A stretch of DNA of 62,978 nucleotides, counting the filler, from Jimgerdemannia flammicorona (Eukaryota), in the NCBI GenBank assembly GCA_003990765.1. It is 3 parts of 3 records of this genome, joined end to end, with 100 filler letters (N's around TTAATTAATTAA, not from the genome) between each part and the next. Parts side by side here need not be neighbours in the genome. Positions count along the whole stretch, not along the records: positions 21,031 to 41,958 come from RBNJ01001566.1; 2 more parts are not named here. One strand, written 5' to 3'. The notes below the pieces were generated by a model. It searched no databases. It saw only the letters and a list, made by a program, of their open reading frames with translations, and had not been told where the DNA came from. The position numbers were made by a program, and so were the translations under genes. This document shows, piece after piece, positions 1-62,978 of the stretch. Numbering within the stretch: position 1 is the first letter of the stretch; every line of letters starts with the position of its first letter.

Positions 1-250
1 TTTCTCGGGTTGGGTTAAAGACGGGTTACGTATAATTCCGGGTCGGGTTAAAGACGGGTGACGTACGTTTCCAGGTCGGGTTAAAGATGGGTGACGTATA
101 ATTCCGGGTCGGGTTAAAGACGGGTGATGTATTATTCCGGGTCGGGTTAAAGACGGGTGACGTATTATTCCGGGTCGGGTTAAAGACGGGTGACGTATAA
201 TTCCGGGTCGGGTTAAAGACGGGTGACGTATAATTCCGGGTCGGGTTAAA
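1..250. repeat. 33-bp tandem repeat (about 7 units, GACGGGTGACGTATAATTCCGGGTCGGGTTAAA)
   Basis: Near-identical adjacent units without spacers; explains the NPTRNYTSPVF periodicity of ORF 26..283. Confidence 0.95.
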
Positions 251-285
251 TATGTACACGGGTCGGCTCAGGTTGCGATGCACTA
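1..285. mobile_element. Probable terminus of a hAT-type DNA transposon with subterminal repeats
   Basis: Ends in ...GCGATGCACTA (TAGTGC on the minus strand, like other termini in the window), has AACCCGACCCG subterminal motifs, and abuts a Gypsy RT truncated mid-domain. Confidence 0.55.
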
Positions 286-590
286 GTTGCAGTCATGTAT
301 CTGGCTTTTTTGAGAGTATTGAGAAGATTATTAATTCTTGGTAGTAGGTAGGCATCTTCTGTAGTGATCTTGTTAAGTTTTCTGAAGTCTACAACCAGTC
401 TCCATCCTTCTTTCTTTGGTACTATAATTGCTGATAAAGTTCAGAGACTTGATGAGAGTCTGATAACTCTGTTTTGTAACATCTTGTCTATATGTTGTTA
501 TTCAAACTTAATCAGATAGTATAATATTCAGTAGGAGTATTATCAGATTGATTTAGTATCTTCTATATGTATTGCATATTCTCTGTACTA
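286..590 (-). pseudogene. Ty3/Gypsy reverse transcriptase N-terminal fragment
   Basis: Minus-strand translation AIIVPKKEGWRLVVDFRKLNKITTEDAYLLPRINNLL with stops; parallels the RT at 32915. Confidence 0.9.
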
Positions 591-2190
591 GAGTTCATCC
601 TGTAGACAGATGCAAATACTATAGGACTTGAAGTAGTGCTAGCTCAGAAGAAAGATGGACATGAATATGTCATCTCCTATACAAGCTAAGATATCTATAG
701 AGCAGAACAGAACTATGAGTCATACAAGCTTGAATACTTAGCAGTAGTCTGGACAGTAGATAAGTTCCACTACTATTTAGCTAAGAAATACTTTATTATT
801 TAAACAGACCACTCTACTCTCACCTGACTATTCCACACTTTGAACTCTAAAGGAATATATACTAGATAGATCTACAGACTATAAGAGTATGACTGTACTG
901 TCAAATACTACTCAGAAAGAATCAATGCCAATACTGATGCACTTCTAAGGACACTCTGAAATACTCCCATCAAGACTATTCAATATGAATAAGGAGTTAT
1001 ACTATAGATTAATTAGCTATCTTGAGTAGTAGAAGATACCCAACCACTTAAAACCCTGAACTATCACTATTATCAACCAGACTTGGAAACAATTTGAACT
1101 AGACAATATTATACTCAGAAAAGAAGAAAAGCTCATAATATCCAAATATAAGAAGTATCAAGTAATAAAGAAAGTACATGAACAAGAATACCTAGGAGAA
1201 ACCAATATATATAATAAGATAAGAAGAACAATGTAGTGGTCTAAGATGGAAGAAGACCTGTACTAATTTGTCAAAGAGTGTGATAAGTACCAAGAACAGA
1301 AATAAGATCAGTAAGATCAGACACTTGGATCATCAAGAATTAAATCTATCTTCTTCTACCATATTATAATAGATATCATTAGACTACTACCAGTAACTCA
1401 ATCAGGAAACTGCTACATTATAGTTATTGTAGACCTCTTTATTAAATGGATAGAAGCAGGAATATTACAAGAAACTAATGCTCTCTCTATTGCTGACTTT
1501 TTGTACTGAGAAATTATCTGCTGCTACAAGATATCAAGACAAATCACTACAGATTATAGCACAGAATTTGTCAACAGATTCTATGAGATAATATATCAGA
1601 AATATAAGATTCAATACATCAAGACTACTATATATCACCCTTAAGAAAATGGACAGACAAAAGAACCAACAAGACCCTTAAGAATATCTTGGCTAAGATC
1701 TTAGAAATATATGAGAATTGAGATAACTATCTCCCAACTATCCTCTCTGTCTTATGAGATATATGGTCACAGAGCACATACTTTATTCCAAAAGAACTGC
1801 TCTTCAGAGAAGAAGATTCTGATGAAACCATAGCTGTAAATCTAGACCTAACTTGGCAATAGATTGACTCAGAAATCCAGAGACTATATCAAATCAGAAA
1901 GAAGACAGAAGATTATATCATCAAGTTATAAGTAATGATAAGAAAAAATACAGAAAAGAATTATAAGATCCTAGAATCCATTCAAATTAGAGAAAAGGTT
2001 CTACTATATCAAAATATGGTAGAAGTCTCATAGTCACAAAAACTAGAGCCCAAATAGGAGGACTCTTCTATATACAAGATATCAAAAGAACTATCTTCTG
2101 ATTTATAAAACTCTCAGGGACCATACTGTCTACCATGGTATATAGGAACAGACTCAAGAAGTATCATGAACCCATACAAGAGAAGTAAAA
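591..2190 (+). pseudogene. Ty3/Gypsy family A RNase H and integrase, degenerate
   Basis: FIL*TDANTIGLEVVLAQ, TDHSTL, NANTDALLR; integrase CDK, IDIIRLLPVTQSGNCYIIVIVDLFIKWIEA, TDYSTEFVN, HRN-like YRNRLKKY; many stops. Confidence 0.9.
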
Positions 2191-2803
2191 CATGATGACT
2201 GCCTGTGAGATTCTAGTCTATGAATCATAACAGCATATCCCATAACTAGTAGGTAATCTGTCTGAACTATTCTCTAAGAAATATGGTATCAGCAACTACT
2301 AATCTGTGAGACTTTCAAAGCCAGAGAAGTTTGAACTGCCAACTGATTGGTCAAGATCAGAATCAGGCCCTTGCTCTATATAAAAGAAGTAATTCTTCAC
2401 TATCATACCAAAATATGTAAAGAAGATACCAGTCTATAAATACTGCTTTTTGACCCCCTGCCAGAGGTTATGAGATTAGTAAATTTTTCAGACTAGACTA
2501 ATAAATAAGAACATTCAAGAGAAGATTCTTATTTAGGAGGAAGATGTAACAGTGACCTCAGAATAGTGATATCATTACACAAGACAGTCTTTTCTTATAA
2601 GTTACCAGATTAGAGCATAAGAAGATTATATAGCATAACTCACTCAGGCTATAAGATGAGCAATGATGACCAACTATGAGTCATCATGACTATAAGATAG
2701 ACATCTTAAGAAATATAAAAGAGAAACTAAGGAACTACAGTAGCAGCAACTCAAACAAGACTCACAAAATTCTAAAATAGCTCAAAGACTTACTTTAAAC
2801 AAA

Positions 2804-3665
2804 ATGCCTACTACCTACCAAACCTCAAGGTCCAGAAACCACCAAGACCTCTCAGTCTAAGAAAGGATGTTCCAAGACATCAGAAGAGCCATAAGGACCC
2901 ACACTAGAAGGACTCCTATCCTCAATCTGGATACTAGTAATCCTTATCACTTTATCCTCTACTATGTACTATAAAATGGAAACAAGAATCACCATCACTA
3001 CTGAATGTCTCTGGATATAGCAGAAATACAAAATAGGAAACCTCTTCTGGTGGGAATTCTCTCAGGCCAGTCTCCAAGAGATACAAAATGCAACTCCCAT
3101 AAATATATGTGAAATGAGAACAGCCAAGAAGATTTATCAGATCTTCAGGCATACACTATGGTCAATCTCCAACTTAGAGTATACCAGAGTCTCAGACTTC
3201 AAGAAACTGTCAGCCTGCTATACAAATGCACTAGAGGCCATAGTGACCACAGAAGTCCAATCCACCATCACCCTCAATAGTGATAAGATAGAAGAGTTCT
3301 GAAATCTCATTCTCTAAGACAATCTAGATCAATTTCTACAAGGATTGATCTCAGTATTCTAAAGCTCCAGCATCCAGGTTAGACCTCTCCAAGACCTCAC
3401 ATTTGTCTCTTATTTTGTAGAAGTGAATGTCATAGATTGGAGAGCCCTGGATTTCCTTGCTCTCCCCACCATCAAACATGATAACATCACCAGTGATGAC
3501 ATCATTCTGCTAATTAGCGATATATATGAAGCATACGAAATATATGACATATGTGATATATACAAAATAGATGAAACATTCACTAACCTCATTTCCTTTG
3601 AGGATATCCCAATCTCTAGCAGTGACAAAGATGAAGCCTCCAGAGTTCTGAATATTCTGCTCTGA
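2804..3665 (+). pseudogene. Degenerate copy of the LTR-encoded ORF
   Basis: Colinear with 19849..20682 (RTAKKIYQIFRH, IDWRA, LNILL); stops and one frameshift. Confidence 0.88.
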
Positions 3666-3867
3666 GTTCTTTGTATAACTGTTATTCTTCTGATATTCTA
3701 ATCTTATATAACTCAGAAATTCTTCCAGCATCCTTTTCTTGTATAATTGAAATTATACTGATATCCTAAACTTATGCAACTATTTATACAGACACTCAAA
3801 TTTGTACTTATAACCAAAGTTTTCTGTATTTCAGTATCTTATTTATTTAGTTATGGAATTTATATAT

Positions 3868-5045
3868 ATTTTTTTTTAATAGACTCAAAGTTCCATGAAT
3901 TTTTATTGGAAGAGAATCTAGACAGTATAGACCAAAACCCTCCCCCACTATCCACCAAGTACTGCCTCCCTATTAACCTAGGCTAACTATTGTCCAGCAG
4001 CTTGACTATACCAGATGTAGTAGGGCCTATAGTGGCCTATATCTCATTCTGCATACCATGCTCTCCCTACTACCAAGGGGAACTCAGCCATATACTAACA
4101 ACCAAAAGCATATATCTGAAATCTCAACATATATACAAGACCATGCTTGAGCCAAATAGATTAGCCTCTGCCACTCTAAGGAGAATGATAGGTAAAGAAA
4201 AAACTCTCATCAAAGTACATCATAGTAGATAGGACCTAGTTCTCTTAGATAAGATGAGTAAAGAACTTATATATGAGGTGGGAGGAGACCTCAATACCCT
4301 ACTACTCAAGTCTGTAGGCCTCAATTACATTGCTATATCAGCTCTCAATTTTAGTTGAGTGTAGCTAAGATGTCTGAAATAGGTAGCCTTGGACCCTCTG
4401 ATCTCTTTCAACAACTAGGGCCCAACTCTACATATTACCAAAAGAAGCCAAGAGTGATATCTACTATCTAACCACTCTATACTAATCAAAAGGCCCCACC
4501 AAAGCAGTATCTGCCCTAGCCCCAATGACTGTCCCCAATCTGGTACCCTACTGGTTCACTATTATTATCCATCCTCCTATCTATAATGGTTATCTCCTCT
4601 CCCATCCTGACAATACTCAAAAAACAGTCACCTATACTAGAACTATACTCATTGATAAGTTTGTCAAAGCCAGAGGACCCCACTATAGATACTGAGAACC
4701 TATAGGTAATCTATACTGGGTACTTGACATCTAAGGTCAGCTGACTCTCTACATAACCTATAATATACTAAGACAATACCTTATTGGTGATGACAAAAGG
4801 AAAAAGGTACTGCACTAAAATAAATATACCCCAGATATAGCTAAAGGTACTAGAAACTGCAAAAAAGTAGAGAAGACACTGATCAGATACTGATAAAAGG
4901 GTAACTTATCACTATTGTCTCCCTCCTACTACCCTGCAATAGATACAGCAAACCAACCTGAGGTAGAGGAGATAATAATTGTGGAAAGTAGACTCAGAAG
5001 GTTGTCTACCAAATCACTGTTACTAGTAAGATAGTAGAGAAAAGA
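3868..5045 (-). mobile_element. 1.2-kb poly(A) non-autonomous retroposon, copy 1
   Basis: Poly(T) at left end; reverse complement of 21330-22533 and 57674-58886; flanked by a TTTATATAT-like duplication within the LTR. Confidence 0.85.
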
Positions 5046-5344
5046 TTTTATATATTTAGCTTTATATCTTAGCAATTATTGAATTATATTTTATATAAAT
5101 ACCTCTCTCATTTTCTTTGAAATAAAGTCATTTCCCTCAGTTTACTTACCTCAATCCATATAAGCAATCTAAGAGATAATAAGATAGTTTAAAAAAAAAG
5201 AAGTTTGAGAACTATAAGATCTTAAGAAGGCACTCTAATAAGAACTTGCTTATAATATAGTTGTAGTTAGTCTAAGAGATATACCTTGAAGAGAATCTGA
5301 TATATTTGAAGCACTCAGTACTCATTATATAACAATATATAGCA

Positions 5345-6900
5345 ATGACTAGTGAGCTAGCAAACTATGATGAAGTCATTTACTCAGATAATAAGAAAGA
5401 GTAAAAAAAGGCTATAGATGAGGAGTATAGTTCATTCATCAAAAATAATATATGAGATTTAATCTCTCTTTTGACAAATCAATAAGTAATAAGATTCTGC
5501 TAGATCTATAAAATTAAATATAATAGTAAGGACAGTATAGAGTAGTATAAAACTCAATTTTTAGCAAAGAAGTATTTATAAGGATATAATATAGATTATG
5601 ATAAGACCTTTTTTCCAGTATTCAAGCTTACTTCACTTTAAATACTTCTTGTGATTAGAGTCAAATATAACTATAAAATTCACTAAATAGATATCAAGAT
5701 AGTATTTCTGAATAGAAATGTAAATACTAAACTATATATTTATCAACTATAAGAATATAAACTATATAATAATGAGCAAAAAGAGCTTATATATAAATTA
5801 TATAAAGGTCTCTATAGTATCAAATAAGTAGTAAGCTGTAGAATAAAAAAATTGATAAATATCTCTTAGATAATAGATTTAAGCATTGTAAAGCTAATAT
5901 ATATATATATATCTAATATATATTCTCAAGAATAGTATATCTAGGAATTTGGGTGAATTATATTATTCTGGTCAGGATGGCAGATAAGATTAATAATATA
6001 GAGATAATATTATATCAGAAATTCAAGATAACAGATATGGGTAATACATTCTAACTTCTAGAAATATATAAACTATATATCTGAGCTAAGAAACCTATAT
6101 TCAGACTATATTTAAACAATTTAATATGAGTGAATATAAACTAGTTAGAACCTCTATAGAGATATCTGTGAGGCTAAAGAAGTCCAGTAATACTATATCC
6201 AAAACTATATCTAATACTAATAATATTCTCTATCAGTAAGTAGTAAGATCTCTCATATATCTTATACTTGAGATGAGGCCTGATATATTATATATAATTA
6301 ACAAAGTAGTATAATACTCATTCTGCTATGATAATATATATTGAATATTAATTAAGTATATTTTCCAATATATTTTAAAGATATAGTATACTATATACTC
6401 AGTTTGAATAATGATAATAAGAGATAAAACAAGAGTACTATAAGGTTATCTGATATATATAATGCTTATTAGATCAGTAATTTAGATGATAGATAGTTTA
6501 TGACTGAATATCTCTTTAAAATTAGCAAAGAAGTCATTTTATAGCAAATATATAAGTAATTTTCAGTGGTAATATCATCTATATAAGTAGAGTACCAAGT
6601 ATTATCTATGGTAATAAAGAAAGCTATATAGCTTTATGAACTTCTAAAAGATTTAGAATATAATCAACAGTACTCTATGCTACTCTAGTAAGATAACTAG
6701 TCTATAATTACTCTAGTAAAGAACTCTATACATTATATTAGAATGAAGCAAATCAATATACAGTATTATTTCATATATAAATATGTGGAAAACAATACTA
6801 TATATCTAGAATATACTCTGATAGAGTATATGATAGCAGATTTATTGACTAAAGTTCTTCTAAAGGCAAAGTTTAACTTATATATATAATAGAAAATTCT
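5345..6900 (+). pseudogene. Ty1/copia RT-RNase H remnant
   Basis: KKAIDEEYSSFIKNN, IYKIKYN, IDYDKTFFPV, IDIKIVFLN, KGLYSIK, RPDILY, RMKQINIQYYF, IADLLTK. Confidence 0.9.
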
Positions 6901-7038
6901 ATACTAGTAAGTGGTAAACAATAGAAATAATAATAATACTGTAATGATAGAAAGTATTTTAGAGTACTAATAAGCCTCTTTAATATTACTTACATTCTTT
7001 TATTTATAAATAGATCTCTATTTCTGATTTCTACCTAT

Positions 7039-9351
7039 TGTGATATATGGTATGAAATTGAAATAGGGAATAGATACTTGATTGCACCCATTTCCAAAGT
7101 AGTATAGTTTTATAGTTAGCAGTTGCCGATTTTGACATTGTCTAAATTTCTAGACATTGTCCAAATCCAATGTCCTGATTTAGTATAGCATTTCAACATT
7201 GTCTAAGTTTCTAGACATTGTCTAAATGACTCATAACTTAGCCACATAACTCAGTAGCCATCTCATAACTAGCAAAACTTATATAAATAACCCAGTATCT
7301 TTGAGTAAATAAACCTCAGATCGAAAGTGTTAAAAAAAGAACAAGTATACCAATAAAGGGACTTTCGGGATTACCTCTTTAAACATATTTGGCCTCAAGA
7401 AACTACTGACTCTGAGAGTCAAGAAGATAAGAATTCAAGATAAAGAAATCTGACATACTTGCTCATCTTAGCATCTGCTACATTACAACTTGGTGCCCAT
7501 TGACTGGTGATTCAAGATGAATCCCTCACTTTTAAGCTGAAAAACGAATAACTGCCAGACTGCCAGACCACCGGACTGCCATACAGACCATCATATTGCA
7601 CATGGTGTTTGTCTGTGCCATCTGCTGTTAATTGGTTGTTCTGGTTGTCAGCCTCGTTTCTGTGAACCATCATCGGTATTGAACAATAGACACTCTGTAA
7701 AGGACTGCATCATTGAGTTAATAGCTGGGTCACTCTTTAGTTCGAGGGATAATGTTACAAGAATTAATTGCTGAAATGCTGAACAAACTGCCATATGAAT
7801 AGACTGCCATAGAGAATTAAAAGATATTGTATATGAACCACCCGACATAAGAATGCCGCCCGACTTTGGATGACATATGAATGGAATGGACCACCCTGAA
7901 GAATTAAAAAGACATTATATACGAACTGCCCAAATAAAGAATGCCACCCAAGTGAAAAATCCCACCCGACTTTTGAAGATACGAATGCTGCCCATTATGC
8001 ATTGTATTTGTCTCTGTGCCATCTGCTGTTAATTGGTTGTTCTGGTTGTCAGCTTCGTTTCTGTGAACTGTCATTGGTATTGAACAATAGATGCTCTGCA
8101 AAGGACTGCATCATTGAGTTAATAGCTGGGTCACTCCTTAGTTCGAGGGACAACATTACAAGAATTAATTGCCAAAATGCTGAACAAACTGCCATGTAAA
8201 GGACCACCATGGAGAATTAAAAGACATCATATATGAACCACCCAAGACAACATATGAATGGACCACCCTGAAGAATGGAGAAGTCATTATATATGAACCG
8301 CCTGAGTGAAGAATATCACCTGAATGGACTGCCATGAAGAATTAAAAGACATCATATATAAACCGCCTGAGTGAAGAATACCACCCGAATGGACTACCAC
8401 AAAGAATTAAAAGATGTCATATACAAACCACCCAAGTGAAGAATGCTATCTGACTTTTGAAAAATACTATCGTCCAACTTTTGATGACATACAAATGCCT
8501 GAACTGACCCAGAGAATTAAAAGACGTTGTATACAAACTGCTTGAGAGAAGATGCCATCTGACTTTTGATGACATATGAATGCCTCCTGACATACGAACA
8601 CCACCCAATTTTTGAAGATGCCATCCAACTTTTGACGATATATGAATGCCTCCTGACATACAAACACCACCCAATTTTTGAAGATGCCATCACCCAACTT
8701 TTGAATACATCATTGGACTTTTGATGATATCCTGAATTAATTATTTGAAGACTTTTTTTTAAGACCTCAAAAAACATTCTGACAACCACTTGGATACAAT
8801 ATTATAAACAAGTCCATATAGGGGGAACAAATGTATAAACATTGCAATGTAAGAATTTGAATAGGTATTTTTGTATCAAAAATAACCTATTCAGGGGGAA
8901 GATGTAACATATGGTATGAAATTGAAATAGGGAATAGACACTTGATCGCACCTATTCCCAAAGTAGTATAGTTTTATAGTTAGCAGTCACCGATTTCAAC
9001 ATTGTCTAAATTTCTAGATATTGTCCAAATCGAATGTCCTGATTTAGTATAGCATTTTGACATTGTCTAAGTTTCTAGACATTGTCTAAATGACTCATAA
9101 CTCAGCTGCATAACTCAGTAGCCATCTCATAGCTAGCAAAACTTGTATAAATAACCCAGTATCTTTGAGTGAATAAACCTCAGATCGAAAGTATTAGAAA
9201 AAGAACAAGTATACTGATAAAGGGACTTTTGGGATTACCTCTTTAAATACATTTGGCCTTAAGGAACTACTGACTCTGGGAGTCAAGAAGACAAGAATTC
9301 AAGATAAAGAAATCTGATGTACTTGCTCATCTTAGCATCCACTACATTACA
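7039..9351 (+). mobile_element. Non-autonomous LTR element (TRIM/LARD-like) 1; LTRs 7039-7487 and 8903-9351
   Basis: 449-bp TG...CA direct repeats, PBS TGGTGCCC after the 5' LTR, PPT AGGGGGAAGA, TSD CTAT on both sides, repetitive interior with no recognisable coding domains. Confidence 0.92.
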
Positions 9352-9998
9352 CTATACTCATCTAGCTATAGATAATCTTTTACTATATTCTTTATCTATT
9401 TTCTAGCTTATAAGTAGAGATTTTGAGTACTTTTAGATTTCAAGATAGTAGTATGAATATTATTACTTAATTTCAGTAGTTTTTATATAGTCTTTACAGT
9501 TTGCAGTTTGCAGTTCTTTTATTTATATATTCTGAAACATATATCTCATTAAGTAGAAGTGTTAAAATTTCTTAGTTAAATAGCAACTTAATATATAGTG
9601 ATATAGCCTAACTATATCATTATATAAATATCATCAATCTTGATATATAAAAGTACAACTTTCTCAATTAATAAACAATTACCTCTTGCTTGGGTTATTC
9701 TCTCTAACTCTATAATAATAGTGAAAAACTTCACTATTATATTAATAAAATTTATAAAAATTCAAATATTAGATGGAAGAGAAAAGAGAATATAATAAGT
9801 AAGGAGGGGGAGTTTGAACAGGAATTAGATATACAGAAATATTGATAAAGAGTGGGTTTCTCAATTTTTCCAAATTTCTCACACTTAACAAATTTTTAGA
9901 GAAATTAATCAATTTTATTAAAAATATCTAGAGATGTATAGAATACTATATCTCAATCAGAATTTCAGAAGTAAAGTAAAAAACCAAGTTATACATAA

Positions 9999-11507
9999 TG
10001 TCACATAGTGGTCACTGAGTTCTTCAAATATGCCAGATTCTCTTCAAGATATATCTCTTAGACTAACTCAAGTTTGTTATAAGTAAGTTCTTATTGGAGT
10101 GCCTTCTCAAGGTCTTATAGTCCTCAAACTTCTTATCTTTAACTGTCTTATTATCTCTTAGATTGCTTGCAAGGAAGTATATATTGCACTGAGTTAACTG
10201 ACTTTATTTCAGAGGAAATAAGAGGGGTATTTATACAAAATATAATTCAATGGTTGCTAAGATATAAAGCTAAATATAAATTCCAATAACTAAAACTACT
10301 AAGTTCTAGGGTTGGTACTGATGGTTGTACAGGTTCAGAATGCTGGTATAATTCAGTATCATATCAAAATATCAGTACTAGAACAATTTCGCATCACCTC
10401 AGAATGCCAGTACTGGAATTATCCAGTGTTATGTCAAAATACTGGTGCTGGCATTATTCAGTGTAACAAAGAACTTAGAGCAGAAAGTTCAGGACCATGG
10501 GGCTTCATTATCATCATCATCATTATTACTAAAGGAGATGAGATCCATGAATTCATCATGTAGGTCATGCAGGATGACATCATTACTGATGATGTCATCA
10601 CATTTGGTAGCAGGGAGGAGGTCTGGAGCTCTCCAGTCTATGAGGTTCTCTTCTACAAAATAAGGGACAAATGTGGGGTCTTGGGGAGGTCTAACCTGGA
10701 TGCTTGGGCCTTGGAATACTGAGATCAATCTTTGCAGGAATTGGTCTGGGTTGTCCTGAAAGATGGGATGCCAGAAGTCTTCTACTTAATCACTGTTGAG
10801 GGTGATAGTAGACTGAGCTTCTGTGGCCACCCTGGCTTCTAGTACATTGATATAGTGGGATGATAGATATCTGAAGTCTGAGACTCTAACATACTCCAAG
10901 TTGGGGATTGACCATAGTATATGCCTGAAGATCTGATGGATCTTCTTGGCCATTCTTGTCTCACGTATATCTATAGGAGTGGCATCTTGTAGCTCTTGAG
11001 GGCTGGCCTGTGGGAACTCCTGGCAGAGGAAGTTTCCTATTTCATACTCCTGCTATATTTGGAGATATTCAATAGCAATAGTGATCCTTGTTTCCATTTC
11101 ATAGCAGTAGAGGATAAAGTGATAGGGGTCTGCAGTATCCAGGTTGATACTAGAAGTCCTTCTTGAGTAAGTCCTTATGGCTCTTCTGATGTCTTGGAAT
11201 ATCCTTTCTTTGACTGAGATACCTTGGTGGTTCCTTGACCTTGAGGTTTGGTAGGCAGCAGACATTTCATTTGTAGTAAGTCTTTGAGCTAATTTGGGAT
11301 TGATGGTTCTTGTTGGTTGCTACTACTGCAGTTCCTTGATCCTTCTTTTATATTCTTCAAGATGCTTGTACTGTGGTCACAATAACTCACAGTTGATCAT
11401 CATTGCTCATCTCATATGCTGTATAATCTTCTTATGTTCTGATCTGGTGGCTTGTAAGAAAAGGCTGTCTTCTGTGCTGATGTCATCATTCTGGGGTCAC
11501 TGTTACA
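9999..11507 (-). mobile_element. Family A solo LTR with degenerate ORF (10475-11265)
   Basis: TGTAAC...TGTGACA on the minus strand; 4-bp TSD ATAA at 9995-9998 and 11508-11511. Confidence 0.92.
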
Positions 11508-11661
11508 ATAAATATGATATAGTCTATATAATAAAGGTGGCTATGATCTGGAGATCTTTGAGCAGATTGCTGAAATAAACAGCAGACCAGCTTAGTGGTG
11601 CTCTCAGTATAGCTATATATATATTCTTAATACAATTTAGTATACTATATAAGGTAAGTAC

Positions 11662-14064
11662 TATAATATATAATATGAAATAGAAATAGAAAATAGATAT
11701 TTGATTATGATATCTGAATCTAGTTTTCTGATTATTATAGTATAGAAATTACCTTTATTGCAGATATTATATCTAAAACATTATCAGTGAAACTGTGGTT
11801 ACTTTTATGAACTTCAGATAGGATTTTACATGAGATTCTATCAGAGATATAGATAGAATTCTATTTAGAATTTTATATAAAATAACTTATTACTTAGCCT
11901 CATATTTAGTAGCAGAATTAGCATATAAATCTGTATAAATAACTCAGTATTTTAGAGTGAATAAGTTTAGCTCAGTTAAAAAAGTCTTTTTTACATATTC
12001 TTCTCCCCTCTTTTATATAAATTTTGGAATCTACTATACTTCTGAGATTATATGTCTACTATATTACAACTTGATACCAATTGGCTGATAATTTAAGTTA
12101 AGATATGTAAATCCCTTACTTTCAAGCTAAACAATGAACAACTGATATGAATTTCATTTATCATATATAATATTCATCTCTGCACCATCTACTGTTAATT
12201 AGTTGTTCTGGTTGTTGGCCTTATTTCTGTAAACTATTAGTATTGAACAATAGATACTCTACAAAGGACTATATCATTGAATTAATAGTCAAGTCACTTC
12301 TTAGTTCAAGAGACAATATTATAATAAAAAATGCTAAATGATCCACTATGTCAAACAGACTGCTATATAGACTACCACTCAAAGAAAACAATATAGACTG
12401 CTGTATGAACTATTGCTATCTAATTTTGAAGAAGACAAATAGACTACTATATAGACTATCATCTGATTTTTGAAGATATTGTTTACCTCTATACCATCTG
12501 CTATTAATTGGTTGTTAGCCTCATTTCTGTAAACCATTAGTATTGAATAATAGACACTCTGTAAAGGACTGTATCATTGAGTTAATAGCTCAGTCACTCC
12601 TTAGTTTGAGAGATAATGTTATAAGAATTAATTGCTGAAAAATACTGAACAAACCACTATATCAAACAAGACCACTATATGGACCATAATCTGATTTTTG
12701 AAAATATTGTTTATCTCTATACTATCTGCTGTTAATTAGTTATTCTAGATATTAGCCTCATTTCTGTAAATCATTAGTATTGAACAATAGATACTTTGTA
12801 AAGGACTGTATCATTGAGTTAATAACCAGATTGCTCCTTAGTTTGAGAGACAACATTATAAGAATTAATTGCCAAATATACTAAATGAACCACTATATCA
12901 AATGGACCACTATATAGACCACCACTCAAAGAAAACAACATATGGACTACTGTATAGATCATTGCAATATAATTTTGAAAAAGATAAACAAACTGCTATA
13001 TAGATGGACTATTATAGAAAATTAAAAGATGTCATATATAAATTGCCCAAGATAACATATAATGAACTATTATAGAGAATTAAAAATATCATATATGAAT
13101 CACTCAAGATGATGTATAAATAGACCATTATGAAGAATAAAAGATACCATTGTCTAACTTTGATAATATACAAACTATTATTTAAGTTAATTATTTGAAG
13201 AAAGCTACCTATTATATACCAAACTGCTCTACTTTTGATTACAGAATTAAAAGACATTATATATGAACTGTCTGAGTTAATTATTTGAAAAATACTGTCC
13301 AAATTTTGAAGATACAAACACTATCTGTCATATGATTTACTACTTCAAAGTCTGCACTTGATAAGTCTGAAAGCTATCTTATGATATATAATTTACTATT
13401 ATCTAACTTTTGGAAGAAGCTGTTACTGAAGATATAAACTATCATTATCTGACTTTTGACAATATATGTACTATTATCTAAATTAATTATTTGAAGACTT
13501 TATTGGGACCTTGAAAAATATTCTAATAATTACTTAGATATAATATTACAAATAAGTCATACATAGGGGAAACAAACATATAAACATTGTAATATAGAAA
13601 TTTAAATAGGTATTTTTGTATCAAAAATAGCCTATTTAGAGTGAAGATATGATATATAGTATAAAATAGAAATAGGAAATAGATATTTGATCATAGTACC
13701 TAAATCTGATTTCCTGATTTTTATAGTGTAGAAATTACCTTTACTATAGATATTATATCTTAAACATTATCAGTGAAACTGTTGTTACTTTCACAAACTT
13801 CAGATAGGATTTCATATAAGATTCTATCTGAAATATGGATAAAATTCTACTTGGAATTTCATATAAAATAACTTATTACTTAGTCTCATATTTAGTAGTA
13901 GAATTAATATATAAATATATATAAATAACTCAGTATTTTAGAGTGAATAAACCTCAGTCAGTTCAGCTTAGTCAAAAAAAGTCTTCTTTATATATCTTTC
14001 TCCCCCCTTCATATAAAATCCAGAATCTTACCAACTTACTAAGACTTATATCCACTATATTACA
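11662..14064 (+). mobile_element. Non-autonomous LTR element 2; LTRs 11662-12068 and 13648-14064
   Basis: About 410-bp direct repeats ending ATTACA, decayed PBS and PPT, TSD GTAC, interior homologous to 7488-8902. Confidence 0.88.
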
Positions 14065-14288
14065 GTACTTGACTATTTATATAATAGAGAGAGGATTACT
14101 TATGGAATAAAAGAATTGACTAAATGCTAATCTGTTTTGGCAGATATCTAAACCAGGGCTCTCAGGGCTTGATGAAGAGTAAGCTTCTCTAGCACTATCT
14201 AGTAGTATAAGATTCTGAGCCAAGAGTTCATATAACTATATATCTATATTATATTAGAATATATAAGATATAATATTTCTCTATCTAT

Positions 14289-15842
14289 TGTAACAATGAT
14301 CTCAGAATAATGACATCAGCACAGGAGATAGCCTTTCCTTGCAAAGCTATCAGATCAGAGCATAAGAAGATCATACAATATATAAGATAAGCAATAATGA
14401 CCAACTGTGAGTCATTATGACTATAGTATAGGTATCTTGAGAAATATAAAAGAAGGATCAAGGAACCACAGTAGTAGCAATCAATAAGACCCACTAATCT
14501 CAAAATAGCTCAAAGACTTATCATAAATAAAATGCCTGCTACTCACCAAACTTCAAGGTCAAGAAACCACCAAGATATCTCAGTTGAAGAAAGAATATTC
14601 TAAGACATCAGAAGAGCCATGAGGACCCACTCAAGAAGGGCTCCTAGTGTCAACCTAGGTACTGGTGACCCTTATCATTATATCCTCTATTACTGTAAAA
14701 TGGAAACAAGGATCACTATTGCTATTGAATATCTCTAAATATGGCAGGAGTATAAAATAAGAAACCTCCTCTACTAAGAGTTCCTACAGACCAGCCCTCA
14801 AGAGTTACAAGATGCCACTCTCATAGATATATATAAGATAAGGACAGCTAAGAAGATTTACCAGATCTTCAGGTATGCACTATGGTTAATTCCCAACTTA
14901 GAGTATATTAGAGTCTCAGATTTCAGAGATCTATCAGTCTGCTATATTAATGTACTAGAAGCCAGGGTGGCTACAGAAGCTCAGTCTACTATTACTCTCA
15001 ATAGTAATAAAGTGAAAGACTTCTGGTATCCCATCCTTCAGAACAACTCAGACCAATTTCTGCAAGGATTGATCTTAGTATTTCAAGGCCCAAGTATCCA
15101 GGTTAGACCTCTCCAAGACCTCATATTTGTCCCTTATTTCATAGAAGAGAACCTCATAGACTGGAGAGCTCCAGACCTCCTTATTCCTATTACTGCTGAA
15201 TGTGATGACATCATTGGTAATGACATCATCCCATACAATATATATGAAATGTGCAACCTATGTGACAAGATGGATGAGATGTTTGCAGATCTTATCTCCT
15301 TCAAAGACATCCTGACCTCAGATGAGGATGAAGTCCCTATGGTCTTAAATATTCTGCTCTACACTGAATTATGCCAGCACTCTTTTCCTGTATAATAGCT
15401 GTTCCACCACCAGCATTCTGATGTGATACTGAATTATTTCAGTACCATTTTCCTATATTACTAAAATTATACCAGCATCCTGAATCTGTGCAACTATCTG
15501 TACCAATACTGGAACTTAGCAGTTTTCCATATCCTGGTATTTTATTTTAGTTATTGGAATTTATATTTAGCCTTATATCTTAGCAACTATTGAATTATAT
15601 TTTGTATAAATACTCCTCTTATTTCCTTTAAAATAAAGTCAGTTCTGATTCACTTATATACAATCCCTTGCAAGCAATCTAAGAGATAATAAGATAGTTT
15701 AAAGATGAGAAGTTTGAGGACTATAAGACCTTGGGAAGATACTCCAATAAGAACTTGCTAATAACAAACTTGAGTTAGTCTAAGAGATATACCTTGAAGA
15801 GAATTTGATATATTTGAAGGACTCAGTGACCACTATGTGACA
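14289..15842 (+). mobile_element. Family A solo LTR with degenerate ORF (14532-15395)
   Basis: TGTAAC...TGTGACA; TSD CTAT at 14285-14288 and 15843-15846. Confidence 0.92.
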
Positions 15843-16269
15843 CTATATATATATAGACAATAATATCACTCTGATAATATTTTATATTATGAAAAAGAAG
15901 AGCCTTACTTAGAAGAGCAGTAGAGATATCTAGTATAATCTCATCTATGGCTTCAGAGTTCTGTTTTTGGCCAATATGATAGTCTTATTCTAGCTATATA
16001 ATCTCCATAGCATCACTATCTTTAAAGAGAGCTCAGATATAACTATTGTTATACTTATAATAAATAATAGTATAGAACTAATGAGTAGAGTAGTTTTGTA
16101 AAAAATAGATAGTTCAGATATATATTTTTTAATATTAGTTTAGCCTTCTTGCTAGACCCTACTGACTTCTTGACCCTACTATAAGATACTGCTAGTATAG
16201 TGATTCTGTATAGAGCTAGAGTGCTCATGGGATCTAAAATCATACTGGATTCTAACTACTTGAACCTAC

Positions 16270-17255
16270 TTCTTATAATAGATAGTAGGGCTACAAATTC
16301 TGTAAACTCTCTCTGTTGATTCTCTTTTTTTACCTTCTGGCTACTTAGAGTTACTTCTTATAGCAGATAGAGAGCTACAAATTCTATGCACTTTATTAAT
16401 TCTCCTTTTTACCTTCTGGCTATATGGGGTTACTCTTTATAGCAAACAGAGAGCTACAAATTCTACATACTCTCTTTACTGATTTTTCTTTTTTCTTTTT
16501 TCCTTCTAGCTGCTTGAAGTTACTCCTTATAGTGAGCAGAGGGCTACAAATTCTGTATACTCTTTCTGCTGATTCTTCTTTTTATCTTTCAGTTACTTAG
16601 GGTTGCTTTTTATAGTAGATAGAGGGCTGCAAATTCTGTATACTTCTTCTGCTAATTCTCCTTTTTACCTTCTGGCTACTTGGAGTTACTTCTTATAGTA
16701 GACAGAGGGCTATAAATTCTGTATACTCTCTCTACTGATTTTTCTTTTTTTCTTTTTTCTTTCAGCTATTTGGAGTTACTCCTTATAGTAGAAAAGAGGA
16801 CTACAAATTCTATATACTCTCTCTGCTGATTCTCCTTTTTATCTTCTGGTTACTTGGAGTTACTTCTTATAGCAGGGGAGGGCTGCAAATTCTGTATACT
16901 CTCTCTGCCAATTCGTCTTTTCACTTTTTAGCTACTTGGGATTGCTTCTTATAGTAGGTAGAGGATTATAAATTCTATATACTCTCTCTACTAATTTTCC
17001 TTTTTTCCTTCTAACTGCTTAGAGTTACTTCTTATAGTAAATGAAAAGCTATAAATTCTGTATACTTTCTCTGCTGATTTTCATTTTCCATCCTGCATCA
17101 GCTGCTTGAGATTACTTCTTATAGCAGATAGAGGGCTGTAAATTCTATATACTCTCTCTATTAAATCTTCTTTTTATATTTAGCTACTTAGAGTTACTCC
17201 TTACAGCAGACAGAGAGTTGCAAATTCTACACACTCTCTCTGTTAATTTTCTTAC
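16270..17255. repeat. Minisatellite, about 81-bp unit, about 12 copies
   Basis: Recurring CTTATAGCAGATAGAGGGCTACAAATTCTGTATACTCTCTCTGCTGATTCTCCTTTTT motif. Confidence 0.9.
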
Positions 17256-17707
17256 ACCCCTTAATTTGCTGAAAATATATTTTTCTAAAGAAACTCTATC
17301 AAAAAAATTTATTCTATATTAATTATACAAATAAGTAACCTATACCTCACCAAGACTTTAAGCATATATAAGCCTAGATTATCTCAGTATTGAGTATATA
17401 TCTCATGGGATAAATGAGGTTCTTTCTACTAGAGAACACTCTCTCAACTAGAGTACTAGTAGTAGAAATAATCAGATAGTCTCGCACTATACTACTTAGA
17501 TCGGAAATGTCTATCTATTATATCTATAACTATATATCCTTAAGATAAATAGTAGTTAAAGACTATTAATTAAATTTTACCAACTATCTGTAAAAAGACA
17601 ACTCATCTTCTACCAGTTGAGTATCTCTATTCTCTCTAGCAGGATCACCTAGTTACTGGTCAGATAAATAGTTAACTCATCTATTTATTAAAGTACTTCT
17701 ACTAATT

Positions 17708-18224
17708 TAGTACTCCAAATGAGTCAATTTAATCCAGATGGATTCAGATTGGATTCAGATTGAATCCCATCTGGATTGCTATTGTTTTGATTTCCAAATT
17801 AGACTATTAAATATTTACATCAATAACTCAATAAATAATAATTTAATTTTGATGATCTTAGTATCATTTGAAAGCCCTTAATAAGGCCTTTCTAATGATA
17901 CCAAGAATATTCAAATCAGATTATATATTGCTAAGCTATTAAGGAAAACATTCTTTTGAAGAAATTTCCAAAATCAGCAAGTCAAATAATCTCCAAAATT
18001 GGCAAGTTGGACATTTTTCTTGATAACTCAGCAATATATAATTCAATTTTAATGTTCTTGGTATTATTAAAAGGACCTTATTAAGGGCTTTCAAATGACA
18101 TCAAAATCATCAATATTGGATGATTATTTATTGAGTTATTGATGTAAACATTTAATTGTCTAATTTGGAAATCAAAACAATAGTTGATTCAAATCTGATC
18201 CAGATCAACTTATTCAGAGCACTA
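17708..18224. mobile_element. Foldback MITE (hAT-type termini)
   Basis: TIRs TAGTACTCCAAATGAGT / ACTTATTCAGAGCACTA; internal inverted arms about 17779-17950 and 18012-18183; TSD not recognisable here. Confidence 0.85.
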
Positions 18225-18229
18225 TAATG

Positions 18230-19600
18230 CTATATGGGAGAGAGGAGAGTGGTTAAATGAATATAAAGCTAAAGCAGTCTTCTATATACTTTTAATAGTC
18301 TTACTCTATATATTCTTATTAGTAGTAACTGTAAAATCAATTGGCTTTTTTTAAAAAAAAAATTATTTTTTAATTTAATTAATATATTTCAGCAGACCAA
18401 AAACTGATTTATATTAGTAATTAAAAAGTACTATAGCAAACTCTAGTGTATATTTAATAATTATATATATTAAGTTTCAATAAGTATAAATATCTAATAT
18501 CAGCTCTTTCTAGACTAAATCAATAGCTCTACACTATGTAGTAAATTTGTCTTTTTATTATAAAAATAACCAGACTATTATAATTAGTTTGTATAGCTTA
18601 AAAATAATGCTCAGATTTTTATCACTAATTTCACCTTTATCTTAGGATATTTTATCTATTTATATGAGATAATTCTATATAGCAAGGTTTAGTATAGACC
18701 TGGTAATATATACAGTAACTTTCTATATTAAAGTTATTGAAAAATGTTATATTATTTGTAATATTATCTATTATAATGGTCAAAATCTATCCTTGAAATT
18801 TTTAGAAGATAATTTTGTTTTAAAATAGTAAACTATTTTTAAAAAAAAGTAATTTATTTAGAGTTTCCTAACTATAAAATAGTAAGCTTCCTCTCCTTTT
18901 ACCTTAGTTGTGATCCCAAGCTCATAGATATATTTAATAAAAGTATCCATAATATTTTCTCTTAAATAAAGACTCTCTAGCTTGATAAAGTTGAGAGTCA
19001 GAATTTGAAGCTACTAATTAATATCAATCTAATAACTAGTAATATTTAGAAATAAAATAATATTGAGAGATAACTATATATTAAATGTGAATAAAATTCT
19101 ATCTGACAAATTTTATTTATTTGATATGAGATTAGATTATTGAGTTTTTTTTTTTTTAGTAACAAAGAGATCATAATATTATAGTATTACTCTTATTTTA
19201 TTTAAAGTATTTAGTAGAGATTATTATACTTCTTTCTATAGATCTCAAGAATATTATTATAAATAGTATCAGTACTTAGCAGATATAAATCATACTTAAG
19301 AAGATTAAAGATATCATATAATTAGTTACTCTTAATAGTTATAAATAGTTGATTTATATATATAATCTAGTAAATGAGCTGATTTTAAAACTCTATTGAA
19401 GTATATGGTTAAATAATTTTAATTAAATAGGGTTATTAGTATAGAAGGATTAGATAATCATATATTAGAAAATAACTATACTCACTATAGCTTAGAAGTT
19501 AATTTTATTTATTTCTATATTCTTTTTAATTTTGTCTGAGTATTTTCTCTTATATATTAGTATATGTTTAAAGTTGAACTACTATGTATCTTAAACTTCT
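18230..19600 (-). pseudogene. hAT transposase remnant
   Basis: Minus strand LQILTLNFIKLES, ILTIIIDNITNNITF, ILNLA; homologous to the copy at 23930-25800; boundaries approximate. Confidence 0.7.
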
Positions 19601-19606
19601 AGCTAT

Positions 19607-20930
19607 TGTAATGGTGACCCCAGAATGATGACATCAGCACAGGAGACAGCCTTTCTTTACAAGCCACCAGATCAGAGTACAAGAAGATCATATGGCATGT
19701 GAGATGAGCAACGATGACCAACTGTGAGTCATTGTGACCACAGCACAAGCATCCTGAAGAATATAAAAGAAGGATCAAGGAACTGCAGTAGCAGCAACCA
19801 ACAAGAACCCCAATCCCAAAATAGCTCAAAGACTTACCACAAACAAAAATGCCTGCTGCCCGCCAAACCTCAAGGTCAAGGAATCATCAAGGTATCTCAG
19901 TCGAGGAAAGGATATTTCAAGACATCAGAAGAGCCATGAGGACCCGCTCAAGAAGGACTCCTAGCGTCAACCTGGATACTGCAGACCCTTATCACTTTAT
20001 CCTCTACTGCCATGAAATGGAAACAAGGATCACCATTGCCACCGAATACCTCCAAATGTGGCAAGAATACGAAATAGGAAACCTCCTCTGCCGGGAGTTC
20101 CCACAGGCCAGCCCTCAAGAGCTACAAGATGCCACCCCCATAGACCTACATGAGGCAAGGACAGCAAAGAAGATCTATCAGATCTTCAGGCATGCACCAT
20201 GGTTGATCCCCAACTTGGAGTATGTTAGAGTCTCAGACTTCAGAGACCTGTCATTCCGCTGTATCAATGCACTAGAAGCCAGGGTAGCCACAGAGGCCCA
20301 GTCCACCATCACCCTCAATAGTGAAGAAGTAGAAGACTTCTGGCACCCTATCCTTCAGGACAACCCAGACCAATTCCTGCAAGGATTGATCTCAGTATTC
20401 CAAGGCCCAAGCATCCGGGTTAGATCTCCCCAAGACCCCACATTTGTCCCCTATTTTGTAGAGGAGAACCTCATAGACTGGAGAGCTCCAGACCTTGTTC
20501 CTGATTTTCCCGCCACACCCGAGTGTGATGACGTCATCGATGACGTCATCCCGCACAACATCGAGGCACGCGAAAATGATGAAGTACATGAGACGTGCAA
20601 CCTATATGACGAATTCACGGATCTCATCTCCTTCAGTGATGATGATGATGAAGCTCCCATGATCCTGAACTTTCTGCTCTAAAGTTCTTTGTTACACTGG
20701 ATAATGCCAGCACCGGTATTCTCATGTAACACTAGATAATGCCAGTACCAGTATTCTGAGGTGACACGAAATTGTTCCAGCACTGGTATTTTGACATGGT
20801 ACTAAATAATGCCAGCTCTGGAACTCAGTAGTTTTAGTTATTGGAATTTATATTTAGCTTTATATCTTAGCAACCATTGAATTATATTTTGTATAAATAC
20901 CTCTCTTATTTCCTCTGAAATAAAGTCAGT
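19607..20930 (+). mobile_element. Family A LTR, least mutated copy, running into an assembly gap
   Basis: Starts TGTAAT after CTAT; TATAAATA at 20892, AATAAA at 20919; retains CpGs. Confidence 0.9.
19849..20682 (+). CDS. 277-aa protein of unknown function encoded inside the LTR (U3); basic N-terminus, acidic C-terminus
   Basis: Uninterrupted ATG-to-stop ORF in AAAAATG context; colinear in three other LTR copies; similar to ORF 35195-35707. Confidence 0.85.
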   Translation: MPAARQTSRSRNHQGISVEERIFQDIRRAMRTRSRRTPSVNLDTADPYHFILYCHEMETRITIATEYLQMWQEYEIGNLLCREFPQASPQELQDATPIDLHEARTAKKIYQIFRHAPWLIPNLEYVRVSDFRDLSFRCINALEARVATEAQSTITLNSEEVEDFWHPILQDNPDQFLQGLISVFQGPSIRVRSPQDPTFVPYFVEENLIDWRAPDLVPDFPATPECDDVIDDVIPHNIEARENDEVHETCNLYDEFTDLISFSDDDDEAPMILNFLL

Positions 20931-21030
20931 NNNNNNNNNNNNNNNNNNNNNNNNNNNNNNNNNNNNNNNNNNNNTTAATTAATTAANNNNNNNNNNNNNN
21001 NNNNNNNNNNNNNNNNNNNNNNNNNNNNNN
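20931..21030. other. Assembly gap with artificial TTAATTAATTAA linker
   Basis: N-run, 12-nt all-frame stop linker, N-run; identical to the second gap. Confidence 0.97.
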
Positions 21031-21164
21031 TTTTTTTTTATAAAATTTTTACCAAAGGTAGAATTATTATATAAAATATTATTGGTAAATTTTTTTTTAA
21101 AAGCTATTATGATTTTAAAAGTTATAAACTTTTAAAATCTTGCCTCTAAATATAGGTGCAAAAC

Positions 21165-22494
21165 AGTCAAAGGGATAGACTATGCAAAGGATTATATGGT
21201 ATTAAGCAAGTAGTGCACCTATGGAATATATAAAAGAATTGATAAATATCTCCTTAACAATAGATTTAAGTATTGCAAAGTAGATAATTGCATATATATC
21301 TAGTATTATAATGATAGTATAGTATTCATCTCCTTTCTCTGCTACTTTACCAGCCATAATGATTTGGTAAGTAATCTTCTGAGTCTACTTTCCATAATTA
21401 TTACCCCCTCTACCTTAGATTGATTTGCTATACCTATTGCAGGGCAGTGAGAGGGAGGCAATGGTGATGAGTTGCCCCTTTATCAGTGTCAGATTAGTGT
21501 CTTCTCTACTTTTTTGTGGTTTCTGGTATCTTTGGATGCATCTGGAGTGCATCTGTTTTGGTATAGTATCTTCTTTCTTTTGCTATTACCAACAAGGTGC
21601 TGTCTTGGTATGTCTCAGGCTATGTAGGGAGTTGGCTGACCTTGGGCATTAAGTGCTCAGTATAGGTTACCTGCAGGTCCTCAGTGCTTGTAGTGGAGCT
21701 CTCTGGCTTTGGTGAGCTTCCTGGTGAGCATGGTTCTGATGTATATGACTGCTTTTTGGGTATTATCAGGATGGGAGAGAAGATGGCCATCACAGATAGA
21801 AGAAAGAGTGATAATAGTGAACTAGTAGAGTACTAGGCTGGGGGTGGTCATTAGGGCTGGGGCAGGTACTGCTTTGGTGGGGCCTTTTGATTGGTATAGA
21901 GTAGTTAGGTAGTAGGTATCACTCTCAGCTTCTTTTGGCAATTCAGCAAGTTGGGCCCTGGTCATTGGGGGGGGTCAGGGGGCCTGAGGCTACTCATTTC
22001 AGACATCTTAGCTGCACTCAACTGAAACTAGAAGCTGACATGGCAATGTGATCAAGGCTTATAGGCTTGAGTAGTGGAGTATTGGAAGTCTCCTCTCACC
22101 TCATATGTAAGTTCTTTACTTACCTCAACTGAGAGAACCAGACCCTATCCACCATGATGTACTTTGATGAGGGTTTTTCTTTGCCTGTCATTCTCTTTAG
22201 GGTGGCAGAAGCTATTCTATTCAGCTTGGGTGTAGCCTTGTATATATGTTGGGGTCTTGGGCATATGCTTTCAGTTGTTGGTATATGGCTGGGTCTCTCC
22301 TAGTAATAGAGAGAGCATAGTGTGCAGAATGAGGTGCAGGCCAATATAGGCTCTGCTGCATCTGGCATAGTCAAGCTGCTAGATAATAGCTAGCCTAGAT
22401 TAATGGGGAGGCAGTGCTTGATAGATGGTGGAGGAGGGTTTTGGCCTATATAGTCTAGATTCCCTTCCAATAAAAATCTACAGAACATTGAGTC

Positions 22495-22535
<41 letters not shown>

Positions 22536-23490
22536 ACAGTATAGTATTCATTAGCATATAAGTTAATGATATTATTATTATAGCTAGCAAGAATAGGCTT
22601 AATAGAGTAAAGGAAACTTTATACCAAGAATTCAAGATAACTAATATAGGCAATATATCCTTCTTTTTGAGAATATCTCTCATAAGAAACTTATATCAAA
22701 GCTATTCTCAAATACTTTAATATGAGTAATTGCAAGTCTGTTGGGACTCTAATAGAGACTTCCATAAAACTAAAGAAGCCTAACAATATACTTAAGATAG
22801 ATAATAATAATATACTCACTAAAAGTACTATCAATAACATTCTCTATTAGTAAGTAGTTAGCTCTCTTATATATATACCTTATACTAGGAATAAGACTCA
22901 ATATATCCTATGCTATTAATAAGATAGTGCAGTATTGCTCATACTATAATAACTTATATTGGGTGATAGCAATATTAGAGCAATGATAAAAGTAATAGCA
23001 TCTAGCTATCTGGTACTTGTAATGCTGATTGGATCAGAGACTTAGATAACTGCTAATCTATAACTTAATATCTCTTTCATATTAGTGAAAGTAGTAAAGA
23101 ATCTGTTATTTTATGACAAATACATAAGTAGAGTTCTGTGGCAATATCCTCAATATAGGTAGAGTATCAAGTACTGTCATTAGTAATAAAGAAAGCTATT
23201 TGGCTCTACAAACTATTGAAGGAGCTCAGCTTCACTCAGAAATAAAACTCTATACTAATTAAGCAGGATAATCAATCAACAATAACACTTGCCAAGAACT
23301 CAATATACTATAGTAAAATGAAACATATTGATATATAGCACTATTTCATTCACAAATACATAATAAACAATACTATATACTTGAAATATATCTTTACAGA
23401 GTATATGATTGCAAATTTACTTACTAAAGCTCTTCCAAAGCCAAAGTTCAAGTAGTATACTAATAGAATGAGTCTTTTCAATTAATTATG
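21165..23490 (+). pseudogene. Ty1/copia RT-RNase H remnant interrupted by a retroposon
   Basis: LCKGLYGIKQ..LWN, CNADW, EAIWL, DNQSTITLAKN, KHIDI*HYF, IANLLTKAL; PPT-like GAGTAGGAG near 23790. Confidence 0.88.
21330..22533 (+). mobile_element. 1.2-kb poly(A) retroposon, copy 2
   Basis: Long poly(A); TSD AGTATAGTATTCAT on both sides; splits the copia RT. Confidence 0.92.
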
Positions 23491-23929
23491 AGATACTTTT
23501 CAGGCTGTTAAAAGCCTTGCATCATATTCTACATCTATATATATTAGTTATATCTCTCATTTATGAGTGGATTATATAGATAATATTATATTATATTTCT
23601 GTAAATATTTCAGATATTTCGAAATACTTTTCAATCTACAAAAATTCCTTAGATATAGGATTTTACATTAGTAGTATTTAGATTATATGTAGTTCTAGCC
23701 TTTTTTTTTTTTTTTTTTTTTTTTTTATTTTTTTTTTTTTTTTTTTTTAGTATATTTTATATCCTTCTTTTTTTCTCTATATCTTATTGAGTAGGAGTAT
23801 TGAGATGGCAACTTGATATATTAATATATAATTGGTGATTTCATTAGTTTTATATCATCTATTAGTAATGTATAAAATATATATCCTATACAAACTCAAT
23901 AAAAATGTCCCTCTTTTCAATAGTAATAT

Positions 23930-25800
23930 TAGAATTAAATATAATTGCTACCTATATTTCAAATTTTACTATAAAGTATAGCAGGTAAAATTTCATTTAC
24001 AATTAATATCTAGATATCTCCAAATGTTATTTTATTTCTTGATATTACTAGATATTAGATTGATACCAATTGGCAGCTTCAAACTCTTACTCTTGACTTT
24101 GTGAAACTTAAGAGTTTTCATTTTAGAGAAAATATTGCAAAAGTATTCATAAACTATATTTAAGAGCTTAGAGTTACAACTAAAGTACAGGAGTTTTATT
24201 TTTAAACTAATATTAAAAGAGGATAAAAAGAAAAAAACATACTTTTTACTTTAAATTATTAACTGCTTTCTGTGTAATTTTATATATCAAAATTTTGAAA
24301 TATAGATATTAGCCATTATAACAGATAATGCCTTCAACAATATTATATTTCTCTATATTTTGGCAATCAAACTTCAATAAGAAAATGTTATATTTAATGT
24401 AGATAACAACTATATAGTATTAGGCCCATGTTCTGAATCTTACTGCTCAAGATTATCTTATACAACTCTTTAGTAATTAGAGTGAAATTGATATAAGCTC
24501 TAATATTATTTCAAAGTTATGCAAATTGATTATTACAATCTGATCATCATTACTGTAGTGAAAAAAAAACTTACTAAACAATGTAAAGTAATCAATCTTA
24601 TTCTAAAAAGAACTTATTTTAGATATTAGTACATCATGGAACTTGACATTTATAAAGATTGAACATATACTAATACTTACTATAGTAGATTACCACTAAT
24701 AATATTGGAGAATAGTATCAGACTTATTAACTAATATTAACTTATTCAAATATAATTCAGATACTAGATTCTACTACTACTATAGATAGAGAAATATGAG
24801 AAATAATAATTGAGAAGAGTGAGTAAGAGAAATTAAGAGAAATTATTAAAGTTTGATAAGTGAGTAGAGGAGTACTTATCAGTATTTTTACTGATTTAGT
24901 ATTATTTTGCTCATCTCTTTTTATACTTTTACTCTTTATTTTACTCTAGTATTTTAATAAATATATAAAAGAAGTTGTTCAGTAAAAGTTTTCAATAATA
25001 TATTCTACAATTCTAGTATACAATCTCTTGATTGATCAACTTGAGGATCTATTAAACTCATTAGAGAATAATCATATATCTCTCTTGAGACAAAAGAAAG
25101 CCATTGATGTAGCTCTAAAGAAGCTCAAAAAATATTACTCAAAAACTAATGCTTCTGTATTTTCTATAAGTACTAGTGAGTCAAGTATTACTTTTTATAA
25201 ATTAAAATAAGAAGTTTTATCATTCTGATTACAATTTGGATGTCTGATCAGTTTAAGATCTATGATTAAAGCTTTAATATTATAAAGATCAAGGCTGGGA
25301 AAAGCAATTCATTGAGGAGGCAGAGTAAGTAATTATCAATATATATCAGAAAAACTATATACCTCTACTAGACTCAAACTATAGTTTGAATAACTATACT
25401 AATAATTCTTATGCAGTATCTTTATAGTAGAAAAAGAAAAAGAGAATCTTCAATAGATGAGCTTATAATATATCTGTCTACTGATTGGGTAGTTTTATTA
25501 GAGAGTACTGATATATTAGATTGGTGGAAAATGAGAATTTCTATAATTATCTCCACTAAATATCATTGAATCTTTTCAAATTTTTAACTCTAAAATTCTC
25601 TGTATTTTAAATTTATATACATGCCAGATAGACTTCTCCAATTTGAGTAACATGGCTCAAGATTATTTAGCTATTTCTGCAACAAGTGCACTAGTTGAAA
25701 GAGTATTTTTTGACAATAAAGTACTTATTATATCAAGAAGATGTTCTCTCAAAGCTGAGACTATTCAAGCATATATATATCTGAAATCTTAGTAGAGCTC
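23930..25800 (+). pseudogene. hAT transposase remnant
   Basis: IDTNWQLQTLTLDFVKL, ILAIITDNAFNN, AHVLNLTAQD, DILDWWK, MAQDYLAISATSALVERVF (hAT C-terminal dimerisation motif); probably spliced. Confidence 0.88.
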
Positions 25801-26601
25801 AGTATCTTGATTTCAGCTTATTATCACTATATAGTATCTAGTAGAGGATTATTTGAAGAAGTTGGTAAGTTAGTGCTGAAATAAATATATCTTGAGCTTA
25901 GTTCACTAAGAAGATCAGAGAATTTGTCAGCCACTAAGATTATTTTTTCTTAGTAGTACAGAAGTATGAGATAATGATGATATATTAAAGAAAAACTTTA
26001 AAATTCAGCAAGAAAATGAAAAATAGAGATTGTAATTTCATAGCAATCAGATAAGACTTAAATTGACAGCCCAAATAATTTGGAATTATCAGAAAGAAGA
26101 ACTGCTGAGGTTGGTATAGATCATATAATATCTGTGATGAGATAGAGATAAGAACAGTGATAATAGTGATGATATTTCTAAATTCTGTCTAGTTGGGATA
26201 ATTCAGTATCATCTGAGCTATTCCACAGAATGCAGCTTGCAAAACTAGTCTTAGTATTTGCTATATCTCTATTCTGAGGTTTGGTGAAAATATATTTTCA
26301 ATTATATATAGAGTCATAAGTATCTGATAGAGTTTAGAGTAATGTTGATATAAGGGAGTTGAATTCAATGGTCTTTATAGACAGCTAAGCAGTAATTCAA
26401 ATAAGAAGTTTTACTAGAAAATTAATAGAGAATAAATAATTATTTTTACATAACTAGTTAAAAGCCCCAGATTTCTGCTATAGTCTGACAGCAATTGTAG
26501 GGACAATTGTGGGAGTATGTCCACCCACTGGGCAATTGCAGGGTGTATCTGCCTACTGGACAATTACAGTTGTATATATATATTTAACAATCTTAATCTA
26601 T

Positions 26602-28132
26602 TGTAACAGACCAAAATGTACCACCTGAATTATAACTTAACCAGACAACATGAACAATTAGCATACTTACTCAGCATGATGTGACTTCCAGTATATTATA
26701 GTTACTCATGCTCGCCACACTTATAATTAGCCAAGACACCAGATCAGGATTATTTACCTGTGTCCTGAGGACACACTCATGTCCGGCGGACACACTCATG
26801 TCCTGCAGACATACTCATGTCCTGTGGACACACCTGTACCCAGAGGACACACCCAAACATTACCAAAGATAGCAAATCTATAGTTAGCCACATAGTAACC
26901 AGATAGCAACCAACTTGTATAAATTACCCTAGAGGCGCAAGTGAATAAAACCTTAGTCTGAATTGAAGTGCAAACCAAAGAAGCCTCTAAAGATTGAGCA
27001 ATTGGTCCTCTTATTCCCACTCTGGTCCACTTTCCAATACAAAGAAGAGTTTGTTACGTTTTTGGTTCGCTTGCCAGATAAGCCTGAAGATTTGCCACCT
27101 AAGTTTAAGGAGAACTTTGCCGCCTTTTGAAGAACCCGCCACTTAAAGGAATAAGCTGTGCTATTGGTATGCTTACCAGATAAGCCTGAAGAACCCTATC
27201 CTCTGCCTTCCCAAGAAAGCCGCCTTGCTCAAGCTAGTTTCTGATGCAACTTCGCAGTGATCTGTTCACACAAACGAAGCCAGTCTTTGATGCAACTTTG
27301 CCAAGAGACCCTTTCCAAGAATGCCACCAGTAGTTCATATTCCCAGTTGAAGCCGCTGATTTAGAAGAATCTGCGCCACCCGAGTTATTTCCCAGAAGCC
27401 CGCCGATTCAGGAAGAATCCACGCCATCCCATTTCCCAGTTAGAACCCTGCCGATTCAGGAAGAATCTGCGCCATCTGAGTTAATTCCCAGTTAAGCCAC
27501 CATTTTCAAGAAGTCTGCTGATTCAGGAAGAATCTGCGTCATTCGCCGTTTTCAAGTTATCCACATTCCCAGAGAATCCATGCCACCTGAGTCGCTGTTC
27601 CCAGAGGAGCCCAACCCGTGACATCTGAGTTATTCGTCATTTCCAGTGAGCCCGGAAGAATCCACTGCCTGTACTATTTCCAATAACAAGAACCCACGCC
27701 ATATATTCCCAGAGAGCCAAATCAGGTTATCTGCCGAATTATCAGAACATCTGCATAAGGAACCCATCGCGCTACACAGAGATCGTCATGCAGAAATCAC
27801 ATAAGAAGAACTATTAAATTGCCAGACCATCACACACAAGGAGATCATCGCGCTACACAGAAATCACCTATCACTCAAGAAGGAAACTGCTCGCACTACA
27901 CACAAATTGTGCCATTCCCAGTTGACCCAAGAAGGAAAAGACATACAAATCGCTGCTACACCCAGAGAACTGTCCCAATAAGGAAACTGCTTGCACAGTA
28001 TCCAGATCTTGACTATTATACCACTAAACACCAAGAACATTTTGTTGCTTTTAACAAAGTAACTGGGGGCTCAAGCCAAACTACATCAACCCCCAACCTT
28101 GTAATTTGCCTCCATTGAGCTGGCATGATACA
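26602..28132 (+). repeat. Family B 5' LTR
   Basis: TGTAAC...GATACA; direct repeat of 35747-37286. Confidence 0.95.
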
Positions 28133-28134
28133 TT

Positions 28135-28151
28135 TGGGGGCTCAACTGGGA
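28135..28151 (+). promoter_or_regulatory. Primer-binding site, tRNA-Pro-like
   Basis: TGGGGGCTCAACTGGGA two bases after the LTR; resembles the tRNA-Pro PBS TGGGGGCTCGTCCGGGA. Confidence 0.75.
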
Positions 28152-28201
28152 AGATTTCAAAATTGACGTGACTTTTTAGCTCACAAGAACCCACAGTCAA
28201 A

Positions 28202-31200
28202 CTGGATACATTTGATACAACACCAACCTCTGCTACTACAGGAGAACCAGTCATCACTAGCATTTAGACAGGAAGAGAAGTAATCACCTCGAGACTTGTC
28301 AACTACCCAGCATCAGAAGAATCTCAACCAGAAGCAGGAGGCAGTATAGCCTGAAACCCTCAGCCAGATCAACCAGATCAACCAGATCAACCAGATCAAC
28401 CAGACAATACAGGTAGCCCTGCTGGAGATTTTGGAGAACTTGCATAAGAACTAGAAGACTTTATTACCCAGACCCAACACCTTACAGCCAGACACCCCAC
28501 ATCAGTCCCACTAATTTCACCAATAGAACCCCTACCACAATCTCTTGCAGAACTAGAAGTAGCTCCTACAAGGATACCTAGGCCTACTCTACCTCACCCA
28601 AGGACCAGAACACCATCTTTAAGATACCTAAGCACCCTGGTCTCTAGTGACAATTCAGAAAGTGAATCAGAATCAGAATCCGAATTCGAACCAGAATCAG
28701 AAGAAAGTGACAAAGAAATGGCCACCTCATTGCCAATCTTTGCAGGATACCTGGAGGAAGACCCCAGAGAATTCCTTGATGGAATCGAAGGAATTGCAGC
28801 CTTGAGGAATCTCTCAGATGAAAGGAAAATTGCCATCTACAAAGCTCAGCTCAGAGAACCAGCCAGAGGGATTTTCCATCAAACAGCAAACAACCCAGAT
28901 TCTGAACTAGCAAGACAGATACAAGCAGCAGTCTCCTATGAGCTAGAATATCAGGCCATGGTCTACTGGCTCATAGAAAAGTATGCAGGAAATGAAACCT
29001 GCCACAAGGCTCAGGAATCTATCATGGGAATGAAGATGAATCTTGGAGAATCACCCAGAGCCTTCTTTATAAGAATCCAGAAGAGAATGCATTCTGCTGG
29101 GTTCAATGCCACCAACCAAGACATCATATGTAGGTCCAATGACCTTCATGAATGGAATTCCCCTGAATATTGCCCAGCATGTCTACACCCTAGGCATCAG
29201 AAGGTCCGAAGAGCAAGTAGATGTAGCCCAAGGATTCTTTGATGTCAGGCAAGGAACTACCTGGAGTGACCATGACAAGAAGGAAGATAAAGAAGATATC
29301 TTGGTCAAAGCCCTGCAAGGACTCCTTCAAGGACAAGAAAGATCTGAAGAAAGAAGGCTAGCCAAGGAAGAAAAGAAGGACAGAAGCAAAATTCAAGACC
29401 TCAGCTCCAAGTTAGACTGATTGGTTGGACAGATTGAAAAACTCACCACACGCGAAAATCAGGACTACCAAAACAACAGAGGGTACCCACCACAGAGGAA
29501 CCAAGGTTATCCATCAAGAGATAACAGGAATTACCAGCAAGAAGAAAGAAGGTACTCTGTCCGAGACAGAGCCCAAGTCCAATACTTCCACTGTGGACAA
29601 CTTGGACACTATGCCACTGAATGTGACAACAAAAAAAGTGACCAAAGGGACTCAGAACCACCAAACCAAAGAAATGACACCCAGTACAAGAAGACTGAAG
29701 CCCATCCTGTTGAAGATTTCGAGGAAGCAAGCAACAGTGAAGACTACAGTGACCTAGACTTGTACCCTATGAAGGTTACCACCCAAAAGACAGTCTACCC
29801 AGCAGAGAAAAGAAAGAGACCTGTGGGAAGACCATCCAGGAACATCAGCAGAAGAATCATTCAAGAAGAAGATGAGGAACATGAGGAGGAACAAGTTGAA
29901 ACACCTCCCCAAACCCCCTCACCTTTTGTGCCTGAGACAAATAAGTTGCCACCAGAAGATGAAGAAATGGAACAAGAAGAACGGGAACCTGCTGCTCCAA
30001 AGCCTAAGAAGAAGTACACCCTGAAGACCATGCCTAGAGACATTTACAATAAAGCCTGGCAGAAGATCCAAGAAGCCAAGATGGAAGTTCCTCTCCTGCA
30101 GTTCTTGCAACTGACACCAGCTGGAGTCCGAAACAAATTGCTGAGAACCACCAGGTCTAGCACTGGCCGAGTTCCAATCCCACAGCAAGAACCAGCCTCC
30201 ATCCCTGTCCAAGCAGCCGAAAGACATGTCAGCACCTACTTACATGGAGACATTGGAGGACAAAAAGCAAAAATCCTCATAGATACAGGAGCAGCTGTTT
30301 GTGTCATTGTCAAATGATTCTTGGACACCCTCCAATGGCCCATTGATGGACCATCCAACCTCAGCATCATAGTAGCAGATGGAGCCCAAACTCAACCCCT
30401 TGGTGAAGTATGAAATATCACCATCTCCCTTAGACACATTCAGTTCTCCATCCCCAAAGCTGTTGTCACCAAAGCTGTCACCTATGACATGATTCTTGGT
30501 ACCAACTGGATGAAGGAAATGAATGCAGTTATTAATATTGGCCAACAAGTACTCAAGTTTGACTACCGAGGCAAGAAGTATAGAGTTAAGGTGACCAGCT
30601 ATGAGCAATCAAAGAAGAAAAAGAAGGTCACTATTCAAGAAGAATATGCCAGTAGTGAGGAGTCTACTACAGAAGAGGAAGAAGAATCCGAAGATGGAAA
30701 TGATCCCAGACTCAATCCACGAATTAACCTGGTGGATGACAGACCAGAAGACAATGTGTGGGCCAAGAACACTATCCCTATCACTATTGGAGCTATCGCA
30801 GGAGAGACCAAAGGATGCCCTACATGCCTCAAGAGACACAAGTATCCCAAGCACTCCTCCAAGATCATAGGAAAAAGGAAATCACCTGATGCAGCCTGCC
30901 CAGAATGCAGAAGAAAGAAGAAGAAATGCAGACATGTTCCAGAAATACCTGCGACCAAAGCTGCAGAAGTACAAGTAATTTGGGGTCAAGAATCATCTGA
31001 GGAAGAAGAAACTTCTGATCAAGAAGTTCCTGAACAAGAAGCACCTGATGAAGAAGAAGTCCCTGAACTCATCCCCTGGGATAACCCTCACTGGACACCA
31101 CCTGAAGACAATGACCCCTGGAATACAGAGGAAGGACCCAGTACTATCACTATTATCCCCAAGAAAGAAACCCACCAAGAGAAAGCTTTTCAGCTAGGAA

Positions 31201-32723
31201 GATGTCCACATCAAATGGTCTTCCACTCTCCCCGAGACTACTGCTATCAGTGTCATCTGTTGGATCAACAAGAAAGACAGAGACCCCAGAGACCAGAACC
31301 CCCAACTACTCTTACACAGTCCACCACCTTTCAAGAAGTCACCACAAGGCTACAAAGTCAATTTAGGGGACAAGGCTTCTTCACCTGAACAGAAATCTAC
31401 CCCTTGTCTACCCTTCCCCCAACCTATGATCAAGATGGGTACCAATTCCCAAGACAACAAGAGATAAATAGCCAGGAACATCATTTCCGAGCAATGGGAT
31501 ATTGCAACTATGAGAGACACCCTGATTGCCGAGACTGCAGACATCAGAAGATTCACCTCAGTCATGATGTTGTAGTGTACACCTTGAAGAAAGGAGATAA
31601 CCAAAGCCAGATCCAAAAGAGTCAGATTCGAAAAAGCCAGACCAAGAAGCCTGGAAAAAGAATTCTCAAGATCTACAATTTGAGAGAAGACATCCTAGCT
31701 CTTATCAGACATGCAACCCACCAAGGATGGGCAGAAGATGCAACCAACTTTATAGAAGCCCTTGACCCTACAGGAAGGAGGGGAATCAATTACCTCTGAG
31801 ACCCCTCTACTGGAGCCAGGTGGCCACACCTCAACCTTAGAGCTTGGAGACTCTCTGCTAGTGGAGCTTCAGCCTTAGGAAAGCCAGAACTCAGCAAGGA
31901 TATTGCCCAGTATGCCCTGCTGCACCCCAAGGCCAAACCTCTGAGCAAAGCCCATCCAGAGGATATAGGATATGATCTTCACAGCCTGGAGGACAAATCT
32001 ATCAAGCCTGGGAAAACCTTCATGGTCAGAACTGGATTGGCCATGCAGCCACCCCAAGGAGCTTATATTCAACTGACCTCAAGGTCTGGACTTGCCAGAC
32101 AAGGGATAACTGTAGAAGGAGGAACCATTGACCCTAGATATACAGGCGAAATCAAGGTTATCCTACACAACAGCAGTGCAGAATGGCACTGAATCATTAG
32201 AGGACAGAAGATTGCCCAAGCAGTCTTCATGAAGGTCAAGACCCCACAGTTACAGGAAGTCTCTGAACTAACTGAAGGAACAAGACAAGCTGAAGGATTT
32301 GGAAGTTTAGACAGAAAAGAGGTACATCTCCTTCAAGTCAACTGCCTCAAGAGGAATGTTCCCCAGCAAGTATACTGGCAACCAGTCAGACTGCACAAGA
32401 ATCTCATCCTGGAGCCTAGAGAACAAACCACTTTCGAAATCTTTGCACCACCCGACCCCAGGAACCTTTTCTTTGAACCCAAGGAAGATATCCTACACCT
32501 GGATATAGAGGGACACACATTCCCTGACAAAATGAACCCAGTATACTCCCGAGCAACCAACCAAAGTTGAGAGACCATCATCCTGCCGAAAGGAACCATC
32601 ATAGGACATCTGGTACCTTTTCTCAACCGAACACATAGAGAAGTTTATGAACTAAACCTATCGGGAAACGGCAAAAGGTCCCAGAAGAAAGGAAAGGCCC
32701 CTCTGCAACCCAGGAGACAGTGA
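28202..32723 (+). pseudogene. Gag (CCHC knuckle)-aspartic protease-Cys/His-rich region-dUTPase polyprotein
   Basis: YFHCGQLGHYATEC (first Cys decayed), ILIDTGAAVCV, MILGTNW; one frameshift near 29130; internal stops mostly TGA/TAG; true start uncertain. Confidence 0.88.
31910..32310 (+). pseudogene. dUTPase domain
   Basis: GYDL, TSRSGLA, GGTIDPRYTGEIKV, GQKIAQ, RQAEGFGS = five trimeric dUTPase motifs; one TGA. Confidence 0.93.
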
Positions 32724-34135
32724 AGCCTTCCACCAACATTGGAGAAGAATTGACACCTCAACAACAGCAATAACTAGTAGAACTTCTCAACAAATATCAA
32801 GATATCTTCACCACTGATTATGGCAACCTGCCATACAACCTATCATATCACCACAGCATAAATACAGGAAATGCAACACCCATCCAGCAGAAACCCTATA
32901 GAATACCCCATCACTTGAAAACATTCGAAAAGGAGCACATCCAAGAACTCTTAGACAATGGAGCCATCCGACCCTCTACCAGCCCCTGGGCCAGCCCTAT
33001 ACTTATTGTACCAAAGAAAGGAGGATGGAGACTCTGCGTGGATTACAGAAAACTCAACTCAGTCACTGAAAAGGATGCTTATTCTTTGCCCAGAATCGAT
33101 GATCTTTTGGACCAGTTACAAGATGCCAGATACTTCAGCAGTATGGACCTCTTCACAGGATTTCATGAGATCCTCATGGACCCCAAGGACATTCAAAAGA
33201 CAGCCTTCCTTGCTCTAGGAAAACTGTTTGAATACCTCTGAATGCCCTTTGGACTTTGCAATGCACCCCCCACCTTCCAGAGGATGATAAACTCAGTCTA
33301 TGCCCCCTTGATCCACCACTGTCTGATTGTATACATGGATGACTCCAACATCTATTCAGCAAATTTCGAAGAACACCTGCGCCACCTAGAGGAATTCTTC
33401 AAGCTCACCCGCAAGAATCACTTAAGACTAAATGCAAAGAAATGCTACTTTGGAAAACAGAAACTCGAATTTCTTGGATTCGTGGTCTCAAAAGAAGGAA
33501 CTCATACAGATCCAAAGAAAACCGAGAAGATCAACAATTGGCCAGTACCCAAGACTCCAAAAGAAATACTATCATTCCTGATGCTAGTATCCTACTACAG
33601 AAGATTCATCAAGGATTTTGCCCAAATTGCTGCCCTAATCCGAATCCTTCTCAAGAAAGGAATGACATTCAAGTGGACAGAATTACAGGAAAAAGCCTTC
33701 AGAGAACTCAAGAACCACATGACTACAGCACCAATCCTTGTGCGCCCCAATCTATAGAAGCCATTCATCTTGTATACAGATGCTTCCAAAGATGGCCTCG
33801 GAGCAGTTCTAGCCCAAGAAGGACCTGACCAACAGCACCATATAATAGCTTATGCAAGCAGGGCTACCAATCAGCAGCAGATGAACTATGGCAGCACCAA
33901 ACTGGAATGCCTTGCAGTCATATGGGTGGTCACCCTGTTCAAGCATTACCTCATCAGAAAAAGATTCACTCTGATCACAGACCATGCAGCCCTCAAATGG
34001 CTATTCAACTGCAAGGAACCTGCTGGAATTCTAGCCTGCTGAATCCTTATCCTCCAGGATTACAAAATCACCATCATTCACAAAGCAGGGAAAGCCCACA
34101 ACAATGTTGATGTACTTTCCTGCCAGCCCCAATGA
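32666..34135 (+). pseudogene. Reverse transcriptase-RNase H (-1 frame)
   Basis: WASPILIVPKKGGWRLCVDYRKLN, MPFGLCNAP, YMDD, YTDAS, TDHAAL. Confidence 0.95.
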
Positions 34136-35211
34136 ATCAGAGGAAGGGTGTCCCAAGGAACCACACCCTAAAAGAAGCTCCTCAGACTATCAAAGCACAA
34201 GAAGATCTTATCTGAAAAGAACATCAGAAAGCCCACCAAGGACAGACAAGCATAGAAGATAGGATTCGAAAACAATATCAACATTGGCCCCACCTCAGAA
34301 CTCAAGTTCGAGACATCATCCAGAAATATGACATCTGCCAGAAGTACCAAGGAAAGAAGAACTATCAAGCCCCTCTGCAACCGATTCCCCCACCCACTCA
34401 CATCTTTCAAAGATGGGGAGTAGATGTAATTGGACCTCTACCAGTTACACCAAGAAGAAACAAATACATCCTTGTATTTGTAGAATATCTGACCAAGTGG
34501 CCCGAGGCTTTCCCAATGGAAATCGCAGATGTCTTAACCATTGTAGGCCTCCTCCATGGACTCACACTCAGATATGGACCTGCAGAAGAACTTATCTCTG
34601 ACTGAGGCACAGAATTTGTCAACAACATAATCACAAGTTATGCCCAAATTCAAAAGATCCACCTCAAAAGGACCACATCATACCACCCCCAGACCAATGG
34701 CATGATAGAAAGAATGAACCAGACCATCAAGAAAGAACTTGCCCAAGTCAACCTTATTAATTGGGACCTCTGCTTACCTGAGATCCTATGGGAAATTCGG
34801 AACACCCCTGCCACATCTACCAAACAAAAGCCATTCGAAATGATGTTTGCCAAGAAAACCAGAACTGCTGACCATGAGAATCTCGAAGACCTCCTCAAGA
34901 AGACAGAACAGTTACGAAATCAAGTCCAAGGACAGATTATCAAAGCCCAGGAAAGACAAAAGAAGTATTATAACCAAAAACAGAAGGATCAGGAGATCAG
35001 GATTGGAGATTAAGTCCTAGTTTGGAGAAGCATGATCGAGACAAACTTTGCCACCAAACTGAAACCAAAATAGGAAGGACCTTATCTTGTACACAACATC
35101 AGAGAAACCAGCATCTATTTAAGAAGCATAGATGGATGAACCCTGAGAACACCAGTACACATCAATCGCCTCAAGATATACTTCCCCTCACACTATGAAC
35201 TAGAGAATTGA
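34132..35211 (+). pseudogene. Integrase (separate reading frame)
   Basis: HQKAHQG..YDICQK zinc motif, WGVDVIGPLP, SD*GTEF, YHPQTNGMIER, GPY; no chromodomain visible. Confidence 0.92.
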
Positions 35212-35707
35212 CAACCACCTCCAAACTCTTGTTCTCAGTTCCCTCCAAGCCCTACCAGTTCCCTTGCCTCAGTTCTGGGAACCCAATGGAATGTATCTTC
35301 AGAAAATCCAAGTTCATCAAGAGAACCTCACTTTGGCTGAGAGGCTACTCTAGGTTCACCAGCTGTAGGCATATTATACAATTGGAGAACAATTGCAGAA
35401 TCTTCCTCTCCCAGACCTAGCCTATGTCCGAAACACCACTGGCCTGAATAGAAGGAACACTACTGCTGCAGACAGACTATATACAATATACAAACGAAAT
35501 CCTTCTGCCTTAATCCAGGCCCAGTTTTCCCTGAATGACCTCCAAAGGATGACACAGCCCACCTACCTCAGCATTATTCACCAAGTGGAGATCCTATTTC
35601 CCAAAGAAGAAGAAGAGCCCCTAGAATGGAGTGACCATAGCTCAGATGATGATGATGGAACAGGTATAGATGCAGAAGCTGCTTATGTCTATTGGGATGA
35701 TGACTGA
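35195..35707 (+). pseudogene. Extra 3' ORF (about 170 codons), homologue of the family A LTR protein
   Basis: ATG at 35195 in frame with ORF 35393..35707; three TAG stops explainable as CAG>TAG; acidic tail. Confidence 0.75.
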
Positions 35708-35746
35708 AGAATAGTCTGGGGCAGACTACCCTTCAGTGGGGGCTGA

Positions 35747-37286
35747 TATAATAGACCAAAACGTACCACCTGAATTATAACTTAGCCAGACGACGCGAAC
35801 AATTAGCATACTTACTCAGCATAATGTGGCTTCCAGTGTATCATAGTTACTCATGCTCGCCACACTTATAATTAGCCAAGACACCAGATCAGGATTGTTT
35901 ACCTGTGTCCTGAGGACACACTCATGTCTGGCAGACACACTCATGTCCTGCGGACACACTCATGTCCTGCAGACACACTCATGTCCTGTAGACACACCTG
36001 TACCCAGAGGACACACCCAAACATTACCAAAGATAGCAAATCTATAGTTAGCCACATAGTAACCAGATAGCAACCAACTTGTATAAATTACCCCAGAGGC
36101 ACGAGTGAATAAAACCTCAGTCCGAATTGAAGTGCAAACCAAAGAAGTCTCTAAAGATTGAGTAATTGGTCCCCTTATTCCCACTCTGGTCCACTTTCTG
36201 ATACAAAGAAGAGTTTGTTACATTTTTGGTTTGCTTGCCAAATAAGCCTGAAGATTTGCCACCTAAGTTCAAGGAGAACTTCGCCGCCTTTTGAAGAACC
36301 TGCCACTTAAAGGAATAAGCCGCGCTATTGGTACACTTGCCAGATAAGCCTGAAGAACCCTATCCTCCACCTTCCCAAGAAAGCCGCCTTGCTCAAGCCA
36401 GTTTCTGACACAACTTTGCAGTAATCTGTTTGTGCAAACAAAGCCAGTCTTTGATGCAACTTTGCCAAGAGACCCTTTCCAAGAATGCCGCCAGTAGTTT
36501 GTATTCCCAGTTGAAGCTGCCGATTTAGAAGAATATGCGCCACCTGAGTTATTTCCCAGAAGCCTGCCAATTCAGGAAGAATCTACGCCATCCCATTTCC
36601 CAGTTAGAATCTCACTGATTCAGGAAGAATCTATGCCATCCGAGTTAATTCCCAGTTAAGCCGCCATTTTCAAGAAGTCTGCTGATTCAGGAAGAATCTG
36701 CGTCATTCGCCATTTTCAAGTTATCTGCATTCCCAGAGAATCTGCACCACCCAAGTCGCTGTTCCCAGAGGAGCCCAACCCACAACATCCGAGTTATTTG
36801 TCATTCCCATTGAATCCACTGCCTGTACTATTTCCAGTAACAAGAACCCACACCATATATTCCCAGGGAGCCAAATCGGGTTATCCGCCGAATTATCAGA
36901 ACATCCACATAAGGAACCTGTCGCGCTACACAGAGATCGTCATGCAGAAATCACATAAGGAGAACCGTTAAATTGCCAGACTGTTATACACAAGGAGATC
37001 ATCATGCTATACAGAAATCACCTATCACTCAAGAAGGAAACTGCTCATGCTATATACAAATTGTACCATTCCCAGTTGACCCAAGAAGGAAAAGACATAC
37101 AAATCGCCACTACACCCAGAGAACTGTCTCAATAAGGAAACCGCTCACATAGTATCCAGATCTTGACTATTATACCACTAAACACCAAGAACATTTTGTT
37201 GCTTTTAACAAAGTAACTGGGGGCTCAAGCCAAACTACATCAACCCCCAACCTTGTAATTTGTCTCCATTGAGCTGGCATGTTACA
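35747..37286 (+). repeat. Family B 3' LTR
   Basis: Decayed start TATAATAGACC after AGTGGGGGCTGA; ends TGTTACA. Confidence 0.95.
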
Positions 37287-37339
37287 CTATCTAGCAATTA
37301 CATGCTCAGTCTAGCTATTAGTGTTGCTTTTTTTTTTTT

Positions 37340-38280
37340 TTCCAATACTCTCTCTTTGTTTACACTCTTTTATTTGTATTCTCTTGTTCATGCTCTCTTA
37401 TTTGTACTCTCTTGTTCACACTCTCTTATTTATACTTCCTTATTTATACTCTCTCATTTGCACTCTCTCATTCATACTCTCTTATTCACACTCTCTCATT
37501 TGTGCTCTCTTATTTGTACTTCCTTATTCAAACTTCTTCATTTGCACTTTCTTATTCATCCTCATTTGCACTCCCTCTCTCATTCATACTCACCTATTCT
37601 TGCTTCTGTGAATCTTATTAAGTACTTAAAGAAATCTTTTCTAGATAGCTCATCTCATTTCTTACCACTCAAAAAAAGACTCCAACAAATCTACTACCTG
37701 TTTCTCTCTGCTAGAAGTGGCTCAAAAAAGCTCCAAATCTTATAGCTCAAAAAAAGCTTTGAATCTCATAGTATAAAAAAAGCTCTAAATCTTGTAGCTT
37801 GAAAAAAGCTCTGAATTTTACAGCTTGAAAAAAGCTCTGAATCTCATCTGAGTATCTCAGATCAGTTCAGATTAGTTTACATTAGTTTATATCAGTTTGC
37901 AGTATAGATACTTATATTTTTTGAAGCTCATTTTTGTTGTATCTTACTCTATCTCATTTCTCTTACTTTGCCTCATTTCTCTTACTCTGTCTGGTCCCCT
38001 CACTCTGCCTCATCTCCTCACTTTGCCTTATTCTCTTACTCTGCCTCATCTCCTTACTCTGTCTCACCCTATCTCATCACTCTACCTCACTCTGCCTTGC
38101 TGTTCATTCTGATGTTCTGTCTCATTATCTTGTCAATCTATCTTGTCACTCTGTTCTTGCTACTCTATTCTCACTACCCTGTTCTCACTACTCTGTTCTT
38201 ACTACCAATTACATCTTACTACCCACATCAGTATACTATCTAGGTACTCTATCTCACTACCCTTTTTTCCATTCCTAGAT
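37340..38280. repeat. Low-complexity CT-rich degenerate repeats, including AAAAAAGCTCTGAATCT units at 37725-37845
   Basis: Recurring CTCTCATTCATA/CTCTCTTATTT motifs. Confidence 0.7.
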
Positions 38281-38399
38281 GCATCTTGATGCTCATTTCA
38301 GGTGTGTTGCATTTATTCTGCATTGTATGCTTACTTCCTACTATGGTGGTGGCTTAGCTATAATAGTGGCTTGACTGTAGTAGTAGCTTACCTGTAGGG

Positions 38400-38740
38400 G
38401 TAAGAGTAACTTAGAGGCTGGTCATGAGAGTGTTCTATGATCTATACCAATAACATACTCTCTTACTTGAGGAGGACCTCTTGTAGCTGGTCTCTGGCAT
38501 TCTGTTCTAGATAGTATTAGCTTCAGTAGAGACTGGTCAGAGAGGTGTCTCCTGATCTGTACTAATGAAATACTCTCTCTCTCAAGGATCTCTTACAGCC
38601 AGTCTCTATCATCTTGTCTTAGGTAGTATTAGCCCAGAAGGGGCTAGTTGGAGGGGTGTCTCCCAATCTGTACTAACAAAGTACTTTCTCATCTGAGGAG
38701 GACCTCTTATGATTAGTCTCTGATATCCTATTCTGAGCAG
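38400..38740. repeat. About three degenerate 115-120-bp tandem units
   Basis: Recurring GATCTGTACTAA...ACTCTCT...GAGGACCTCTT...GTCTCT. Confidence 0.7.
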
Positions 38741-38771
<31 letters not shown>

Positions 38772-38825
38772 TTTTCTCCTTTTTTTTTTTTTTTTTTTTT
38801 TCCTTTTTTTTTTTTGCCAGTTTTT

Positions 38826-38992
38826 TTTTTTTTGTTTTCTTGCTTGCCAGTTTCTCATCTGCCAGTTTCTTACCTACTAGTTTCTCACCTATCAGTTTCT
38901 TATCTATCAGTTTCTTATCTATTAGTTTCTTGCCTGCTAGTTTCTTACCTACCAGTTTCTCATCTATCAGTTGCTCACCTGTCAGTTTCCTG
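38826..38992. repeat. 15-bp tandem repeat (CAGTTTCTYAYCTRY) following poly(T) tracts
   Basis: About 10 units; gives the VSHLP/VSYLS periodicity of ORF 38814..39005. Confidence 0.85.
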
Positions 38993-40189
38993 GAATAGAA
39001 GATGATTTCATCTCCATTGACTTTAACCTGAGTGAATTCCTAACTACTTCAAGGCTGGAGTTAGAGGCTATTCTGTTAATACCCACTACTCTTTCACCTA
39101 GTGGGACTACTTCTGAGCTAGATTTTGGAAAACTGCTAGAATACAATATCTTGGAAAAGTTTTTAGGCTCTCTGGCTTATATTATTGATATAAAGCACAG
39201 AATCAATATACTTCAGGAGGCATTCTGGAGCCCTTATCATGAGGGGTTGTCTGAGTTATGGCATTTCTGTTTTCTCAGAAGTCTCTTCTTAATGAGTCTG
39301 AAGATATATAACCAAATTTTTCAGTATCTTCCAATTGTCAAAATGAGATTGGGTAATTTCTAAGTATGATTTCAAAGAGAGCCCAGCATGTCTACTAATT
39401 GTAGGTTGTTGATAAGGTTATTCTATTTTTATTTAATTTTTTAGAATACTAAGAAGAACTAATATAAAGTATAATTGGTAGATTTTTTGAATTAATAGCA
39501 GCAATACTAGCAAAATCAACAGGATCTTAAAGCTAAATTTATTCAAACCTAGTTCTAGATTCCAAGTTTAATAGATTTCAAAATATTAAGAATTTTAAAA
39601 CTCAATCTTATAGCAGGACAAACTACCATACTCTATATACAGGATCTTGAGAAAGTTAGATATCAATATCCTATCAGATTCTCAGAAAAAAGGCATCAAA
39701 ATTAATTTCAAACTACAATATTTTTGAGGTCCTTTGATTTGCTAACTGGTATTCTGGATTCAAATCACAATTATATTGTTCTGAATGCTAATACCAAGGA
39801 AGTTGTTTTGGTAGTTTGGAGGGAGATATTAGAAGATCAGGCAAGTCAGATCTTGATGGATATTTGTGAGGAGGTATATATTTGAAGTTTGATAAGCTGA
39901 ATTACATAGTAAGACTCAAGCTGAAATCAGGTCTTATATATCAGCTGGTTATATGTTGACTTATACTAGTAAAATATATTACTATATCATACCTCTCAAT
40001 AATTTCAAACCAAAAATTAGATAAGATAAATAGAAGGAATATGAAATAATAGTTATAGAGCTTGCTTTACTTCTCTTTACTATCTCTTACTGAATATAGC
40101 ATCAAATTTCTCAACTTTATATAATTTTTGATCAGTTCAATATCTCTTACTGTCTATCTTCAGATACTATTTCTGAGAGCATTATGATA

Positions 40190-40330
40190 TCCTCATTCTC
40201 AACTTTGACATCCTCAACTTTAGTGTTCCTGACTTTGGTATCCTCAACTTTAGTGTCTCTAACTTTGGTATTCTCAACTTTAACATCCTCAACTTTGGCA
40301 TCCTCAATCTCAGTATTCTCAATCTTGACA
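40190..40330 (-). repeat. 15-bp tandem repeat (KVEDT/KVENT if translated) inside an unidentified decayed region
   Basis: Recurring TCCTCAACTTT motif. Confidence 0.75.
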
Positions 40331-41099
40331 TTCTCTATCAATATGATATCCTCTGCCAATATAATATTCTCTACCAATGTAACATCCCTAGCTAATACTC
40401 TGGAATTATCTGAAATAGATAGAGATCAAATGAATTGAGGTCAATCTAAGATATATTTTCAACTTGAGAGATTTCAATTTGAGCAAAACATAGTAAAAGT
40501 TAGTAATATATTCTTTGGATGGTGTGTTAGTTCTCCTATCTATACTGATCAAGATATGATATCTATTTTACTTTATATAGCCAAGTATAAGAGACTGTAT
40601 ACTCTAAAATCTGAAGGTCTATTCTATAATTTGGCTTATAGTATTAGAGTTTCTCTAGAGTCCAATATGATGATAGTGTTTTATTCAGATCAATTACATA
40701 GTTTTACAGTTATAGGAGATGAGGAAGTCTGTCATTGAGTATCTGTCATAGAACTTTGGAGACTATATATTATTATAATAAATTTTTTGGAAACTTGAAA
40801 AAGAAGTGGAAAAATTTATAGATATTTTATATATCTAGTATAGTAGTAGCTTTTTATATCTTTGGGAGGGTTTGTATATTCTCTAGCAGTTTTATATATA
40901 TATCACTGTCTGGGGGGATGAGGGAAAAATTTTAGCTAATTCATACTGGCTGATTTAGGCTGCCCTTCAACCCTAGGGGTTTAAGTTTGACTTAATTTAT
41001 AATTTACATTAATTTTGGCAACCAGCAGTTCTGTTTGAGCTGATATAAACTGGTTTTGGGCCAATATAACTATTTTTTTCTTGAGTCTGATATTCAAAT

Positions 41100-41234
41100 T
41101 CCTCACATAAAGAATTTAGATCGATTTGAATTCAATACAGAATAAATTCAGATTAATTCAAATTTATTATAGGATAAATTCAGATCAAATCAATTAAATC
41201 AAGTTTAAATTTCTCCAACTCATTCAGAGCACTA
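41100..41234. mobile_element. Right terminus of a hAT-type element sharing the MITE TIR
   Basis: CAACTCATTCAGAGCACTA preceded by AATTCAGAT subterminal motifs; left end not found. Confidence 0.6.
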
Positions 41235-41800
41235 CCCACATCAAATGATTACTCTAGTTACTAACTTTACAAAGTTCACCTTTATTACTCTATATCAGAA
41301 TTCCAACCTTATTTCTTCAAACAGCCACTCTACTCTATTTCTTAGTCTAGCTCAATCTATTTAAGTCCTTCTCTCAGCACACATCCTACAAGAGAAAGAG
41401 ATCAGCCTTCAATCTCTTCAACTAAGAGAAAATGTTATATTACTATATAGAACCTCACAAACTATTTACATTTAGTGAAAAAAATATAAGTTGTACTATT
41501 TATAAGGATATAATATTATAGATGAGACCTAGCTCCTCACAACTCTATACTCATTATCTCATAATCTAAGTCTAAGCTATACTTAGCCTCTATCTCAACA
41601 TCCTCAGTCTCTCTTATCTCTAACTTAGCCAGAATCTCAGCAATTATCTCATCATTCTTCTTCTTCATTTTCTTTTTGTATACTAGATATACTTTTCATC
41701 AGAGTATATATATTATTATTCTACTTTTTCTACCAGAAGGCAGCTTGCTCTCTAGTAGCAGCAGTTAACTCTATCTCTCTTACTTTTTAATTAATCTCTA
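41235..41800 (-). pseudogene. LINE fragment (ORF1 end and endonuclease start)
   Basis: Homologous to 45500-45800 (LNVNSL, ADLFLL*D). Confidence 0.75.
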
Positions 41801-41805
41801 TCTTA

Positions 41806-44800
41806 TCTTTTCTTTTTAAGTCACTTGGACTTCCCTTTATTACGCACATTCTATAGATAATACATAAATGCCCTCATCCATTTCAACCAATGCCCCTCGG
41901 ATCCCCCTCCCCACCCACTCCCCCATCCCACCGAAGGACAATCCCCCCGCCCACTACCNNNNNNNNNNNNNNNNNNNNNNNNNNNNNNNNNNNNNNNNNN
42001 NNTTAATTAATTAANNNNNNNNNNNNNNNNNNNNNNNNNNNNNNNNNNNNNNNNNNNNCCCCCTATATTATTACAAATAAAGGCCACCTTCTCACTCACT
42101 ACCCCCACCCTCCCCCTACTCTGCCTTACAGATCTTCTCTACTAAGCAGTGCCTTTGACTGCCCTGCAGCCCCCAACCAAGCCACCAGTCTATCAAGGTA
42201 TCTTCCATAAGGCCATACCAATGCAACAACCAGTCTCCCAAGCCAAGTCTCCTCCTATCTTCAAAAACAAATAGCCAGTGGCTGGCCAACCCTACCCAAA
42301 TTGCCAAAACCCAGCCTAAGGTAAGCCACTCCTTTCTCACCCCCCCCTCACTAGTCTATTCCTCAGATCTTCTCACTAACCCTGTATGCTATCACTCTGA
42401 CACACTACTCCCAAGCAGTCCCCAGCAGTCCTCCAGAAGTTGCTAAGTACCCCATACTCTCCTAGCCAATGTTCAGACATCTATATATATCCCTCTTCCT
42501 GCTCTATATTGTGGCACTCCTTATAGTCAAAACAACTCCCCTCGATAAGGTGACCCAAGTAGAAGTTGAGCATCACATTCCTCCTCAGCATGTATTATTA
42601 GACCACCCAGTACTTTGGCAGCATCCACCTCCTCACCTCAGTACTCCAAGTCCACAAGCTATGCCAGTTCCACTCTTCTCTGATACTGACTCTCTGTTAT
42701 CTGCTAGGCCACAGATTCTGGCCTTATCCCCTTTGGCAGTCTATCCCATCACTAATGTCGAACTTGACTAAGGGAATGCCTCCCAATAATACTTGGTCCC
42801 ATCTCCACATCCCTGGGTCCCAAGCCACCTCTCCTTCATTACTCTGCTAACAAATTCCAATATAGTGTACCCCTTCTGCTACTCCCTACCAAAAGTCTTT
42901 ATATCTCAATTGTGCAGTCTTCTGAAGCCCCACTAATAATAAGAGATTATCTGTCAAGCCTCTTGGTGAGAATCTCCTCTCCCAGATCTTCTGTAATAGG
43001 GGAACCCAACTGTCTCCTTTCAATTTCACTGCTCTCTTCAACCACTATGCCCTCAAGCAGTGTAGTCACTTCAGAAAGTCAACCAGCCTAAGCCCTCCTC
43101 TTGTCACTGGTAAGAATAAGACCTCCCAACTGATCTGATCCCTTCTACTAGCCCAGATCCACTCCTTGGCTATCTTCAACAATTGCTTCACTACCCAGGC
43201 TGGGAAGTCCAGATGATATGCCAGATACCACAACTTTGGCAGCCAATAGATATTCAAAATCAAGATGCACCCTACTAAAGATAAATGGTGACCCCCCCAG
43301 CTCTACAGGATCTCCCCCCAGATTCCAACCCTCTGCTCTCATCAAAGTCTAGGTAGTACTGACCCATATACTGATAAATAAATACCCAAGTACTGCACTA
43401 TCTCACCAGTAGGGATGATTGTTCCAATGATATCCCCACCTACCAGGCCATTGCCCAACACTATTGTTTCATACTTATACTAATTGAGTTTAGCTCCAGA
43501 GTTCTTCTCATACTACTCCACCATCTTCTTGAGCTCTTCAACATCTGCAACAGATCTCAGGCTGACCACCATATTGTCTGCAAAGGCCCCAACTTTCCAC
43601 CCAATTCCAAAGACAGAGAGCTCCATTACCTTCTATCTAATTCTGTCCATTAGGGGCTCCAGAGAAAGAGTATATAGAATGGAGGACAGTGGGTCCCCCT
43701 GGGGCACTCTCCTACCTAGGGGAAATAATACTCTTCTATGTCCATTACAAATGAGCACCACTCTACTTCTTTCCAGTAGGCTGATCATTGCTGACTGGAA
43801 CTGTTATAGTACCCCAGTCCTATCTAATACTTTTGCCAGCCAGACTTACTGCACTCAGTCATAAGCCTTCTCTTAGTCCAAGAAGACCAATCACCCATCT
43901 AGTCCACCAGCTTGTGCCCCTTCAATAACTCTATGTACCCAAGCTGTACTATTCCTAATGAGCTGATCTCCTATGTATAAAGCCCCTCTGCTCAATACCC
44001 AGGACTTGCTGGGCCACCTTCTGTAGCCTTGCAACCACCACCTTAGTTACTAACTTTCTGTCTACATCCAGCAACACAATCAGCCACCAGTTCTTCCAGT
44101 CCTCTTACCTTCCTTTGTTCTTGTAAAGCAGTATCACCAGCCCCAGATTCTGTTCCCCCACCCATCTCCCTATCTGCAATATAAAATCACACAATGCTGT
44201 TATCTTACCTAGAACTTCTGAGACTCCTACCATCTTCTTCCAGAAGTCTCAGAGCAGACCATCCTTCCCAGACACCATGTCCAAAGTTGTTGTGATAAGA
44301 ACCTGGTGGATCTCTTTCTCCTATACTGGCAACACCAAGTCACCCAACCCATTTGCTTGAGAAGGGTACCAATCCTCCAATATCTGGTCAATGGCTACAG
44401 TATCTGCTCCCCCCTCCTCCTCACTCTACAATCCACTCCATCACTCCTTTAGTGAACCAAGAATATCTTATATACCATGCACCAGAATATCATCAGAGTC
44501 AACCACCCCCTCCTATCTTTGCTGTACTCTTCTCACCTGAAGAGCCCTTGTGAGATACTTAGAGGGCCTCTCCTCTTCCTCCAATCCTTGCCAATGAAGC
44601 TATGCTGCTAAGCTCTGCACCCTTGCCTTCTCCTTATCTCTTAGTACCTGTTGTAATTCCCCAACCTCCATTTTTGCTCTTATCAATCTCCAATCCTCTC
44701 TCCCCTCTACTACTATTACTAGCTCTGTCCAATCCTCCAAGAGTCTGATTAGTCTAACAGAAGCCCATCTCACCTATCACCTCCTCTGCTTCCCAGCCTC

Positions 44801-47800
44801 TCTACCAGTCTCACTCCAGTAAATCCTGGCCATCTCTTTCATCCTCATCTACCTAACATCAACTGGGGTACCTTTCTGCCTCCAGCTCCCCACCCTCAGT
44901 TGAATGTCTTCCACCCATGCATTCCACTAGATCCTATCCTCTAATAATGAGGAATTGAGGTATTAATGTCCAGGCCCATCCCCACTTCCCCCAAATGTCC
45001 TTGCCCTAACAGCCCCCAATGATCTGACCAAGGACACCATTCTACTTTCAGTGACTTCCAAACATCTAATCCCCAGTAACTGGCCATCAGCATTCAGTCA
45101 ATCCTCATTCCCAGATCCCTTGCCCAGTGTATATATATCCTCCTATTCCCCCAATACTCTCTACCAGCATCTACCAGAGTACTTAGTCTTTCCATATCCT
45201 CCCAAGCCACCAACCCTCTACTCCTATTCTCAGCACCCCTTCCACCATCTGTTCTATCCACCAGTACATCCCAGACCATATTGAAATCTCCACCAAGTAT
45301 ATCCACCCCAGCCCCTATAAGGACTCCACTCTCCTGGAGACCCTTCACTCAATCCACATGCTCACTCCATACAGCAGGGCAGTAATATGAGCCCACTGTG
45401 ACCAGCTCTCAATCTATACATATCCACTCTCTCCAGACCAATCTATCTCCCCAGCTCCTCATCTCCTATATCTCCCCTTGACCCTTTTGGACCAGAATCT
45501 CAACCTTGCCCTTCTAAACTGCCTCACCTCCCCATTCCTTTGTCCACTCCAGCCTATCCAAATTATCCTTATATCTGATATCCTACAATAGAAAGAGATC
45601 AGCCTCTAATCCCTTCAGCTAAGTAAAAATGTTCCTACATTGAGAAGTGTCCCATAACCCATTCACATTCAAAAAGAAAATGTTAGTTGTACTATTTATA
45701 ATGAAATATGGTGTGTTATCCAGTCTATCCCTACTGCTCCATGTTCATCTCTTCCTGTGCTATATCTAGATTATATTCTGCAGTTATCTCTTCCTCTTCA
45801 GCCCTCTGAGCCTCCAGTCCAGTCAATAGCTCATTTATCTCCCCATCTGCCTTCTTCTCAAACTCCTCACAGTACTCCAGGCAGGCCTCCTGCCAGAGCT
45901 GCAATCCATGATACTTGTCCCAATAGTATTTAGCCCTCTCACCAGCAACCCCTGCCAGCTCAGCCTCCCTCTTCTTATCCACCTTATATCCTTCCTTCTC
46001 TAGATATACTGTAAGAATTTCTGTTTTCAATGTCAGCTCCATGTCATCCTCTTGCAGGATCTGTGCCCAATGTTCATTACTCATTACTCTCAAGTCCACC
46101 TCCCCCAACTCTTCAGCTACTAGGTTATTCATCATCCTGTATATCCAAAGCAGGTTCTCCACCTCCTTCTCCCCAGGAGTCACTGGTCTCCCTCCATCCA
46201 ACATCGTGGTGTCAGCTCTGGTACTCACAGACTCATCTCATACCTCTGGGATATTCACTAGTTCCTCCTCTCCAACTACCACTATGTATCCCCCATTTGC
46301 TACCTCAGGAACTCTAAACTGCACTCACTGGGCTCCCCTCATTGGTACATTCTCTACCACCCTACTTCAGGAAGTTGGACCTCACCTAATAAGAGGAGTA
46401 GGGGTGAGCAATCCCTCCCAGTTCTCCTCCAAGACCTTAAATATACCATCAGCATACAGATTATTGCCAGTCACTTTCTTGTCCTCTCCTGCCACCTTCT
46501 CTGCACTCCCACCATCCTTGCTGACCCAGACACTCACTTTGGCACCCTCCACCTCCACTATTCCACCTGTATCCTTCTGAGGTCTATCTTCCAGCTTAGC
46601 TAGTAGCTCCTTCTGATGCTTATACCCCTGAGCTCTTTCCCACTGCCTCTTGTCTATTCTAATCCACTTCTCATCCATCACCTCCAAGTGTGTCAATTCT
46701 ACAAAAGTCTTCCAAGCCTTGGTCTGCTGCTTTACCACACCACTCAGCTCTTCTAATGCTTTCAACAAATCCTCTTCCTCCTCCTCACTCCCCTTCACCC
46801 TCATTACCTTGTACAAGATTGTCCCCCAGACCATCACTGATAGCTAGTCCCTTGTCTTCCCAGTAGCCTCCTTCTCTGCTAGCCAAATCTGTACATCAAC
46901 ATCCCTAGTCCTAAGTGAGGTCCCTTCCTAGACCCTGAAGCTGATGTCCACTACCTTACCATACTCTGTCATGACCTCCTCAACTCTCCTTCTTGTCTCC
47001 ACTACTGTCATCATGGGCACTCCTTTCACCAGCAGTTGTACCACTCTGGGATCTTATCTCAGGCAGTGTACCATAGGGATATACATCTCTCCAACAGTCA
47101 AACCAACCTTCAGTACCTCTTCCAAAGGCTCAGCCTCTTCAAAGCCCACCTCCACTTCCTCCAATCTCTTCAGAAACTTTGCCAATACTGCTCTAGCCAT
47201 CTGCTTGGCAATAAGCCCTAGCACCATTTTTGCCATCACCACTAGGCCTCAGAAGCATAGTATAACTACAAATACTAAGATCAATTTTTTGAGTAATAGA
47301 GCCACTGCCAGGCCTATCACACCATCTGCCAAGTCCCCCTGCCCTCTAAGCCCCTGCTGCTCAGCTGCACCATCAGCAGTCATATCTGGATTTTTTTCCA
47401 GATTGGCAGTCTCATCACTATCAGCTGTCATACTCACTCCAGCCACTACTCCCCCAGCTTTACTGCCCTCACCACTAAGGACTACTCTCCTACAAACTGC
47501 TGTCTTCTTCATCTCCTTGCCTTTCCTCAGCCATCCCTTCAATCCTGATGTCTGCTGTCTTCTCTTCACTGTCTCCATGAAGCTTATTCTCCCAGATTCC
47601 TGTCCTCCACTACTGTCTCCTCCCCCTCCTCATCCTCCTGCCAGCAGCCCCCTCATACCCCCCCTCAGACCAGGACCTCTCTCTACCTGCTGCCAGTTGA
47701 ATATGCTAGAGCTGCCCTGTCCAGTATATGCCCCAGATTACTTGCTGTTTGCTATTGCCTTAGTATCTTTCTCTAATAAATGACTTGAAAGTGTATTGTA

Positions 47801-47845
47801 AAAGTGTATATAATGTGAATTGTAGCTGAGAAAGATGTGGTAATA
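41806..47845 (-). mobile_element. Near full-length L1/Tx1-like LINE (ORF1 about 45731-47790, ORF2 about 42080-45700), degenerate
   Basis: APE motifs LNVNGL, DLFLL*D, GGDFN, RID; RT motifs PQGDPLS, AFADN, YLGIY, ILNIYWLPKLWY, LPVTRGGL; four ORF1 pieces share one frame. Confidence 0.92.
41959..42058. other. Assembly gap with artificial TTAATTAATTAA linker
   Basis: Same structure as 20931-21030. Confidence 0.97.
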
Positions 47846-47849
47846 CTCT

Positions 47850-50800
47850 ATATACTATAGCTTAGACAGCTAGTATATATTCAGCACTATTACTCTCTCT
47901 GCTAGAGAGATATATCAGCCTCCTCACCTCAAGAGAACCTCTCCTCATATAAGTAATTACTGCTCCCATTAACTATAAGATAGTAGAGAACTATATACCA
48001 AAAAATAAATATCTAGATAACAGACTACTTTTCTAACTAAGACCACTATTTTGATCACATTGCTGCCAACTATTCCTCCATCTAGGATCAGAGTCTCATA
48101 CTTATCTCAATTAAGTCTAGCTCCCAAATACTCCTCATACCACTCTACTATATTCCTCAATACTACTATATCCTCTACAGAGCCCAGCCTAATTACCATA
48201 TTATCAGCAAAGGCCCCAACCTTCCAGTTCACTCTCAAAATGTTCAAACCCCCAACTTTGTATTATATTCTGTCTAACAGAGACTCTAGTGAAAGGGTAT
48301 AGATTGTGGCACTCTTCTGCCTAGAGAGAAGAACTCTCCTCTATGCTCATTCACTATAATGACTGCCTGACTCTCCTCTAATAGATAGACTAATGATCTT
48401 CTAACCCCTAGAGAAACTCTTATCTACTTCAATATCCCCTCCAGCCATATATGTATACTAAACTCTATTACAAGTCTTCTCTTGGTCTAGAAAAACTAAT
48501 CAACTATCAACCCTGGCCACATGAGCACTCTCAATAATATCATGAATCTATACTGTCCTATTATAGATCAAACAATCTCTAAAAAGCCCCTCTGTTTAGT
48601 CTCCAATATCTGCTGAGTCACTCCTTGCAGCCTGGTCATCAAAATCTTTATCACTAACTTACAATCTATATTCAGAAATATAATCAGTCTCTAATTCTTC
48701 CAATTCTCTCTTCTTTTCTTATTCTTATATATATAACAGAGCTATAAGTCCCAGGCACTGTCTCCCAATCCAGGTCTCTGAGCCAATGATCTTATTATAT
48801 ATCTATACTATCTCTTCCAGTACAATCTCAACTTTAGCCATCTTCTTTCAAAAATCCCAAAGCAATCCATCCTCTCCAGGAGCTGTTCTTATACTTATTA
48901 TTACCAAAACCTGATATATCTTCTCTTCTTATACAGAGGCTCTAAGTTCACCTAGGTCTATAGTCAGGTCTGAGTACCAATCTTCTAACTGCCTCTCAAT
49001 ATCAATAACATCTTCACCACTCTCTTCTTTACTCTACAGTTGCCCTCAGTGAGCCTACAGTAGATCCAAAATCTCTAACATTCCAGTTACTATTTCCCCT
49101 ATCTTGTCCAATACACTCTCTTACTGCTGCCTCATTCTCCTAGCCTATAGTAGCTACAATAAGAACTTTGTAAACTACTCTCTCTCCTCCAAACTCTACT
49201 ATTATAGCCTTGCTATCAACTCCTTCACCTGTAGTTCCTCCTCCTACCTAAGCAGTCTCTTCAGTTCTTCTACCTTTTACTAAATTCTTTGAATCCTTCC
49301 TTACAGTCAGTTAAAGATCCAGCCCACTTCTCCAGTAATCATTTCAATCTTCTTAAAGCTCATCTAATATAACTCCTCTACTGAGCATTAGATTTCAACT
49401 ACTGCTAATGATCTCTGATCTCCAACCTCTATGTCCTCTAGTCAATAATTCTAGTGCTAACATCTACTACCTATTCTTTCCATAAAGTATTATCTCCTAG
49501 CAGTGAGGTATTCAGATACCAATATCCAGATTTCTCTCTCTTATCTCCAAATCTCTCTCTGCCCAACAATCTCCAGTGGTCAGACTAAGGACACCAGACT
49601 ATCTCAATATTGCTCCAGACATCTGCACCCCATTACTTAGCTATCAATACCCAGTTAATTCTTGATTCTAACCCTATCACCCAGTAAGTATAGATCTGAT
49701 AATCTCCCCACTTTAGTTGCCCTGTATCTACCAAAGAGCTCAGTCTCTCTAATTTTACATTCTATCACTCTTGCCCACTATCTCCCTCCTTCTATTAGTT
49801 CTATCCATTTTTCCATTATATATTATATTAAAGTTACTCCTCAAATAGTCAATTTCTGTAGCTATCAGAATATCTACCTCTTGCAGCCCCCTTATCTAAT
49901 CTATATATTCCCTCCTTTCTACTAAGCAGTAGTATGATCCAACAGTCAGAGGGCTCTAGCCTAGCCTCCTCCACACTCTCTACACCAATTTACCTCCCCA
50001 ATGTCTAATGTCTCTAATATCCCCTACTCTCTTTCTAATCAGAATGCTCACTAACTCTACCATACTACTATACCTCCCCATTCTCTCATCCAATCCAGCA
50101 AGTCCAAGTCTATATCATATTCCACATCCTACAGTAAGAAAAGATCTACTTCTAGCCTTTTCAATTAATTAAAGATATTCTGATATCTTATTATACCTCT
50201 CAGACTATTGACATTCAGAGAGAAGATTCTTATTGTACTGTTTATATTAAATAATGTTTTAAGAAAAAGTGCCCACTCTATAATTCTATACTCATTCCTT
50301 CACCCACAATATCTAGGTTTCTCTCTATCTCACACTTGTCTGCCTCTCCCTACTGAGTATCTAGTATCATTAAGATCTCCTAACAATCTGTACCATCCAC
50401 AGCTTCTATCTCTATCCAGTACTCCTTATATACTATCTACCACTTTGTCAGTCCTTTTCTTGGACCCTACATATATAGCCCAATTATTCACAATTATCAG
50501 AAGTACTACCTCTCTATCATCATCTACTTGATATGTCTCAGCTTCCAATAAGACTACTATTATCTCATCTCTCAGTATCTCTTACTCAGTACCCAAAAGT
50601 CCTCTCTCTCCAGCTCCTTAGCCACTATATTCTCAAGTATTTTTTACAGTCATTTCTTCTCATCCACTATCTCCTCAACTCTCTGGACCACCCTCTTCTC
50701 CCCCTCCACCTGTCTCCCCTCTACATTTTTTTCTGCTGATTCATTCTAGTCCTCCTCTAGTATATCCTATAGTTTATCCTCACTAGCAGCCCCATCTGGC

Positions 50801-52220
50801 ATACTATACTGAGGGTACTCCCTCTCAACTATCTCTGTATTTTCTATAATACTACTCAATCTAGTGCCACCTCTCTCTTCCTGGGTTACTACTGGAGCTG
50901 TTTCCTTCTCTCTAGCCTAAGTACTTACATATCTTCAGCAGTGGTCCCCCCTGCTCCTCTCCCTCTCAACTTTACCAACAGGTTCTTCTAAATATACCTC
51001 TTCTTTACTCTCTCCCAGGTTATCTGATCTAGCCTCACTCTCTTATTATTTATAATCTCCACTACTGTCTTAGTCTTAAACTCCTTTCAGGCCAGTCTTC
51101 TCCTTTTAACAACCTCAGCCAGATCCTTCAATATCTTGAGTAAGTCTTCTTCTTCTTCTTATATCTCTTTTACTCTAGAGACTTTATACTCTACTGGTCT
51201 CTATTTGAGTACTACTGATCAGTTCCATGCTCTCTCCATATTCTCCTTATCTACTAGTTATACTCTGATGTCCACATCTTCTATTCTGAACTCTATGTCC
51301 TCTCAGATCCAAAACCCAATATCTATAATATCTCTATACTTCTTAATAGCCTCTACAATCAGCTCTCTAACTACCTTCTTTAACATTATAAGAATATTCA
51401 TCACTGTTAACTATACTACTTAGAGGTTCCAATGTAGATACCTGACCATAGGGATCACTACTCCCCCCACTATCACCTACTTCTCTATCATCTCTAACAG
51501 TATATCCTCCTTTTTGAATTCAACCTTCACCCCTTCCAGCTCCTTCAAAAACTTCACTGAGGTAGCCTCTTTTACCTCCTGGATCAGAAGCCTTAGAATT
51601 ATCCTTATCATTACTACTAAGTCTCAGAAATACAGTATGATAGTGAATTCTAACCTTGACTTCTTGAGTAATAGTACTACCACCAGGCTCATTACACCAT
51701 CTACCAGATCTCCAGGCCTCATGCCCACTCTCTGTCCAGATCTATCATCTACTATTATATCTGGATTTTTTTTCCAAATTAGCAATCTCCTTGCTATCAG
51801 CAGTTCTACTCTCTTTAGCCACTACCCTCCAGCCTTACTACTCTCACTGCTCTGAGCTGCTCCCCCAGACCCAGCATTTCTTACTGTCTCCTTACCCTTC
51901 CTCAGTCAGCCCTCTAGTCTAGTTATCAGATACCTCCTCTTTACCTTATTGATAAAGCTTATTCTTCTAGTTCTCTGTCTCCTAATACTACTCTCTCTCC
52001 TTCTATATCCTCCTGCCAGTAAGTCTCACATACTTCCCCCCAAGCCATAACTTCTCTCCATATACTACTAGTTAAATACACTAGAGCTGCTCTGTCTAGC
52101 ATATATCTTAGAATACTTGATGGTTACTATATTGTTAATATCTTTTCTCCAAAAATGATATCTTGAGTATTGCTAGAAGTTTATGTAACCTGAATAATTA
52201 CTAGAGAAAGGATGTGATTT
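47850..52220 (-). mobile_element. Second, more decayed LINE of a related family, 3'-truncated
   Basis: Colinear with about 43230-47845 (AFADNMV, LNV*GI, similar ORF1 and 5' end). Confidence 0.88.
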
Positions 52221-52426
52221 TAATGTTTTTAATATCATTAGAAAGGGCTTTCAAATGATATTAAGATTATCAAAATTGAATGATTATTTATCAAGTTATT
52301 GATATAAATATTTAATTATTTAATTTGAAAATTAAAACAATGATTGATTCAAATCAATCTAGATGAAATTTAATCCAAATCTAATCCAAATCTAATTCAG
52401 ATTAAATTGACTCATTTGGAGTACTA
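52215..52426. mobile_element. Partial foldback MITE
   Basis: One arm plus TIR ACTCATTTGGAGTACTA. Confidence 0.8.
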
Positions 52427-52429
52427 ATT

Positions 52430-54210
52430 ACTATATTATTAGTTATATTTAAGTTCCTCTTAGTCTCAAGTTTAATTACCTCTCTCTGCTGAGTATCCAG
52501 AGCCATCAATATCTCCTGATAATTCTCCTCATCCTATATCTCTATAGATGACTGATACTCCTTACACACTATCTGCTATTTTACCAATCTCTTTCTTGAA
52601 TCTCACAGATAAGCTATATATATATTTGTAATTTTCAATAGTACTACTTTTTTATTCTCATTAATTTTATACTCTTTTTTCTCTAGCAGAGTTGCTATTA
52701 AGTCATTCTGCAGCTTGTATACTATTCTTTCTTCTCTCAAAACAGATCTCTAATATATATATATATATCTCACTAATAACTTAAAAGTCAACTTCTCTCA
52801 ACTTATTAGTAGTAATATTTATCAGTATCTTCTATAGTCACCTCTTATTACTAATATTCTCCTCTCTTAGGTTTAATTCCTGCCTCTCTATCTTCTGACC
52901 CTCTTTGATATTTATTCTCACTGACTTATTCTAGTCTTTCTCTAGTATATCTTATAACTCATTTCCCCTCCTTACTATTAAAATCTCATATTAGATATGA
53001 GCCTTATTTATTATTACTTAATTCTCTAAATAAGTCAATTTAATCTAGATAAATTCAAATTGAATTTAGATTGAATCTCATCTGGATCAATTTGAATCAA
53101 CCATTGTTTTGATTTCTAAATTAGATAATTAAATATTTATATCAATAACTTAATAAATAATCATCCAATTTTAATAATCTTAATATTATTTAAAAGCTCT
53201 TAATAAGGTCTTTCTAATGATACTAAGAATATTAAAATCAGATTATACATTGTTAAGCTATTAAGGAAAACATTCTTTTAAAGAAATTTCCAAAATTGAT
53301 AAGTTGAATAATTTCCAAAATTAGTAAATCAGACATTTTCCTTGATAACTTAGCAATGTATGATCTGATTTCAATATTCTTAATATCATTAAAAAGGCCT
53401 TATTAAAGACTTTCAAATAGTACTAAGATTATCAAAATTGGATGATTATTTATTGAGGTATTAATATAAATATTTAATTATCTAATTTGGAAATTAAAAC
53501 AATGATTGATTTGAATCAATCCTGATGAGATTCAAATCTCATCTGAGTTGATCTAGATGAGATTTGAATCTGATTTAGATCAACTTGTTCAGAGTACTAC
53601 TATTATTATATCTTTTATTATTATATTATACTCTTGAGTCATACTTCTCTTTAGATCTCTCTCCTTTATTATCTCTATCTCTCCAGTCTAGATACTGGCT
53701 CTCAAACCAGCTATCTCAGCAATCTCTGCTGTTTTTGGATCTCTCTCCAAATCTACTAACAAATTCTTCTGCTACTATCTCTCTTTAGCTCTCTTTTATA
53801 CCTATAGTCTAATCTAGATACACTTTCTTACTATTAACAATCTCTACTATAGTCTTAGTCTCAAACTTCTTTTATACTAACTACTTCTTCTTTACTACTT
53901 CAGCCAGATTTTCTAATATCTCTAATAAATTCTTCTTCTTCTCTAATATCTTCTTTACTCTTGATATCTTATACTTTACTAATTCTCACTTTAGTACTAC
54001 TGATCAGTCTCTCTCTTTCTCTGTATTCTTCTTTCTCACTAGCCTCATCTAAATATCTACATCATCTGTCCTAAACTTCATACTCTCCCAAACCTAGAAT
54101 CTTATATCTACTATATGTATATCTATACTTTTTAATAGTATTGATAATTAACTTTCTAATCTCCTTTTTCTTCACTATAGAAATATTAGTTACTATCAGC
54201 TAAACTACTT
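52430..54210 (-). pseudogene. LINE ORF1 fragments split by a MITE
   Basis: 53820-54210 resembles 51050-51420; pyrimidine-rich decayed coding pattern. Confidence 0.6.
53019..53599. mobile_element. Complete foldback MITE with 8-bp TSD
   Basis: Both TIRs and arms; flanks TTATTACT and CTATTATT differ only by C/T, consistent with an 8-bp hAT TSD. Confidence 0.85.
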
Positions 54211-54214
54211 AAGA

Positions 54215-54500
54215 TAGTGCTCTAAATGAGCTGATCCAGATCAGATTTTAATCTCATCCAAATCAACTTAGATGAGATTCAAATCCTATTCAGATTGATT
54301 TAAATCAATTATTGTTTTAATTTCCAAATTAAATAATTAAATGTTTATATCAATAACTTGATGAATAATTATCCAATTTTGATGATCTTAATATCATTTG
54401 AAAGTTCTTAATAAGGCCTTTCTAATAATATCAAGAATATTGAAATTGGATTATATATTGCTGAGTTATTAAGGAAAATGTCTAACTTGCCAATTTTTGG
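54215..54500. mobile_element. Half foldback MITE
   Basis: TIR TAGTGCTCTAAATGAG and one arm, ending within the spacer. Confidence 0.82.
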
Positions 54501-55606
54501 CCATGCTTGGATAGCTTAGCAACACCAATTACAAACATAATATAGGCCGAGTACTGGCAAAGTCCCAGTTTCATCATAGAATTACACTGCCTCGCACCTT
54601 CCCTAAGAGCGACGTGGATTTTGTATTCATGATAATTTGCCATCACATAGTTGCTGCAAGTTCTCATTATTATATTCGACCCTTTCTAACTATGAACCAG
54701 TGAAGTCAAAAAAATAACGTATGAACGCGAGCACCCCCTTCTATGATTTGTCAGTGAAGAGAGAACACATATACAGTAGCAGGCTCTGGTGCATTGGAAA
54801 CGCGGTCGAAGGTTGGTCGGAAATGAGTTTCGAAGTTTCTACTTCCAAATGAGCCATTCGCTACATTTTATTGATGGGAGCGAATAAAGAGTGATGGAGG
54901 AACCAATCGGAAAGATGAAAGGTTAGAAAGGTAGAGAGATAAGCGTATGAGGATGGTTCAGATCGACCTTTCGGCAAACAAGGAATTTTATTCATTAATT
55001 TATCAAGCATGATAGACCAAAACAAAGCGGAACCTCGGAAACCTTGCTGGGCATTATGATACGACAGAGCCTTCAAGGCATTTATAAGACATGTTTCAAA
55101 ACGCTTCTATGGAGCCAAATATCCGTCTATCACGACCACCCGACGCCTTGCCAAGTTTGTATATACGCGGTCGTCTTCGTCCTTGTCGGGAGTGCGGATC
55201 CGTCTAGTAGCGCCACAGGCCTCACCGTACGCTTCATAAAAATCTTGCACTGTCGGCCGTTATTGTAGTCAACGTGTGTACACCGGCACCTTGTCTTGTG
55301 CATATTCTGTTTCGTTTGCGTTGGAGTATTTTCGAGGCTGAGGCATAGAGAAAATGGCTTCTTCACGTCAAGAAAACACTTAGAAACATTATCCAACCCC
55401 ACCGAAGATTCTACTTACTTGCAGCATTGCCGGCTACAACCATTCATTCCGTTGAAGATTCGCCTTAGCCGACTTGCAATATGATAGGCATCATTTGTCT
55501 ATTGACATCAGTCTGGTCGCATAGGTGACCTCCGTATCAGTCATCGTCGGCTCAGGGGGGAGGAGATTGCGGCATAAGGTTTCAACGGTGTCCTTTATCT
55601 TTCTTG

Positions 55607-56302
55607 AACAAAACTATGGGCCGCGGTTCAGACACCACACCGGATACGTTCAACAGTGTAACTACAGCGCCAACGCCTTTTCCCAAAAGAAGAGGTTCAC
55701 ACCTTAGGTGTCGAAGACCATTTACAGCATCCACGACTTAAGGTAAAGGCCTACCCTTGATGGGTACCGCGGTGCCCTCGCAACACCACACCGGATTAAT
55801 TCAACAGTGCAATCAGGGCATTGACGCTGTTGTCCAGAAGTTAATGCCTTAGCTGTTGCGAGCGTCTGCTACTGTAACTCGCACGTCCATGAATGATTAA
55901 GACTTAGGGTAGGCAGTCAGGGCGAAAGAAACGGACAGAAGAGAAAAATAAACAAAACTATGGGCCACGGTTCGGACACCACACCGGATACATTCAACAG
56001 TGTAACTACAGCATCAACACCTTTTCTCAAAAGAAAAAGGATGTTCACGCCTTAGGTGTCGAAGGCCATTACAGCTACATCGCGCGTCCACAACTTAAGG
56101 TAAAGGCCTGCCCTTGATGGGCTCGCAACACCACACCGGATTAATTCAACAGTGCAATCAGGGCGTTAACGCTGTTGTCCAGAAGTTAACGCTGTTGTCC
56201 AGAAGTTAACGCCTTAGCTGTTGCGAGTGTCTGCTACTATAACTCGCAACCGATCGCACGTCTACGACTTAGGGTCGGCAGTCGGCGCAGAAACAGACAG
56301 AA
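55607..56302. repeat. Tandem duplication of about 350 bp (55607-55950, 55951-56302) with internal sub-repeats
   Basis: AACAAAACTATGGGCC at both starts; CACCACACCGGAT..TTCAACAGTG occurs four times. Confidence 0.9.
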
Positions 56303-56487
56303 GGTCACACACGACTTCAAAACCTTCTTTCACGTCGCCACCGCTGCAACCTTCGGTTTCGCCTACTTGACCGGCCGCACTCGCCGTAGCATCTTCCCCA
56401 TTCTTCACCGCGAGGCAGCTTCTCGGCATCCGGAAAAAAAGTATTAGAGAGCAATCACTCCAGACGTCGAACCCGCCGCAATCCCCG

Positions 56488-56925
56488 TTGCCCAAACCCA
56501 TTATGGAAAGCATATGCGATCGTTTCCTCGGAGAAGTATATACCGGAGACTACGTTTTTCCGCCGAGTATAATGGGTATACACCAGCTCTTTGTCACGGT
56601 TGAGGCAAAGAACTGGCTTCCCGGCAACTTCGCCTTGTTCTGCAGAGAAAAGAGCGACACAACGATCGACAAGTGCAAAACGATGAACGCGTACTCTCGT
56701 TCGCTGAGCAGAATCATGAATGTCACAACCTTTCCTAGCAAGGTTCAAAACCTGGCAACAAACTTAGCCTCGCTCAATATAACAAGTCAACATATGTTAT
56801 TAATGACTCATTCACTCAAGGGCCTCTCGATCCGCAAATGTCATTTTTTACAGACGTTACATGGTGGTTGTAAGTATTCTATCATAAACTGTAAAGCAAA
56901 TGCTGTATATATATTTATTTATTGA
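56488..56925 (+). CDS. Possible exon or pseudogene fragment, unknown product
   Basis: Longest ORF in the CpG-intact island; frame stays open for roughly 40 codons upstream; no recognised motif. Confidence 0.25.
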   Translation: MPKPIMESICDRFLGEVYTGDYVFPPSIMGIHQLFVTVEAKNWLPGNFALFCREKSDTTIDKCKTMNAYSRSLSRIMNVTTFPSKVQNLATNLASLNITSQHMLLMTHSLKGLSIRKCHFLQTLHGGCKYSIINCKANAVYIFIY

Positions 56926-57673
56926 TATGTGTCTTTATTTGTTATATTATTCTAAAGTGGAGAGTCTGTATTCTGTCTATCAAATACTTTTCACATTCTG
57001 TATGCTTAAGAGTCAGTTCTTGGCTCTCTTCTCATCTATATAGTTTTTTAACTATTTGTTTTTGTAACTTATAGCTTACTTATAGTTTTTATAACTTGTG
57101 ATTTCTAGTTTTCAACTTATAGATTATAGCTATTGATTTTTATAGCTTTTGTAGCTCTTATAAAATAAAAAGTTATATTTATTTCTAGTTTAAACTATAT
57201 TATATTTTTTATTTTTATTAATAAATATTATTATTATTATTATTATTATTTAAATATAGAGAAAAAATCTCTTAATAGTAAGTTCAGTCAGATGAATAAT
57301 ATATTATAACTTGAGATCTAAAGTTAATAAATTATTAAATTTAAAATCAAAAATTCAGAATATAAGATTGAAATTTTAAAAATAAACTATTAAGATATAT
57401 ATCTTAATAACTATATAGAGTTTTTGAAATATATATATATCACTTATTAGATTATATATATTAAGTAAATAATATTTAATAAATTATAATTAATTAATTT
57501 TAAATTTAATATTAAAATATAAGATATAAATCTGGTTTATAGATCTTTCAGTAAGCAAAATCTATTATATAACTATAATGGAATGAATGAGTGATCATGT
57601 GATCTGACAAGTGATGACATTATCATATGATTGAGCATAACATATATTATAAATGATGAATAAACAAATGATG

Positions 57674-58886
57674 TGGACACCCCTTTCTCTGCTACCTTAT
57701 CAGTCACAAGGTTTGGTAGGTAACCTTCTAAGTCTCCTTTCTTCTATTATTATCCCCTCTATCTTGGGTTGGTTTGCTGTGCCTGCATGAGCATAGTGGG
57801 AGGAGGATATGGTGGGAGGAGGGCAATAGTGATGAGTTACCCCTTTATCGGTATCTGATTGGTGTCTTCTTCACTTTTTCGCAGTTTCTGGTATCTTTGG
57901 CTGTATCTGAAGTATATTTGTTTTAGTGCAGTATCTTCTTCCTTTTGCCATTACCAATAAAGTATTATCTCAGTGTGTCTTGGGCTATGTAGGGAGTCGG
58001 CTGACCTTGGGCATTAAGTGCTCAGTGTAGATTACCTGCAGGTTCTTGGTACCTGTGGTGGGGCTCTCTGACTTTGGTGAGCTTTCTGGCAAGCATAGTT
58101 CTGGTGTAGGTGGCTGCTTTTTGGGTGTTGTCAGGATGAGAGGGAAGATGGCCATCATAGATAAGAGGAAGGGCAATAATAGTGAACCAGTAGGGTGCCA
58201 GGCTGGGGGCAGTCATTGGGACTAGGGCAGGTGCTGCTTCAGTGGGACCTTTTGATTGGTGCAGCGTGGTTAGGTGGTAGGTGTTACTCTCGGCTTCTTT
58301 TGATAGGTTGGTAGATTAGGCCCCAGTCATCAGGAGAGGTTGGGGGGCCCGAGGCTACCTATTTCAGGTATCTTGGCTGTACTCAATTAGAACTGGGAGC
58401 TGATATGGCAATGTGATCAAGGCCCACAGGCTTGAGTAGTGGGGTATTGAGGATCTCCTCCTGCCTTATGTGTAAGTTCTTTACTCACCTTGGCTGAAAG
58501 AACCAGGCCCTACCTATCATATTGTACTTTGATGAGAGTTTTTCTTTGCCTATCATTCTCTTTGGGGTGGTAGGAGCTATTCTATTCAGCTCAGGCATGG
58601 CCTTGTACATATATTGGGTTCTCAGGCATACGCTTTTGGTTGTTGGCATATGGTTGGATTTCCCCTGGTAGTAGAGAGAACATGGTGTGCAGAATGAAGT
58701 ATGGGCCAACATAGGCCCTACTGCATCTGGCATAGTCAAGCTGCTGGACAATAGCTAGCCTAGATTAATGGGGGGGCAGTGCTTGGTGGGTGGTAGGGGA
58801 GGGTTTTGGCCTATATAGTCTAGGTTCCCTTTCAATAAAAATCCATGGGACATGAGTCTATTAAAAAAAAAAAAAAAAAAAAAAAG
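57674..58886 (+). mobile_element. 1.2-kb poly(A) retroposon, copy 3
   Basis: Poly(A) tail; 11-bp TSD AACAAATGATG. Confidence 0.93.
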
Positions 58887-59889
58887 AACAAATGATGGCA
58901 AAAAATAATATCCAGTTTATCCCTGACAATCAGCACTGCAAAAACTACTGCCACAGTAGCTAATTATTGCCTAGTAATTGAGGTCCTAATTACAAAGTTG
59001 TTTTTGCCAAAAACTATCTGATAAAGGTCACAATTACAAATCTCATTATAGTTATCAAATTAGTCACTCATACTTAGTCAGAAATTACATATCAACTTGT
59101 ATAAATACCCCCCAGTTTCTATCCGAAATAAAGTAGTTTTAGTTCAGTCCTTGATATAAGAATTAAGTCTCCCCACACATACATATTTCCCTGAGTCTTA
59201 GTAATGATACCTAAGTAACTCTAGTATTTCTGACTAAACTTCAGAAGCCTAGCTAACTTCTACCAAAACTGAGACCAGTATATAAATTCCCAAAGACTTA
59301 AGTAAACTCCAATTGAACCTGAATTTCAAAGCAAATTCAGTCTGTGCACAGCAAAGAACAAGACCTTTGAAAGATAAGGCACTGCTGTTATAACTACTTT
59401 TAAGCAAGTACTTCCTCAAACTGAAGGCTTCTTAGTATATATTATATACTAAGTCTCTAAGTAATAGTCTTACTTCTCTAAGTATTCAAAGGATCAGAGA
59501 GGGGTAGAAGTGAGAGTTATTACAACTTAGTAGTAGCAGATTATTAGCCAAGAAGGTATCAAGAACATATTCCTAAGAAGTTGGAATAAGACTAATCTTG
59601 GACAGGAGTAATCCTCAGGACTAATTGTGAATCTCCAAACCAGAGCTAGAGAAGCCCTTGCCATTAGGACTAGGTGATACCAGAAAACTACAGATCCAAG
59701 AACTTACTAGCTTATAATTGACCAGGCTTATAAGAATCTATACTAGGTTTTTAGAACTTACTACCCAGGACTTAGAAATATTGTCAGCTGCTATAAGCTC
59801 TACAAACTCCTCTAAGACTATATTGAAATCACCAAGACCCCAGAATCTACTACTGTAACCATTCAGGATTTTCTAGATTATATCTCACC

Positions 59890-60241
59890 TTTTTTTTTTC
59901 TTTTATGGTTACTTAGACTCTACCATTTATTATCAATCTATACATAATTATACAGCATCTCCTCCCCTATCCAATTTCCATAGGGGAGCTCCTCTCTGCA
60001 ACATTCTAAATAAAGGCCACCTTCTCACCCACTACCCCTACTCTTCCTCTACTCTGCCTACAAATCTTCTCTATTAAGCAGTACCTTCAACCACTCTGCA
60101 GCCCTCAATTAAGCCACCAGCCTGTCAAGGTATCTTCCATAAGGCCATACCACTGCAGTAACTAGTCCCCTAAACCAAGTCTCTTCCTATCTTCAAAAAC
60201 AAATAGCCAGTGACTGGCCAACTCTATCCAAATTACCAAAA
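59890..60241 (-). mobile_element. 5'-truncated LINE insertion
   Basis: Poly(T) left end; 60008-60241 matches 42075-42310; imperfect flanking duplication CTAGATTATA..TCTCACC. Confidence 0.85.
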
Positions 60242-61834
60242 CTAGATTATATGTATCTCACCCTCTGCTGTAAGAGAAGTAGCTATCAAGTAGATAGATA
60301 TATACTATTACACTCTCACCAAGACCTCACTCTACTATAGACTAGTTGTATACTATGCCTCTACTATAATAAGATACCAAAGTAAGTAAGCAGGCTATCT
60401 ATCTTCTATTACTAAATAAGAAGTAGGCCCATCTACCTAGCTAGAACCTAATATCTTCTTTGAAATATCTAGTTAGTATAAGGATGCACTATCTAATCAG
60501 AAAAGAGAGTCAGATCAAGACTCTATAGGATATTAGTCTGATAATAGCCAACTAGGAATAGTAGGCCTAGAAATTTACTAAGAAACCACAGGTCAAGAAG
60601 ATCAGACCCTAGAACCAATCCAGCCACCTATATAGAGGTTTGGTTTATCCTCTCTCACAGAACTCTTTGATCTGATATCTGAGAATCAAGTAACCCCAAG
60701 TCATATAACACTACAATCTCATCAGGCAGAACAATCTTTAGGAGAATTCACTCCTACAAGCCCACCATCAATAGTCAATACAATAGTAGATATCAATATT
60801 GCAGCACTGACTACCCAGCTAGCTATACTAGCAGAGATAGTAGGACAAATTGCTAAACAGAACAAGCCAACCAAGATCTTGTAAATTTCAATATTCAGTG
60901 GAAAAAACAGTGACATCAAAACCTTCATCAATATAGTTGATATAGGTTACTGAGTAAACCAATGGAATGACAACTAAGTGCCAAGAAGAATGCTTACCAA
61001 CAACCAGAATAGCACTCTTTAACAGTTGTTTGCTATATCAGTGGCACAAGTGGAAACAGTAGCTACATTCTTTATAGGAACAGCAGCTGAATTCTAGTAT
61101 ATCTTGGAACAGCACTCAGTAATCTGGGAAGACTGCTCTCAAGTTGCAGACCAAGCACCCGCCAATAATAGACTAGGTTAGAATGACTATGAAGCAGACT
61201 CAGGACTCAAGGCCTTATTATTGAGCAAATTCTGAAATGCAGTCTATATATAAGAAACCTGGAACAAACTAGCACAAATGAAGTTCCACAAGAATAATAA
61301 AGAGAATCTAGAGACCTTTACTATCAGAATGGATACCCATCTCAAAACTGTTGGACTTATCTATCAGAAAAACAATTTGGTCATCAATGGTACCAGAGCC
61401 AACCATCTCTTTGCAGCCCTACCAGACTGACTCATCTAGAAGATTAAGGAATAAGGCCTTCCTCAAGAATGTCTTCACTACTCATAGTACTTTACCTAAG
61501 TATAAAGAAGAGCCCACAAAATCCTTACTATACAGGCTCTACAAAATTCAGAATACAAAAAGAATAACCAAGATAGAAGAAATCTCACTAGAAGGAATGA
61601 TCAAAGAAATGACCAGAAAAATGATCAAAAGAATCAGTGAAATCTCAGAGAACCAAGACTTCCTACTGAAGATAAAAAGAAGTAGCTTCATGAAAAAGGA
61701 TTGTACTTCATCTGTAGAAAGGCAGAACATATCTCATTCAAATATCCTGAGAAGAGAAACAGATTAGGTGAACCCAGTAATAAGAACATTACTATCATTG
61801 GAGAAGGTCTAGAGAAGAAGAACTCTGAGAATAT

Positions 61835-62250
61835 TATCAAAATACAGAAGATATGATATAAGACTATCATCCTCACTAAGATCCACCCCACTGATACAGA
61901 GTATGACCTCTATAGTAGCCAAGACCTCACCATACTACTAAGTACCAATACTATAGTGTAAATAGGAATTATAATATAAGCTCTCAAAGATACATACATC
62001 TGCCTTGCTAAGTAAAGTAGCCTAGCTAAAGAATTCAACATTGGGCTAGAAGGAGGAGTAGTTGATCAAGGATTTACTAATAAAATCTGTGTCATCTTCC
62101 AAAATTTTGGAGATATATCATTTGAAGTCAAAATAGACCAAAGGATTGCCCAAGTAATTATTGAAGAAATCTGTTAAGATCTCACTATTGAAGAAGTCCC
62201 TGAGCTCTCCCCAATAGACTATGGCAAGAAAGGGTTTGGATCAACCAATA
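61835..62250 (+). pseudogene. dUTPase domain of family C
   Basis: EYDLYS, SSLA, EGGVVDQGFT, QRIAQ, GKKGFGST. Confidence 0.88.
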
Positions 62251-62978
62251 AACCCCCTAGTCAAAAGGTCACCACTATAAAGAAAGATAATGAAAACTAG
62301 TACAAGAGAATTACAGACAGTTATGTATCATATGGATGATGCCATTATTCTATTTGAATATACTATATAGAACATGTTGGTAAATATCATATATGCCTCT
62401 CCAAAGTTTTCAAAATTCAATCTGAGAAGTGCCAAGCCCAACTGGCTGAGAAGTCTAAACAAGACAACCCTCCTTATGAAGGATGAGGAGAAACTGACTT
62501 TGAGGAGACTGACAACAATTGGAACAATAATGAAGATAAAGAGCTCAACACTATTAAAAAGGAGGACAGTTGTATCAAGTTCATAGGCCAAGTCTACAGA
62601 TAGAATATCAATGTCTTGCTTGATAGTAATGTTATAGAAAACTATATCAGCACTAAGACTGCTAAGAGAATTAGAGCCTGAAGCAGACTAGCTATCAAGA
62701 AAAGGAGTGTTATCTTTGGTAATGGCAAGACTATATCATTGATCAAGATCTGCGAAGATCTTTTACTCAAGATTGACAAATATTAAGAGAAGTTGGACTT
62801 CAGTATTGTAGATCTCTCAGGACAGAATATTATCTTAGGAAAAGCCTAATTGACCCAGTATAACCCAGATATCAACTGGAGGACTAATGAGGTTAATCTG
62901 ATCCATAAAGACAGAAAGATCACCCTGACATCCTAGGAAAGTACCAACTATCAAGGAATCAAAATCATCTCTTTTTTT

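Follow-up and report, generated by a model that had tools for sequence, protein, structure and literature searches.

Does the long terminal repeat (LTR) of a Ty3/Gypsy-type retrotransposon carry a protein-coding gene of its own, and how might such a gene be expressed? Retrotransposon LTRs are usually regarded as carrying promoter and terminator functions and no coding sequence, and only certain complex retroviruses are noted for having genes within U3. The question is raised by positions 19607 to 20930, a repeat copy with a long open reading frame (ORF), within a window (the whole stretch of DNA that was analysed) of 62,978 nt. The window is AT-rich (GC 0.25 to 0.47 in 2-kb steps) and is made up of three segments, separated by 100-base spacers (44N-TTAATTAATTAA-44N) at 20931-21030 and 41959-42058. 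Rfam and tRNA scans of the whole window gave no matches.

The repeat and its copies in the window

The repeat runs from TGTAAC to GTGACA over approximately 1.51 to 1.55 kb. Searching the window by blastn with 19607-20930, and then with a longer query, again found the four copies of a TG...CA repeat described in the original prediction. These copies and the elements around them are as follows.

19607..20930, plus strand: LTR copy with the intact gene, truncated on its 3' side at the contig joint and flanked on its 5' side by CTAT
14289..15842, plus strand: solo LTR, 76% identical to the copy with the intact gene and bounded by CTAT at 14285-14288 and again at 15843-15846
9999..11507, minus strand: solo LTR, 83% identical to the copy with the intact gene and bounded by TTAT (minus strand) at 11508-11511 and again at 9995-9998
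2545..5334, plus strand: 3' LTR of a 5'-truncated element, in two parts (2545-3868 and 5046-5334), approximately 77% identical
3869..5045: nested 1.18-kb repeat splitting the LTR copy at 2545, with further copies at 21331-22507 and 57684-58871
2536..2544, plus strand: polypurine tract GGAGGAAGA, adjoining the LTR start TGTAAC at 2545
633..2096, plus strand: remains of the RNase H/integrase coding region, now decayed, of the element to which this LTR belongs
26602..37286: full-length sister element, a dUTPase-bearing Gypsy element with LTRs 90.6% identical to each other and a CTAT/CTAT duplication

The two complete copies measure 1509 bp and 1554 bp, and both have short inverted TG...CA ends and perfect 4-bp target-site duplications. 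The copy with the intact gene ends at 20930 because the contig joint starts there (N from 20931), and the other copies extend approximately 210 bp past this end; it is incomplete and is either a solo LTR or a 5' LTR. The coding remnant at 633-2096 is collinear, and in the same direction, with the RNase H/integrase region of the sister element (tblastx, 32 to 39% amino acid identity). The RT-coding part of that element falls outside the window, and no full-length element of the ORF family, nor any 5' LTR with a primer-binding site, lies within it.

Public sequence data place the LTR boundary at the same position. Logan contigs of four public runs were placed on 19400-20930, and in two of these runs contig depth rises from about zero to hundreds exactly at 19607/19608. 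Loose contig ends before 19607 share a consensus ending in TTCAGGAGGAAGA (five contigs in run X1 and three in run X2), which is the same polypurine junction as that seen in the window. Collectively, the ends, the duplications, the polypurine junction and the RNase H/integrase remnant identify the repeat as an LTR belonging to a Ty3/Gypsy-type retrotransposon. The grounds originally given for calling it an LTR, namely one copy that follows integrase and a polypurine tract and two solo copies with perfect 4-bp duplications, were all observed again.

The open reading frame, its protein family, and purifying selection

The LTR copy at 19607 contains one long ORF.

19849..20682, plus strand: ORF of 277 aa, 285 codons from stop to stop, with an in-frame stop 8 codons 5' of the ATG

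Its ATG lies 242 nt inside the LTR, it spans 54% of the LTR, and it ranks third among the longest open frames of the whole window. When the LTR was simulated under a first-order Markov model, the longest open frames had a median of 97 codons and a maximum of 224, and none of the 2000 simulations reached 285.

The ORF is present in all four copies by tblastn and is intact only at 19849-20682. In the solo LTR at 9999-11507 it has two stops and a frameshift near the 3' end, with indels of 12, 3, and 42 nt and one that breaks the frame. The solo LTR at 14289-15842 carries three stops, all of the C>T type, without a frameshift, and its five indels in the coding part (6, 3, 24, 12, and 12 nt) are all multiples of three. 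The copy at 2545 has five stops and a 4-nt insertion, and its tail still ends in ...SRVLNILL at 3662. Differences from the intact copy are mostly C>T and G>A, with the highest decay at CpG (45 to 57% of sites changed) and the next highest at CpA (20 to 36%). These changes were synonymous in 46%, 49%, and 38% of cases in the three copies, versus 37% expected; since this is near the neutral expectation, the window copies are decaying, and three of the four genes are broken. The original description of a gene that spreads as gene-bearing solo LTRs is misleading, as solo LTRs are immobile recombination remnants and both of those found here carry broken ORFs.

The remaining substitutions retain the imprint of selection on the protein. 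In each of the three decayed window copies, changes are over-represented at third codon positions. When C>T and G>A changes were set aside, as the original prediction had proposed, a synonymous excess was found in the window copies: 37 of the 55 other transitions were synonymous (10/15, 10/14, and 17/26), compared with 29% expected under neutrality, in three comparisons that share one reference, the intact copy, and so are not independent. The sole relative compared as DNA was L001, a 1345-bp metagenome contig with a 323-aa homologue approximately 55% identical to the ORF product. Against L001, the ORF core (about 210 codons) gave pS 0.69, pN 0.22, and an NG86 dN/dS of 0.14, and the whole ORF gave an NG86 dN/dS of 0.17; both ratios are imprecise because pS (0.69 to 0.70) is near saturation.

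A six-frame calculation against L001 tied the signal to the annotated frame, which had no stops and a pN/pS of 0.32. Each of the other five frames contained 12 to 22 stops; four of them gave pN/pS of 1.0 to 1.5, and antisense frame -1, with which third positions are common, gave 0.48. Nucleotide identity with L001 was 435/637 in the ORF core versus 120/245 in the 3' flank, which is alignable only around the TATA box. In addition, the subfamilies differ mostly by in-frame indels. Purifying selection is thus frame specific and acts across subfamilies, and we conclude with high confidence that the LTR contains, in this ORF, a protein-coding gene under selection.

The encoded protein belongs to a small family. 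A word-indexed search of 5.8 billion proteins returned six clusters on short JGI/ENA contigs, and a profile search of 1.84 billion cluster representatives of any length returned only five clusters at E<=0.001, all on short contigs, with no longer, fused, or cellular relatives among these five. Two full-length homologues of 323 aa are approximately 55% identical to the ORF product and have the same MPA..QT.RSR start. More divergent relatives (P0017, P0019, and P0020, the second of these on a 4848-bp contig) share 28 to 44% identity. ORF length ranges from 277 to 342 aa across the family, and the MPA... start and ...LNF.L end are kept in full-length relatives down to 39% identity. Other kept motifs include WxEYEI, AKK.HQ.FRH.P, NP.LQDNPDQ.LQG, F.GPPIR, and IPYF, together with an acidic tail and, usually, the terminal LNF.L.

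Residues 1-45 are basic and arginine rich (10 K+R and 4 D+E), residues 46-212 form the conserved core, and residues 213-277 form an acidic tail (20 D+E and 1 K+R) ending in LNFLL. The tail has patterns with a possible resemblance to SUMO-interaction, LxxLL, and export-signal motifs, and no conclusion here draws on them. No hydrophobic segment was seen (maximum Kyte-Doolittle 19-residue mean, 0.49). AlphaFold2 models were poor (mean pLDDT 35.5 and 48.9) and consisted mostly of helices, with a short hairpin at 200-212.

Pfam contained no family matching the ORF at E<=1 and gave only two weak, unrelated matches for 14 homologues; PDB sequences gave no match at E<=10, and viral contigs gave no match to the ORF protein. 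The best match in the ESM Atlas (0.91) was to an unnamed cluster only. The original prediction had named a match to an already described LTR-borne gene family as evidence against it, and neither the Pfam profiles nor the PDB supplied one. The family is an orphan.

These results also bear on whether the ORF is a working element gene at all. A fragment of host gene, captured or in decay, or a long frame kept open by the scarcity of T on the sense strand (178 T among the 834 nt of the ORF), would be in keeping with three broken copies out of four and with the lack of a function or domain match. Such an origin sits poorly, however, with composition-matched simulations that never produced a frame of this length, with a selection signal specific to one frame and indels that preserve it, and with a family limited to five clusters among 1.84 billion representatives without a cellular or longer fused relative. 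We therefore regard a non-genic explanation as very improbable.

Proposed placement in U3 and possible expression of the gene

Several motifs around and within the ORF bear on its place in the LTR and on its expression.

19629..19636, plus strand: CRE-like site TGACATCA, 23 nt into the LTR, found in three of the four copies and unmatched in the copy at 2545
19762..19769, plus strand: upstream TATA box TATAAAAG, putative promoter of the LTR gene
20528..20549, plus strand: two ATGACGTCAT palindromes in the tail-coding region, reading DDVIDDVI
20892..20899, plus strand: downstream TATA box TATAAATA, proposed promoter of the genomic RNA at the U3/R border
20919..20924, plus strand: AATAAA poly(A) signal, 237 nt 3' of the stop codon

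As originally described, one intact ORF covering more than half of the LTR lies upstream of a TATA box, here TATAAATA. The distance between TATAAATA and AATAAA is 19 nt in the window copy and 18 nt in L001, and the intervening and surrounding bases have diverged. A start approximately 25 to 30 nt past TATAAATA would fall at or just beyond the poly(A) signal, which would place the ORF in U3. An RNA start at or past the poly(A) signal is the usual way in which an LTR avoids termination in its 5' copy, and genomic RNA driven by TATAAATA may start in this manner. The original assignment of the gene to U3 thus holds in part: the ORF is seen inside the LTR and 3' of the polypurine tract, and the U3 border itself is inferred from the TATAAATA and AATAAA motifs.

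Reverse transcription copies everything between the polypurine tract and R to both ends of an element. Taken with the solo LTRs and their duplications, this mechanism implies that both LTRs of a new insertion carry the segment from the polypurine tract to the terminal CA. Each insertion would then place the gene in both LTRs, giving two gene copies per new insertion and leaving one per solo LTR.

The upstream box TATAAAAG lies 87 nt 5' of the ORF start codon with no ATG in between. All four copies in the window retain it, as does L001, where it stands at the very start of the contig and at a similar distance from the ATG. This box was absent from the earlier description of the locus. We propose that TATAAAAG drives a monocistronic mRNA of approximately 1.1 kb that would end at the poly(A) signal of the LTR itself; the layout suggests that each LTR is a self-contained promoter-ORF-poly(A) unit. 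On balance, it appears reasonably probable that the U3 of this Ty3/Gypsy LTR carries a lineage-specific accessory protein gene as a unit with its own promoter.

Other ways of expressing a gene at this position need to be considered. The U3 gene may be real and lack a promoter of its own, being expressed from a spliced or subgenomic RNA as are mouse mammary tumor virus (MMTV) sag and HIV nef, in which case TATAAAAG would be an enhancer-region motif or a coincidence. Known retroviral U3 genes use spliced mRNAs, the only copy joined to an internal region has the ORF in its 3' LTR, and an AG (AAAATAG|C) 25 nt 5' of the ATG is kept in all four window copies. No polypyrimidine tract precedes this AG, however, and a leader without an upstream ATG together with the retention of TATAAAAG in the divergent L001, at a similar distance from the ATG, speaks against this; we assign expression of the sag or nef kind a minor but real chance. 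Alternatively, transcription of the element as a whole may start at the upstream TATA box, so that the ORF would lie in R/U5 as a leader cistron of the genomic RNA. The conserved box upstream of the ORF could be read in this way, but the 18- to 19-nt spacing between TATAAATA and AATAAA fits a start at or past the poly(A) signal, and an R of approximately 1.15 kb containing AATAAA would cause most transcripts from the 5' LTR to end before gag. A leader-cistron arrangement is accordingly unlikely, and we rate it below the use of a spliced or subgenomic RNA.

The product of the gene may tentatively be viewed as a soluble, probably nuclear, trans-acting accessory factor, either a transcriptional activator or one that links the element to the chromatin or RNA machinery of the host. 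The transactivator or anti-silencing role of the original prediction likewise derives from the charge distribution, and the fold models were too poor to bear on it. Our reading follows from composition only, that is, from how charge is distributed along the protein, from a conserved core of helices, and from an acidic tail that varies and bears short hydrophobic motifs; by the same token, we infer that the protein is probably not of a structural or membrane type. Such a factor would serve its element family, for example as an activator of transcription from the LTR or by drawing in or redirecting chromatin or RNA-handling factors of the host. It is possible, although we advance the idea with reserve, that the LTR gene is autonomous and encodes a nuclear factor boosting the whole family, for example through transactivation, RNA export, or counter-silencing, with a dosage that would rise with each insertion. 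Young solo LTRs might keep supplying the factor after loss of the coding body of the element.

The LTR also contains sites of the form TGAC(G/A)TCA, which we take to be bZIP/CRE-like. Each complete copy has three, one near the start and two in the tail-coding region, and the ATGACGTCAT sites occur in decayed or variant forms in the other copies and in L001. The window holds 16 matches, 12 of them in the four copies, versus 3.2 expected from shuffling; this excess is largely that of the repeat itself.

Relation to known LTR-borne and accessory genes

The MMTV sag gene is a superantigen ORF in U3 of a betaretrovirus LTR that is unusually long (>1.3 kb). The likeness to the present ORF is that of a long ORF wholly inside an unusually long LTR, upstream of the LTR TATA box, and in both cases this position means that the ORF is duplicated at both ends of the element and survives in solo LTRs. 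The Sag protein is a glycoprotein of the membrane, whereas the ORF here encodes no hydrophobic anchor and has no Pfam match (Sag family included, E<=1). Furthermore, the element here is of the Ty3/Gypsy type with no env seen, and there is an extra TATA box 5' of the ORF.

HIV/SIV nef and foamy virus bel/bet likewise encode accessory, non-structural proteins, from 3'-terminal ORFs that extend into the LTR. They start in the internal region, however, and only overlap U3, in contrast to the ORF described here, which starts 242 nt inside the LTR and is closed off by an in-frame stop 8 codons 5' of its ATG; there were also no sequence matches to them. The arrangement is like that of MMTV sag; judged by sequence, the protein falls outside the Sag and Nef families.

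Within the window, the closest point of comparison is the sister element at 26602-37286, which encodes dUTPase, reverse transcriptase (RT), RNase H, and integrase, together with a gag zinc knuckle that scores slightly below the Pfam cut-off. The best named relatives of its RT are from Rhizophagus and Gigaspora (47 to 50% identity), followed closely by those from plants and amphibians (38 to 48%); this is the sole hint of a fungal host, which is plausible. The sister element shares with the ORF-bearing LTR the start TGTAACAG, a 4-bp (C/T)TAT duplication, and an LTR length of approximately 1.5 kb; it differs in its integrase region, where the low identity to the remnant at 633-2096 noted above was found. 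No ORF homologue is present in its LTR, which has 19 to 28 stops in every frame. An element with the same LTR termini and no LTR ORF indicates that the gene is not needed by the clade.

Extra genes have been described in other LTR retrotransposons. The additional ORFs (aORFs) of plant Ogre, Retand, and SIRE elements are lineage-specific extra genes in the internal region (PMC7264820), and the ORF3s of bdelloid rotifers are extra genes of LTR retrotransposons (PMC5408684). As far as the accessible parts of these sources describe them, they resemble the ORF here in being lineage-specific extra genes of unknown or regulatory function in Ty3/Gypsy or Copia elements, and differ in occupying the internal stretches that separate the LTR from gag or pol from the 3' LTR, so that they are lost in solo LTRs, unlike the ORF here.

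The accessible text of the review PMC7264820 does not contain the phrases "in the LTR," "within the LTR," or "inside the LTR." In full-text literature outside subscription journals, including the accessible portions of PMC7264820, PMC10787394, and bioRxiv 10.64898/2026.05.04.722472, no LTR-borne ORF was found for a non-retroviral LTR retrotransposon, and the LTR ORFs encountered were only those of MMTV sag and other retroviruses. Within that coverage, the original view that the arrangement is unusual for Gypsy elements is upheld. The position of the gene is unusual, and its standing as a gene is well supported.

If this interpretation is correct, an accessory gene would have been acquired in U3 independently and outside the retroviruses. 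Should its product also boost the whole family as outlined above, a retrovirus-like "complex" regulatory layer would exist in a non-retroviral, plausibly fungal, retrotransposon. Solo LTRs, which annotation pipelines mask as repeats, could then be loci that encode proteins. The system would also offer a tractable case for asking how a transposon-encoded factor works in trans, be it upon its own family or upon the silencing system of the host.

This work in addition contributes an orphan protein family, without a known fold match, that is present in soil metagenome data. Of 22 public sequencing runs listed, 20 contained part of the stretch, none contained half of its words, and none is recorded as RNA. 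Near-identical pieces occur in the soil metagenome run X1, where 207 of 1570 contigs are at least 99% identical. Contigs of X19 and X20, two runs that may be RNA, covered the ORF at 85 to 95% likeness; three of these begin near 19811-19817, beside a length variant at 19809, although contigs cannot show transcript starts. Cover of 20492-20647 in the public-run contigs was thin, which probably reflects the variable tail and is not counted as evidence here.

The complete Gypsy element and the ORF-bearing LTR

A single stretch of the window carries the following complete element:

26602-37286: complete Gypsy element with 1.53-kb LTRs, CTAT duplication, gag, dUTPase, RT, RNase H, and integrase

The two LTRs of this element are 90.6% identical, and its dUTPase domain is located between the presumed protease and RT. 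The LTR begins in the same way as the ORF-bearing LTR, the Gypsy-type repeat that encodes the 277-aa ORF, but, unlike that repeat, it contains no ORF.

An inverted RT-like fragment was found immediately upstream of the RNase H/integrase remnant of the element to which the ORF-bearing LTR at 2545 belongs, and the 5' side of this element is therefore truncated or rearranged. The 3' LTR itself is interrupted by a nested copy of a 1.18-kb repeat, which may be a solo LTR from another family, with approximately 79% identity among its copies.

288-578 (-): inverted RT-like fragment, 42-51% amino acid identity to 32852-33142
3869-5045: 1.18-kb repeat, copy nested in the 3' LTR at 2545
21331-22507 (-): 1.18-kb repeat, further copy
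57684-58871 (-): 1.18-kb repeat, further copy

Decay and conserved sites in the ORF-bearing LTR

C>T/G>A changes predominate in the decay of all four copies of the ORF-bearing LTR, with CpG (45-57%) affected more than CpA (20-36%), followed by CpC and CpT. The pattern is consistent either with methylated-cytosine deamination or with a RIP-like process. TGAC(G/A)TCA sites occupy constant LTR positions (20528-20549, 19629-19636, and the corresponding places in the other copies). Two of these sites fall within the coding sequence of the DDVI repeats in the acidic tail of the ORF product, where the DNA may play a dual role, providing both codons and a putative binding site.

Window structure and other repeats

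The window consists of three pieces separated by two spacers:

20931-21030: spacer of 100 bases (44 N, TTAATTAATTAA, 44 N)
41959-42058: spacer of 100 bases (44 N, TTAATTAATTAA, 44 N)

The pieces are probably separate contigs, and adjacency across the spacers thus carries no meaning. Region 42000-52000 has a strongly negative GC skew (-0.40 to -0.53). A Pfam scan of eight frames (126-283 aa) from this region returned no credible family, with one frame giving a below-threshold match to DUF7237 (E 0.0059); the region may represent one more degenerate element, belonging to no recognised type. Two tandem arrays and an additional repeat family, the latter common to the first and third pieces, were also observed:

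1-280: tandem array at the window start, repeat offsets 33-66 bp
16250-17253: tandem array of approximately 1 kb, period approximately 83 bp, immediately 3' to the solo LTR at 14289
17717-18080, 53039-53402, and 54247-54478: additional repeat family, 76-85% identity

Follow-up and report, generated by a model that had tools for sequence, protein, structure and literature searches.

The DNA analysed here, called the window throughout, is a stretch of 62,978 nucleotides from the Jimgerdemannia flammicorona genome. It contains a Gypsy element (element B; 26602-37286, plus strand) with LTRs of 1.53 kb and a 4-bp CTAT target duplication flanking both ends. The 5′ LTR (26602-28132) has TG...CA ends, is 90.6% identical to the 3′ LTR (35747-37286) and is abutted by a TGG-containing, PBS-like site (28133-28152). 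A broken gag-pol follows on the same strand (28448-35211, pol stop at 35209-35211), in which Pfam recognized a zinc knuckle, a dUTPase, RT, RNase H and integrase, while a protease-like region was assigned by motif and not by Pfam. The start of an accessory ORF (35195-35707, plus strand; 170 codons from the ATG at 35195 to the TGA at 35705-35707) overlaps the pol stop, and its end lies 39 nt from the 3′ LTR. A polypurine tract (PPT; 35736-35746) is found 3′ of this ORF, and the 3′ LTR carries 19-bp tandem dyad repeats (35906-35997) located 5′ of a TATA box at 36080. The encoded protein is predicted to comprise a helical core, at approximately residues 34-134, followed by an acidic tail.

The window copy of the accessory ORF is interrupted by three in-frame TAG codons (35201, 35351 and 35366). 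An earlier reading made from the sequence alone had read through them and proposed a genuine protein, and the peptide that it quoted is present in the window. A genome search with the B protein, which returned 1506 first-look candidates of which 150 were scored, confirmed that the ORF is real, as it is stop-free across 137 matched residues in 14 of the 30 best genomic matches. Separately, about 1.07 kb of the B LTR (27060-28132 and 36220-37286) lies 3′ of the part homologous to the 470-bp LTR of another family, family C; it is highly variable between copies and contains 48-bp repeats. A relic short LTR end suspected within the 1.5-kb LTR was dropped, the motif occurring in just 2 of 34 loci.

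A second LTR family, family A, carries an ORF within the LTR itself. Its LTR at 19607-20930 (plus strand) runs into an assembly gap, has its TATA box at 20890 and contains in U3 an accessory ORF (19849-20682; 277 aa) that is open in the window copy and encodes the core plus a C-terminal extension; the A peptide quoted by the sequence-only reading is present in this ORF. A second TATA-like box (19762-19769), a putative promoter, lies 87 nt 5′ of the ORF, and the ORF is followed by about 470-490 nt of LTR of ordinary size. Three further copies are present in the window: two solo LTRs, each with a broken ORF copy (9999-11507, minus strand, target duplication TTAT; 14289-15842, plus strand, target duplication CTAT), and a 3′ fragment (588-3510, plus strand) with the integrase region, the PPT and a truncated 3′ LTR that starts at 2545 and includes the ORF. 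Among 6191 first-look candidates in the genome, one locus (L064) is a full family A element with two LTRs; in a sample of 30 loci, a shared PPT lies 5′ of the LTR in 13 and a shared PBS-like sequence 3′ of it in 2. With the PPT 5′, the PBS-like sequence 3′, solo copies bordered by 4-bp duplications and a full element, the A protein does lie inside the U3 of a true Gypsy LTR, as first read. A possible second intact ORF between the A integrase and the PPT was rejected, the ATG-led frame stopping at one early codon in all 25 copies listed. The same interval gave no match to the accessory-family profile, and its DNA shows faint similarity to the post-integrase DNA of family C (z 4.8).

Other repeats are also present in the window. 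By eye, 42059-52500 on the minus strand contains two degraded non-LTR (LINE-like) elements, nested or in tandem, whose frames resemble endonuclease and RT. Frames resembling gag, dUTPase and protease mark 59000-62978, likewise by eye, as part of a further LTR element, and the start of this fragment is similar to 42075-42310. A family of approximately 500-bp elements with long terminal inverted repeats (MITE-like) is found at 17707-18205, 52211-52433, 53018-53599 and 54215-54497, and a tandem array of about 12 units of 83 bp at 16250-17253. Three copies of a 1.2-kb repeat, about 80% identical (3869-5045, 21331-22528 and 57682-58892), gave no accessory-family profile match. Positions 20931-21030 and 41959-42058 are artificial spacer in assembly gaps and are not biological.

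The accessory gene in four Gypsy families

Two more families of this genome carry an ORF at a comparable place. Family C, a third Gypsy family first seen by eye in a flank (1716 candidates in the genome), has an ORF of roughly 155 aa between the integrase and the PPT. Two metagenome loci encode an A-type protein: in L131 it ends directly at the PPT and LTR start, and in L132 there is no PPT between it and the LTR TATA box, as in family A. A genome search with L131 yielded family D (150 scored matches, 59-66% identity), whose genes are ordered dUTPase, RT, integrase with a chromodomain-like end, a spacer of about 1.1 kb, and an A-type ORF whose stop is fused with the PPT. The chromodomain-like end was read by eye and makes D a putative chromovirus; no chromodomain is visible by eye in A, B or C. 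Paired LTR repeats were found in several C and D loci, and the pol order RT-RNase H-integrase was established by Pfam for B and by tblastn for A, C and D. By their paired LTRs, pol order, PBS and PPT, all four families are Ty3/Gypsy LTR retrotransposons.

Several features of the C and D loci stand apart from the accessory ORF itself. D loci (L137:500-1490 and others) have about 0.7 kb with further short frames between the integrase end and the ORF; similar DNA follows an integrase end in L069, and the stretch is possibly another accessory gene. Family C splits into subfamilies (L163-L172 and L109-L118) with a common LTR core and differing accessory proteins and U3 repeat motifs, and L168 looks recombinant within the ORF. 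A genome search with the third-party protein P0029 as query gave family C in all 10 loci inspected, and no fifth family.

The position of the gene relative to the PPT separates A from the other families. A PPT junction was located 3′ of the accessory domain in 29/30 B, 29/40 C and 13/15 D loci, whereas in family A it was 5′ of the domain in 13/30 loci and 3′ in none; the loci outside these counts had no junction matched by the patterns used. The gene is under purifying selection in all four families, with dN/dS of about 0.11 in B, 0.14 in C, 0.20 in D and 0.17-0.35 in comparisons involving A. In this genome, the accessory gene is thus the third gene of no fewer than four Gypsy families that also encode a dUTPase, lying after the integrase and before the PPT in B, C and D and inside U3 in A. 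This bears out the proposal of a conserved accessory gene after integrase, which is selected and pre-PPT in B, C and D. These three families have a sense accessory ORF between pol and the 3′ LTR; A differs in that its ORF is in U3.

Homology of the proteins and origin of the family A copy

The sequence-only reading had aligned the A and B proteins by eye. Pairwise comparison alone did not sustain that alignment: its score of 42 was equalled by 171 of 5000 shuffles, and by 58 of 5000 without the tails (P 0.01-0.03), a marginal result, and unrelated frames of the window scored 42-53 in the same test. A weak score matched by unrelated frames made the by-eye alignment insufficient by itself. HHalign with close homologues gave E 0.0032 for A-B, and profile alignments of A-B, A-C and B-C fell in one register, with E of 0.0015, 0.0063 and 5.5e-5 and none of 150 column shuffles as high in each case; the HHalign evidence for A-B is modest, with E values of 0.0032, 0.0015 and 0.0007 and probabilities of 10-27%.

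We then turned to proteins from other sources. A joint A+B+C profile run against 1.84 billion proteins gave 34 matches: 10 near A/D, B or C, 22 third-party proteins and 2 false positives that were set aside (P0037 and P0045, proteins of repeat and insect-type HTH kinds). A profile of the 22 third-party proteins, run on 1254 pieces of the window, recovered B (E 5e-16) and each of the four A copies (E 1e-13 to 2e-8), the best unrelated piece standing at E 0.084; the scores were 55.3 bits for B and 46.3 bits for A, and 2000 shuffles of each reached at most 9.3. The by-eye register was recovered in this way. Because the third-party set had been retrieved with A, B and C in the query, this test is partly circular, which, together with a pairwise score no better than that of unrelated frames, leaves some room for A and B being unrelated helical proteins that share a chance motif. 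However, an A/D-only profile and a B-only profile each recovered 22 of the 22 third-party proteins (P <= 7e-5), and this agreement makes chance likeness unlikely. The third-party proteins moreover align among themselves on one motif, and family C, found by position, fits the same register. We therefore regard chance resemblance as very improbable and the A and B proteins, compared by sequence, as very likely homologous members of one family, as had been claimed. The accompanying claim that the A and B LTRs have no obvious DNA similarity holds for direct comparison (z below 1), but each of the two LTRs has a TATA/poly(A)-signal block in common with either family C or locus L132.

We further investigated how the gene came to lie in U3 in family A. 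In RT and IN trees, A groups with C (65% and 69% identity, 100/100 support), while A and D share 38% identity in RT and 27% in IN. In the tree of the accessory domain, A groups instead with D (support 97/95); all trees are midpoint-rooted and were judged by their support values. The A and D proteins are identical at 99/267 residues (37%) and have a C-terminal extension in common, and A and C at 14/60. The TATA/poly(A) block of A is D-like (z 11.4, versus z 2.6 against C), the A leader resembles that of L131 (z 6.5), and the A PPT is nearly identical to the C PPT. A TATA-like box precedes the ORF ATG by 65-80 nt in D, L131 and L132, comparable in place to that of A; one C copy has such a box 65-87 nt before the ORF, within integrase codons, and B has no TATA within 200 nt 5′ of the ATG. 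In family B, the ORF diverges faster than pol (71% versus 86-89% identity), and between the window copy and L067 dS is 1.67 for the ORF, 0.39 for RT and 0.24 for IN. The gene and nearby LTR DNA thus appear to have been exchanged between elements as a 3′ module.

A C-type pol, a D-type protein and a C-like PPT in the same element argue for capture of a cassette by recombination. A probably gained its D-type promoter-plus-ORF cassette in U3 in this way: a C-like backbone would have taken the TATA-plus-ORF segment into U3, the simplest route being a template switch while the element was reverse-transcribed. Its place in U3 means that both LTRs now carry the gene, as do solo LTRs. The sequence-only reading had instead suggested that the gene was drawn into U3 by a shift of the PPT, in which case A would have moved its PPT upstream over its own inherited gene and C would have replaced its copy. 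Such a shift can call on D and L131, where the same type of gene ends directly at the PPT, and on the 470-490 nt of post-ORF LTR in A, which align with the C LTR under loose gap costs (z 7.2); at stricter gap costs, however, the A-C match in U5 reaches only z 2.8. A simple shift also fits poorly with a pol sister to C, a D-type protein and a C-like PPT, and with an A-D protein identity (37%) that equals or exceeds that of RT (38%) and IN (27%), though the ORF of B outpaces pol. We consider it unlikely and favour the recombination of a D-type cassette into a C-like element. In L131, the DNA 5′ of the ORF TATA box (L131:150-205) resembles the downstream LTR (L131:1470-1525; z 4.6), a hint that the internal promoter may derive from an LTR duplicate.

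Predicted structure and possible function

The model of the B protein (pLDDT 89.2, pTM 0.74) has seven helices and a disordered acidic tail. Each of the seven has a counterpart in the A model (pLDDT 74.6), shifted by about 13-17 residues, and A has the extension in addition. The alignments behind the two models overlap almost completely, and the likeness of the models is therefore no independent proof of homology. No membrane segment was found in any of four proteins examined, the highest 19-residue hydropathy being 0.35-0.91 (0.91 in B and 0.49 in A). The absence of a membrane anchor had been correctly read from the sequence, and it means that the protein is not an env: the gene occupies the env position, but in position only.

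Searches for a known relative gave little. Pfam had no match for A or B and none consistent across members, the DUF3102 and DUF1016_N profiles matched 0 of 35 members at E up to 5, PHROGs gave no consistent match across members, and the best PDB match by sequence had E 0.06. Foldseek returned no match at E <= 0.001 against PDB or BFVD, the best TM in the Atlas structure search was 0.37, and with VIA-align no chain out of 48,161 reached Z >= 5 against either model, with nothing more on a second look, a null that does not mean a new fold. No relative was present among 395 pattern matches in viral contigs, and the RNA runs listed no RNA holder. The protein is thus predicted to be all-helical and soluble, and it matches no known family.

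The only fold lead that recurs is a ParB-type helix-turn-helix, and it is a weak one, with scores in the noise range and below the bars of the tools. For the A model, the SopB DNA-binding domain ranked 1 (residues 68-151, Z 3.9, rmsd 3.8, 78 aligned); for the B model it ranked 17 (residues 55-138, Z 3.0, rmsd 4.6, 81 aligned), behind unrelated helical chains, and the two alignments are in matching register. VirB was listed for both models and P1 ParB for the A model. DUF3102 appeared in the Foldseek list at E 1.3 and TM 0.32, and the Atlas lists included DUF3102 (0.88), DUF1016_N (0.87) and HTH_3 (within 0.87-0.89), all behind unrelated matches.

Conservation is concentrated in the helical core and not in the tail. 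The conserved positions are, in B numbering, Y60, Y61, G64, L84, A92, R94, Y96, F/Y99, K/R100, P103, A105 and D115; position 94 is K or R in 34/35 rows and position 100 in 28/35. In the model, the near-invariant basic residue sits in the second helix of a helix-turn-helix-like pair. The core of the A protein is net acidic (-6). Both proteins end in acidic tails, as had been noted (net -15 over 35 aa in B and -18 over 66 aa in A), and of 20 third-party proteins examined, 19 carry a net negative charge over their last 25 residues. Several third-party proteins have a short or weakly acidic tail.

Acidic stretches with aromatic residues occur in activation domains. The best explanation that we can offer is that the helix-turn-helix-like core (helices 72-82 and 86-99) would bind DNA of the element, probably in U3, and that the acidic, aromatic tail would recruit host factors, leading to more transcription or less silencing, in the manner of foamy-virus Tas or VANDAL VANC. 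Expression may come from the internal promoter in A and D and from coupling to pol or splicing in B. We lean slightly towards DNA or nucleic-acid binding; that the protein regulates transcription or silencing of its own element is held more tentatively. For the whole explanation, comprising homology, module history and a self-regulator, we estimate a probability of roughly 45%. Dyad counts in U3 provide candidate target sites: the B 5′ LTR has 7 against 1.3 expected (1/300 shuffles) and one C subfamily has 5 (7/300), while 10 of 12 regions show no clear excess over shuffles, with none in A or D. Internal tiles used as a control reach up to 5, and one C region in this test was probably cut from the wrong place. 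Judged by sequence, the 19-bp tandem dyad repeats in the U3 of B and similar repeats in C are thus candidates for the sites bound. It is doubtful, yet conceivable, that a clade-crossing family of LTR retrotransposons encodes a sequence-specific transcription or anti-silencing factor of its own, which joins a bacterial/phage ParB-like HTH to an acidic activation tail and passes from lineage to lineage along with the LTR sites that it targets, one lineage having it in U3 under its own promoter so that the many solo LTRs could supply it in trans.

Two other kinds of function have to be weighed. The protein might act after transcription, binding element RNA or small-RNA duplexes as a silencing suppressor, packaging or translation factor, or serving as a particle-associated chaperone. 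A helix bearing basic residues could contact RNA just as well as DNA, the N-terminal domain of yeast Dcr1 appears among the fold matches of both models (Z 3.2 and 3.7), and a language-model comparison places a translation-repressor family (0.91) and a filamentous-virus coat protein (0.92) among the neighbours. These neighbours, however, share few features (134-139/256), conflict with each other and are leads only, and among the matches of the A model, helix-turn-helix domains that bind DNA come up more frequently; we find an RNA role improbable. Little probability likewise attaches to a protein that would antagonize a host defence factor, or act as its decoy, through protein-protein contact, with the acidic tail as its working part, or to a negative regulator of copy number instead of an activator. 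Acidic tails are widespread in the family, and transitions make up 113 of 117 LTR differences, with CpG and CpA contexts leading, a heavy load which indicates an active host defence. The available part of PMC12193657 also reports that a retroviral 3′ ORF, for years presumed to be a transactivator, is not one. Against these roles, the conserved columns lie in the helical core and not in the tail, and binding of the element's own DNA by that core is the reading that we carry forward.

Known systems and what the gene may mean

Genes in U3 have precedents: MMTV sag and lentiviral nef are located in or over U3 and, as in family A, are copied into both LTRs. Their proteins are unrelated to those described here, and in our case the same family is also found outside the LTR in sister elements. 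VANDALs, the source of another parallel drawn below, are DNA transposons. Compared with ParB, SopB and VirB, the accessory protein has Z scores below 4, no HMM match and no ParB N-terminal domain.

LTR retrotransposons often have extra ORFs after pol, most of which lack an explanation, as stated in the accessible part of PMC7264820, and dUTPase and unnamed extra ORFs are known in fungal Gypsy elements (portions of PMC2864245). The aORF-3S "env-like" ORFs, as portrayed in that same part of PMC7264820, resemble the accessory gene in place, orientation, presence in most copies and conservation between families; our protein differs in having no membrane segment, in belonging to a new family and in lying wholly within U3 in one lineage. 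The foamy virus bel1/Tas gene, in the sections available of PMC8003144, is likewise an accessory gene near the 3′ LTR; it is expressed from an internal promoter, with which the putative promoter at the TATA-like box in A, D, L131 and L132 may be compared. An activator role like that of Tas is proposed here, and the present gene differs in belonging to a Gypsy element with no env. VANC of VANDAL transposons, going by excerpts of PMC5735166, is also element-encoded and goes with family-specific tandem repeats, to which the possible targets in B and one C subfamily may be compared; no homology to VANC was found, and repeats are not enriched in A or D. Bdelloid rotifer ORF3 types, in the extracts at hand of PMC5408684, are similarly modular third genes that move between dUTPase-bearing LTR lineages, but they encode esterases, exonucleases and membrane proteins, as opposed to a small helical protein with no Pfam match. 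The class of extra sense ORFs before the 3′ LTR is therefore known. The protein family and its relocation into U3 appear to be new: we found no description of either in the open-access literature searched, and the accessible part of the bioRxiv atlas 10.1101/2024.04.02.587720 held nothing relevant.

Altogether, the accessory gene is now defined as a family that occurs in four natural contexts and for which conserved residues and a confident model are available, so that its function can be tested directly. The pair formed by families A and D shows a route by which a whole gene and its promoter may enter an LTR. Should the protein prove to regulate its own element, the transactivators of complex retroviruses would have a parallel in simple retrotransposons, and the protein could be produced even by solo LTRs, which are usually regarded as dead.
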